Assembly: GCF_006345805.1 (NCBI RefSeq)
Contig: NC_043000.1
Span: 22,754,001-22,818,000 of the forward strand
DNA: 64,000 nt
From: Octopus sinensis
Lineage: Eukaryota
Direction of reading: 5' to 3'
Positions 1 through 64,000 of this stretch are shown here, piece after piece. Under the pieces are notes generated by a model. It worked only from the letters and a program-made list of their open reading frames with translations. It did no database searches and was not told the DNA's origin. A program made the translations under genes and the position numbers. How positions within the stretch are numbered: position 1 is the first letter of the stretch; each line of letters opens with the position of its first letter.

Positions 1-19
1 ATAAAATTTTGTTGACTGT

Positions 20-354
20 TCTTCACTACAGTTTTCACTTCCTCACAACTGGATTATCATCTCTTCGGTCCCATGAAAGAGGGTTTGAGAAGCAAACATT
101 ATTCCAGTGACGATTAAGTGAAAACTAGTGAAGAAGTGGCTCAAAGAACAGTCAACAGAATTTTACGGGGCAGCAGTACATGCTCTCATTCAAAGGTGAA
201 ACATTGCTATTGAGAGAGAAACGGTGACTATGTTGAGAAGTAGGGATGTGATCCACAGAGGACCAGCTTCATTTTGATGTATGATACATGTTCCTGTGTT
301 GGTCATTATACCTGTTCTAAACACAATGGCATTATTTTTTGACTCACCCTCGTA
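20..354 (+). mobile_element. Mariner (Tc1/mariner) transposon 3' end, degenerate transposase C-terminus plus right TIR
   Basis: Reads DYHLFGPMKEGLR.KHYSSDD..K...KKWLKEQSTEFY....HALIQR.NIAIE..GDYVEK* with stops/frameshifts (stop at 241-243). Ends TTTTTTGACTCACCCTCG followed by TA (353-354), typical of a mariner TIR and TA target site. Confidence 0.85.
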
Positions 355-619
355 TCTAGGTTCATTGCTCTGTAGTTTGCCTTGTCATTCAACAAACTGC
401 CTGCATTCAATATATCTGTTTTATCAGAGGTGATTCTGAGCTAAACAACAATGTTGATGGCCATTTTCTGAGGGATGATGGGCTCAACGCAGTACCTAGT
501 TTCCCCACCACTGCTACTAGTATCAATACATAACCTCTGGGTGTCTTTAGCAGAGTTAAGAGAACTGCAAGACCTCACATTAGGTGTACTCTTCCACTTT
601 CAGAATCTTCGGTAAACAT

Positions 620-1092
620 CATCAACATCATTGTTTAACGTCTGCTTTCCATGCTAGCATGAGTTGGACAATTTGACTGAGGTCTGGCGAACCAGATGGC
701 TGCACCAGGCTCCAGTCTGATCTGGCAGAGTTTCTACAGCTGGATGCCCTTCCCAACGCCAACCATTCCGAGAGTTTAGTGAGTGCTTCTATGTGCCACC
801 AGCACAAAGGCCAGTCAGGCAGTACTGGCAATGGCCATGCTCAAATGGTGCTGTTTATGTGCCACCTGCACAGGAGCCAGTCCAGCAGCACTGGCAACGA
901 TTTTGCTCAAATGTTTTTTTCATGTGCTGCCAGCACAAGTGCCAGTAAGGCGACAGGTAATAATCATGCTCGAATGGTGCTTTTTATGTGCCACCAGCAC
1001 AGAAGCCAGTTTATTGCCCTGGCAACGATCACACTTGGATGGTACTCTTAGCACTCCACTCACACGGATGCCAGTCATCGAATTTGATTTAT
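620..1092 (-). mobile_element. SINE-like repeat (family D) with internal ~60-bp tandem subunits; inverted partner copy at ~1150-1340 (+)
   Basis: Both copies share GGC(A/G)TT(A/G)GGAAGG(G/T)CATCCAGCTGTAGAAAC and a CCAAC(C/T)CATGC(C/T)AGCATGGAAA tail; a (GAT)n-like tail lies at 620-632. Internal repeats of ATGTGCCACCAGCACA...GCTCAAATGG at 780-1040. Confidence 0.6.
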
Positions 1093-1344
1093 GAAATTAA
1101 ATCAGGCACAACTGACATGCAATCTACTGGATAATTCTTGCTCTGATTAACAGCCTTCCCATGCTGGTGCCAGATGAAAAGCACCCTGTACACTCTGTAG
1201 AGTGGTTGGCATTAGGAAGGTCATCCAGCTGTAGAAACCAAACCAAAACAGAAGACTAGAGCCTGGTGCAGCCCTCCAGCTTGCCAGTTCCTTTCAAACT
1301 GTCCAACCCATGCCAGCATGGAAAACGGATGTTAAATACTGTTC

Positions 1345-1535
1345 TATATTTTAGAGATGAGGAATTATTTACATTATTTACGTTGGATGGATGTGTCCTC
1401 ATCTTGTATGTTGTTACCACAACATTTTGGCTGATGTAGTCACCAGCCTTCATCAGGTGACCTAGTGGAATTTTGAACCCCACCCTTTATTTGACTAATG
1501 GAGTACTCTGTTCTCATTCCTAAGATATTTTTTGA
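1345..1535 (-). mobile_element. Penelope-type terminal repeat/SINE tail with a degenerate type I hammerhead ribozyme
   Basis: Minus strand 1460-1410 reads TCAC-CTGATGA-A-GGCTG-gtgactacat-CAGCC-AAAA-TGTT-GTGG: core CUGAUGA, a 5-bp stem II and stem I (TCAC/GTGG). GAAAC is mutated to AAAAT. Confidence 0.6.
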
Positions 1536-1627
1536 TCAGATATGAGTAGAATATAGGAACAGGTATTAAGGAAAGATACAAAAATAATAGGTTTATAAGC
1601 CCTAAAATTCACTCCATAATTGCCCAT

Positions 1628-1857
1628 GGGCATACAGCATAGTGGTTAAGAGTGAAGGCTACTAACCGAAAGATTCTGGGTTCAATCGAATGTATTTGTA
1701 CTGAAAATCAAGATCGAGCGAGCTTTTGCTCGACGTGTGGTTATAATAATAACATCAGCAAAAAATTCCTTAGGAATGAGAATAGAGTACCCCATTAGTC
1801 AAATAAAGGACACCTGATGGTGTGGTAACAACAAACTATCCATCCAATGTAAATAAC
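1628..1857 (+). mobile_element. tRNA-headed SINE whose tail is an inverted, internally deleted copy of 1345-1535
   Basis: Head GGGCATACAGCATAGTGGTTAAGAG...GGGTTCAATC resembles Pol III A and B boxes. CTTAGGAATGAGAATAGAGTACCCCATTAGTCAAATAAAG (1769-1808) is the reverse complement of ~1485-1524 with 2 mismatches, and is followed by CACCTGATG|GTGTGGTAACAACA. Confidence 0.6.
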
Positions 1858-2299
1858 TGATGTTAAATGATGATGATCACCTACTAAGACATAAGCTACA
1901 CATCCTATTCCTCTCCTTTATCCCTGCTGTCAAAGCTATACTCTATATTCTAATTTCACTCTGATATGTATCTACACCAATGTTGATCTGCTCTTTCTTC
2001 ACCATTCATTTCTTTCTCTGAATATCAGCAACAAAACTCACTTTGTTGCCTCTGTTTTTCTGAGAATCTCAGAATTACAGATCCTTAGGTAATTAGGTAA
2101 CCTCTACTAAGACCAATTAGTAAATGTACACGAAAGTGGTAGTAAAAATGAATACGCTGAAAATCGTCTTAAGCTTTTTTTTTTTAAAGAAGGGAAATAA
2201 CTTTCCAAGAGTTGCCTCCCATATCAATTCCAACTTTGTTGGTGATAGCAAAACCAATGGCCAGTGTGTTCTAAAGGACATCAGTGTAAAAAATTTATA

Positions 2300-2700
2300 A
2301 CATTTATATAGTTAACAACAATACGTACATTTACTTTATTACGGTACAATAAAATTAATTAAGTGATATAAATATATTTGTAATTTGTTTTTGAGTTGCT
2401 AAACCGTTCGCTAACGAAGCAACAAGACATTGAGTTAAAAGCGTTCTCGGTGTTTGTAGATGTGTGGTTGAGGTGTCAATATACACGCTCAAGGGACTAC
2501 ATCTTGTCACATGGAGAATATCAGGTGGAGAATCTTTGGAATGTCTTACAAATCTTCACTGTGCCGCTTATCCACACCAGTTTCTTTTGCTCTTTCTTCG
2601 AAAAACCTAGCATTTCTAAGATTTTGGGCAAATTTGTAGAGGCGTAGCATAATACACCCATGTGATGGGTACAAATGAGAAGCACAAGAGCTGTAAGTAC
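2300..2700 (-). mobile_element. 3' end of an RLE-type non-LTR retrotransposon (degenerate)
   Basis: Minus frame ...MGVLCYASTNLPKILEMLGFSKKEQKKLVWISGTVKICKTFQRFST* (stop 2523-2521) resembles the C-terminus of restriction-like endonuclease domains. The 5' break abuts a (TACA)n array. Confidence 0.45.
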
Positions 2701-2707
2701 CGCATTA

Positions 2708-2925
2708 TGTATGTATGTATGTATGTATGTATGTATGTATGTATGTATGTATGTATGTATGTATGTGTGTATCTATGTATGTATGTGTGTATGTATGTAT
2801 GTATGTATGTATGTATGTATGTATGTATGTATGTATGTGTGTATGTGTGTATCTATGTATGTATGTGTGTGTGTATGTATGTATGTATGTATGTATGTAT
2901 GTATGTATGCATGTATGTATGTATG
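2708..2925. repeat. (TATG)n microsatellite
   Basis: Direct inspection; source of the YVCM/HTYI ORFs. Confidence 0.95.
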
Positions 2926-3393
2926 TTCTATTTTTTTAATTATTATAAATCTTCCACTGATTTTTGTTATGTATTTGTTGTTGTTGTTGGCATCCTTTTG
3001 ACTCGGGAGACAATGGAGTTGGGTATAAACTAATCCAGTCTGCTTTTTACATTTCATGTCCTCTCCAGTTTCCTCTCCAGTCTTGTGCAGGCCTAGGCTA
3101 GATATAAGAAAATCTTGGGTAGCCCAATCGTCAGGATTCCTCTCTCGACCTTGTTGATATAATCCAAAGGAGTGCAGAGCATTACATTTGGCACCAGCTT
3201 GGTTGCAAGAGCTGCTGGAAGAATGTCGAGTCGAACACTAAACCGCCTACGGGGCTCCACTCTGGATTTCTTTGAAGGTTGTCCCCTTTCCGTAACCCTG
3301 GATAGGGGCCCATACCGTGTACTGTCAGCCGGAGCCAGCTGAGCCCGGGACTCGCGTCAGGTAGAGTCGTCACTCCCTGAAGTAGTGAAGAAA

Positions 3394-3469
<76 letters not shown>

Positions 3470-3900
3470 ATGTGTATGTATGTATATGTGTATATATGTA
3501 TATGTGTATATATGTATATATGTGTGTATATATATATAGTTTTCGATTATAAAGTGGTTTAATGCCTACTACATTGGAACGTTGGTATTCATGTCCGTTT
3601 TGCAAGAGAATACACGAAATTACATGAGGCTGTCGGAATTTCGGAAAAAATGGAAAGAAAAAAATTACATATCATGGGAGGAAACTTATAAGGAAAATGT
3701 AATTGTTGTTTCCCTTACATTAACCCCGGGCTTTTGTAACGAACTACATTCACCATGGATTAATTGATTCTTTAATTATCGTATGTGAGAATGCTCGTGC
3801 ACATCCAAAACTATAAGCCTCGTCGCGATAGGTGAAGATCCGTGAAGTAGAAACTGTACTATTCTGTATATTTTAAAAATCATTTTTATAATTTGTATAT

Positions 3901-4127
3901 ACTCTTTTACTTGTTTCAGTCATTTTGACTGTGGCCATGCTGGAGCACCGCCTTTAGTCGAGCAAATCGATCCAGGACTTATTCTTTGTAAGCGTAGTAC
4001 TTACTCTATTGGTCTCTTTTGCCGAACCGCTAAGTTACGGGGACATAAACACACCAGCATCGGTTGTCAAGCGATGTTGGGGGGACGAACACAGACACAC
4101 AGACACACAGACACACACACACACACA

Positions 4128-4158
<31 letters not shown>

Positions 4159-4322
4159 CATACATACGACGGGCTTCTTTCAGTTTCCGTCTATCACATC
4201 CACTCACAAGGCTTTGGTCAGGCCGAGGCTATGGTTGAAGACACTTGCCCAAGGTGCCACGCAGTGGGACTGAACCCGGAACCATGTGGTTGGTAAGCAA
4301 GCTACTTACCACAGAGCCACTC
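3901..4322 (-). mobile_element. SINE family A (tRNA-derived, internal microsatellite)
   Basis: Minus-strand head GAGTGGCTCTGTGGTAAGTAGCTTGC...GGGTTCAGTCCC, body CACCTTGGGCAAGTGTCTTC..., internal (TG)n, tail TGACTGAAACAAGTAAAAGAG. Same layout recurs more than 12 times in the window. Confidence 0.9.
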
Positions 4323-4489
4323 AAATACAAAACAACACCACACACCTCCCGAGTTTTCGTTTTCCATATAGTATGTGCGATTCCTTTTTTTACTTATCAA
4401 TGGCAAACTACGTATTTTCTTTTAATATATTCTAATTCATGTGTATACAGTGCAATACTGTATTTTTATTTATTAATTTATTAATTTTT

Positions 4490-4678
4490 AGGCGTGAAAA
4501 ATGCTTATTGTACCTCAGAAATAATTAAAATCTAAAAAAAATATAAATACCTATCGGCCGCAGAAACCCGCGATATACTGTGGTGCTCGCGATATAAATT
4601 TGCATATATTAGCCAGAAAAATCCGCGATGTACTGAAGGAGGGATAGGTGAACTGCGATATGGCGAGTGATTACTGTA
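4490..4678 (-). mobile_element. Fragment of pogo/Tigger-like MITE (same family as 59894-60522)
   Basis: Minus strand begins TA-CAGTAATCACTCGCCATATCGC and shares GCGG(C/A)CGATAGGTATTTATAT...TAGATTTTAATTATTTCTG with 60430-60477. Confidence 0.75.
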
Positions 4679-4754
4679 CACATATATGTTCCCATGCACA
4701 TCCATACAAATCACGTATACACACACACACACAGACATTCACACACCCATACAC

Positions 4755-5403
4755 ACAGAGGTCGTAGTACCCAAAAGAAACTGGAATTTTGCAATATTTT
4801 TATTCACCTATTTTTTTTACATGTTTACACTTTCATCCCCTTCAAAGTGTTCTCCCTTTGAAGCAATGCATCAATCCAGATGCGTTTTCCACTGTTGGAA
4901 GCAGCGCTGGAACTCTTGTGAAGTGATGCCTTTTAACGCCTCCATCATTTTTTTCTTCACCTCTTCCACATCTGCAAATTCTAATTGTTCTTTCAGTTCA
5001 CGACCCGCATTCAGTCATGCTTTTGATCTTCCGTGAGCAATCGAGGCCCATATTTTGCTGTAACTCATTTCATTCGCAATTTCTCGCTCAAAATTCGTTG
5101 GCAGGAGCTCCAGGACACACCAGTCATATCAACAAGTTCGTCAATTGTTCAGTGACGGTCCTCCAAGATCAGTCTATAAATTTTCATAGGCGTAGGGAGT
5201 GGCTGTGTGGTAAGTAGCTTGCTTACCAACCACATGGTTCCGGGTTCAGTCCCACTGCGTGGATTTTGGGCAAGTGTCTTCTACTATAGCCTCGGGCCGA
5301 CCAAAGTCTTGTGAGTGGATTTGGTAGATGGAAACTGAAAAAAGCCTGTCGTATGTATGTATGTATGTATGTATGTATGTATGTATGTATGTATGTATGT
5401 ATG

Positions 5404-5446
<43 letters not shown>

Positions 5447-5451
5447 ATATC

Positions 5452-5517
<66 letters not shown>

Positions 5518-6098
5518 ATATGTTTGTGTGCCTGTGTTTGTTCCCCCAACATCGCTTGACAACTGATGCTGGTGTGTTTACGTCCCCGTCACTTAGAATA
5601 AGTACTAGGCTTACAAAGAATAAGTCCTGGGGTCGATTTGCTTGACTAAATGTGGTGCTCCAGCATGGCCGCAGTCAAATGACTGAAACAAGTAAAAAAA
5701 AAAAGAGTTTCCATTCGTTCGGGAGGTCGACGGTCGTTCTGAATGAGGTTGGTCTTCAAGCGACATGGGACCAGTCCTAAAGCGTTGGAAGCCCCTCGTA
5801 AATTTGTATTTTGTTCATAGCATGACAACTGTTTTGGTGGCCGTTTTCTCCGGCAGAAAACAGAATTTCAAGGAAGCATTCTGTTCCTTCGTTTCAACTA
5901 TCGCAAAAATTGACGAACAGGAAGAAGCACGGCAAAACAAAGACTCATTACGTGGTAGTATGACACTACTGACAACGCCGGTCAGCAGACTGCTGCCTGA
6001 AGGTCGCATCAAGTGACTTCAAGCGGCGGAAACCTGAACTACCACAGCCTTGTCTCACAGAGAACGTTTCAGGCCACTTTTTGGCATCTCCACGTGCA
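4755..6098 (-). mobile_element. Internally deleted mariner element split by a SINE-A insertion
   Basis: Minus-strand pieces: EQNASLKFCFLPEKTATKTVVML...RFRTGPMSLEDQPHSERPSTSRTNGN (~5900-5706); MKIYRLILEDRH*TIDELVDMTGVSWSSCQRILSEKLRMK (5188-~5070); FADVEEVKKKMMEALKGITSQEFQRCFQQWKTHLD*CIASKGEHFEGDESVNM* (~4978-4817). The DDD core is deleted and the TIRs are degenerate. Confidence 0.9.
5188..5705 (+). mobile_element. SINE family A inserted in the mariner
   Basis: GGCGTAGGGAGTGGCTGTGTGGTAAG head, internal (TATG)n/(TATC)n/(TA)n, GACTGAAACAAGTAAAAAA tail. Confidence 0.92.
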
Positions 6099-6156
6099 TA
6101 CACAAATATGCACACACACACACACACACATTCATACTCCCCACACATTCACTCAC

Positions 6157-6188
<32 letters not shown>

Positions 6189-6382
6189 CTGCCTTATGTG
6201 CTTTGTTCGTGTTGGAGTATATATATATTTATATATTTATAGACACACAAACACTCACCCCCACATTCTCACACATACACTCAAACACAAACACACACAC
6301 TCTCCCACCAGCCTTATGTGCTCCGTTCGTGCTGGAGTATATGCATATATATAGACACATACACACATACACATACACACAA

Positions 6383-6384
6383 AT

Positions 6385-6460
<76 letters not shown>
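6383..6460. repeat. (TAA)n microsatellite
   Basis: Direct inspection; gives the poly-Ile ORFs. Confidence 0.95.
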
Positions 6461-6461
<1 letters not shown>

Positions 6462-6514
6462 TGGTTTCAAATTTTGCTACAAGAGCAGCTTGTGGGGGAG
6501 GGGGATGAGTCAAT

Positions 6515-6671
6515 TACATCGAACCCAGTATTCCACTGGCACTTAATTTCTCATTCCTGAAAGGATTAAAGGCAAAGTCGATCTAAGCGGAATTTGAATT
6601 CAGAACGTAAGGACAGACGAAATGCAGCTCAGCATTCTGACCACTGTATTAACAATTCTGCCAGCTCGCCG
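6515..6671 (-). mobile_element. SINE family B (tRNA head plus Nin/Deu-like domain), diverged
   Basis: GAAAGGATTAAAGGCAAAGTCGA...GGAATTTGAATTCAGAACGTAA...GCCAGCTCGCC is the reverse complement of the family-B head/core. Confidence 0.85.
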
Positions 6672-6686
6672 AATAATAATAATAAT

Positions 6687-7009
6687 CCATGGATGGAATT
6701 TGTAAATATTTTGACGCATTGTTACGCGCGTTTCCACAAATCACATGTTTCTTACGATCATAGTCCGTATTCCTGGGATGATTATAATATTGTCCGTGGT
6801 ATTCATGGACATCGGATGGATCATATTTCATGTGTTCATTTCATCCAGCGATATGAAATGAACACATTATCTATGATCCACCCGATGCCATGGATACTAC
6901 AAACTGTACTGTAATTATCTCAGGAATACGTACTATGATCGTAAGAAACATGTGATTTGTGGAAACGCGCGTAGCGATGCATTAAAATATTTATAAATTC
7001 CATCCAAGG
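6687..7009. mobile_element. Foldback/MITE-like full-length palindrome (~160-bp arms) flanked by inverted (TAA)n/(TTA)n
   Basis: Left arm CCATGGATGGAATTTGTAAATATTTTGACGCATTGTTACGCGCGTTTCCACAAATCACATGTTTCTTACGATCATAGT... matches the reverse complement of the right arm. Pairing continues to the centre (ATGTGTTCATTTCAT-ccagcgat-ATGAAATGAACACAT, axis ~6848). Confidence 0.8.
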
Positions 7010-7065
<56 letters not shown>

Positions 7066-7209
7066 TTTCATCCTGCACTATATCGGCACAGACCGGCACA
7101 ACCCCATAAAGCTGCTATTGCATGTTGGTATCATTGGGTTTTATAGCCAGCATAATAAATAGGAGCTTTTTATGCCTACTCAAAAACGTTTCTCGTAGAT
7201 GAGCATAAA

Positions 7210-7287
<78 letters not shown>

Positions 7288-7304
7288 TATATATATATAT
7301 ATCG

Positions 7305-7346
<42 letters not shown>

Positions 7347-7559
7347 ATATAATCTATCAGAAAGGAACTCTATCTCTCTTAAAAAACATCTTTTGATAAG
7401 CATAACAAATGCGCAACCGGTAAAAAGAACTTTCACCTAATTAAATTACTTAAATTACTTAAATTATTTTGTCAGCATTTTCTTCATTTCCTTCTTTATA
7501 TATCACAACTCGTGTTCCACATCTCCTTTTTTAAATATATATATATATATATATATATA

Positions 7560-7912
7560 TGCTGCTTCGAAAACGCACCTGGACCGATCCATTGTTTCAA
7601 ATGGAGAATACTTTGGCCATGGATGACTATGGGAGTGCACCTAGAAAGTTCCTCTCTTAGGTACGAGTCTGAACAAAGTTGTTTTGTGGAATACCAGTAG
7701 TTTCTCATGCATACCAGTCTCTCCTCTTCACGCCATCGATGTTATCCAAGAGACAGACAAAGGCCAATAGAGCTTGGAACCAATGACGTTGCAACTCATT
7801 TCTATAGCTGAGTGGACTGGAGCAACGTGAACTGAAGTGTCTTGCTCAAAAATGCAACACACAGCCAGATCCGGGAATCGAACTCAGTATCTCAGAATTG
7901 TGAACCCGGTGC
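7560..7912 (-). mobile_element. SINE family F (tRNA head plus CORE/Meta-like domain); related copy at ~17790-17966 (-)
   Basis: Minus strand GAGTTCGATTCCCGG...TTGAGCAAGA(C/T)ACTT...TTCACGTTGCTCCAGT in both copies. The 17966 copy keeps the head GTGAAGGCGCGTGGCTTAGTGG. Confidence 0.7.
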
Positions 7913-8233
7913 TCTCTCTCTCTCTCCACACACACACAGACACACGCACACACGCACACACACACATACACACACACCACACACACCACACACAAACACA
8001 CACATAATTAAGAGAAATAGCCCCTGTTAAGTAATTCAATAGTGAAAGACATCTATATTATTTTTAAAAAAAATTAAATATACTAAAATAAATATTATTA
8101 AAAAAAATCACTAAATTAAATTTTTTGAATAATATTTGTCACAGTATATTTAAATTTTTTTCCATATAATATAGATAATGTCTTTCACTATTGAATTACT
8201 TAATAAAGGTTATTTCTCTTAATTATATACATA

Positions 8234-8285
<52 letters not shown>

Positions 8286-8288
<3 letters not shown>

Positions 8289-8960
8289 TAGTTTTATTTT
8301 TATAGCGTGCTTTCACTTCACTACTGAGCGCAGCTCTGTGTGCCTTGGGTATGTGCTGTGATTTGTTGTGATGCTCTGATGGTTATTGTATGGAAAGTGT
8401 TCTGCGTAGGATGTATGCAGTGCCTAGTAGTGCAATTTTCTGTATGTTATATGTGTTTGTAAGTCCTGGTGTTTTTGTTATGTATTTGTCTGAATATTTT
8501 TTTATCGTGCCTAATGCACCTACTATGATAGGAATTGTTTCTGTTTTCAGATTCCACATTCTAGTTACCTCTATTTCCAGGTCTTTGTATTTTGAGAGTT
8601 TCTCCATTTCTTTTAGAGACACGTTGTCATCAGCCGGTATTGATACATCAATTAGAAAGCATTTTTTTTCTTCATGATCTCTGACAACTATATCTGGTCT
8701 GTTGGCCTTAATTTCTCTATCTGTGTGTATCGGCATATCCCAGAGTATGGTTGCTTTCTCGTTTTCTGTGACCTTTTCTGGTGTGTGCCTATACCATCTT
8801 TTTTCTGTTGTTATTCCATAATGTTGGCATAGCTTCCAATGTATGTAGGTTCCAACTCTGTCATGTCTGTGAATATATTCCTTCTTAGCCAGGACTGGGC
8901 AGCTAGAGATAATATGATTTATTGTTTCTTGTCCATCTCCACATATTCTGCAGTTACTTG

Positions 8961-8961
<1 letters not shown>
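8286..8961 (-). mobile_element. 5'-truncated R4/Dong-like non-LTR retrotransposon (CCHC finger plus RLE endonuclease), inside (TAA)n
   Basis: Uninterrupted frame 8961-8383: TSNCRICGDGQETINHIISSCPVLAKKEYIHRHDRVGTYIHWKLC...ILWDMPIHTDREIKANRPDIVVRD...LIDVSIP...KEMEKLSKYKDL...PIIVGALG...LGTAYILRRTLSIQ*. A 3' UTR follows; (TAA)n lies at 8236-8285 and 8962-9012. Confidence 0.92.
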
Positions 8962-9028
<67 letters not shown>

Positions 9029-9059
9029 TATATAATACTAACATTATCATTTTGAAACG

Positions 9060-9310
9060 ATTTTAACATTTTTGTAAATGCCCTTTAAGAAGAACAACAT
9101 ACTTAAATATCTTAAGATCTTTTCCCGTTCAGCTACGGATGCAGTAGCCTCCATCTCTCCCACTGCATTGAGTGTGCGTGATGAAGCAAAAGAGTCACTG
9201 GCAGTGACGTCCCATATAAGGCATTTACTTTTAACCCAAGAGTAAAGTCCATTATATTGCTTTTCATCACCATTGGACAATGCCACTGGTTTTAGAATTG
9301 ATTGGGTATT
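9060..9310 (-). mobile_element. Degenerate CRE-like retrotransposon endonuclease fragment
   Basis: LKPVALSNGDEKQYNGLYSWVKSKCLIWDVTASDSFASS...EATASVAEREKILRY resembles the CRE-clade EP.GLSR.DGKRPDG...W..GKCL.WD.T..DT.A.S...AE..K..KY motif. Confidence 0.5.
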
Positions 9311-9479
9311 TACTGTATCTAGGGCTTATTTTGTAGTTAAATTTATCTCAGTTGCGACTGACGAAGTGGCCTGCATTCAGTTTACATGATAATATCTGAA
9401 ACTTCGCCTTTCATCAGAACGGAACGCTTTATTCTTTTATACATTGACTCCGATTCTAAGAGCGATGGAAGGGGGCTAG

Positions 9480-9664
9480 ACATAGAGGGGACAAACAAGG
9501 ATAGACAAAGGTATTAAGTCGATTATTGGTACTTATTTAACCGACCCCGAAAGGATGAAAGGCAAAGTCGATCTCGGCGGAATTTGAACTCAGAACGTAG
9601 CGACAGACGAAATACTGTTGAGCATTTCGCCCGGCGTGCTAACGTTTCTTCCAGCTCGCCACCT
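9480..9664 (-). mobile_element. SINE family B
   Basis: CGACCCCGAAAGGATGAAAGGCAAAGTCGATCTCGGCGGAATTTGAACTCAGAACGTAG...CCAGCTCGCC. Confidence 0.9.
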
Positions 9665-9911
9665 TACGTTGAATTATCCTGCTTTGGGACCCATAACAAG
9701 ATCATTCAACAGTTGCAAAGTTTCATTCTCCAACTTGTCAGAGCCAGTTCTAGTTGAAGGGGAGAGGTTGTTGTCTCCAAAACGGCACAAATATGAACGG
9801 AAGAAATGAAACAAGCGAGAAAGAGAGATGAGCATTTGCGTAAACCTAGACTCCTGCAACATTTGTGCTATGCAGACTAATCAAAGGATTCGGGTTCAAA
9901 TATCACATTAT

Positions 9912-10378
9912 TTTACTCTTTTTCTTGTTTCAGTCATTTGACTGTGGCCATGCTGGAGCTCCGCCTTTAGTTGAGTAAATCGACCCCAGGACTTATTCTT
10001 TGTAAGCCTTACTCTATCAGTCTCTTTTGCCGAACCGCTAAGTTACGAGGACGTAAACACACCAGCATCGGTTGTCAAGCTATGTTAGGGGGACAGACAC
10101 AGACACACACACTCACACACATACATATATGCATATATGTTGGGGGTACAAACACAGACGCACAAACATATACACACACATACATATATATATATACATA
10201 CAACGGGCTTCTTTCAGTTTCCGTCTACCACATCCACTCACAAGGCATTGGTCGGCCCGAGGCTATAGTAAAAGACACTTGCCCAAGGTGCCACGCAGTG
10301 AGACTGAACCCAGAACCATGTGGTTCGAACCACTCCATGTGGTTCATAAGCAAGCTACTTACCACACAGCCACTACTG
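9912..10378 (-). mobile_element. SINE family A
   Basis: Full family-A layout with internal (CA)/(TA) tract. Confidence 0.9.
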
Positions 10379-12114
10379 CACTGATCAAACTTTCCATTTT
10401 TTTTTATAAATAAATTAAATCATCAAAATGTTGCCCTGACTATAAGAAACTAAATAAGAGACTGTCCGCAAGAATGTATATCATCTTAGGGATCAAAAAA
10501 TAATTCTTGATCTTTAGGCATAAAAAGAAAAGCAAACCTTGATGGGGTTAATTACATCGATGTTTTACGTAATTGATTAAAGTGTAACATCTAAAAGAGG
10601 AAAGCGGTCTCGAAAACAAGACGGGAGAGTAGGGGTCCAATGGAACTCCACACCGATGTCGTAGGGACCATGATGGAGGGAAAGAATTCGAAGAATAGAT
10701 AAACCGTAGCCTGATGTCTTGAAATTGAATGATTAAGTATCCAAGGTTTCTATTCGAACATTTTAACTTGAAAATCCCTTTCATTACGTTCCTTCGCTGT
10801 TGAGAGGGCCCTCACCAGAGGGGCCGATAGTTATTGGTTATCGAGGTACAACAACTATCATTGTTACTACAACTATAAAATAAAAGACAGATTTGTCACG
10901 GCTTATCAAAGATCTGTGCGATCAGGAATGATATGGAAGGTAGCCCTCGTCACGAAATCGATCTCCCCTTTTTGAAGTGAAATCATTAAAAAATATAACA
11001 TTATAATAGTAACAACTAAAGCAATAATGTATACAATAACAATAACAACTCTTCTTCCTACTGCTGTTGCCAACAAAAATAAAATACGGGTTTATCGTAC
11101 GGACCGAAGGCGGTAATCGGCTTGGTTAGAGTAGAACCTAGGGTTAAAAAAACAATAAATAGTTCAGAATGAAAAGTTCAGCCAGTCATTTATCAAATTT
11201 GTAGCGATGTCATTTTGACTGTCGATATTTTAACTTACCTTTGTCACAGAATGTTGTTTTGACCAATCAGAGACGCGTAATCTGTGGAATTAATTATCCA
11301 ATTAAGGCACAGAATAATCTGTTTGTTCCTCTATTTCTCACTAAATGTCATTCGCTCGATGCAAGCAAGTCGCTTTCTCTTTGTTCCTCATTTTTTTTTT
11401 ATCCTTGTAGCAATTATGCATCAGCTCTTATTTTAATAGCATTTTAAAATTCTACTCGGCATAGCCTCTACAGATTCTCCACCTGTAGATATAAATACAT
11501 CTAACTGGCTTTTGTTCGTACGATAACCATTTATTTGTTTTCATAAATTTCACTTTATAGCACAGTTTAATTCAATTGACAGGAAAAATATCAATGTACA
11601 TTCCCCATTACATTTCTACTACATAAAATTATCTAATTGACTTGTCGATGTACATTTTCACAAACACAGTCTTATAAGCTGCTGTGAATTAATATATCTT
11701 GAATATTCCATGTTTGATTTTTCTATTTAACCTGAATTCTCAAATCACTTATTGTGAATTTAATGTTGCTTTATAATAAGAGTCAAACCCAGAGAAATCT
11801 ATTTTCTCTGTTGGCAAATAGGAAAATAAAATAAAATTATACACAATTAATTTTAGTTATATTCATGAACTGACCTTTGAAATTTCCTATGAATGAATAC
11901 AAACTTAAAGCGATCACTTTTATTTATTGAAAAAGACAGGACAAGAAAGAAAATGGAGGAGACAAGACTTATTTATCTGTTTAATACTAAACAGCAGTAA
12001 AGGTTCATGAAAGTTCAGGAAATTGAAGCAATTATGGATATTTTCCATAATTCTACATTATGTGAAATCGGAATTGGAAAATTCCAACATCTATCTATCT
12101 ATCTATCTATCTAT

Positions 12115-12165
<51 letters not shown>

Positions 12166-12365
12166 GTATACGAGTGTGTGAGCTTATTGATGCCTTCATA
12201 AATCAATACACCTATATATCGATATTTCATTAAAGAGCTACTAAAAACTGAAAATAAACAGTAAGAATTCCTTTCATTGTACTAAAGGTGCATTGTTGAT
12301 TGAATCAACCCAAGAATATTACTGGTAATTATTTTATAATCATCATCATCATCATCATCATCATC

Positions 12366-12417
<52 letters not shown>

Positions 12418-12889
12418 AGGCAAAGATGATCTCGATATGATTCGAAGTTACGGATGATGAGCTAGCAAAGTTGATATCGAATAAAATCGAATATGTATTT
12501 TGTAGAATTTTACATGATGAGTTCAAATCCCGCCGAGGTGACTGTATTTTATCTTTCCGGCGTTTATAACATAAAGTACCATTTAGGTACTAGGGGCGAT
12601 TTAATCGACTGCTCATCTGAGTTAGCATGCAACAGACCAGCATAGTACAATAGAGCTCTAAATCCCGCCTGCTCACGGGCCCTGACGATGGCTGAAGTGA
12701 CACAACGGCTACCACACACACGGTGATTCTAAACAGTTTTTGTGCTTTTAGTTCCACTCTCGAGTTATTGTGTCAAACCAAAGCTATAGTAGAAAACCCT
12801 ATTGTTTTTTGCCCAAGGTCCCAAGCAGTGAAACCGAACCTGGAATTACGTGGCTGCCAAGTGAACCCCTTAACCACGTAACTATACCA

Positions 12890-13273
12890 TGGAAGCACTC
12901 CGTCGGTTACGACGACGAGGGTTCCGGTTGATCCGAATCAACGGAACAGCCTGCTCGTGAAATTAACGTGTAAGTGGCTGAGCACTCCACAGACACGTGC
13001 ACCCTTAATGTAGTTCTCGGGGATATTCAGCGTGACACAGAGAGTGACAAGGCCGGCCCCTTGAAATACAGGTACAACAGAAACAGGAAGTAAGAGTGAG
13101 AGAAAATTGTGGTGAAAAGTACAGCAGGGATCACCACCGTCCCCTGCCGGAGCCTCGTGGAGCTTTAGGTGTTTTCGCTCAATAAACACTCACAACGCCC
13201 GGTCTGGGAATCGAAACCGCGATCCTATGACCGCGAGTCCGCTGCCTTAACCACTGGGCCATTGCGCCTCCAC
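12890..13273 (-). mobile_element. SINE family C, full length with ~14-bp TSD
   Basis: Minus-strand head GTGGAGGCGCAATGGCCCAGTGGTTAAGGCAGCGGACTCGCGG...GGTTTCGATTCCC. Direct repeat ACGTAACTATACCA at 12876-12889 and 13274-13287. Near-identical copy at 48092-48474. Confidence 0.93.
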
Positions 13274-13431
13274 ACGTAACTATACCACGGCAATTGTGAA
13301 CAAAAAGCAAATAAATCTAAAAATACGATCAATATTTCCTTTTTTTTTGTTTGTATTATTAAAGCCAGATTAAGGCGGAGAGCTGGCTTAATCGTTACTA
13401 CACCGGACAAAATGTTTACTCTTTTTTTTTT

Positions 13432-13621
13432 AACTTTTTTTACTTGTTTCAGTCATTTGACTGTGGTCATGCTGGAGCACCGCCTTTAGTCGACCAAATC
13501 GACCCTAGGACTTATTCTTTGTAAGCGTAGTACTTAATCTATCAGTCTCTTTTGCCGAACTGCTAAGTTACAGGGACGTAAACACACCAGCATCGGTTGT
13601 CAAGCGATGCTGGGAGGACAA

Positions 13622-13654
<33 letters not shown>

Positions 13655-13792
13655 CATATATACGACGGGCTTCTTTCAGTTTCCGTCTACCGGATCCACT
13701 CACAAGGCTTTGGTCTGCCCGAGGCTATAGTAAAAGACACATACCCAAGAACCCGGAACCATGTGGTTGGTAAGCAAGCTACTTACCACAAA
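13432..13792 (-). mobile_element. SINE family A (internal deletion)
   Basis: Family-A tail, core and head segments. Confidence 0.88.
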
Positions 13793-13794
13793 GC

Positions 13795-15005
13795 CGGTAT
13801 TTCTTTCGGCTTTACGTTCTGGGGTCAAATGTCGCCGAGATCGATTTTGACATTCATCCTTTCGGGATTTATGGAATAAGTATCAGTCGAGCACTGGAGT
13901 TGGTGCCATTGACTTACCCCACCCTGAACATTGCAGGCCTTGTGCCAAAATTAGAAAGATTATTAAAGCCGGATTTAAGGTGGTGAGCTGGCAGAAGTGT
14001 TATAGCACCGGAAAAAAATTGCTTAGCGGCATTTCTTCCGGCTTTTTAGGTTCGGAGCTCAAATTCTGCTGAGGTCTGTTTTGCCTTTCATCCTTTCGCT
14101 GTCGATAAAATAAAATACTAGTCACGTACTGGTATCAATATAATCGACTTATCCAGGCGGCGAGCTGTCGGAAACGTTAGTACGCCGGCTAAATGCTTTG
14201 TGGTATTTCGACCGCTGCAGCGTTCTGAGTTCAAATTCCACCGAGGTCGACTTTGCTTTTCATCCTTTCGAGGTCGATAAATTAAGCACCAGTTACGCAC
14301 TGGGGTCGATGTAATCGACTTAATCCGTTCGTCTATCCTTGTTTGTCCCCTCTGTGTTTAGCCCCTTGTGGGTAGTAAAGAAATAGGTATTTCGTCTGCC
14401 GTTACGTTCTGAGTTCAAATTCCACCGAGGTCGACTTTGTTTTTCATCCTTTCGGGGTCGATAAATTAAGTACCAGTTACGTACTGGGGTCGATTTAATC
14501 GACTTAATCCGTTTGTCTGTACTTGTTTGTCCTCTCTGTGAGCCCCTTGTGAGCAATAAAGAAATAAGAAACGTTAGCACGCTGGGAGAAATGCTTAGCG
14601 ATATTTCGTCTGTGTTTACGTTCTGAGTTCAAATTCCGTTGAGGTCGACTTTGCTTTTTGCAGTCGATAAATTAAGTACCAGTTGCGTACTGGGGTCGAT
14701 CTAATCGACTGCTCCTCGCTCCAAAAATTTCGAGCTTTGTGCCTAGAGTAGAAAAAGATATAATCGACTTATCTCTTCTCAAATTACTGGTCTTGTGCCA
14801 AAATTAGAAAGGATTACTAAAGCCGGATTTAGAGCGGCGAGCCGGGGGTATCGGTGGTGTGCTTGAAAGCAATAACTTGCGACGTTCTTAGTTCAAATTC
14901 CGCCGATGTCAACTTTGCCTTTCATCCCTCTGGTGTCGATAAAATAAAGGAGTTAAATATTGGAGTTGATGGTATCATCTTACTCTCCCCATCAAAATTT
15001 GCTGG
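13795..15005 (+). mobile_element. Cluster of tandem/nested SINE-B copies (about 7 monomers)
   Basis: Repeated GTTCTGAGTTCAAATTCC..CGAGGTCGACTTTG..TTTCATCCTTTCG.GGTCGATAAATTAAG.ACCAGTT units with two alternative tails (..AGCCCCTTGTGGG..AAAGAAA and ..CTTGTGCC.A.A.TAGAAA). Confidence 0.88.
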
Positions 15006-15142
15006 CACCGTGACTAACAATTATTTAAGCCGACTTACCAATTCTGCTTTTAATGAAATTGTATTGTGAGATTCTCTGTTATTGAATTTGTTTCTGAATC
15101 TATATGGAAAAGTAATTAAGTGATTTAACGTTTAGGACAAGA

Positions 15143-15529
15143 CTAGCAGTATCGCCCGGCGTTGCTCAGGTTTGTAAGGGAAATAACTATAAAGCATTTT
15201 TAGAGAGTTATAGCCAAAAAATAGCAAAAAAAATGGAAAAAAAATGATGGTAAATTTTTTTTTTGAGAGTTAAAAAAGGTGGAGTTGCGTCCCCTAGACG
15301 GTCTGTGGTTTGGATTTCTGATTCTCGACCCCATATCGAATTTATCGATTTTTTTCAGAACTGGGGGAACTTTTCAAAATTTTCGCTGCGTTAGTTTTGA
15401 ATTATGACATTGGGCTATGTGTGTGTCAAGTTTCATCAGAATCGGTTGAAAGCCGTGGTCAGAGTGAGGGTACGAGAAAACAGACACACAGAAAACGCAC
15501 AGACAAACTGCCGTTTATATAGAGAGAGA
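15143..15529 (-). mobile_element. Non-autonomous Helitron
   Basis: Minus strand A|TCTCTCTCTATATAAACGG ... GAGCAACGCCGGGCGATACTG-CTAG|T: 5' TC, 3' CTAG, A/T insertion site, no TSD, GC-rich subterminal motif. Confidence 0.75.
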
Positions 15530-15751
15530 TTCATGATAATGTGTCCCGCAGTGAGTTGCTGTTTAAGATGGAATTTTATTAGAGTTAGACCGTGCAAAGT
15601 TGATAGTAGGCCAAAGCACTATGTAAAACGTAGGTCTTATTTCAGCTGATAACAGGTGAGGCTATATGTCAAAAGGTGGGTTCCATTTCAAACAATAATA
15701 AACCCAGGTACGGCATGAAATGTTATTGATAATATATGTAGGGCTGAAAGA

Positions 15752-15952
15752 AGGTGGCGAGCTGGCAGAATCGTTAGCACGCCGGGCGAAATACGGCTAC
15801 GCATTTACGTTCTGAGTTCCGCCGAGGTCGACTTTGCCTTTCATCCTTTCGGGGTCGATAAATTAAGTGCCAGTTACGCACTGGGGTCGATTTAATCGAC
15901 TTAATCCGTTTGTGTGTCCTTGTTTAGCCCCTGGTGGGTAGTAAAGAAATAT
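15752..15952 (+). mobile_element. SINE family B
   Basis: GGTGGCGAGCTGGCAGAATCGTTAGCACGCCGGGCG head through GTAGTAAAGAAA tail. Confidence 0.9.
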
Positions 15953-16157
15953 ATATGTAGGCCAGATGGGAAACATAGACCTCCATGATAGCTAGTAAAA
16001 GGCCAGAAGTGAAATGTAGACCCATTTCAGACTGCACTTTAGTAAACTAATCAGTGCTAAAAACAAAATGATTTATGTATGGATAACGATATATACATGT
16101 AGTAGATCTGATGTAATTACAAGTAACAGAATAAATAAACTAGAACGAATGCTAGAA

Positions 16158-16367
16158 ACTCTTTTACTCTTTTACTTGTTTCAGTCATTTGACTGTGGCC
16201 ATGCTTGAGCACCGCCTTTAGTCGAGCAAATCAACCCCAGGACTTATTCATTGTAAGCCTAGTACATATTCTATCGGTCTCTTTTGCCGAACCACTAAGT
16301 TACGGGGACGTAAATACGTCAGCATCGGTTGTCAAGCGATGCTGGGGGAACAAACGCAGACACTTAA

Positions 16368-16429
<62 letters not shown>

Positions 16430-16503
16430 GTATATATATAATATATATAATGTATATATATATATGTATATATATATAATATATGCATATATATATATAT
16501 ATG

Positions 16504-16581
<78 letters not shown>

Positions 16582-16752
16582 ATATGCATATATACGACGG
16601 GCTTTTTCCGTTTCCGTCTACCAAATCCACTCACAAGGCTTTGGTTGGCTCGAGGCTATAGTGGAAGACACTTGCCCAAGGTGCCACGCAGTGGGACTGA
16701 ACCCGAAACCATGCGGTTCATAAGCAAGCTACTTACCACGCAGCCACTCCTA
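16158..16752 (-). mobile_element. SINE family A with expanded (CA)n/(TA)n interior
   Basis: Family-A termini flank ~16370-16595 microsatellite. Confidence 0.9.
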
Positions 16753-17132
16753 CGGGATCTCCTTTATCTCAAACAGGGGAATAGGCCACCTCAAAATCAC
16801 AACTGGCTCACTTCTGCTTGGCTTAGAAATGGGGCTAGGGTTACGACTGTGCAAAGAGCAGAATCCTCAAATGACAGATATGTTGATGAGAGATAAAGTA
16901 TTCATATTTCATTTTATTTTTCTCGAGCCCTATAAATCAGAAGGCCGGTTACCCAGTTCCCATGGTAAATACGTGACCGAGATCGCATTACTCCTGAACG
17001 GGGCGCCAGTTCGTTACAGGGTTTACCTCAATACTCAATACTTGAGTGGTACTTTATTTTATTCATTCTGAAGGGATGGAAGGCAAAGCTGGCCTCGGTA
17101 GTATTTGAACTCGGAATACATAGAGCCAGAAA

Positions 17133-17362
17133 GGCGGCGAGCTGGCAGAATCGTTAGCACGCCGGGCGAAATGCGTAGCCGTATTTTGTCTGCCGCTACG
17201 TTCTGAGTTCAAATTCCACCGAGGTCGACTTTGCCTTTCATCCTTACGGGGTCAATAAATTAAGTACCAGTTACGCACTGGGGTTGATGTAATCGACTTA
17301 ATCCGTTTGTCTGTCCTTGTTTGTCCTCTTTATGTTTAGCCCCTTGTGGGTAATAAAGAAAC
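17133..17362 (+). mobile_element. SINE family B, full length
   Basis: GGCGGCGAGCTGGCAGAATCG...TTTAGCCCCTTGTGGGTAATAAAGAAAC. Confidence 0.92.
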
Positions 17363-18095
17363 AGATATATAGAATCAGAAAAAATGCCGCTAAGCACTTA
17401 GTCCTACGTGTTAACGATTCTGTCTGCTCACCACGTGATGTTGACACAATATTTCTAATTGTGTTGTATGAGACAATCGATTACATGTAGCTCAGTACTT
17501 AAATGGTACTTTATTTTATCGACCTCTGAAAGGCAAAATTAACCTTCGTAAGATACGGACTCAGATCATAATGGACCGTAATTAAATATCGCAAAACATT
17601 CTGTCCTTTGTTCTAGTGAATCTGCAAATACATCTTCATGATATCGAAAAAAATATTAATGGAATAGAAAACAAAAGCAGGTACTCCGTCGGTTACAACG
17701 AGGAGGGTTCTAGCTCATTCGATCAACGGAACAGCATGCTCGTGAAACTAACATGCAAGTGGTTGATCACTCCACAGGCACCCGTACATAGAATGCGAGA
17801 TAGTTGGCCCCTTTGCACTTCAGGTACTGCTCATTTTATCAGCTGAATATACTGGAGCAACGTGAAATAAAGTATCTTGCTCAAGGACAACGCACCGCCG
17901 GGAATCGAACTCATATCCTTACGATTGTGCGTCGAATATCGAAACCACTAAGCCACGCGCCTTCACGGAACAGAAAAACAAACCACGAAACCACACCAAG
18001 CTTTCTTGGAACTGCTATTGAATATCAGAAGTGCAGACATATGGCTGGAACTTTGCTCACTGAGTTTAAAGAATATATATATATATTATATATAT

Positions 18096-18143
<48 letters not shown>

Positions 18144-18336
18144 ATATATATATTTATATATATATATGTGTGTGTGTGTGTAATATAAATGTATATAAAT
18201 ATTTCTCTCACAGAAGTGACAATATTTTACTATTAGACTCGCTAGCCCATTTAGAATATTGATCTTCCATCGATTATGCTGATACTCTTAGAAGCTAATT
18301 TCGTTTTGGCAGATCGAATTGCTATATAGAAAGCTA

Positions 18337-18540
18337 ACACTACGGAGTTCAATAAAGCTGTCTTTCAGACTATAGTGATGGCTATTACGTTTATTTGTAA
18401 CGTAAAACGTCAGCCAAGACATTACAATGCTAATTATGTCTATAGCAGAAGGTATATCCACATAAATTCGGACAATGAAAACACTAGTTTAGATAAAGAC
18501 ACATAAGAAAACAATTTCACTGAAAATAATGGTGAGATAA
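18337..18540 (+). repeat. Donor of a ~205-bp dispersed direct duplication (copy at 20425-20632)
   Basis: ACACTACGGAGTTCAATAAAGCTG...GGTGAGATAA matches 20425-20632 apart from one substitution and one 4-bp indel. Confidence 0.95.
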
Positions 18541-20183
18541 AGACAATTCTCCCCTAGATATAAGTATATCTTCTAAACTATTTAATTTCTTATTTAATTT
18601 AACCAGAAAAGCGGCGACGTGGTAGAGAAAGTCATAGCGTTGTATAGAATGTCCGACATTTGTTCTAATAGCACATCCTCAAGCATATTTCAGATTTATT
18701 ACTTTCTTGGCGAGTTGGTAGAATCATGAACATGTCGGATAGTAATAGAATGGTTTGTGGTATATTCAACATCCCAGCGATCTCTGCACTCCTGGTTCGA
18801 ATCTGGCTGAGGTTAATTTTGTCTTTTGTCCTATCGAGGTTGATAAAATACCGTATGATGTACAGGGACCAATTCTTCTTTCTTTTCACGTTCTCATTCT
18901 ATCAGAATGCAAAGTTGGCCCTAGTCGATAATTTGAAAAAAAAAAAAAAAGGAGCAAAACAAACGAAAAAACCTCCCAAAAAACAAAGGAGAAAAAAAAC
19001 AAAAACAAACAAACTATTTGACATCTTACAATTTTTACATGTATTCATTGCATTCACATAATGGTAGCGGAACGTTCAAATCCTTTATTTTAGTTTCCAA
19101 AGTCCAAAACCGTTGTGAAACAGTCATCCCTTAAATACGATGACAATTTTTCGCAGGTTTTGCCCAGGTGAAGTATTTGAATTCCGTATTTGTCATCTCA
19201 AAACTTGCGGTTTTGGTCTAAGAATCTTTTCAAAGATTTTAGTACAACACCGGGGGGAATTGATCTAAAACGGGGGCGATAAGTGATATATGCATCGGGT
19301 GGCTTTATCTTTTATAGTTCACTTGTTTAAGTAATTAGAAAGCTGCCAGACTGGGGCATCGCCTTGTAGAACATTTAGTCGAATGACTCGACAGTGGTAC
19401 TTATTTCTTTAAGGCCCGGTACTTATTCTATCGGTCTCGTTTGCCGAACCGCTAACTTACGGGGAAGTAAAGACACCAAAACCGGTTTCAGGCTGTGGTG
19501 GAGGACACGCATGCACACACAGAATTTAAGTTCCCGCGTACTAAATCCACTCACAAGGCTTTGGTCAGTCCGAAGCTATAGTAGAAGACACTTGCTTAAT
19601 GTGCCATGTACTGGGACTGAACCCAGAACCATATGGTTGGGAAGCAACTTCCTTGCCACATACCCACACCTGTGCCCAGGCAGCATAAATTTAATAAAAT
19701 CAAAGGTTAGTATGATTTCACCATTTAATTGCCATTTTGTCCTTCTCTTCTCCAGACGGTGTCTGAGACAGAGAAGACTGCGTAAATAACGAAGAAACAG
19801 GCGTTAAATTTATTGCAAACTACTTTCACGTTGTCCTTTGTAGTGATTCTCGAGGCCTGTTTGGTTTTATTAGAAATGATTGATTTCTTTCGATTGTACT
19901 GAATTTCTTGGTCTGTTCTTGTTCATTGTTTCTTTTTCTTTCGGGGAGAAAGTTTTTGCGCAGTCTAAATTGCTGGAAATACAGCTCTTCGCCTCTTCAT
20001 GTGATCGTCCTATCTTATTGTATATATAAAATCTACACCGGGATATCAGTAGAGATATCTACTGATGTTATATCCATCAATATTTTGCTAAGCTGGTAAG
20101 GTGGACATTTTACAATCAAGTACAACACGTGATTCTAAAATAACAAGAAAAAATAAACAAAAACAAAACAAAACAAAAGCATA

Positions 20184-20315
20184 AACTAGAAAAGCACTCG
20201 GAGAGCGCAGACCTCCGCCAAGCAGTTCATTTCCCCCCATATACACGCATGCTGAAAATCGCCCGATTTCCCAAACCAACGCCGGCAAAAACATAACCTC
20301 CTTAGCAGGGTTTAA
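20184..20315 (+). mobile_element. Helentron-associated (HINE/DINE-1-like) element; second 3' end at ~21440-21630
   Basis: AACTAGAAAAGCACTCGGAGAGCGCAGACCTCCGCCAAG start and AAAACATAACCTCC end motif. CCTTGGCGGAGG at 21615-21626 is the inverse of the CCTCCGCCAAG subterminal repeat. Confidence 0.55.
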
Positions 20316-20371
20316 AAAAAAATAACACAGCCATATGATTTTAAAAAATAGGGTTAGAGTATCATATGAAG

Positions 20372-20862
20372 GGGGCGCAATGGCCAAGTGGTTAGGGCAG
20401 CGGACTCGTGGTTTCGATTCCCAGACACTACGGAGTTCAATAAAGCTGTCTTTCAGACTATAGTGATGGCTATTACGTTTATTTGTAACGTAAAACGTCA
20501 GCCAAGACATTACAATGCTAATTATGTCTATAGCAGAAGGTATATCCGCATAAATTCGGACAATGAAAACACTAGTTTAGATAAAGACACATAAGAAAAC
20601 AATTTCACTGAAAATAAATAATGGTGAGATAATGGTATGTGTTTATTGAGCGAAAACACCTAAGGCTCCACGAGGCTACGGCAGGGGGTGGTGGCGACCC
20701 CTGTTGTACTCTTTCGCCCCAACTTTCTCTCACTCTCACTTCCTGTTTCTTGAGTAACGCTACGATGGACTGGCATCCTGTCCAGCTGGGGGAACACATA
20801 CGCCACAGAAACCGGCAAACCGGGCTCATGAGCCTGGCTAGGCTTGAAAAGGGCGCATAAAA
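20372..20862 (+). mobile_element. SINE family C-like copy interrupted by the 205-bp insertion
   Basis: Head GGCGCAATGGCCAAGTGGTTAGGGCAGCGGACTC...CCCAGAC resumes at GTGTTTATTGAGCGAAAACACC (20639). Confidence 0.85.
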
Positions 20863-20942
20863 AATCATCTGAAACAGTTATAATACATCAATGACAACAG
20901 CAAGCTAGTTTCACCATTCAACTAAAAAGAAACAACAATTAC

Positions 20943-21188
20943 TTAAAACTTGAGTGATACACACACAGCATCGTGGTCGGAAAAGTAACAGTCGGTTACG
21001 GTGACTTTTGGATGTCGATCCTGGTTCACGTAAACATGATCTAGCAGGCTTCCATAGTCGGTGGTGGGTTTTTGGACTAGTTGGTCGAACCCAAACTGGT
21101 TCATAGTTGTCAAGATCTCATGGTTAGGGGAATCAAGGAGATCCACGTTTAAATCTCCTAGGACGATGGTCAGATGATTCCTTGTCAA
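20943..21188 (-). pseudogene. C-terminal AP-type (EEP) endonuclease fragment, Helentron-like
   Basis: IVLGDLNVDLL...FGFDQLVQKPTTDYGSLLDHVYV...DCYFSDHDAVCVSLKF*. The GDLN, T...LDH and SDH motifs are followed directly by a stop, as in Helentron RepHel-endonuclease proteins rather than LINE ORF2. Confidence 0.7.
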
Positions 21189-21637
21189 AGATAAAAGAGG
21201 TATCTGTCTACTTACGAAACTAAACCTACCTACCTACTTTCCATCCCTCTGTGGTCAGTATAGTATCACTCATTCCTCAAGAGTCCATAAATACGCGAGT
21301 AAAATTACTAATAGAGAAACGCAAATAAAACTTTGGAAACAGCAAAGCCACCAGCAACGTCACCATAGGTTACGTGGAAACGATGAACGTGTTTTCAAGG
21401 GAGATAATCAAAGAACGTAACATTGTAATACTCCCTGTAAAGTAAATATAACAAATGAAAAATCCTTCAAGAATCCATAAAAATTCCCGGATCACTACCA
21501 AAATTTAATCATCTTTTCCTTGTGTCATCACCAATTTTCATACAAGTTTTTGAGTTATTTTGTACACAGACGGACAGACGGACAAACCAAAACCGATGAA
21601 AACATAACCTCATTCCTTGGCGGAGGTAAAAAAACGG

Positions 21638-22120
21638 TGCAGGCGTGGTTGTGGGACAAGAAGCTTACTTCTCAATTACATGGTGCCGAGTTCAGTCCCA
21701 CTGCGTGGCACCTTGGGCAAGTGTCTTCTACTATAGCCTCGGGTCGACCAAAGCCTTGTGAGAGGATTTGGAAATCGGAAACTGAAAGAAGCCCGTTGTA
21801 TATATATATATATATATATATATATGTTTAAATATATGTGATGTATGTATGTATGTATGTATGTATGTATGTATGTATGTATGTATGTATGTGTGTATGT
21901 ATGTATGCGTGTATATATGTATGCATGTGTCCGTGTGTGTTTATCCTCCATCATTGCTTGACAACCGATGTTGGTGTGTTTACGCCCCCGTAACTTAGCG
22001 GTTCGGTAAAAGCAAGTATTAAGCTAACAAAGAATAAGTCCTAAGGTCGATTTTTTCGACTAAAACTTTTTAAGGCTGTGCTCCAGCATGGTCGCAGTCA
22101 AGTGACTGAAGCATGTAAAA
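21638..22120 (+). mobile_element. SINE family A
   Basis: GCAGGCGTGGTTGTG head, GAAAGAAGCCCGTTG-(TA)n(TATG)n interior, family tail. Confidence 0.88.
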
Positions 22121-22161
22121 GTGCAAACAAGTAAAACAAACAAAGACTCCCCCTCCCAACT

Positions 22162-22345
22162 GTTGTCGGGTATATGGATACCTGACCACAGGAGGGGATA
22201 TGGAGGGTATTTGTTGTTGGGTATATGGATACCCGACCACAGGAGGGTATATGGAGTGTATTTGTTGTTGGGTGTATGGATACCCGACCACAGGAGGGTA
22301 TTTGGAAGACATTTGTTGTTGGGTATACGTATACCTGATCACAGG
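22162..22345. repeat. 51-bp tandem repeat, ~3.6 copies
   Basis: Unit TTGTTGGGTATATGGATACCCGACCACAGGAGGGTATATGGAGTGTATTTG. Confidence 0.9.
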
Positions 22346-22409
22346 ATGGACAGTGGTAATAGACGTAGTAGGGGCAAGAGTATCTAGTTTCTGATGGCTT
22401 CCACCTTTT

Positions 22410-22666
22410 CTTTTGGATCTGTAGGTCTCAAACATTCTTTGCCCATGGAACCCTTTGATTTCTATTTTACGCAGGGGTTGAGACCCCCGTAGCCGTTCGA
22501 TGTCTAAAATCTCCTATCATATATTTATGATTAAACATTATTAGGATTCGTAAAAAAAAAATCTTTAAATATTTTGTGCAACCAGTTTATTGCACATAAA
22601 TTTTAACAACGATATCTTATATGACTCCACCCAGTGGCCATATGGACGCCGGTTGAGAACGACTGA
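22410..22666. mobile_element. Degenerate hAT-like MITE
   Basis: TCTCAAACATTCTTTGCCCATGGAACCC at the left and CCATATGGACGCCGGTTGAGAACGACTG at the right resemble CAGTGGTTCTCAA-type TIRs. Confidence 0.4.
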
Positions 22667-23289
22667 TTTAGAATTTCGTTTCTTTGAAACGTAAGTGTTT
22701 TTCTCAATTTCTCCTCTTTATGAACGCTCTAATCGTTCTCTTTCAATCACCAAATCCAAATTCCTTCTCTGTTAATCTTTTATTTCCGCCATTAAATATT
22801 TTGTTGTATCAGTTTCCTGCCCCGGTTGTTTTAATTTGTTATTCTCTAAATGTCCTTCTGCAGCTTCGATTTTTCGACATTTTGATCAAAGACAGATGTG
22901 CTTGACCATGTCGTTGAAAGCAGTTCAATAAAATGAATAATACATTGAGGTACAACAGTATTTAGATGTTGTCATAATGCTAATGCAGTACCGCATACGA
23001 CAACGTAATAGTTTACAGATGTAGTTGGTATTGTTGTTCAACTCCAGGTAAGTTCAAGTCAATGAGCAAAGGCGTTCCAGCCGTGATCATCACTGTATTT
23101 TTGTATATCTAGGGATTACATATAGGCGCAGGCATGGCTGTGTGGTTAAGGAGCTTGTTTTGCAACCATGTAGTTTTTGGTTCAGTCCCATTGCGCGGCA
23201 ACTTGGGCAAATGTCTTCAACTATAACCTATGACAGACCAATGCCTTGTGAGTGAATTTGGCCGACGGAAACTCTATGCAAGCACGTCA

Positions 23290-23990
23290 CACATCTGGCA
23301 GGAGAGTTGTTAGTTAGGTCGTCTGTTACTCTGAAATTTGGATGGATATTGGAGTGGTGGGATGGGGTGGGGGTGAGGGGGAGGATTTTACGTTCATTGG
23401 AACTGGTTTCAATTCTGGGGATATATTCGATTGAGTTTTTATAGCCGGCACGTTGTAGAGCGCAATTGTAATATTCTGCATATTGATCGAATAAATCTTT
23501 ATTAGCAGATAGTGAGGAAATCCAGTAGAAATCCACAACAGATTAAAATCTGTTACTTGGGGTGGTGGTAGTCGGATGAGTAGTTCCCGTAGTTGAGGTT
23601 TTCCCCAGGTTTGTGGTAAGGGTAGAAGGTTTGGTTTAGCAAATCTAGGGTTACGTCCAAGAAATTAATAGCTTTAACGTTGTTACAGAAGGAGATGTTA
23701 AGTCCGAGTTTTTGAAAAAGCTTCTTAATCTTTTTCTAGTCTGTTTGATTTTCTGGTTGCTAGACCTTAGGATTACGAACAGACCATCGTCTCTGTATAG
23801 ACCACCTGAGATGTTGAGGAATTGTTCATGGATACCGTTAAGTAGGTAATGCTCTACAAGGTTTGTAACTTGACCGGAGTCACTGGCCCCCATAGGGATG
23901 TCAAAGAAGTTGGATATTTACCACTTCCGAGGTTCCGCTCGTTATAAAACATATGTAGCCCGGTTCGTATTTACTCCATTCCTTAACTCA
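23290..23990 (-). mobile_element. Penelope-like element RT fragment (YRDD type) nested in a SINE-A (SINE halves 23125-23289 and ~24330-24490)
   Basis: FFDIPMGASDSGQVTNLVEHYLLN...GGLYRDDGL...NFLDVTLDLLNQTFYPYHKP...LSANKDLFDQYAEYYNCALQRAGYKNSIEY, with frameshifts. Confidence 0.8.
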
Positions 23991-24013
23991 TGTTTTCTTA
24001 TATATATATATGT

Positions 24014-24106
<93 letters not shown>

Positions 24107-24278
24107 AATATGTATATATATATATGTATATATGTATATATGTAAATATATATGTGTGTATATACATATACATACATACATATATATACATATGAATAAA
24201 TATATATATTATATATACACATGTACACACATACATATATCATTCTTTTTAGAAAACATAAATCCGGAGAAGCACATA

Positions 24279-24314
<36 letters not shown>

Positions 24315-25200
24315 TGTATGTATGTATGTATGTATGTATGTATGTATGTATGTGTGCGTGTGTGTGTCGTTGTGTTTGAGTTGTGTTTGTCACCAACCGT
24401 CGTTTGACAACTGGTGATAGTTTGTTTACGTCCTTTGAAGCAGTACATCAGTATGGCCATAAAACCCAATGACCGAAACAAGTAAAAACATAAAACGTTC
24501 TTCGTTGCTTTTAAGACGTTAGACACGGAGGGAAGATTTAGCTGCTATTTTTGACAGGCCGAACGATAGCGCAGAGGTTCCAGTGGTTCGGTGTGCTATG
24601 GCGTGGTTCGTAGCTCATTGTATTTGGAGTGGAAACTGGTATATTCCTCGAAACCGGAGATTAATCCATTATTCCAGTATTTCTAAATTAACCTATTTGA
24701 TTTTTCTCTTTTCATAGGAATTTCGTCTTTTGTCTGGCACCACTTGGAGACAGCATCATTGCCAGACAATGATTGGTATCGTTTCTACTAAGACCATTAA
24801 TTGCGATAGCCGTCACTACTTTCCAATTAGCGATATTTCGTTTCAAATGATGGTACATCCGGTTTCTTCAACAAATCGGTTATGGTGGAGGTTGTTTTGG
24901 CTTGCGCACCAACTTCGATCGTCACATATAACCAGGACCTCTTCTCAACGGCGGGAAGTCAACCTTCATATATAACATATGTCTAGTTCTTCTACAGTAC
25001 TTTATCTATCTTCTTCCTATGCTGTGTTGACTGCGCTAGATTTCCTAAAATATACACTCATAATTTTGAGGATGTGACATTGATATTCACATAAAAGTTA
25101 CTAAAAATCACAAGAATTTGGTTTAAAACGGAAGGCTACACACACACACGCACACACACACACACACACACACACGCACGTAAACACACACACACACACA

Positions 25201-25255
<55 letters not shown>

Positions 25256-25259
<4 letters not shown>

Positions 25260-25542
25260 TTCCCTGTGTGTGTTTGTGTAAGAATTTTTCATTTTTTTTT
25301 GTTTTCAAAAACTGACTCTTTTGCTGTTTACTACTCTTTTACTCTTTTACTTGTTTCAGTCATTTGACTGTGGCCATGCTGGAGCACCACCTTTAGTCGA
25401 GCAAATCAACCCCAGGACTTATTCTTTGGAAGCGTAATACTTATTCTATCGGTCTCTTTTGCCGAACCGATAAGTTACGGGGACGTAAGCACATCAGCAT
25501 CGGTTGTCAATCGATGGTGGGGGACAACACAGACACACAAAC

Positions 25543-25573
<31 letters not shown>

Positions 25574-25908
25574 CACACACACACCACACACACACACACA
25601 CAACACACACACACCACACACAGAGACTTCCCTGTGTGTGTTTGTGTAAGAATTTTTCATTTTTTTTTGTTTTCAAAAACTGACTCTTTTGCTGTTTACT
25701 ACTCTTTTACTCTTTTACTTGTTTCAGTCATTTGACTGTGGCCATGCTGGAGCACCACCTTTAGTCGAGCAAATCAACCCCAGGACTTATTCTTTGGAAG
25801 CGTAATACTTATTCTATCGGTCTCTTTTGCCGAACCGATAAGTTACGGGGACGTAAGCACATCAGCATCGGTTGTCAATCGATGGTGGGGGACAAACACA
25901 GACACACA

Positions 25909-25992
<84 letters not shown>

Positions 25993-26142
25993 TATATACG
26001 ACGGGCTTCTTTCAGTTTCCGCTTACCAAATCCAATCATAAGGCTTTGGTCGGCCCGAGGCTATAGTAGAAGACACTTGACCAAGGTGCCACGCAGTGGG
26101 ACTGAACCCAGAACCATGTGGTTCGTAAGCAAGCCACTCCTA
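25256..26142 (-). mobile_element. SINE family A with a 368-bp tandem duplication of its 3' half and flank
   Basis: 25256-~25525 is essentially identical to 25624-~25893; both breakpoints lie in (CA)n. Confidence 0.9.
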
Positions 26143-26157
26143 CTAGCTGAAGAAAAA

Positions 26158-26425
26158 ACATACATACATGCATACATACATACATACATACATACATACA
26201 TACATACACACACATACATACATACATACATACATACATACATACATACATACATACATACATACATACATACACACATACATACACACATGTATACATA
26301 CATACATACATACATACATACATACATGTATGCATACATACATATGTACACACACACATACATACATACATACATACATACATACATACATACATACATA
26401 CATACATACATACATACATACATAC
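26158..26425. repeat. (TACA)n microsatellite
   Basis: Direct inspection. Confidence 0.95.
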
Positions 26426-27168
26426 ACGATGATTCCTTCCTCTTGTCAAATGATAACCGTCCCAAGTGTGACATCTCAATATCACTGGATTTAAGTAACA
26501 AAGGCTTTTCGGTCATAGCAAGTGACATGCATTACGAAATGACTGATACTATTTTGACTTCAAGTTTTCAGAATATTTTTCTCCTAGAAGAACTGCCTTC
26601 CCTACGCCTTTGTCAAAAATAACAGGTACCTCCTCTACTTCTGGGAAATCTATTCAACCCATATATCGGACCCTATCAGGTAGTATTATTCCCGGTTAGA
26701 ACGGTACTAGGAGTAATGGTAATTAAGAGGTAACTCCATCCTCCCCACAACTTCAGAACTCTCAGACTGGAGCTTTAGTAATGGATGGAGTTTAAATGTC
26801 GGACTGAGGACTTACAAGCCTACATAAAACATGCACTTGCACACAAACATACACACACACACACACACATACACTTACAAGCAGACCTTTAGAACGGGCT
26901 GAAAGCGAGGAAGTAAACAAAAGAGATTTAAAAAAAAAGGGTTTAACTATAGATAGATTTCTAGTTTAGAGATGTAAGTCTTTTTACTGTCAGCAGTATA
27001 GTATAACACATTACCCATACAAAGAACACGTATCCACAAGCGAATATACAAATGCCCACATTAATATATAAGCTAAATCTAATTCATTCACCTCAACCAC
27101 GTGCGTATACGACCAGAAATAGTACCTGAGTAAATATATTTTTCGGAGTAATTTATATTTATATATAA

Positions 27169-27468
27169 TCTTTATATATAAAAGTGAAGTTGAGTGTCTG
27201 TCTCCTACGATTTAGATTCCTAACTACTCCCACATTTTGCGGTGCAGCGTAACCAAAAGCGGGTATCTTATAGTCGTGATTCATATCGAGCCCTTCTGGG
27301 TATTAGCGCGCGTCTACAGTGAGTCTACGATTAAAAAAAAAAATTACCATAATTTTTTCCCATTTTTAAAGCACTTTTTTTGCTATTATATAAGAGAAGT
27401 AACTCTCTAAAAATGCTTATATAGTTATTTCCCTTACAAACCCGAGCAACGCCGGGCGATACTGCTAC
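27169..27468 (+). mobile_element. Non-autonomous Helitron sharing only its 3' ~70 bp with 15143-15529
   Basis: A|TCTTTATATATAAAAG ... CTCTCTAAAAATGCTTATATAGTTATTTCCCTTACAAACCCGAGCAACGCCGGGCGATACTG-CTAC|T. Confidence 0.7.
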
Positions 27469-28145
27469 TCAAGGATAAAATCTTTATAAGATTTTATCAA
27501 GTAGCCAGCATACAATAAAACCGTATGGGTAACAATTAATACAAATATGAATTATATCAATATGATTATAATAAGGGCACTATAAGGTACTATTTTTGGT
27601 CGTGTACGCAAGTGGTTGAGGTGAATGAATTAAATTTAGCTTGTACATAATGTGGACATTAGTATATATGCTTGTGCATTCGTGTTATTCGTGTGGGTAT
27701 GTATAAATGTTTATAATTATGTACAATGTGTTATACTATACTGCTGACAGTAGACTTATCTATAGCTCATTTCCTCGCTTTCAGCGCGTGCTAAGGGGTA
27801 GATAATGAAGTTCTTAGAGCCATTTGGCGTCTATTCCTAGCATGAGGCGCTACTCATTAGTGCCCTTATTATAATTATATTGATATAATTATATCTTATA
27901 TATGTATATAAGGAAACTAGATGGTAAAATGTTTTTATTTTTTCATTTCGTTCTTGTCGAATTTTATCCCTAATTTTGTGGTTATAGAACCTAGCTGTTC
28001 TTTCTAGCGTGTTGAATCTCACGAGTGGATTCTTCGTGTTTAAATGTACACTGTATTTTATGACTAATACATAGTCTTTGGACTAAACTTTTACACATTA
28101 GGCCACTGGAAATGAAAATTTTAATTAATTTCCATTTCCTTTTGA

Positions 28146-28331
<186 letters not shown>

Positions 28332-28636
28332 ATGCATTAAATACTACAAAACGTACACGTAGGACAGACACAGAAGGACCCTAATTCTTCATCAGTTATC
28401 GACCAAAAATGCTAATGCCTTTAACGATAATACTTTCTATATCGGCGGCACCAGCAAAATTTGCGGAGAATTAGGGCTTCGAGCAAACAAAACATTACAG
28501 AGTGGACGTACGAAAGTAAACAAATGTAATTTGGAAACGATAGATGGAGACATAATAAATACAGCCTTTGGACCAAACACGAGGATGATGGGTAACGCCT
28601 AGAAGAAATCCTTACTGGATATAGAAAGAGAAATTA

Positions 28637-28965
28637 GGGCGGCGAGCTGGCAGAATCGTTAGCATGCCGGGCGAAATGTGTAGCCGTATTTCGTCTGCCG
28701 TTACGTTCTGAGTTCAAATTCTGCCGAGGTCGACTTTGCCTTTCATCCAATCGGGGTCGATAAATTAAGTACCAGTTACGCACTGGAGTCGATGTAATCG
28801 ACTTAATCCGTTTGTCTGTCCTTGTTTGTCTCCTCTGTGTGTAGCTCCTTGTGGGCAGTAAAGAAATAGGTATTTCGTCTGCCGCTACGTTCTGGGTTCA
28901 AATTCCGCCGAGGTCGACTTTGTTTGTCCCTTCTGTGTTTAGCCCCTTGTGGGTAGTAAAGAAAT
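28637..28965 (+). mobile_element. SINE family B head-to-tail dimer
   Basis: Full monomer followed by AAAGAAATA|GGTATTTCGTCTGCC junction and an internally deleted second monomer. Confidence 0.9.
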
Positions 28966-29120
28966 ATACAGAAAGAGAAATAGCAAGAGAGGAGAAAATG
29001 TTGACCGGCAAGCCAAGCCACCAGTGGCGAAAAGGCAGAGATATGAGAAAATTAGTCACGGGTCACGTGTGGGCAGTAGATAGAAGGGAAAGAGGATGAG
29101 AGAGAGGAAGAAAGAGAGAG

Positions 29121-29171
<51 letters not shown>

Positions 29172-30159
29172 GCAATATTCTCCGGACCTTTCCTCTTTCT
29201 GACGAAGAGCCATGCTTGAGACGTTACACACTTCTCTTTTTTCCATCTTAAACTGACCGTCAACCTAATACCACTGACTTTTTCTGTTTATTTTCACTTT
29301 CGATCTGTCTATATATATACATATAATGTGTGTGTGTGTGTGTTCAGTGTGAGTGTGGGTGGGGTAGGGAAAAAGAGTGAGAGAGAGGGCGAGAGAGAGA
29401 GAGAGAGCGGGAGTGAAAGAATGCGACGGAGACTGACCGATGCACACTGATGCGCACAAGCATATACACATGCACGCAGACACATACACTCTTGTAACCA
29501 AAGATATACGTGGACTTGAGTTTGCAACTATGGTGATACATGAAGTTTATTGAACAACTAATGAAGAAACTATTATATTTCATTACAGAAATATCTAGAA
29601 CATATTCTCAAATGTTTTTAAAGCAACAAAAGTGCGTTTTATTAAAAACTCACCGTTTATTACATTTTCTATTGACATACATATGATTATATGTTGAGTA
29701 AACACTATTTCGTGCTCATCATCTTTTTTATTGTTATTTAATGTTACATTCTCTTTCCAAACACACAATTGTATTCAATAAAATATTCCGTGTGAATGTA
29801 TCTAGAGTGAAGTATTTGTTTCTGATTGGAATTCATAGGTTTCCTGTACTATAAAGAGCCTGGTTAAAAGTCATACGGTGAAGTAACACAACCGTGGACC
29901 ATGTATATAATGGTATCAAATATCGTTACAGAGAGTGTATAAGGATCCAAAATATGCATAAGACAGACTTACAAACATCAAAAGCAAGGCTAAGATTACT
30001 CTGACTTTACTCTAGTCTTTAGATGTTTTATGAGCTCTAAAGCCAAGTCTCTGGCCATCGTTAAAGATCGGAAGGGACGGAAGTAAAAAAAAAAACAAGC
30101 AACATTTTCTGGGAAAACATTACCGATATTGCGATGTAAAAGCAATCCTTTTAAACTTT

Positions 30160-30363
30160 TACTTGTTTCATCTATTGGACTGCGGCCATGCTGGAGCATT
30201 TCCTTGACGGGTATAATCGAACAAATCGATACCAGTACCTATTTTTAGTTATGACACTTATTCTGTCGATCTTTTATGGAAACAAGCCGATACCGTTTGT
30301 CAAGCGGCAATAGGATAAACACCAAGACACAGACACACAGACACAGACACAGACACAGACACA

Positions 30364-30456
<93 letters not shown>

Positions 30457-30621
30457 TATGACTTCAACACAGTTTCTATCTACCAAATTTACCCTTAAGA
30501 CATTGGTCGACACTAAGCTATTGTACAGGACATTTGTTCAAGGTTCCATGGAATGGGACTGAACCCTAAACCACGTAGCTGCAAAGCGAGATTCTTAACT
30601 ACACAGCCCTATCTGTGTCAT
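30160..30621 (-). mobile_element. Diverged SINE family A whose 5' end merges into the satellite
   Basis: Minus strand GACACAGATAGGGCTGTGTAGTTAAGAATCTCGC...GGGTTCAGTCCC...CCTTGAACAAATGTCC, (TG)n interior, GAAACAAGTAAAAG tail. Confidence 0.8.
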
Positions 30622-33600
30622 CATAGGCAAGCCTGCGACATCACAACCATGCTTGCACCATCACAGCCACGCCTGTGCCACCACAGCAATGCCTGCGCTA
30701 TCACAGCCATGTCTGCGCAACCACAGTCATGCTTGCGCCATCACAGCCATGCTTGCGCCATCACAGCCACGTCTGCGTCATCACAGCCATGCTTGCGCAA
30801 CCACAGCCATGCCTGCGCCCCCACAGCAATGCCTGCGCTATCACAGCCATGTCTGCGCAACCACAGTCATGCTTGCGGCATCACAGCCATGCTTGCGCCA
30901 TCACAGCCACGTCTGCGTCATCACAGCCATGTCTGCGCAACCACAGTCATGCTTGCGCCATCACAGCCATGCTTGCGCCATCACAGCCACGTCTGCGTCA
31001 TCACAGCCATGTCTGCGCAACCACAGTCATGCTTGCGCCATCACAGCCATGCTTGCGCCATCACAGCCACGTCTGCGCTATCACAGCCATGTCTGCGCAA
31101 CCACAGTCATGCTGCGCCATCACAGCCATGTCTGCGCCATCACAGCCACGTCTGCGCTATCACAGCCATGTCTGCGCAACCACAGTCATGCTTGCGCCAT
31201 CACAGCCATGTCTGCGCCATCACAGCCACGTCTGCGTCATCACAGCCATGTCTGCGCAACCACAGTCATGCTTGCGCAACCACAGCCATGCCTGCGCCAT
31301 CACAGCCATGCTGCGCCATCACAGCCATGTCTGCGCTATCACAGCCATGTCTGCGCAACCACAGTCATGCTTGCGCCATCACAGCCATGTCTGCGCCATC
31401 ACAGCCATGCTTGCGCCATCACAACTATGCTTGTACTATCACAGCCATGCCTGCGCCATCACAGTCATACCTGCGACCTCACAGCCAAGCTGGTACCATC
31501 ACGGCAACGCTAGCGCAAGCACAGTCATGCCTGCACCATCACAGCCTTGCCTGCGCCATCACAGCTATATCTGCGCCATCACAGCTATGCTTGCATCATC
31601 ACAATCCCGCCTACGCTATTACAGCCTTGTCTGTGCCATCACAGCTATGCCTGCGCCATCACAGCTATGCCTGCGCCATCACAGCTATGCCTGCGCCATC
31701 ACAGCTATGCTTGCATCATCACAATCCCGCCTACGCTATTACAGCCTTGTCTGTGCCATCACAGCTATGCCTGCGCCATCACAGCTATGCCTGCGCCATC
31801 ACAGCTATGCCTGCGCCATCACAGCTATGCCTGCGCCATCACAGCTATGCTTGCATCATCACAATCCCGCCTACGCTATTACAGCCTTGTCTGTGCCATC
31901 ACAGCTATGCCTGCGCCATCACAGCTATGCCTGCGCCATCACAGCTATGCCTGCGCCATCACAGCTATGCTTGCATCATCACAATCCCGCCTACGCTATT
32001 ACAGCCTTGTCTGTGCCATCACAGCTATGCCTGCGCCATCACAGCTATGCCTGCGCCATCACAGCTATGCCTGCGCCATCACAGCTATGCTTGCATCATC
32101 ACAATCCCGCCTACGCTATTACAGCCTTGTCTGTGCCATCACAGCTATGCCTGCGCCATCACAGCTATGCCTGCTCCATCACAGCTATAATGCATCATCA
32201 CAGCTATGCTTGCATCATCACAATCCCGCCTACGCTATTACAGCCTTGTCTGTGCCATCACAGCTATGCCTGCGCCATCACAGCTATGCCTGCGCCATCA
32301 CAGCTATGCCTGCGCCATCACAGCTATGCTTGCATCATCACAATCCCGCCTACGCTATTACAGCCTTGTCTGTGCCATCACAACTATGCCTGCGCCATCA
32401 CAGCTATGCCTGCGCCATCACAGCTATGCCTGCGCCATCACAGCTATGCTTGCATCATCACAATCCCGCCTACGCTATTACAGCCTTGTCTGTGCCATCA
32501 CAGCTATGCCTGCGCCATCACAGCTATAATGCATCATCACAGCTATGCTTGCATCATCACAATCCCGCCTACGCTATTACAGCCTTGTCTGTGCCATCAC
32601 AGCTATGCCTGCGCCATCACAGCTATGCCTGCGCCATCACAGCTATGCCTGCGCCATCACAGCTATGCTTGCATCATCACAATCCCGCCTACGCTATTAC
32701 AGCCTTGTCTGTGCCATCACAGCTATGCCTGCGCCATCACAGCTATGCCTGCGCCATCACAGCTATGCCTGCGCCATCACAGCTATGCCTGCGCCATCAC
32801 AGCTATATCTGCGCCATCACAGCTATGCTTGCATCATCACAATCCCGCCTACGCTATTACAGCCTTGTCTGTGCCATCACAGCTATGCCTGCGCCATCAC
32901 AGCTATGCCTGCGCCATCACAGCTATGCCTGCGCCATCACAGCTATGCCTGCGCCATCACAGCTATGCCTGCGCCATCACAGCTATGCTTGCATCATCAC
33001 AATCCCGCCTACGCTATTACAGCCTTGTCTGTGCCATCACAGCTATGCCTGCGCCATCACAGCTATGCCTGCGCCATCACAGCTATGCCTGCGCCATCAC
33101 AGCTATGCTTGCATCATCACAATCCCGCCTACGCTATTACAGCCTTGTCTGTGCCATCACAGCTATGCCTGCGCCATCACAGCTATGCCTGCGCCATCAC
33201 AGCTATGCTTGCATCATCACAATCCCGCCTACGCTATTACAGCCTTGTCTGTGCCATCACAGCTATGCCTGCGCCATCACAGCTATGCCTGCGCCATCAC
33301 AGCTATGCCTGCGCCATCACAGCTATGCTTGCATCATCACAATCCCGCCTACGCTATTACAGCCTTGTCTGTGCCATCACAGCTATGCCTGCGCCATCAC
33401 AGCTATGCCTGCGCCATCACAGCTATGCCTGCGCCATCACAGCTATAATGCATCATCACAATCCCGCCTACGCTATTACAGCCTTGTCTGTGCCATCACA
33501 GCTATGCCTGCGCCATCACAGCTATGCCTGCGCCATCACAGCTATGCCTGCGCCATCACAGCTATGCTTGCATCATCACAATCCCGCCTACGCTATTACA

Positions 33601-36600
33601 GCCTTGTCTGTGCCATCACAGCTAGCCTGCGCCATCACAGCTATGCCTGCGCCATCACAGCTATGCTTGCATCATCACAATCCCGCCTACGCTATTACAG
33701 CCTTGTCTGTGCCATCACAGCTATGCCTGCGCCATCACAGCTATGCCTGCGCCATCACAGCTATGTCTGCGCTATCACAGCCATGTCTGCGCAACCACAG
33801 TCATGCTTGCGCCATCACAGCTATATCTGCGCCATCACAGCTATGCTTGCATCATCACAATCCCGCCTACGCTATTACAGCCTTGTCTGTGCCATCACAG
33901 CTATGCCTGCGCCATCACAGCTATGCCTGCGCCATCACAGCTATGCCTGCGCCATCACAGCTATGCTTGCATCATCAACAATCCCGCCTACGCTATTACA
34001 CGCCTTGTCTGTGCCATCACAGCTATGCCTGCGCCATCACAGCTATGCCTGCGCCATCACAGCTATGCCTGCGCCATCACAGCTATGCCTGCGCCATCAC
34101 AGTATGCTTGCATCATCACAATCCCGCCTACGCTATTACAGCCTTGTCTGTGCCATCACAGCTATGCCTGCGCCATCACAGCTATGCCTGCGCCATCACA
34201 GCTATGCCTGCGCCATCACAGCTATGCTTGCATCATCACAATCCCGCCTACGCTATTACCAGCCTTGTCTGTGCCATCACAGCTATGCCTGCGCCATCAC
34301 AGCTATGCCTGCGCCATCACAGCTATGCCTGCGCCATCACAGCTATGCTTGCATCATCACAATCCCGCCTACGCTATTACAAGCCTTGTCTGTGCCATCA
34401 CAGCTATGCCTGCGCCATCACAGCTATGCCTGCTCCATCACAGTATAATGCATCATCAAAGCTATGCTTGCATCATCACAATCCGCCTACGCTATTACAA
34501 GCCTTGTCTGTGCCATCACAGCTATGCCTGCGCCATCACAGCTATGCCTGCCGCCATCACAGCTATGCCTGCGCCATCACAGCTATGCTTGCATCATCAC
34601 AATCCCGCCTACGCTATTACAGCCTGTCTGTGCCATCACAACTATGCCTGCGCCATCACAGCTATGCCTGCGCCATCACAGCTATGCCTGCGCCATCACA
34701 GCTATGCTTGCATCATCACAATCCCGCCTACGCTATACAGCCTTGTCTGTGCCATCACAGCTATGCTGCGCCATCACAGCTATAATGCATCATCACAGCT
34801 ATGCTTGCATCTCACATCCCGCCTACGCTATTACAGCCTTGTCTGTGCCATCACAGCTATGCCTGCGCCATCACAGCTATGCCTGCGCCATCACAGCTAT
34901 GCCTGCCGCCATCACAGCTATGCTTGCATCATCACAATCCCGCCTACGCTATTACACAGCCTTGTCTGTGCCATCACAGCTATGCCTGCGCCATCACAGC
35001 TATGCCTGCGCCATCACAGCTATGCCTGCGCCATCACAGCTATGCCTGCGCCATCACAGCATATCTGCGCCATCACAGCTATGCTTGCATCATCACAATC
35101 CCGCCTACGCTATTACAGCTTGTCTGTGCCATCACAGCTATGCCTGCGCCATCACAGCTATGCCTGCGCCATCACAGCTATGCCTGCGCCATCACAGCTA
35201 TGCCTGCGCCATCACAGCTATGCCTGCGCCATCACAGCTATGCTTGCATCATCACAATCCCGCCTACGCTATATTACAGCCTTGTCTGTGCCATCACAGC
35301 TATGGCCTGCGCCATCACAGCTATGCCTGCGCCATCCACAGCTATGCCTGCGCCATCACAGCTATGCTTGCATCATCACAATCCCGCCTACGCTATTACA
35401 GCCTTGTCTGTGCCATCACAGCTATGCCTGCGCCATCACAGCTATGCCTGCGCCATCACAGCTATGCTTGCATCTCACAATCCCGCCTACGCTATTACAG
35501 CTTGTCTGTGCCATCACAGCTATGCCTGCGCCATCACAGCTATGCCTGCGCCATCACAGCTATGCCTGCGCCATCACAGCTATGCTTGCATCATCACAAT
35601 CCCGCCTACGCTATTACAGCCTTGTCTGTGCCATCACAGCTATGCCTGCGCCATCACAGCTATGCCTGCGCCATCACAGCTATGCCTGCGCCATCACAGC
35701 TATGCTTGCATCATCACAATCCCGCCTACGCTATTACAGCCTGTCTGTGCCATCACAGCTATGCCTGCGCCATCACAGCTATGCCTGCGCCATCACAGCT
35801 ATCCTGCGCCATCACAGCTATGCTTGCATCATCACAATCCCGCCTACGCTATTACAGCTTGTCTGTGCCATCACAGCTATGCCTGCGCCATCACAGCTAT
35901 GCCTGCGCCATCACAGCTATGCTTGCATCATCACAATCCCGCCTACGCTATTACAGCCTTGTCTGTGCCATCACAGCTATGCCTGCGCCATCCAGCTATG
36001 CCTGCGCCATCACAGCTATGCCTGCGCCATCACAGCTATGCTTGCATCACACAATCCCGCCTACGCTATTACAGCCTTGTCTGTGCCATCACAGCTATGC
36101 CTGCGCCATCACAGCTATGCCTGCCCATCACAGCTATGCTTGCATCATCACAATCCCGCCTACGCTATTACAGCCTTGTCTGTGCCATCACAGCTATGCC
36201 TGCGCCATCACAGCTATGCCTGCGCCATCACAGCTATGCCTGCGCCATCACAGCTATGCCTGCGCCATCACAGCTATGCTTGCATCATCACAATCCCGCC
36301 TACGCTATTACAGCCTTGTCTGTGCCATCACACTATGCCTGCGCCATCACAGCTATGCCTGCGCCATCACAGCTATGCCTGCGCCATCACAGCTATGCTT
36401 GCATCATCACAATCCGCCTACGCTATTACAGCCTTGTCTGTGCCATCACAGCTATGCCTGGCGCCATCACAGCTATGCCTGCGCCATCACAGCTATGCCT
36501 GCGCCATCACAGCTATGCTTGCATCATCACAATCCGCCTACGCTATTACAGCCTTGTCTGTGCCATCACAGCTATGCTGCGCCATCACAGCTATAATGCA

Positions 36601-38324
36601 TCATCACAGCTATGCTTGCATCATCACAATCCCGCCTACGCTATTACAGCCTTGTCTGTGCCATCACAGCTATGCCTGCGCCATCACAGCTATGCCTGCC
36701 CATCACAGCTATGCCTGCGCATCATCACAGCTATGCTGCATCATCACAATCCCATCCCGCCTACGCTATTACAGCCTTGTCTGTGCCATCACAGCTATGC
36801 CTGCGCCATCACAGCTATGCCTGCGCCATCACAGCTATGCCTGCGCATCACAGCTATGCTGCATCATCACAATCCCGCCTACGCTATATTACAGCCTTGT
36901 CTGTGCCATCACAGCTATGCCTGCGCCATCACAGCTATGCCTGCGCCATCACAGCTATGCTGCGCATCACAGCTATAATGCATCATCACAGCTATGCTTG
37001 CATCATCACAATCCCGCCTACGCTATTACAGCCTTGTCTGTGCCTCACAGCTATGCCTGCGCCATAACAGCTATAATGCATCATCAAAGCTATGCTTGCA
37101 TCATCACAATCCCGCCTACGCTATTACAGCCTTGTCTGTGCCATCACAGCTATGCCTGCTCCATCACAGCTATAATGCATCATCACAGCTATGCTTGCAT
37201 CATCACAATCCCGCCTACGCTATTACAGCCTTGTCTGTGCCATCACAGCTATGCCTGCGCCATCACAGCTATGCCTGTGCGCCATCACAGCTATGCCTGC
37301 GCCATCACAGCTATATCTGCGCCATCACAGCTATGCTTGCATCATCACAATCCCGCCTACGCTATTATTACAGCCTTGTTGTGCCATCACAGCTATGCCT
37401 GCGCCATCACAGCTATGCCTGCGCCATCACAGCTATGCCTGCGCCATCAAGCTATGCCTGCGCCATCACAGCTATGCCTGCGCCATCACAGCTATGCTGC
37501 ATCATCACATCCCGCCTACGCTATTACAGCCTTGTCTGTGCCATCACAGCTATGCCTGCGCCATCACAGCTATGCCTGCGCCATCACAGCTATGCCTGCG
37601 CCATCACAGCTATGCTTGCATCATCACAATCCCGCCTACGCTATTACAGCCTTGTCTGTGCCATCACAACTATGCCTGCGCCATCACAGCTATGCCTGCG
37701 CCATCACAGCTATGCCTGCGCCATCACAGCTATATCTGCGCCATCACAGCTATGCTTGCATCATCACAATCCCGCCTACGCTATTACAAGCCTTGTCTGT
37801 GCCATCACAGCTATGCCTGCGCCATCACAGCTATGCCTGCGCCATCACAGCTATGCCTGCGCATCACAGCTATGCTGCGCCATCACAGCTATGCCTGCGC
37901 CATCACAGCTATGCTTGCATCATCACAATCCCGCCTACGCTATTACAGCCTTGTCTGTGCCATCACAGCTATGCCTGCGCCACATCACAGCTATGCCTGC
38001 GCCATCACACAGCTATGCCTGCGCCATCACAGCTATGCTTGCATCATCACAATCCCGCCTACGCTATTACAGCCTTGTCTGTGCCATCACAGCTATGCCT
38101 GCGCCATCACAGCTATGCCTGCGCCATCACAGCTATGCCTGCGCCATCACAGCTATGCTTGCATCATCACAATCCCGCCTACGCTATTACAGCCTTGTCT
38201 GTGCCATCACAGCTATGCCTGCGCCATCACAGCTATGCCTGCGCCATCACAGCTATGCCTGCGCCATCACAGCTATGCCTGCGCCATCACAGCTATATCT
38301 GCGCCATCACAGCTATGCTTGCAT
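30602..38324. repeat. 7.7-kb 20-bp satellite with higher-order repeat (modal ~120 bp)
   Basis: Monomer GCCATCACAGCTATGCCTGC. HOR = (A)2-5 + GCCATCACAGCTATGCTTGC + ATCATCACAATCCCGCCTAC + GCTATTACAGCCTTGTCTGT. An older CCAT/CAACC variant block occupies ~30640-31430. Confidence 0.97.
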
Positions 38325-38402
38325 TACACTGAGAAATTATAAAGTATTTCGACTAGACGAATGATTTTTAAACAAATTTCACCCACACATAGACTCACAC
38401 AC

Positions 38403-38640
<238 letters not shown>

Positions 38641-41496
38641 TGGCGGCGAGGTTGGCCCTCGACCAACACTTCAACGCCAAACACGAAGGATGTGCTGTCA
38701 GAGCTAGGATGCGTGCTCTAAGGAACGAAGGTGTTGGAGCCGCGAGAGAGGCCCGGGTGGCAGAGGCGCAACAGGGCAACAAAGCCACCATTCGGTCACT
38801 GGTAGATGAACAGGGGCGCGAATTGCTCGAGCCAAGTAAAATGTGTGAGGCCTTTCAGCAGCATTTTGCCCGACTGTTCGGAACGAGTGGAGGGCAAGAA
38901 CGTAGGGTGGACTTCAGTGCCTACCTACATAGCCTACCACGACTCTCGACAAGAAAGGCAGGGTGCTGCGAAGGTGCCATCACGGCGGCGGAAGTGCGGG
39001 AAGCGATGGCAGAATGCTCGAGGGACAAATCACCGGGTTTGGATGGTCTACCCTACGAGCTTTACAATTGTATGCCAGACTTGTTTGGAGATCTCTTGGC
39101 GGCGGTGTACTGCAACTGGCAGCAAAACGGGAGCATTCCTGGTTTTGTGAGCCGAGGAGCCGTAACACTGCTGAAGAAAGATCTAAACAAGGGAAATGTA
39201 ATAGATAACTTTAGGCCCATCACTCTGCTTAATGCAGACTTGAAAATTTTGGCCAAGGTGCTAGCCAAGAGGTTGGCGCTTGTCATCGAAAACTGGTCGA
39301 CAAGGCGCAAACATGCGCCGTGCCAGGCCGGACCATCCATGACAACCTCCATCTGATGCGCTACATCATAGACAGGGTAGTTAACGAACCTGGCATGGGT
39401 GGGGCCCTGATCAACTTGGATCAATCGAAAGCCTTTGATAGGGTAGACCATCGATACTTGGAGGCAGTCCTGAGAGCGGCTGGTTTCGGTCCCGTCTTCC
39501 GCGGCTGGATAGCTGCCTTGTACAGAGGCATCCGTTCGGTAATTCGCGTAAATGGACATCTATCGAGACCTTTCGACATTGCACGTTCGGTCCGTCAGGG
39601 ATGCCCCCTCTCGGCGCTTCTATACGTATTGACTCTTGAGCCACTACTGCGGAAGCTGGCGACTCTAAGGGGCATCCCGCGAGAATTGGGATGCGGGACG
39701 AGCGTGTCTGCATACGCGGACGACGTCACCGTCATAGTGTCAAGCCACGAGCACATCGAGCTGGTCGGCGAGACACTGAAAAACTACGAAGCGGTGACAG
39801 GAGCGAAAATCAACCGGGAAAAGTCAGTGGGCTTGCGACTAGGCACCTGGAGAAGCAAGCCCATGCCGTCCACCAGCGCCTCCGTCGTGGGACGCTGGAC
39901 CGACGGCCCGGTTGAGTTGCTCGGGGTCTGGTTCGGTCCGGACCTCCAAGTGGAGAAGAACTGGAACGAGATAACGAGTAGGGTGGTCACTCTCGCCCGG
40001 CAATGGGCCGAGAGGAAACTGTCCCTAAAAGGTCGAGCGGAGGTGGCGAACACGTACATCGCGTCCGTCATCTACTACCGCCTGACCGTCGTACCTTGTC
40101 CCGACCCTACCATCACCAAACTACAACGCATCCTCTTTCGCTTCTTGTGGAAAGGATGCGTCCCGATGGTCAGGCGATCCATTTGCTGTCAACACCCGTT
40201 AAAAGGAGGGCTGGGCATGCCGTGGTTGATGATGCGCAGACACGCGCTGAGACTGCGACATCTCTGGCTCTATGTAGACGACGGTGAACAGGTGTGGTCG
40301 CCGTTTGTGAGGCACGCTTTCCCGCAGCTCGTCTCCATGACCGAACTGCAGTCGTGGATCAAAAGAGGCCGAGGAAGGGCGAATGGCACCGCGAGTGTCG
40401 CGTTGCTCTCAAGCAACTCTGCCGTCCTGGGTCGACCTTAAGTGACTTCAACACAACCAAAGCATTCTATAGGGGTTTAGTGGAGGGGAGGTACGACGAC
40501 GAGCTCGGGGCGAACCTGGACGTCGACGAGGAGTACCTGACCCGCCTGTTCGGGACGACTTTCGGGCCAGGGCCCATGGACAACTTCCAGAGATCCCTGG
40601 CCTGGCAGTGCTACCGAGAAGCGCTACCCGTTCGGGATAAGCTCTACAGACACGGCTCGAGAAACACGGGGCCGACCTGCCCGAGATGCGGTCAGAGCGA
40701 CGAAACCGTTCTGCACGCACTCGTTCAGTGTCCAACAATTTCCGACCTGTGGGCTTATGTCGAACAACTGCTGTCACGTGTGGGACGAGTCGGTTTATCA
40801 GCTGAGTCTATCGTCAATATTGTCACGCCTCCTTCCTTCAAACGGGAAGGAAGAGCTATTTTCATCATCCTTGTGGCTATGGCGAAAGAATGTATCTGGT
40901 GGACGCGTCTGAAAGGATTGGAGACAAACACTTTCCTCTCTGGTCAATCTCTCATCAACTTCTTCAAGTACCACTTGAAAAGGAAAGTGAGAGTAGAGAG
41001 GCAAGTTTTGTCTAGCGAATGTTTTAAAAAAGATGGGTGAATGTAGCAAGAATGGCACGTATGAATGACGAAGCCACCTTGAGCATAGTCCTATGAACCC
41101 AGAAATCGAAAACAGAGAGTTGCTTATTTGCAAAAAAAAAAAAAAAAAAAAGAAATATAAAATGTGACTTCATTGACCGAGGTTACCGTGGTCTTTTCCG
41201 CAGGCTTTTCTTTCCACGGGTAAACCTCACCTGTCCTCCCCTTTACACTTCATATTGACATTTCTGTGATAACGATCCCTATTGATCATTTTTTTTTCCT
41301 CTCCCCCCCCCCCTTTTTTTTTTTTTTTTTTTTAACCCCCCTTATTTTTGTCCTCTTTCTCTCCTTTTACGATCCCTTTTGATCGAACCTCCCCCTTCCT
41401 TTTTTTTTTTTTTTTTTTTTTAATACCTTCAAAAGAAAAGCTCTACCTTGTAATTTGTTCTATCTGTGTGCAGCCCTGTGTGGCTAATAAAGAAAC
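38641..41496 (+). mobile_element. 5'-truncated Tx1-group (L1 clade) non-LTR retrotransposon: RT plus C-terminal zinc-binding domain, 3' UTR
   Basis: KSPGLDGLPYELY, NFRPITLLNADLKILAK, LDQSKAFDRVDH, VRQGCPLS, AYADDVTV, C-terminal CPRC...ETVLHALVQC. Three -1 frameshifts. AATAAA at 41486 is followed by (TATC)n. Confidence 0.95.
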
Positions 41497-41744
41497 ATAT
41501 CTATCTATCTATCGAAAGAAAACCGGAATTATATAAATCTAGGCAAATGCTTCTTTGAGCACTCTATAGAAATCGAACCTGGCTAACTAAATTGTCCAGT
41601 TAAGATCACAGCAATCCATATGGTTTATTATTCATATCCTATGACATGTCCAATTTGTAAATCCGACGACGAAAACAAATGAATCAGAGAGTATATAAGA
41701 AAGAACACAGAATGAAGATGCATTACCAACGATTTGGTTAACTG

Positions 41745-42700
41745 ATACATGCTTCAAATAGTGCGACACAACCCAATTGATACGCGTTTCAAATAGTGCG
41801 GCAAACCCAATTGATAGTGTTTCAAATAGTGTGGCATAACCCAATTGACACGTATTTCAAATAGTGCGGCAAACCCAATTGATAGTGTTTCAAATAGTGT
41901 GGCATAATCCAATTGATACGCGTTTCAAATAGTGCGTGATAATCCAATTGATAGTGTTTCAAATAGTGTGGCATAAGCCAATTAACAGTGTTTCAAATAG
42001 TGCGGCATAACCCAATTGATACGTATTTCAAATATTGCGGCACAAGCCAATTGGTACGTGTTTCAAATAGTGCGGCATAACCCAACTGATACGTGTTTCA
42101 AATAGTGCGTGATAATCCAATTGATAGTGTTTCAAATAGTGTGGCATAACCCAATTGATAATGTTTCAAATAGTGCGGCATAGCCCAATTGATACGTGTT
42201 TCAAATAGTGCGGCATAATCCAATTGATAGTGGTTCAAATAGTGCGGGATAACACAATTGATGCGTGTTTCAAATAGTGCGGCATAACCCAATCGATACA
42301 TGTTTCAAATAGTGCGGCAAACTCAAATTGATGGTGTTTCAAATAGTGCGGTACAACCCAATTGATACCGTTTCAAATAGTGCAGCAAACCCAATTGATA
42401 GTGGTTCAAATAGTGCTGCATAACCCAGTTGATAGTGTTTCAAATAGTGCGGCATAACCCAATTGACAGTGTTTCAAATAGTGCGGCATAACCCAGTTGA
42501 TAGTGTTTCAAATAGTGCGGCATAACCCAATTGACAGTGTTTCAAATAGTGCTGCATAACCCAGTTGATAGTGTTTCAAATAGTGCGGCATAACCCAATT
42601 GACAGTGTTTCAAATAGTGCGGCATAACCCAGTTGATAGTGTTTCAAATAGTGCGGCACAACATAATTGATATGTGTTTCGAATAGTGCGGCATAACACA
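41745..42700. repeat. 34-bp minisatellite, ~27 copies
   Basis: Unit GTTTCAAATAGTGCGGCATAACCCAATTGA(T/C)AGT; alternating AATTGACAGT/AGTTGATAGT variants at ~42420-42650. Confidence 0.95.
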
Positions 42701-43220
42701 AATGCAATGTGCATGCTTAATCGATCCTTCGTTTGATTGACTAAAATGCTACAGAAAGAAGGGAATTAAGTGCCATTCTAATCTTCTGAAAAAAAATTGT
42801 ACATATATCGAACAAAAGCGGGATGGTCCATAGTCGTAAACTGAAGTTGACTGGCTACTACTTTATTGACCAGTGTCCATGAGAAAGAGGAGGGGAGATA
42901 TACTTATCAGATCTTATATAATGGTATTTAGCATTTGCATGTTTCATGTCAAGATAGAATTGTAATTTAATCCGCGATGTTAAGAATAATCCAATAAATA
43001 GAGGAAGACAGACTGAATTAATTAGAAATATAAAGGAAAATTATTATCTGTTAAGATGGAATCCATTAAGGAAAATATTCTTTTGTCTGTTGGTTGGATG
43101 ACATTAAATTAAGTAAAATTGCTTTCCATAAAATACTGAAGAATCGATTCAATTTCTGTCAGTTTGTAGACGATTTAGTATATTACAGATATGTTTAGCC
43201 TAAGAAGAATAGAGAGAATC

Positions 43221-43915
<695 letters not shown>

Positions 43916-46138
43916 CATTTCGGGCTACATCATCGCATCCAAGTTCTCTGGATAGTCCATCTGGACAAATTTGTGGAAGTGTTTGAAGTCTACATGGAAC
44001 AAACTGAAATAGCATAATCGAGACCGCGTTGGATTTGGCCTAACACGACACCAAAAGTAAAATGGGGACATGATGTGGAACCCCCTTTCTGCGACAGTGG
44101 AACAATCCAAATCATGAGTTACCTGTCGGTTTACCCATTATTGGATTCTCCTTGCTGTTTGGATGATTTAAGAAATAACACGAAGAATACATGAAAATTG
44201 TGTGAAAAAGAAGAAAGATTTGGTGTAGACATGAATTTTAAGGAAAAAAAAAAAAAAAAGAAGTGGCGAACGAAAAAGAAAAAAAAATGTTGCATGCCAT
44301 TATTACAATTAACGGAGTTTTGTTTATAAATCTCAAAATGTGATGTTTTTTTGTCTCTATAGTCACAATCCTTTAGGCCATTGTATGAAAATCAAGAACA
44401 ACAGCAACAAACAAAACAATATCTCTACAGATTCTAGATGGTGGCTCACATAATCGTTGCGACTATGTGGCTCCCAAATTTTACGTGCCTAATAAGCGAC
44501 TGCAAATAATCCTAATAATTTTTATTATTGTGTATGCTATTTTCTCCAACACGTTTTGGTTACTAAACCGAGCGTTTTACAACCTAATGAAGCCAATCTC
44601 GCCGCAGGTCGTTTTTTTTAAACCACCGTAATTTCAGATAGGAATTCTTATCTATCGAACCGTTCATTTAATTATCCAGTCAGCTGGATGCCCTATCACC
44701 AAGTCATCTGTCCATAGCATCTAATTTACAATTAGAAAAATTGAGGCAAATAGAGTTAGCAATGTTGCTTGCGGGCAAAGCAGACTGCATGCAACAGGAT
44801 ATGGATTTACGAAAACCTAGCACAGTTAAGGCATAACCAACTCTCCCTCTACTATCTTACCTATTTATTCAGCCAAAGTGGGAGCCTCTATGTGGTCGAT
44901 TGATTTACTAGACATAGTAGTCAAATCTATCTCAGATCACATTCTGTTGTTTATTTTTTAAATGTGGGTCATATTGGAGAAAGTAGTTTTAGATATACTG
45001 TTTGAATAAAAGATGGGACAGTTTTGGCTGAAGAGTGTTCTTTTTATCATAAGTCTGCTTGGTAATTGCTGATCTGGAACTAAACGACAACAACAACAAC
45101 AACAACAGCAGCCTAATATCTTCCTCTGCATTCATCCACCTACATCGCCATCTGACTTCACGTCCATCACGTCGGGTGACCTAGGAATCAATCAATCGGT
45201 TTATAACAACAACAACAACAACAGCAGCAGCAGCAATAGAAACTACGATGACGACGACGACGATGACCACCACCACCACCACCACCACCACCACCACAGC
45301 AACAACAGTTATCTGTCTGTTAGTTTGCGTGGAAATCTTTTTCCTCGCTTCATATGATTCTTCTTCGTCGTACATACTTCTTGGTTAACAAGGTTGATGC
45401 TATTAAATACACACTAAACGTTCTGGATGTTTCGTTGCTTTATATAAAGCTAATGAAAGAAAAATCAAAGAGCCAGGAAATAACAGGTAGAAACATTAAT
45501 ACAGAAAGAAAAAAAAAACTCCCAAAAACAAAAAACAAAACAAAACAAAAAGCTAAAAAAGAAAAGAAATTACGATGCAAAACCTCTTCATATTGAGAAT
45601 TCATTCCGACTTTAAAAAAAAAGGAAAGAAAAAAAACAACAACTAATCGTTAGTGAGGAAGAAGTGCATGATGGGAAGATCTGAGACAAAAATACGATCA
45701 TGTCGGCAGTTAGAATCTGAACCGCTAAGTTGACTTCAGTAACATCTACTGCGCTATTAGTGAATATAGTAATAAAAGTGATATCACAGATAAGACAACC
45801 GGCCTAATGAGAAACGTTTCTGATATAGTTCTTTGTATTTTATTCTCTTTTCTTTTTTTTGTTATATTTTTATACAAGTAATGACACTTGTCAATGAAAA
45901 TTGCTGACTTTGATGTAACATAATCAAAGAATATTTAAACACAGGCTTCTACATTTTCGAGCTGTATATCATTCTTGTGTCGAATATTCCAGTTAAGTCT
46001 TCTAAAGTTCTTCTTTTAGTTCTGAAAACTCGTGTTCTTTGTGCTTATTTGTTCCTTCTATTCTTTGTTATACATACATATATTCATGCAAGCATACATA
46101 CATACGTGCATACATACATATATATAAATATATATATT

Positions 46139-46179
<41 letters not shown>

Positions 46180-48091
46180 TTGTATATGAATATGTGTGCG
46201 TATATGTGTGTGTGTATGTGAATGTGTTGTGTGTGTTTGTATATTTGTATAGATGCATGTATATGTATAGTATATGTACATGAAGCGTGAGTGAGTGCAT
46301 CTGTGTGAATATACGTTGTATTAAATACACGATTGTGCTCTAGTTTCCTTTTTTGATCATTTAAAAAAAAATATTTTATAATTGCATACAAGTTCCTCGA
46401 AATTTGTTGTGAGCAGTAGCTTTCTTAAATCCATCATCAAAGTTTCTAAACTTTCACAATCCAATCTTCAGGATGAAGTGATGTTGGAGTGTGTTGCTCT
46501 CTCTTTATAGTAGGCAATATCAATGAGATTGGTGTAGACATTACCACCAGAATTTGAATTTTGACCTTTAGATACATACGTCAGTAGTAAATGTTTGTCT
46601 TTGTTTGTAACCATTGCATATTGTTTTTGTGTATATTTTAGTATTATACTGTGCTACGAGTATGGCTAGCATCGTTAATAATTCATATCTGCGTTGAAAT
46701 CTCTAGGCTATAAATATCTTGTCAACTAAGTTTTCTCACTAACCTTTGTTTTCTATTGTGTCATGTAGTTTACTACGATGGCTCCTTGTTGTAGGCGTAT
46801 GGAGAACTGGCAAGACAGTGTTCTTTATATGGCCAATACAACATTTGAAGACATGGTGTCTACAGAGTTCACGTTTGTATTCGAATTTATGAATTACATA
46901 GGGGATTAGTAACTCGTTCTCACATTTTTGTTGTTTTGTGTAAAGAAATTTCTTTATTTTTGCGTTCTTTTTTAAATATATTGTTGATAAAGAAACTTTA
47001 GATAAGTTCAAATACGTTGGCACATATTTGAACATATAAATGCTTTTCACTGCAAGTTAGCAATGGAGAAAAAGTCTCGTTTTAGACAAAATGGTGCTAG
47101 AACATCAAAGCGCCCTCTGTGGGCAAATGCATTTAGAAGCACACTGAGCTGACCGTAGTCTTCTAATACATTAAAATAACAGCACTATTTAAATAATAAC
47201 ACTCTGTAAAGAATCCTTGACTATCGGTTTTATTAGTTAGCCGCTTATCTGATATTCCAAGTTACGTTTTGAATAAGTTTTTTGATTATGTCTCACTGTT
47301 TACATCGGCAGAATACGTCTACTTTGTAATGAGAAAACATAATTTCGTGGAATTCAAGACTCTCCTATGAGCGATTGTGAGGTAAATGTGGGTCTGGGTG
47401 GGGAAAATAGTTACAACGCGAAGCAAAACTCATCTCATCTGCAGATCACTTCTTTTCTCGAGCTCTAGGACTCATACGTTTACCTGGTTTCTATGGCGTA
47501 TAAGTAAGCGAGATCAAACCTTTCTCTACCCCGTAATGAGATGCTGATTCGTTGCAGAGGTCAATTTTTAAGGGAAAGGAAAAAGTCAATTAGATCTACC
47601 CCAGTACTTGACTGTTGCTTTATAAAAGGTAAAGTCGACATCAACAGGAGTTGAATTCAGAATTTAAAATGCCAAATGAAATGCCGCAAAGAGTATTGTC
47701 CGCTTTGCTAACGATTCCGCCGGTTCACTACCTTCAAACTCGTCTTACTAGAAGTTTATTTGTAATCTAGAGAGCTCCTTGTTTGATTTCATATTGCACT
47801 AACCAATCCTACGTTCAAAGTGTTTATATGAAGATGATTTTGGTAATATTTATAGCTGAAGAGACTTTAATTTTAGACTTTAACTTTTACATATTCTACT
47901 TTCATGGTTCTAGCTGCAATATTCAAGAAACATCGGTTGTATCTGCGTAAAAGAAAAGCAAAGTGAATTGAGTTAAATATAAGTTACCCATAAATCGGCC
48001 ATTACAAACTTCTCAAATTTAGTTCCAAATACAAACTACCGAGCAAATATTGAGTTCCAGGAGTTTCAAGTTTAATGATAACTAATAGAAG

Positions 48092-48474
48092 GAAGCACTC
48101 CGTCGGTTACGACGATGAGGGTTCCGGTTGATCCGAATCAACGGAACAGCCTGCTCGTGAAATTAACGTGCAAGTGGCTGAGCACTCCACAGACACGTGT
48201 ACCCTAAACGTAGTTCTCGGGGATATTCAGCGTGACACAGAGAGTGACAAGGCCGGCCCTTTGAAATACAGGTACAACAGAAACAGGAAGTAAGAGTGAG
48301 AGAAAGTTGTGGTGAAAGAGTACAGCAGGGATCACCACCATCCCCTGCCGGAGCCTCGTGGAGCTTTAGGTGTTTTCGCTCAATAAACACTCACAACGCC
48401 CGGTCTGGGAATCGAAACCGCGATCCTATGACCGCGAGCCCGCTTCCCTAACCACTGGGCCATTGCGCCTCCAC
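48092..48474 (-). mobile_element. SINE family C, full length
   Basis: Near-identical to 12890-13273. Confidence 0.93.
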
Positions 48475-48657
48475 TGATAACATTAACTATGAAAAGTTCG
48501 TATGATTATTTCATCAAGGAAAAGGCGTTCACTTCGGGTTATTTAAATTAAGAACCATTCAAGTATTGTTTGTTTCTCTCAAAGAATCTCTAAAAAAAAC
48601 AACACGCGCTTCTAAAACACCTACGTGCTTTCTACCCTTCAATATGGTTGTCAAACA

Positions 48658-49745
48658 TGGCATCGGAAACCTGACAAGAAAAGAAACTGGACGCTTTTGA
48701 CAGCAAATACCTCCGGAAAATACTGGGCGCCAAATGGAATGATTTAATCAGCGTTTAAGAGGTCAGAAGAAGAGCAGACCATCATGCAGTGTCCATCACC
48801 ATCTGAAAGCACCACCAGAAGCAGCTGAGAATGTCGTAAGACTCCTGATGAGCAGACTCACCAACCAATTTCTTAAGATGAACTTTCAACGGCAATGATG
48901 AAGAGAAAGTTCCAATATGAATTGGCATCATTTGATTGATAGGGACCTTCAGCTAATAAACCTACCTTTGGAACGATGACCTGAGGATGGAAGCTGACCG
49001 ATCCTGCTAGAGTGCTTTGTCTGCCTCATGCGTCATCCGTTAAGGGGGTGCCTATATCTAAATAAGTCAGGTATTGGGGTTAATTCTCTCGGTTATATCC
49101 ACCCCCTTCTCATAAATTTGTGACTGGTTATCAGAGATCAGAATGGATTATTTCGTCAACGACAGTGACGTAGCAGGCGCACGTGATGCCGGATTAGATG
49201 TAGCTAACAGTATTCAGTTCTGTCCCGCTGCGTTCTGAATTTCAATCTCACTATGTTCAAATTTGATTTTCATTCCTCTAAGATCAATAAACAAGTACCA
49301 AGTACATGTACTGACACCAATTCAGTCCTCTCTGCCACTCTCTGACCTATTTGTGGCCTTGTGCCAATCACAGAAATCATTACTTACTCATGAAAATCTA
49401 TGTAAAAATCAATATAAAGAATTTATTTACGGAAATAAAGGAATATTGCCAATACGGTTTGTTCGATATAAAATCCAATTATAAAGGATGTAAGGTTACA
49501 CCTAGAATTTCAATGTCGACAATATGTTTCAAGTAAATAAATCACAAAACGGAACTAAATTTAATAAAGATCAAAACAAAAAAAAATGGAGGCCAAAGCG
49601 AAAGATATATGAGATGCAAGTTTAATTTTGTTTCTACTCCTGTGAAATTTCGTTTTTCATTCGTTGCATTTTATAAGAATTTGCTAATACCGCCAACAAT
49701 ATCATTATCATGTTATATTACAGTTATATTTTTTTGATACTGTAT
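48658..49745 (+). repeat. Left arm of a ~1.1-kb inverted duplication (right arm ~53025-54310); begins with an RTE-like LINE 3' fragment
   Basis: Reverse complement of the right arm. 48690-48800 reads LDAFDSKYLRKILGAKWNDLISV.EVRRRA, like the RTE RT thumb. Confidence 0.92.
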
Positions 49746-49764
49746 ACCTGTGTGTATTACATGA

Positions 49765-49824
49765 ATCAATAATAATAATAATAATGATAATGATGATGAT
49801 AATAATAATAATATAATAATAATA

Positions 49825-49884
<60 letters not shown>

Positions 49885-49925
49885 TGATAATAATAATAAT
49901 AATAATATTGATAATAATAATAATA

Positions 49926-49989
<64 letters not shown>

Positions 49990-50028
49990 AATAATAATAA
50001 TAATAATAATGATAATAATAAAAATAAA

Positions 50029-50066
<38 letters not shown>

Positions 50067-50086
50067 CAACAACAACAGCACCACCG

Positions 50087-50120
<34 letters not shown>

Positions 50121-50150
50121 TAATGATAATAATAATAATAATGATAAGGA
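49765..50150. repeat. Compound (TAA)n/(GAT)n/(CAA)n/(CAC)n trinucleotide array
   Basis: Direct inspection. Confidence 0.95.
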
Positions 50151-50740
50151 GAGCAAAATATTTGCTAGCGAGTTTATGTATGCTACGCAGGTTGAACAGC
50201 TTGGTGGAAGTGTAGCAACTGTAGTTGCAAAGAAGGTGAAATCAATAACAAAGCAAAATGCGTTTGAACAATTGGCTGATAGGCGGGATCAAAAACCTCT
50301 GCATGGCAAATATGTGGCGCGTAATAGACAAGCTGATGTAGACCAGAAGCACACCCATCAGTGGCTACGGAGCTCAGGGCTAAAGACAGAGAGTGAAGGC
50401 TTTATCTTGGCTGCTCAATATCAGAAATTACTGACCCGGAACTAACAAGCCAATGTGATGAAAAATGGAGTAGACCCAAAATGCCGATACTCTAACGATG
50501 AGATTGAAATGGTGGACCACCTAATGTATGGGTGTAAGGTTTTAATACCTGTAGAGTACAAATCAAGACGTGACAGAGTTGGCCAATATCTACACTGGAT
50601 GTGTCGACATTACAAAATCAAAACTGCTGACAAATGGTACTGGCTCCACCCAGAGGCTGTAATTGAGGGAGAAAATGTAACGATTCTTTGGGACTTTCCA
50701 GTATATACAGACCGGACCATCAAAGCAAATAAACCAAAAC
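50151..50740 (+). mobile_element. R4/Dong-like fragment 1 (pre-finger region, degenerate CCHC, start of RLE)
   Basis: KPLHGKY...VDQKHTHQWLRSSGLKTESEGFILAAQ; DPKCR...E.VDHL.YGC...RRDRVGQYLHW; VTILWDFPVYTDRTIKANKP, cut off by (AAG)n at ~50740-50832. Confidence 0.88.
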
Positions 50741-50832
50741 AGAAGAAGAAGAAGAAGAAGAAGAAGAAGAAGAAGAAGAAGAAGAAGAAGAAGAAGAAGA
50801 AGAAGAAGAAGAAGAAGAGAAGAAGAAGAAGA

Positions 50833-51745
50833 TTCAATGATAAGGGAAAGGATCCGAAGAGTATGTTATCGCAGGGTAAGGGTAATACTCAAGACAGAGC
50901 TGAATGCAAGAAACAGGATCGAAGCGATCAATACTTTAGCCATACCAATCGTGACTTACAGTTTCAATATCGTTAACTGGTCAATTACTGAAATATGTAA
51001 TCTTGACAGAAAAATACGAAAACTGTTGACAATGCATAGAATGTACCACCCTAAGGCAGATATAGAACGACTTTACCTCGAGAAAAGAGGGTGGTCGTGG
51101 ACTTTTACAACTGGAAATAACAATGAAGATTGCCACAGTTGTCCTAAACACCTACCTGAAAAACTCTGATGACTGGATCTTAAAACTTCTCTTAAAGCAT
51201 GAAAACAAGAGAGCATCATACTCAGTAACAAAACCGGCAAAGGAATATCTAAGTGAATTCCAAATGGAACAAATCCCAGAATTAGATGTACTAGAAAAAA
51301 GCACTGAAAAAGCTAAGCGTATGAAAACCAGTGCTAAAACTGCTGCCTTAGAAATTCTTACTGGTAAATGACAAGAAAAACCTCTCAATGGCAAATACCT
51401 AAAGAGAGCTAATAATGCCGATGTTGACAAAGCCCTTACCCGTAAATGGTTACCTAGCTCAGATACCAGGAAGCCCCAAAATGGCAGAAAAGATAGTGCT
51501 CATGGAAACTACCCACATCCTACGTAAAATACTGTCTATGTAATCTCAAATTTTATAACAAACTTATAATTTTCTTGTTTTCTTAAACGTTTTCTAGAAC
51601 AATACTATGTGCAAAACCAAATTTATGACACCCTAGTCATAACACCAACTTGAACTTTTAACTTGTCTCTTGAAGTCTCTGAGTGAGACTTGGAGCTAAC
51701 TTGTACAAATACAAAGCAAAAGTCAAATATATGATAATAATAATC
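50833..51745 (+). mobile_element. R4/Dong-like fragment 2 (RT thumb, internal deletion, C-terminus, 3' UTR, TAA tail)
   Basis: RRVRVILKTELNARNRIEAINTLAIPIVTYSF...LDRKIRKLLTMHRMYHPKADIERLYL; EKPLNGKY...VDKALTRKWL; KIVLMETTHILRKILSM*; ends GATAATAATAAT. Confidence 0.88.
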
Positions 51746-52756
51746 TATGATTTCTAGCATAGCCATAAGGGCACACATTTAAGGGAAAGTGTATAGTTAT
51801 ATATTTTATATTGCTATTAGTGGATTATAACGTCGTTAATTACAGGTTTCCAACAGATCAGTTATTAGCTAACTGCATTTGGTCTCTGATCTAAAGAGAA
51901 ATAAATATTCCAAAGTATTTTTATCCGATCTGCTACTTACTCTATCGACTTTTCTTTGCTGAAATAATTACTCAAAGTTTTATAGCTAATGTTATTAGCT
52001 AGTATTAAATGTGAAATTTCTAGAACTCATTGTTGCCAGGTGGCTTGTATTTCAAACAAATTCTGAGGATGAGATGATCCGTTTATAGATAGCTAAAATT
52101 CAGTTGGATTGAGTTCATTTTGTTATTCTTGTGTACAAATATAACGCATAAACGAATATCTTCCCGCAAAACCAATGGAATTTGATAGAAGGCAACTATA
52201 TGAAAGCCTGTCAAATGTGTGTGTGTGTGCGTGTGTGTGTGTGTGCTTCTATATGTATGTAATTTCGCCGACGGATATCAACAACGGATGTAAATATCGA
52301 CAAGAAAAAACAATAAAAGCAACGAAAACCCTGTGTTTTTTCAAGCGAAGACCTTTATAGTGTTTGTTCTGCACTAAGTTACAAATAACCCCTTACAGTT
52401 TTACCGTCTGAAACGCCGTAACCCAATGACTGGCTGGAAGCCTGTAATCAACGAGTCATAATTCTCCAATAGCGATATAAAATATATAACTAAATACTTT
52501 TACTTAAATGGTTGTCGTTGTGTCTACGTTATAGGTCGCATACGTCTTTTATCTTTCACTTGTTTCGGTTATTAGACTCCGGCCATGCCTTAAATAATGT
52601 TAGTCAAACGAATTGACCTCAGTATCGGTCTCAATTACTGAACCAAGCGGTGGTGAGGGACAAACACAAAGACACACACACACACAGGCGTGCAAACACA
52701 CACATACACACGCGTGCATGTACACACACGCTCACGTGCGTGCACACACCCACACA

Positions 52757-52798
<42 letters not shown>

Positions 52799-53024
52799 AA
52801 CACAGGACAGGCTTTTTTTCAGTTCCCGTCCACCTGTTTTTTCAGTACCAAATCCACCTGTAATGGTTTGGCTGGCCCGAGTCTATAGCAGACGACTCCT
52901 GCCTAAAGTGCCACGCAGTGGAACTGAACCCGGAGTGATGTAGTCGGGAAGCAAACTTCTTACCACACAACCGCATCTGCACCTTTAACTATTAGTGTTC
53001 TTAATTCGTTTGTTATACACTAAG

Positions 53025-54310
53025 AATATAACATCGATAAAATGTAACTATAACATAACGTGATAATAATGATGGCGGTATTAGCAAATTCTTATAAAAT
53101 GCAACGAATGAAAAACGAAATTTCACAGGAGTAGAAACAAAATTAAACTTGCATCTCATATATCTTTCGCTTTGGCCTCCATTTTTTTTTTGTTTCAATC
53201 TTTATTAAATTTAGTTCCGTTTTGTGATTTATTTACTTGAAACATATTGTCGACATTGAAATTCTAGGTGTAACCTTACATCCTTTATAATTGGATTTTA
53301 TATCGAACAAACCGTATTGGCAATATTCCTTTATTTCCGTAAATAAATTCTTTATATTGATTTTTACATAGATTTTCATGAGTAAGTAATGATTTCTGTG
53401 ATTGGCACAAGGCCACAAATAGGTCAGAGAGTGACAGAGAGGACCGAATCGGTGTCAGTACATGTACTTGGTACTTGTTTATTGATCTTATAGGAATGAA
53501 AATCAAATTTGAACATAGTGAGATTGAAATTCAGAACGCAGCGGGACAGAACTGAATACTGTTAGCTACATCTAATCCGGCATCACGTGCGCCTGCTACG
53601 TCACTGTCGTTGACGAAATAATCCATTCTGATCTCTGAAAAAGGCGGCGAGCTGGCCGAATCGTTAGCACGCCGGGCGAAATGCGTAGCCGTATTTCGTC
53701 TGCCGTTACGCTCTGAGTTCAAATTCCGCCGAGGTCGACTTTGCCTTTCATACTCTCGGGGTCGATAAATAAAGTACCAGTTTCGCACTGGGTCGATGTA
53801 ATTGACTTATTCCCTTTGTCTGCCCTTGTTTGTCCCCTCTATGTTTAGCCCCTTGTGGGTAGTAAAGAAATACATTCTGATCTCTGATACCCAGTCACAC
53901 ATTTATGAGATGGGGGTGGATATTTAGAGATAGCTATCCCCTTAACGGATGACGCATGAGGCAGACAAAGCACTCTAGCAGGACCGGTCAGCATCCATCC
54001 TCAGGGCATCGTTCCAATGGTAGGTTTATCAGCTGAAGGTGCCTATCAATCAAATGATGCCAATTCATATTGGAACTTTCTCTGCATCATTGCCATTGAA
54101 AGTTCAACTTGAGTCTGCTTATCAGGAGTCTTACGACATTCTCAGCAGCTTCTGATGGTGCTTTCAGATCGTGGTGGATACTGCGTGTTGGCTGCTCTTC
54201 TGACCTCGTAAACGCTGATTAAATCATTTCATTTGGCGCCTTGTATTTTCCGGGGGGTAATTGCTGTCAAAAGTATCCAGTTTCTTTTCTTGCCAGGTTT
54301 TCCGATGCCA
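53025..54310 (-). repeat. Right arm of the inverted duplication
   Basis: The ORF track shows the identical 61-aa spurious peptide at 49351-49536 (+) and 53233-53418 (-). Confidence 0.92.
53639..53872 (+). mobile_element. SINE family B with 15-bp TSD, present in the right arm only
   Basis: CATTCTGATCTCTGA at 53624-53638 and 53873-53887; the left arm has the empty site near 49130-49145. Confidence 0.95.
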
Positions 54311-54782
54311 CCCAAATCTCCACGAGGCTCCGGCAGGAGATGATGGCGAACCCTGCAGTATTCTTTCTCTCATTCTTTCTTCCTGTTTCTGTTGTACATG
54401 TATTTCAAAGGACCAGTCTTGTCACGCTGAGTCTCCGCGAGAACTATGTTAAGGGTATACGTGTCTGCTCGTTAATTTCACGAGCAGGTTGTTCCGTTGA
54501 TCGGACCAATTGGAACCCTCGTCGTCGTAGCCGTCGGAGTGTCACGATATTCAGTAAATATCGGCGAGCTGGCAGAAACGTTAGCACGCCGGGCGAAATG
54601 CTTAGCGGTATTTCGTCTGCGTTACGTTGTGAGTTCAAATTCCGCCGAGGTCGACTTTGCCTTTCATCCTTTCGGGGTCGATAAATTAAGTACCAGTTAC
54701 GCACTGGGGTCGATGTAATCGACTTAATACCTATGTCTGTCCTTGTTTGTCTCCTCTGTGTTTAGCCCCTTGTGGGTATTAA
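54311..54782 (+). mobile_element. 5'-truncated SINE-C followed by full SINE-B
   Basis: CTCCACGAGGCTCCGGCAGG...CCCTCGTCGTCGTAGCCGTCGGAGTG, then GGCGAGCTGGCAGAAACGTTAGC (54562). Confidence 0.88.
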
Positions 54783-55845
54783 AAAAAAAATGGATATTCA
54801 GTAAATTATTTCGTTTCTTTTCAACTTAAAACCCAAGTGACATATTTCTGGCTGTTTTGTAAGGAAAGACATCTTTCCCCAAATCTATAGAAAAGGAAAT
54901 TTCCGCTGCAACCACCACAGACCATAATATTAAATTAAAAGCAACCCGTGAGTAATTAGTGTCAGTGTTAAGTGTGAATGTTAATGAATTATGTGACAAA
55001 TTTGAAACAAAAATATTTTGAGAGAAAGTGTTTGAATTTGTCTTATACGCGGACGGTTTGCACGGTAGATTTATGAAAGTCAAATTATTGCCAACATTTA
55101 ATACGGAGATCAATGTAAAGTTAAATTGAAATTTCTAAGCAGTTTAACGCGCGTTCCCTATAGTAAATGTAACACTAACTTAACTATTGCTTTTTTTTAT
55201 GTAGATGGCGACTCTGTGGTCCCCAAATCACCTATTGTCTTAAGAAAAGGGAATGATATATTATAGCCAAAACAAAAATGGGAACTTGAACCCAGAACGT
55301 AGCGGCAGACGAAATACCGCTAGGCAGTTCGCCCGGCGTGCTAATGTTTCTGCCATCTCGCCGCCTTAAGAACATACATTCATATATCACCCGCGTGTGC
55401 ACGTGAGAACGTGTATATTAGAACTGAAGCATCTGATAAATGCAGTTATCAACGGTATCTTCGTCTTGTCTTCATCAAGATAATCAGGACACCGTACCAT
55501 CATACCCACGCCCTTTCCCGGTTCTTTCCATGTTGTTTAATGAGCTGCTAAATTTGGCTCTACAAAGGGAGCATTCATTTTTATTGTGGATGAAATAGTT
55601 GTCGGTAAATGCAATACAAATGAAAGAATTGTGCCGTTGTCGGGAGTGTGTAAACAAAGAGGAGAAATCAATTTCGTTCAGACATGAAAATGAGTGTAGA
55701 ACTATGTTAGAAAGAGTTTCAATAGGTAAATCAAAGATATCGATCATCAATATATATATAGCTATCATTAGTTTTCTTTTAGTGTAAATCATACTCCTGG
55801 TACAGTTCTTCCAATTTGAAGTTGTAATTGTGGCTGTTACTGTTA

Positions 55846-55928
<83 letters not shown>

Positions 55929-56483
55929 GAGTGAGAGAGCAGTTCATGCCATCAAAGTGACACTGGGGTAAAATATACGAAGCCCAATATACCCATCATG
56001 ACTACCCGTCTGATAAGGGTACACCAGGCACATGCATCACAACCATATGTGCGCGACATGGTGATCTCATATCAAGATAAACAGCACACGACCTTGCAGG
56101 TGGGGCCCAGTTAGAATTTTCTTCAGGTTGAGTAGCCCATCCCGCTCAAAAGGTCCCTGAATAAGGGTTGTTTAAGGATGTTGAAAGAACCACCCATGTT
56201 TCCAGAGGTGAATTATTCAAACCCCAAAGAATCCCTCTCAACACATGGCTATGATGCTCCCCCAGTACTTCTGCTCGTGATCAGAGATGCACATATCGGT
56301 CAGCCACCAAGGGACATGCTCAACTAGTTAAGGTCAAGCAACTGACAAGCAAATCTGTGGTATTGAGCAGAATATTTGCTGTAGCCCATCTTTTATACCA
56401 AGACAAAACAATGTACATGATAACACCTCCAATCAGTTAAGATCAGAAGCCATGAGAGCCACTGCCTGGTACTGCATCAGGGC

Positions 56484-56485
<2 letters not shown>
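55929..56485. mobile_element. 557-bp non-coding element embedded in (TTA)n on both sides
   Basis: High-complexity island of higher GC than its flanks, with sharp ends: (TTA)n|GAGTGAGAGAGCAG ... CTGCATCAGGGCAT|(TTA)n. No convincing ORF or TIR. Confidence 0.6.
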
Positions 56486-56520
<35 letters not shown>

Positions 56521-56654
56521 GTTATTATGGTTCTGTGGTAAGAAGTTTGCTAGGCGCGGGCGTGGCTGTGTGGTAAGATGTTTGCTTCCCAACCACATGG
56601 CCCATCTTTTAAACCAACACAAAACACGATAACATTTCCAAACAGTTAAGATCA

Positions 56655-57234
56655 AAAACCGGCGGTGAGATATCAGAGTCGTTAGCGTGCCGGACAAAAC
56701 GGCATTTCTTCTAGCTTTACGCTTGGTCGACCTAGTTTTTTTTTAACCTTTCGATAAAATAAGTACCAGTCGAGTACTGGGCTCGATGTAATCGACTAAT
56801 TCCTTCCCCCAAAATATTTGGCTTTCTCCTTATATTCTTTTGTACTTTTTCTTCTTTTACTTGTTTCAGTTATTTGACTGCTGTCATGCTGGGGCACCGC
56901 TTATTATTTCCTTATTGCCCAGAAGGGTAATACACAGAGGGGACAAACAAGGACAGATAAAGGGATTAAGTCTATTACAGCGACCCCAATGCGTAACTGG
57001 TACTTAATTTATCGACCCCGAAAGGATGAAAGGCAAAGTCGACCTCGGCGGAATTTGAACTCGAAACGTAACGACAGACGAAATACCGGTAAGTATTTCT
57101 CCCGGCGTGCTCACGATTCTGCCAGCTCGCCGCTTTTTAGTCGAACAAATCAACCCCAGGACTTATTTTTTTGTAAGCCTAGTACTTATTCTACCGGTGT
57201 CTTTTGCCGAAGACAGACACTGGTACACAAACAT

Positions 57235-57304
<70 letters not shown>

Positions 57305-58300
57305 TGGGCTTCTTTCAATTTCCGTCAAATCCACTCATAAGGCTTTGGTCAGCCCGAGGCTATAGTAGAAGACGCTTGCCAAAGTTGCTACGCAGTAGGA
57401 CTGAATCCGGAACCATGTGGTTGGTAGGCAAGCTACTTACCACACAGCCACTCCTGCGCTTTATAGTAGAAAGGATTATAATTATTATTAAGGCAGCAAG
57501 CTGGCAGAACCTTTAGCACATCGGACAAAATGCGTTGCGCCATTTCTTGCGACTTTTACGTTCTAAGTTCAAATTCTGCCAGGCAGACTTTATCTTTCAT
57601 ACTTTTAGGGGTCGATATAATAAGTACTGAAAGTCAACACAATCGATTACCTCACCCCTCAAAATTGTTGACCTTGTGCTTAACCTAAGAAATAACCGAT
57701 TTCAAATATTGACCCAAAAGCGAACAATTTTAGGGAAGAGGCAAGTTGATTAGATCGGCACCAGCACGCAACTGGTATTTAATTTATCGACCTCGAAAGG
57801 ATGAAAGGCAAAGTCGACCTCGGCGGAATTTGCACCCAGAACGTAGCGGCAGACGAAATACCTATTTCTTTACTGCCCACAAGGGGCTACACACAGAGGA
57901 GACAAACAAGGACAGACAAACAGATTAAGTCGATTATATCGATCCCAGTGCATAACTGGTACTTATTTAATCGACCCCGAAAAGATGAAAGGCAAAGTCG
58001 ACCTCGGCGGAATTTGAACTCAGAACGTAACGGCAGACGAAATACGGCTACGCATTTCGCCCGGCGTGCTAAAGTTTCTGCCAGCTCGGCGCCTTCAACA
58101 AAAGAAAGAAATATTATCATAATAGCGGCGAGTAGAATACCTTGTGATATTTTGTTACATCTCCTTACGTTCAATTCATACCCAAGTCGATTTTGACTTT
58201 CATCTTTTGGATACTATATACTAAGTACCAATCGTGTACTGTTGTTGATCAAATCGACTATCCCCGCCTCCCAGCCCTGCTACAGCTGAGACCTTGTTCA
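56655..58300. mobile_element. Dense cluster of SINE-A and SINE-B copies in both orientations, including a minus-strand B dimer (57735-58095)
   Basis: Family motifs as above. Confidence 0.85.
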
Positions 58301-58398
58301 TATGCTAGAAGCCATAATTGTTGCTAATAATCTATAATGTTTATCGCGAACGTAAGCTACTTAATCGAAGCCATTGTTTAACATTATTTAACTCTAGG

Positions 58399-58441
<43 letters not shown>

Positions 58442-59439
58442 ATATATATATAGTTATGTAGCCGTAGGAAAATATATTTTACATTGTGCAAGCATTAACC
58501 GTTAGAAAACTCAATGCGTTGGATGTGTGTGTGTGTGTGTGTGTGGAATTTTCATCTCTAATATTTTTCTCTAGCATTTTCTATTCTACTTTCTATCTAG
58601 TTTCATTGCTTACAATTCCCATGTTCGGTGTAGTTATTTTTCGACCTTTGTACTTACAAATTTTTTGTTAACGCTAATTGTTTGTTGGCCAGCACTCATC
58701 AGCGGACAAGGCCCAAATCTATTATATAAAATCCGTTCTGTGTGTGTGTGTGTGTGTGTGTGTGTCTTCTAAGATCTCGGGCATCCTCCATCCGATTGCG
58801 CTCAAATTTGATATGTAGATACCGACGGTATTAGAGCGAGTATAAGTCTTGAAAAAATTACAAAAATCGATTCCAGGTCAGAATGCGACCGATAAAACCG
58901 TTTTTGTTCTGCTTTTCTTCCGTCAACCTGTACATAACTGCACCTTCCATTTTTTGTTGTTTTTGTACTACTTAAAGGCACGTTTCTTTCCTGCCAATGT
59001 AAACCATGTTTGTATTCTCCCAGTCACCAGCCTTATCATTACTGGTACTTTAAACTCTTCGGCTGCATATTTTTGTGAATAAAATCATTTTTCTTTGGAA
59101 TAGAAAAAAAGTCTATCTTTATTTCTTCTTTTGCTGGTGCCTCAAATTTAGGTTAAATCAGTGTTTCTCAAAGGGGAGGCCTATGGGGCGGTCGGACAAG
59201 TTGTTTTGAGAAAATTTGGTTTAAATGTTTGACAACTCAGCACCGTCCATTGGACGGGGTGCGTTTTGCTCGTATCATATATTGTATTAAAATATCAAAT
59301 CCGTTGCTATCTTCGTATTTGTTTTTGTATGTCTTAAAGAATCGTACCATTTTTAATTCTCTGCAGTTGTTACTTGGTTCATTCCTCTGAAGCCTGTATT
59401 TTCTTAAATGGAAGGTTGATATCTCATCTATTTTTAAAA

Positions 59440-59647
59440 ATCTTTTACTTGTTCCAGTCATTAGACTGCGGCCATACTGGGGCACCGCATTGAAGAACTT
59501 TTGTCGAACGAATTGACCCGAGCACTTACTATTTTTAAGCCTGGTACTCATTTGTATAGTCCCCTTTGCCGAATCGTTAAGTTACAGGGACGTAAACACG
59601 TCGACAGTAGTTGCCAAGCAGTGGCGGGGGACAAAAACAGACCCAAA

Positions 59648-59717
<70 letters not shown>

Positions 59718-59880
59718 CACGACGGGACTTTTAGTTTCCATTTACCAAATACAATTCCAAGGCTTTGACCAGCCCGTAGCTATAATAGAAGACACTTGCC
59801 CAATGTGCTAAGCAGTGAGATTGAACTCGGAACCATGGAGTTGAGCAGCAAGCTTCTTACTACTCCGCCACGCCTGTCAC
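59440..59880 (-). mobile_element. SINE family A (diverged)
   Basis: Family tail, (CA)n interior and head. Confidence 0.85.
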
Positions 59881-59893
59881 AAGCTTTGATGTA

Positions 59894-60522
59894 CAGTAAT
59901 CCCTCGCCATATCGCCGTTCACTTATCACGCATTCCGGTTCACCTATCGCGCCCTCCGGTTCACCTACCGCGCATTCCGGTTCACCTATCACGCACTCCC
60001 GTTCACCTATCACGCACTCCGGTTCACTTATCGCGCACTCCGATTCACTTATCGCGTCCTCCGATTCACCTACTGCGCACTCCGGTTCACCTATCGCGCC
60101 CTCTGGTTCACTAATCACGCACTCGTTCACCTATCGTGTACTCCGGTTCACCTACCGCTCACTCCGGTTCACCTATCACGCACTCCCGTTCACCTATCAT
60201 GCACTCCGTTTCACTTATCGCGCACTCCGATTCACCTATCGCGCCCCTCGGTTCACCTACTGCGCACTCCGGTTCACCTATCACGCACTCCGGTTCTCCT
60301 ATCGCGCACTCCGGTTCACCTATCGCGCACTCACATTCGCCTATCGTGGACTCCGGTTCATCTATCGCGGATTTTTCTGGGTAACATATGTAAATCTCTA
60401 TCAAGGTTTCCTTTGCATATCGCAGATTTCTGCGACCGATAGGTATTTATATCTTTTTAGATTTTAATTATTTCTGTGGGAGGTTTTTGAACGTAACATC
60501 CGCGGTAATCGAAGGATTACTG
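59894..60522 (+). mobile_element. pogo/Tigger-like MITE with TA TSD and internal 21-bp minisatellite
   Basis: TA|CAGTAATCCCTCGCCATATCGC ... GCGGTAATCGAAGGATTACTG|TA. About 21 copies of CCGGTTCACCTATCGCGCACT at ~59915-60370. Confidence 0.85.
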
Positions 60523-60689
60523 TATTCTAAATTGGTCGATGTGGAAATTTCCACAAGGACAAGCGTGATGGTCTGATCAAACTGTTCACATAAGCGGTAT
60601 TCGGGTTTGATATCTTACGTCAGTATGTATTTTTAGCGGTGGTGCCTACATTGGAAGACGTTTTCATTTTCCCACTTTAGTTACGACTC

Positions 60690-61118
60690 TCATAGTCAAA
60701 TTTGTCTTATGAAGAAAGGCTGAGGACGCTCGACCTTTATTCTCTTGAAAAACGCCGCCGCCGTGGTGATCTCATTCTCGCCCACAACATCATAAGCGGA
60801 AAGTGTAACCTCTCGAAAGAGCTGTTCTTCACTCCTGCTCCAGAGCGTCGGCTGCGGGGTCATTCCGAAAAGCTCTACCTGCGACGATTTCATCCAATCG
60901 AAGGAGAGGAGCTTTCTCCGTCCGGGTTGCGGATCCGTGGAACAAGCTGCCAGACGAGATGGTGAAGATGCCGACGACCGCTTTGTTCAAAGCCTCCCTT
61001 GACCTCAAGTGGCCTGAACTCTTTACATGAACACCACCCTGTACTTAACTCCATGTCCCCCTACATGGCCTTGCTATTTGCTTTTGAGCCAAATTAACTA
61101 ACTAACTAACTAACTAAC
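60690..61118 (+). mobile_element. CR1-clade LINE 3' end
   Basis: SYEERLRTLDLYSLEKRRRRGDLI...RLRGHSEKL...FSVRVADPWNKLP (one frameshift), with (CTAA)n tail at ~61095-61118. Confidence 0.9.
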
Positions 61119-61299
61119 ATATATACAGCAGCTTTGTTGATTGATACAACAGAAATTAATTTGTTGCTTATTCAGTAACTTAACTGTCTGTAGTTTATAG
61201 CACTTACCAATTTTTGTGTTATACTTACCTATTTTTGTTTTAAAAAAGAAGTGTTTTTCTTTATTCTCTCCCTTTCTATTATAGACACGAAATCTGAAA

Positions 61300-61823
61300 T
61301 TTTTGGGGCGGGGTCTAGTCGGTTACATCGACCCCAGTGCGTAACTGGTACTTAATTTATCGACCCGGAAAGGATGAAAAGCAAAGTTGACCTCGGTGGA
61401 ATTTGAACTCAGAACGTAACGGCAGACGAAATGCCGCAAAGTATTACGCCCGGCGTGCTATCGCTTCTGCCAGCTCGCCGCCTTTTGCTTTTTTTCTTTT
61501 ACTATACTAATAAAAGAGAAAGCTTCTTTGCAGTAATGTGGTAGACTGGCAGAATCGTTGACACGCCGGAGGAAATGCTTAGTAGCATTTCGTCCGTTCT
61601 TACATTTTAAGTTAAAATTTCGGTGTTCCCATGGCCATGTGGTTAGGAGCTCGTTTTGAAATCGCATGGTTTCGGGTTCACTCCCAATGCACAGCACCAT
61701 TGGTAACTTCTACTGTGTCTCCGGGCCAACCAATGTTTTGTAAGATGGAAACTGCGTTGAAGTCCATCGGATATATATACATGTGTGTGTGTGTGGTGTG
61801 TGTGTGTGTGGTGTGTGTGTGTG

Positions 61824-61854
<31 letters not shown>

Positions 61855-62470
61855 ATTTGTGTGTGTATGTTTGTTCTTCACCACGGCTTGATAACTAGTT
61901 CTAGTTTCTTAACGTCCTGTAACTTAGAGGTTCGGCAAAACAGGATGTTAAAGGACTTTGAAAAACAAGTACTAGGGTTGGTTTATTCGTTAAACCCTTC
62001 AAGGCGGTGCCCCAGTATGACCGCAGTCCAATGACTGCAACAAGTGAAAGATAATAAGATATCTGTACTTCCTGGAATGTGTATACTCTTTACTCTCTGT
62101 TACTCTTTTGCTTGTTTCAGTCACTTGACTGCGGCCATACTGGAGCCTTGCCTTTTAGTCGAAGAAATCGACCCCAGGGTTTATTCTTTGTAAGCCTAGT
62201 ACTTATCCTATCGGTATCTTTTACTGAACCACTAAGTTTCGGGGACATAAACACACCACCATCGGTTGTCAGGCGATGTTGGGGGGACAAACACACACAT
62301 ATACATATACACGATGGGCTTCTTTCAGTTTCCGCCTACCAAATCCACTCACAAGGCTTTGGTCGGCCCGAGGCTATAATAGAAGGCACTTGCTCAAGGT
62401 GCCACGTAGTGGGACTGAACTCGGAACCATGTTGTTGGTAAGCAAACTACTTACTACACAGCCACTCGTG
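61300..62470. mobile_element. SINE-B (-, 61300-61483), SINE-A (+, ~61630-62050) and SINE-A (-, ~62095-62470)
   Basis: Family motifs as above. Confidence 0.85.
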
Positions 62471-63357
62471 TGTTTAATGATAACGTGGTCGCGTGTATTG
62501 AAGACACACGTGATTAGGGTAATTCTCCCTGCTAAATAGTTTTGCGAGTTTTCCACTTTAAATGCAGCATCTTAGTTTTGTCATGTTTTACAACAGTAAC
62601 AGGTCGTCTATCTCTCCTTGGTGATAAACATCTAGTTCAACAATGAAGGCTCTATAAAACATTTCTAGTTACGCGATAACTTCTCCGCCATTTCCTCTAG
62701 CGATATAACACAGCGTGTTTCAGGTTTTGGCTGATGTATCTTGAATTTTGTCATCAGTGTTCTTGTTTGTGAGCCTAACCTTTGGATCTTTCGAAACTTT
62801 CAGTTTATTACACTGAAGCAATATCTTACAGCTGCAAGGATTATACCATGTTTATTGTTTCCCTCTTATGTGTGGAGTTAAGATTCATTATGGATAATCT
62901 TACAATGTGTTAAATCCGTCACTATGGAATGTTTGTATTTGTTTAGCTTCATTGATTTCAAGACTTTTATAACACTTCTTTTGTTCGTAATTCTTAGTTG
63001 ATTTTGTCAGAGTTCAGTGACTTGGTTAGGTTGCCTCCATTAAAGATGTCCTCGGGGAATTTGTCATTAATGTCAGAACTCAAATGATTTAACAGTTTGG
63101 ATGGTATTTTTCATTTGTGTCTCTGAACTAGCATGCAGTCAACTGTTAGCTGTTATTCATACGGAGCAAAGGAAAAGTGTTGATCCTCTCCAACTTTTAT
63201 CAACTTCTGGTTTAATTTATGGCAAACGATGAGACAAATATCAGGTAGAACTGAAGAGATGGCGGGGACAATCCTCTTAATATGTTAAATTTTATGTAAA
63301 TCGTGTCTATTTGTGAAATAAATTATTGATTTTTGTGAACTAAAGTGGGAGCTATTA

Positions 63358-63620
63358 TCTATATATATAAAACAAAGGATGGCTGTGTGTGTATGTGTGT
63401 GCGTGCGTGTGTATGTGTGTGTAGTGCGTATGCATTTCTACAGTTTTCAACCGATTTTCACCAAACGTTACACACACACATTACTTATGTGCCGAGGATG
63501 GTCATGCACTATAGCATTTTGCCCAGAGCTCCCGCGTAAAGCGAGAAACCGGGAAAAACGGTGTTTTACACGACGGGTCTTTCTCCAAAAACCTCTGTAG
63601 TTTTCAACCAACTCTCACTA
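63358..63620 (+). mobile_element. Probable 5' end of a non-autonomous Helitron-like element; similar start at ~58718
   Basis: A|TCTATATATATAAAAC...(GT)n...TTTTCAACCGATTTTCACCAAAC resembles the 5' ends of the Helitrons above. No 3' CTAG end identified. Confidence 0.4.
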
Positions 63621-64000
63621 TTTTCTCTCTCTGTTTATTTCCCTTTTCGCTCTCTTTTGCTCATTCTCTGTTTCTCTTACTTACACATATTCTCTCTCAC
63701 CCTCTGCAATAGTTCATCTCCTTTAGTCTATGTCTGTTTCTTTCACTCTCTATCCCTATCTCTTTCATTCACATAGTCTACAAACTTTTGTCTACAAATT
63801 CTCTTCCGTTTATTTTAATTAGTCGTGCGTAAAAACCTCAGTTGTTACGATTTTTGTACGTTCTCCTTGAAAAATTATTTAGTTATTTTTAATTTTTGTT
63901 CACCCAGTGTGTTTAAATTCAGTTTTGCCACAACTACCTAAAAATTGATTTCAGTGTATTTCAATTTTGTTGTGCGTTAATATTTTTGTTTTTACGGTAT

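What the first reader, a model, noticed from the sequence alone, without database searches (positions are those of the whole stretch)
30160..38324. 7.7-kb higher-order satellite born from the 5' end of a tRNA-derived SINE
Seen: the reverse complement of the monomer, GGCGCAGGCATGGCTGTG(AT), equals the first 18 nt of SINE-A (exact at 23125-23142; array example 30802-30819). The array begins precisely where a minus-strand SINE-A (30160-30621) has its 5' end, that SINE's own first 18 nt being the terminal monomer. Monomers nearest the SINE keep the SINE-like CCAT variant and are heterogeneous (~30640-31430). Distal ones are homogenised to CTAT and organised in a 100-160-bp (modal 120) higher-order repeat. 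Inference: polar amplification of a SINE head (start of the A-box region) into an alpha-satellite-like HOR array, i.e. the birth of a satellite caught with its parent attached. It may bind TFIIIC-like factors, be transcribed or nucleate heterochromatin.
Basis: partly seen in the sequence, partly recalled or inferred. Interest (0 to 1): 0.8.

Follow-up and report, generated by a model that had tools for sequence, protein, structure and literature searches.

The report
SINE-head-derived 20-bp minisatellite array
A 7.7-kb run of about 386 copies of a 20-base unit has grown out of the first 18 bases of an old mobile element (a SINE) that is still attached; it is a neat but ordinary example of a known way that tandem repeats arise from mobile DNA.

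Summary
Bases 30621-38324 are a head-to-tail array of about 386 twenty-base units. The ancestral unit is the first 18 nt of the SINE-A head (exact at 23125-23142) plus AT. The array runs in phase into the 5' end (30620) of a minus-strand SINE at 30160-30620, and lies only on that side.

Diverged "relic" units occur in two places, 30621-30699 and 31418-31557. Between them lies an 80-bp four-unit higher-order repeat. Beyond them lies a 100-160-bp (modal 120) repeat, (A)n-B-C-D, whose copies are about 99.9% identical. Inside it, a 2.1-kb block recurs 2.26 kb downstream, differing mainly by 1-2-nt gaps, so it may partly be an assembly artefact.

The best reading is a local SINE-derived minisatellite. 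An old small duplication of the SINE head diverged, and recent unequal exchange or slippage then amplified multi-unit blocks. This kind is known: squamate SINE-derived satellites, and Alu- and B1-derived minisatellites. TFIIIC binding is not supported, because there is no B box and the A box is cut short. Satellite status (many loci, heterochromatin) could not be tested: no genome of this probable cephalopod was reachable. I rate it a new member of a known kind, of modest interest.

The parts
30160..30620 (-). Parent SINE copy of the old 'GGTTAAG' subfamily. It has a tRNA-like head, a body, an internal (AC)n/(GACACA)n microsatellite at 30327-30447, and a 3' domain ending ...CAAGTAAAAG. Its nt 1 is base 30620.
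   Evidence: 74% identical to the copy at 23125 and 27% diverged from the window-wide consensus. Its head GACACAGATAGGGCTGTG matches the unit at 13/18.
30621..30699 (-). Four diverged 'relic' monomers directly abutting the SINE head, 2-5 differences from the ancestral unit.
30700..31417 (-). Proximal higher-order repeat of four monomer types e-f-g-h (80 bp), with some rearranged units. All keep the SINE-like GCCATG.
   Evidence: the three intact efgh units differ by 0-1 nt in 80.
31418..31557 (-). Second block of seven diverged relic monomers (0-5 differences), including the one exact copy of the ancestral 20-mer at 31438-31457.
31558..38324 (-). Distal higher-order repeat (A)n-B-C-D with n mostly 3 (120 bp; range 100-160 bp), 54 units. 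It ends abruptly in a B monomer lacking 1 nt.
   Evidence: 26 canonical AAABCD units differ by a mean of 0.16 substitutions per 120 bp, while the monomer types differ by 3-10 of 20.
31638..33713 (-). First copy of the 2.1-kb repeated block (17 higher-order units with the same sequence of unit lengths).
33894..35969 (-). Second copy of the 2.1-kb block, 2,256 bp downstream of the first. Compared with the first it has 3 substitutions but 28 gaps of 1-2 nt.
   Evidence: 1-nt length errors are concentrated at 34-38 kb
33774..33813 (-). Island of two proximal-type monomers (e, f) lying between the two 2.1-kb copies.
23125..23300 (+). Reference SINE copy of the same subfamily. Its first 18 nt equal the ancestral unit exactly.

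Best explanation
This is a locally born SINE-derived minisatellite with higher-order structure, most likely a neutral by-product of repeat instability rather than a functional element.

Proposed history:
1. A tRNA-like SINE of the older 'GGCGCAGGCATGG...GGTTAAG' subfamily inserted (shown).
2. Its first 18 nt plus 2 adjoining non-SINE bases (AT) were duplicated in tandem, probably by slipped-strand mispairing or microhomology-mediated duplication, and grew to a short array of roughly a dozen units (inferred).
3. These units diverged at about the same rate as the SINE body. What remains of them are the relic units at 30621-30699 and 31418-31557 and the diverged B, C and D types (shown as a pattern; the ages are inferred).
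4. Much later, unequal sister-chromatid exchange, gene conversion or slippage in multi-unit register amplified two different blocks. One is a 4-unit (80 bp) block between the relics. The other is an (A)n-B-C-D block (about 120 bp) distal to them, with the young A unit itself varying between 1 and 5 copies. The near-identity of copies is shown; the mechanism is inferred.
5. A 2.1-kb stretch of the distal domain was duplicated 2.26 kb downstream, or was duplicated by the assembler.

The G-rich strand of the unit can form long slipped hairpins, which may explain why this particular 18-nt stretch is unstable (computed fold; the link to instability is inferred).
For: The array is real and far beyond chance. 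The unit equals SINE nt 1-18 exactly. The array continues in phase and in the same orientation into nt 1 of a full SINE copy. No unit-like sequence lies on the SINE's 3' side or beyond the distal end: the best match there is 13/20, within background. The SINE-head unit 's' is the hub of the type network, at distance 1 from A and g, 2 from e, 3 from f and h, 4 from B and D, and 6 from C, with inter-type distances close to additive through it. The attached SINE belongs to the same subfamily as the 23125 copy. Relic units are about 15% diverged and the SINE is 27% from the window-wide consensus, whereas higher-order copies differ by only about 0.13% in substitutions. This gives an old seed and recent amplification. 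As single-stranded DNA the G-rich strand of four ancestral units folds at -29.5 kcal/mol, z = -5.75, with 0 of 200 shuffles as good; the C-rich strand has z = +2.1. The array is 54% GC with GC skew -0.36, against 33-40% GC upstream of the SINE, which is the classical minisatellite profile. The same architecture, a tandem array whose terminal unit extends into the SINE up to its terminus, is described for squamate SINE-derived satellites (PMC10702118). TE-derived mini/satellites make up about 23% of such repeats in human (PMC3389668).
Against: No second genome or second locus could be examined, so a local origin is inferred from anatomy alone. No target-site duplication could be found to bracket SINE plus array (best shared 8-mer; 66 of 500 shuffles do as well). 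The distal end is abrupt, with no relic units, so part of the history there is missing (a deletion or other rearrangement). The origin of the 2 extra bases (AT) is unproven. The excess of 1-2-nt gaps over substitutions (28 against 3) between the two 2.1-kb copies looks like long-read consensus error, so copy number and the large duplication may not be exact. The real distal higher-order unit does not fold unusually well (z = 0.09), which weakens the hairpin argument for the recent expansion.
Confidence: 0.8

Rival explanations
1. One locus of a multi-locus SINE-derived satellite family. The same head segment has been tandemised at many SINE-A copies, or an array has been dispersed, and the family may sit in heterochromatic or subtelomeric regions as squamate sSats do. 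This does not exclude a SINE-head origin; it changes the scale.
For: Squamate sSats occur at many loci and arise independently from abundant SINEs. This SINE is very dense here, at least 15 copies in 64 kb. The window also holds a partial head duplication at 56528-56600 and a tandem multimer of a second SINE family at 14080-14700, so SINE tandemisation is not rare here.
Against: Only one such array lies in the window, and the other ~14 SINE heads have no 20-mer repeats. Scans of viral and metagenome collections found nothing, but they also lack the SINE itself, so they are uninformative.
Confidence: 0.3
2. Coincidence: a pre-existing, older satellite unrelated to the SINE, next to which a SINE happened to insert.
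For: None positive. It simply cannot be excluded by comparative data, because none were available.
Against: The 18/18 identity to the SINE head has a chance expectation of about 4e-5 for the window (my arithmetic: 64,000 positions x 40 phases and strands / 4^18). The junction is exact at SINE nt 1, in the same orientation and in the 20-bp register. The array lies on one side only. The head-identical unit is the hub of the variant network. The unit carries the GGCATGG variant specific to the attached SINE's subfamily.
Confidence: 0.03
3. Assembly artefact: the array is much shorter in reality, or differently organised, and was inflated or duplicated by long-read assembly.
For: The two 2.1-kb blocks differ by 3 substitutions but 28 small gaps. 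55 of the 66 off-length units lie between 34 and 38 kb. Canonical higher-order units show 2.2 gap columns against 0.16 substitutions per 120 bp.
Against: The array holds 31 distinct exact-length variants in an ordered, non-random layout with two domains and relic blocks. The first 3 kb are almost free of length errors. An artefact could change the copy number but could not create the repeat or its junction with the SINE.
Confidence: 0.25
4. The first tandem units were made during retrotransposition itself, by reiterated copying of the RNA 5' end by the LINE reverse transcriptase, with AT as untemplated bases.
For: The unit starts exactly at SINE nt 1 and carries 2 non-SINE bases. Ahmed and Liang suggest that retrotransposition may initiate some TE-derived repeats.
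Against: No known mechanism re-primes repeatedly at nt 18. None of the other heads in the window carries 20-mer repeats. The bulk of the array is demonstrably much younger than the insertion.
Confidence: 0.05
5. A functional element: a TFIIIC-binding or insulator array, a pol III promoter array, a (neo)centromeric satellite, or a repeat-protein exon.
For: The unit contains the 5' part of the A-box region. The + strand is open in all three frames, with ORFs up to 1529 aa.
Against: The A-box is cut short: TGGCTGTGATG matches 8/11 of TRGCNNAGTGG, against 10/11 in the SINE, and no B-box-like motif is present (read from the sequence; B-box dependence of TFIIIC is established knowledge). The ORFs exist only because the unit has no stop codon on that strand, frameshifting indels do not close them, and the translated array has no relative among 5.8 billion proteins. 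The array is 7.7 kb with unique flanks, not centromere-scale. Rfam finds nothing.
Confidence: 0.04

Closest known systems
SINE-derived satellites (sSat1-3) of squamate reptiles (Vassetzky, Kosushkin & Ryskov 2023, PMC10702118)
   Same: Both are tandem arrays whose unit is a portion of a tRNA-related SINE. In both, a longer terminal unit runs on into the SINE up to its terminus, so the parent is attached. Some sSat units include a few extra bases of unknown origin. Long arrays are more homogeneous than short ones. Alternating di- and trimeric subvariants are seen in sSats. sSat arrays hold up to hundreds of units.
   Different: sSat units are 67-290 nt and usually include body or box B; here the unit is 20 nt, from the extreme 5' end only. 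The higher-order repeat here is more developed (4 and 5-8 units at about 99.9% identity). The host is a probable cephalopod, not a reptile. The multi-locus distribution and subtelomeric bias shown for sSats could not be tested here.
Alu-derived minisatellites in human (Jurka & Gentles 2006; Ahmed & Liang 2012, PMC3389668) and the mouse B1-derived VNTR family (Bois et al. 1998, as cited in PMC9659126)
   Same: In each case a short internal segment of a SINE expands in situ into a minisatellite after insertion. Older elements carry more units. Initiation is ascribed to slippage between short direct repeats, and expansion is local.
   Different: Those arrays are mostly short (many have only two units) and have no described higher-order repeat. 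The B1 VNTR has a 6-bp unit. Here there are about 386 units of 20 bp, starting exactly at the SINE's first base and including 2 flanking bases.
PcH-sat of the limpet Patella caerulea, related to Nin-SINE (PMC11121367)
   Same: It is a mollusc tandem repeat with a SINE-derived segment.
   Different: PcH-sat has a 179-bp unit, is AT-rich, makes up about 10% of the genome and is pericentromeric by FISH. No parent SINE is shown attached to it.
Primate alpha-satellite higher-order repeats
   Same: Both show diverged monomers (here 15-50% apart) arranged in a multi-monomer unit whose copies are nearly identical (here about 99.9%), as expected from unequal exchange in multi-unit register (the alpha-satellite properties are from general knowledge).
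   Different: The monomer is 20 bp, not about 171 bp. The array is 7.7 kb, not megabases. There is no evidence of centromere location, and the origin is a SINE head.

Membership tests
SINE-derived tandem repeat / sSat-type array | Repeat unit is homologous to part of a SINE present in the same genome | tested here: met
   18/18 nt identity to the head of the copy at 23125. The head-identical unit is the hub of all variants.
SINE-derived tandem repeat / sSat-type array | Terminal unit continues into SINE sequence up to the SINE terminus (parent attached) | tested here: met
   The array is in phase with nt 1 (base 30620) of a full SINE at 30160-30620. The array lies on that side only.
SINE-derived tandem repeat / sSat-type array | Unit length in the described range (about 70-290 nt) | tested here: not met
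   The unit is 20 nt. This places the array in the minisatellite size class.
SINE-derived tandem repeat / sSat-type array | Many loci per genome; preference for subtelomeric or heterochromatic regions | not testable with these tools
   No genome of the source organism is reachable. The public DNA scans lack even the SINE.
Classical minisatellite (VNTR) | Unit of about 10-100 bp in a single array of 0.5-30 kb flanked by unique sequence | tested here: met
   20 bp x about 386 = 7.7 kb. The flanks are unique within the window.
Classical minisatellite (VNTR) | GC-rich relative to surroundings, with purine/pyrimidine or G/C strand asymmetry | tested here: met
   GC 0.53-0.57 and GC skew about -0.36 inside the array, against GC 0.33-0.40 upstream of the SINE.
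Classical minisatellite (VNTR) | Copy-number polymorphism between individuals | not testable with these tools
   Only one assembly is available.
Higher-order-repeat satellite (alpha-satellite-like) | Diverged monomers within a unit; near-identical multi-monomer units | tested here: met
   Types differ by 3-10 of 20 nt. AAABCD units differ by 0.16 substitutions per 120 bp, and efgh units by 0-1 per 80 bp.
Higher-order-repeat satellite (alpha-satellite-like) | Very long arrays (hundreds of kb to Mb) at centromeres or heterochromatin | tested here: not met
   The array is bounded at 30621 and 38324 by a SINE and by unique DNA followed by a LINE fragment. Its chromosomal position is unknown.
Pol III type-2 promoter / TFIIIC-binding site | Complete A box plus B box | tested here: not met
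   Read from the sequence. The unit holds only the first 8 A-box positions; the junction with the next unit changes the last three. The B-box-like GGTTCAGTCCC lies at SINE nt ~55-65, outside the unit.
tRNA-derived SINE (the parent element) | tRNA-like head with A and B boxes; dispersed in many copies; 3' domain | tested here: inconclusive
   At least 15 dispersed copies are present, with A- and B-box-like motifs and a 6-bp acceptor-like stem in the centroid fold. But ARAGORN and Rfam report no tRNA, even at E <= 10 on the youngest copy. tRNA-derived SINEs in octopus are on record (Ohshima & Okada 1994, cited in PMC9223172). Identity with those families rests on my memory only.

The most novel reading that the evidence does not exclude
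In this probable cephalopod genome, heads of an old SINE subfamily recurrently seed 20-bp arrays. These would have matured into a true multi-locus, possibly heterochromatin-associated, satellite with higher-order repeats. This locus would then preserve every stage: parent SINE, decayed primary array, and two independent higher-order expansions. It would be the first invertebrate system in which satellite and higher-order-repeat birth can be reconstructed step by step from a known progenitor.
Probability: 0.12. Interest if true: 0.6.

Novelty: new member of a known kind. Interest (0 to 1): 0.33.

Why it matters
How satellites and their higher-order repeats start is rarely visible, because the progenitor is usually lost. 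Here the progenitor, the decayed first-generation units and two young higher-order expansions lie side by side in 8 kb. That makes the locus a clean illustration of the 'library, then amplification, then homogenisation' model. It would extend SINE-derived tandem repeats from squamates, primates, rodents and a limpet to a probable cephalopod, with an unusually short unit made only of the SINE's first 18 bases. As a single locus it does not change any concept. Its value would rise if the same arrays prove to be numerous, polymorphic or chromosomally localised.

Tried and rejected
1. Protein route to other loci. The array is open in all three + frames, so I searched its 1257-aa translation against 5.8 billion proteins. 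There were no hits, so this is neither a coding repeat nor a path to other arrays.
2. Exact look-up of a window ORF (the LINE RT) in public assemblies. Nothing is on record, so the source contig was not found.
3. DNA scans for the unit dimer in viral contigs and metagenome contigs, and for the SINE core in metagenome contigs. All returned zero. Because even the SINE is absent, the absence of the array there says nothing.
4. LINE RT homologues gave only a taxon hint: the best named relatives are from the cuttlefish Acanthosepion pharaonis at 45-54% identity. The contigs I could check, L001 and L003, carry neither the SINE nor the unit. L002 and L004 were never exposed to the script; L002 had only an exact-motif check, which was negative, and L004 was not checked.
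5. Target-site duplication bracketing SINE plus array. The best shared word is 8 nt, GTTTAAAA, and is not significant (66/500 shuffles).
6. Decayed units beyond the distal end or on the SINE's 3' side. None were found.
7. Rfam and ARAGORN on the SINE head. No tRNA call.
8. CpG-driven decay. The CpG positions take 11 of 93 variant changes, about their share of sites, so there is no sign of methylation-driven mutation. Changes are mostly transitions, 73 against 20.
9. The 21-bp array at 59917-60369, which lies 37 bp from another SINE head, was checked as a possible second case. Its unit is unrelated to the SINE.
10. Literature. Nothing in the held library covers octopus or cephalopod satellitomes or SINE-derived minisatellites, and the sequences themselves appear in no paper.
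Full report
**What is there**

Tandem Repeats Finder reports a single array at 30631-38322 with period 20, 385 copies and consensus GCCTGCGCCATCACAGCTAT. Segmenting from base 30621 by dynamic programming gives 386 units, 320 of them exactly 20 nt. Read on the minus strand, the unit is GGCGCAGGCAT(G/A)GCTGTGAT. With up to 3 mismatches it occurs 195 times in the window, against 0 expected from shuffles. The only hit outside the array is at 23125, the head of a SINE copy, where the two mismatches are the final AT.

**The parent element**

A BLAST of the 23125 element against the window finds at least 15 dispersed copies on both strands. Their aligned heads start at GGCGCAGG.
- The consensus head is GGCGCAGGAGTGGCTGTGTGGTAAG... 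An older subfamily (23125+, 30619-, 61622+, 12894-) reads GGCGCAGGCATGGCTGTGTGGTTAAGG.
- The heads carry an A-box-like TGGCTGTGTGG and a B-box-like GGTTCAGTCCC. The centroid RNA fold shows an acceptor-like stem, an anticodon-like stem and a small T-like stem.
- ARAGORN and Rfam do not call a tRNA, even at E <= 10 on the youngest copy. 'tRNA-derived' therefore rests on motifs and on the literature: tRNA-derived SINEs are recorded in octopus by Ohshima & Okada 1994, as cited in PMC9223172.
- From memory, the element looks like the abundant octopus SINE with a central microsatellite and a ...CCAGCATGGCCGCAGTC...CAAGTAAAAG tail. I could not verify this.
- The only tool-based taxon hint comes from the LINE reverse transcriptase next to the array. 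Its best named relatives are from the cuttlefish Acanthosepion pharaonis, at 45-54% identity.

**The junction**

The copy at 30160-30620 (minus strand) is a full SINE with head, body, internal (AC)n at 30327-30447 and 3' domain.
- Its nt 1 is base 30620, and the 20-bp register of the array runs into it without a break. The SINE's own first 18 nt occupy the place of the last unit.
- That head has decayed to 13/18 matches. This fits the age of the copy: 74% identity to 23125 and 27% from the window consensus.
- No unit-like sequence exists on the SINE's 3' side or beyond the distal end. The best 20-mer match there is 13/20, within the background range.
- By my arithmetic, an exact 18-mer match between the unit and anywhere in the window is expected about 4e-5 times by chance. 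Add the exact boundary, orientation, phase and subfamily-specific GGCATGG, and coincidence can be set aside.

**Internal anatomy**

Typing each unit against the common variants gives this map:
- 30621-30699: four diverged units.
- 30700-31417: a four-type repeat e-f-g-h (80 bp) with some rearranged copies.
- 31418-31557: seven diverged units, including the one exact ancestral 20-mer at 31438.
- 31558-38324: 54 units of (A)n-B-C-D, holding 5-8 monomers, with 31 of them 6-mers (120 bp).

Its three intact copies differ by 0-1 nt in 80. Canonical AAABCD copies differ by only 0.16 substitutions per 120 bp, while the monomer types differ by 3-10 of 20 positions. That contrast is the definition of a higher-order repeat.

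The SINE-head unit is the hub of the variant network, at distance 1 from A and g, 2 from e, 3 from f and h, 4 from B and D, and 6 from C. B, C and D are as diverged as the relics, about 15-30%. The distal repeat therefore looks like an old, diverged three-unit stretch plus a young A unit, amplified together.

**A larger repeat and a caveat**

The order of unit lengths in 31638-33713 recurs exactly in 33894-35969. The two 2,076-bp stretches differ by 3 substitutions but by 28 gaps of 1-2 nt. Off-length units are concentrated between 34 and 38 kb. A 9:1 excess of tiny indels over substitutions is what noisy long-read consensus produces. So the large duplication, the exact copy number and the small length variants may be partly assembly artefacts. 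The existence of the array, its domains and its junction cannot be artefacts of that kind.

**How it most likely arose**

- Shown: a SINE with its head attached to an in-phase array; old relic units in two blocks; two very young block amplifications.
- Inferred, step 1: an early tandem duplication of 'AT + SINE nt 1-18'. AT is probably the last two bases of the 5' flank. The SINE continues with TG after nt 18, so microhomology is possible.
- Inferred, step 2: growth to about a dozen units, then divergence in step with the SINE.
- Inferred, step 3: recent unequal exchange, conversion or slippage in 4-unit and 5-8-unit register.

The G-rich strand of four ancestral units folds as single-stranded DNA at -29.5 kcal/mol (z = -5.75; none of 200 shuffles is as stable). 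The C-rich strand does not fold well (z = +2.1). This gives a plausible, untested reason for slippage at this particular sequence. The array also has the classical minisatellite profile: GC 0.53-0.57 and skew -0.36, against 0.33-0.40 GC upstream of the SINE. Variant changes are mainly transitions (73:20), without CpG excess. No target-site duplication brackets SINE plus array, and the distal end is abrupt. The left-hand history of the locus is therefore incomplete.

**What it is not**

It is not coding. The long ORFs (up to 1529 aa) exist only because the unit has no stop codon on the + strand, and the translated array has no relative among 5.8 billion proteins. It is not a TFIIIC or pol III element. 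The unit contains 8 of 11 A-box positions and no B box. It also lies upstream of the SINE's transcription start, so it would not be carried along by retrotransposition. Nothing shows that it is a centromeric or heterochromatic satellite. It is 7.7 kb long, bounded by a SINE on one side and, on the other, by unique DNA, an (ATCT)n tract and a 5'-truncated LINE.

**Comparison with what is known**

The closest described kind is the SINE-derived satellites of squamates. They share the signature architecture of a tandem array with a terminal unit that extends into the SINE to its end, occasional extra bases of unknown origin in the unit, alternating subvariants, and greater homogeneity in longer arrays (PMC10702118). 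Their units are 67-290 nt, not 20. Alu-derived minisatellites and the B1-derived mouse VNTR show the same process at minisatellite scale (PMC3389668, PMC9659126). A limpet satellite related to Nin-SINE is a mollusc precedent (PMC11121367). I found nothing on cephalopods in the held literature.

The finding is therefore a new member of a known kind. It is notable for three things: the very short unit, made solely of the SINE's first 18 nt; the well-developed two-tier higher-order structure; and the preserved parent.

**Limits**

No genome of the source organism or of a relative carrying this SINE was reachable. I put the local SINE-head origin at 0.8, the chance that similar arrays exist at other loci at about 0.3, and the chance that the assembled length or the 2.1-kb duplication is inaccurate at about 0.25.

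Noticed in passing
window 38640-41040 (+): A 5'-truncated non-LTR retrotransposon lies just beyond the array. Its ORFs match RVT_1 (E 1.7e-21) and zf-RVT (E 2.6e-8). The best named relatives are cuttlefish (Acanthosepion pharaonis) proteins at 45-54% identity, and unnamed JGI/NCBI contigs reach 73-78%. It shares no sequence with the SINE tails in the window, so it is probably not the SINE's partner.
   Followed up: partly
window 41753-42701: A 34-bp minisatellite (27.7 copies, 86% matches; unit TTCAAATAGTGCGGCATAACCCAATTGATAGTGT) starts about 700 bp after the last LINE ORF. Its origin is unknown.
   Followed up: no
window 59917-60369: A 21-bp minisatellite (21.7 copies; unit CGGAGTGCGCGATAGGTGAAC on the minus strand, CpG-rich) begins 37 bp upstream of the head of another minus-strand SINE (59880). 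The unit is not SINE-like and occurs nowhere else in the window.
   Followed up: yes
window 14080-14700: At least three consecutive partial copies of a second SINE-like family (containing GAGTTCAAATTCC...GGGGTCGAT.TAATCGACTTA) lie head to tail, with a 184-bp period at 90% identity over two of them. This is another case of SINE tandemisation in the same 64 kb.
   Followed up: partly
window 56528-56600: A short SINE head fragment (GGCGCGGGCGTGGCTGTGTGGTAAGATGTTTGCTTCCCAACCACATGG) is preceded by a second partial head (TGGTTCTGTGGTAAGAAGTTTGCT). This is a two-copy partial head duplication next to a (TTA)n tract.
   Followed up: partly
window: 4089-4164, 5351-5527, 10081-10196, 16368-16594, 21797-21928, 25942-25999, 30327-30447, 57225-57301, 59649-59715, 61782-61874: Ten SINE copies each carry a microsatellite ((AC)n, (AT)n, (TATG)n and the like) directly after the ~150-nt head/body, before the 3' domain. 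The SINE family thus accounts for a large share of the window's microsatellites.
   Followed up: partly
window 34000-38324: 55 of the 66 units with a length other than 20 nt lie here, mostly from 1-nt gains or losses in CC/TT runs. The first 3 kb of the array are almost clean. This looks like uneven consensus quality in a long-read assembly.
   Followed up: partly
window 25205-25986: A 368-bp unit is repeated 2.1 times at 97% identity. It includes (AC)n and (AT)n tracts next to the SINE copy at 26000-26134, and is a recent local duplication.
   Followed up: no
window 783-1010 and 22161-22346: Two further small tandem repeats of unknown origin: 66 bp x 3.5 and 51 bp x 3.6.
   Followed up: no
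window 38403-38640: A long compound (ATCT)n/(GTCT)n/(GCCT)n microsatellite lies between the array's distal flank and the LINE fragment. A spurious 331-aa ORF reads through it into the LINE.
   Followed up: no
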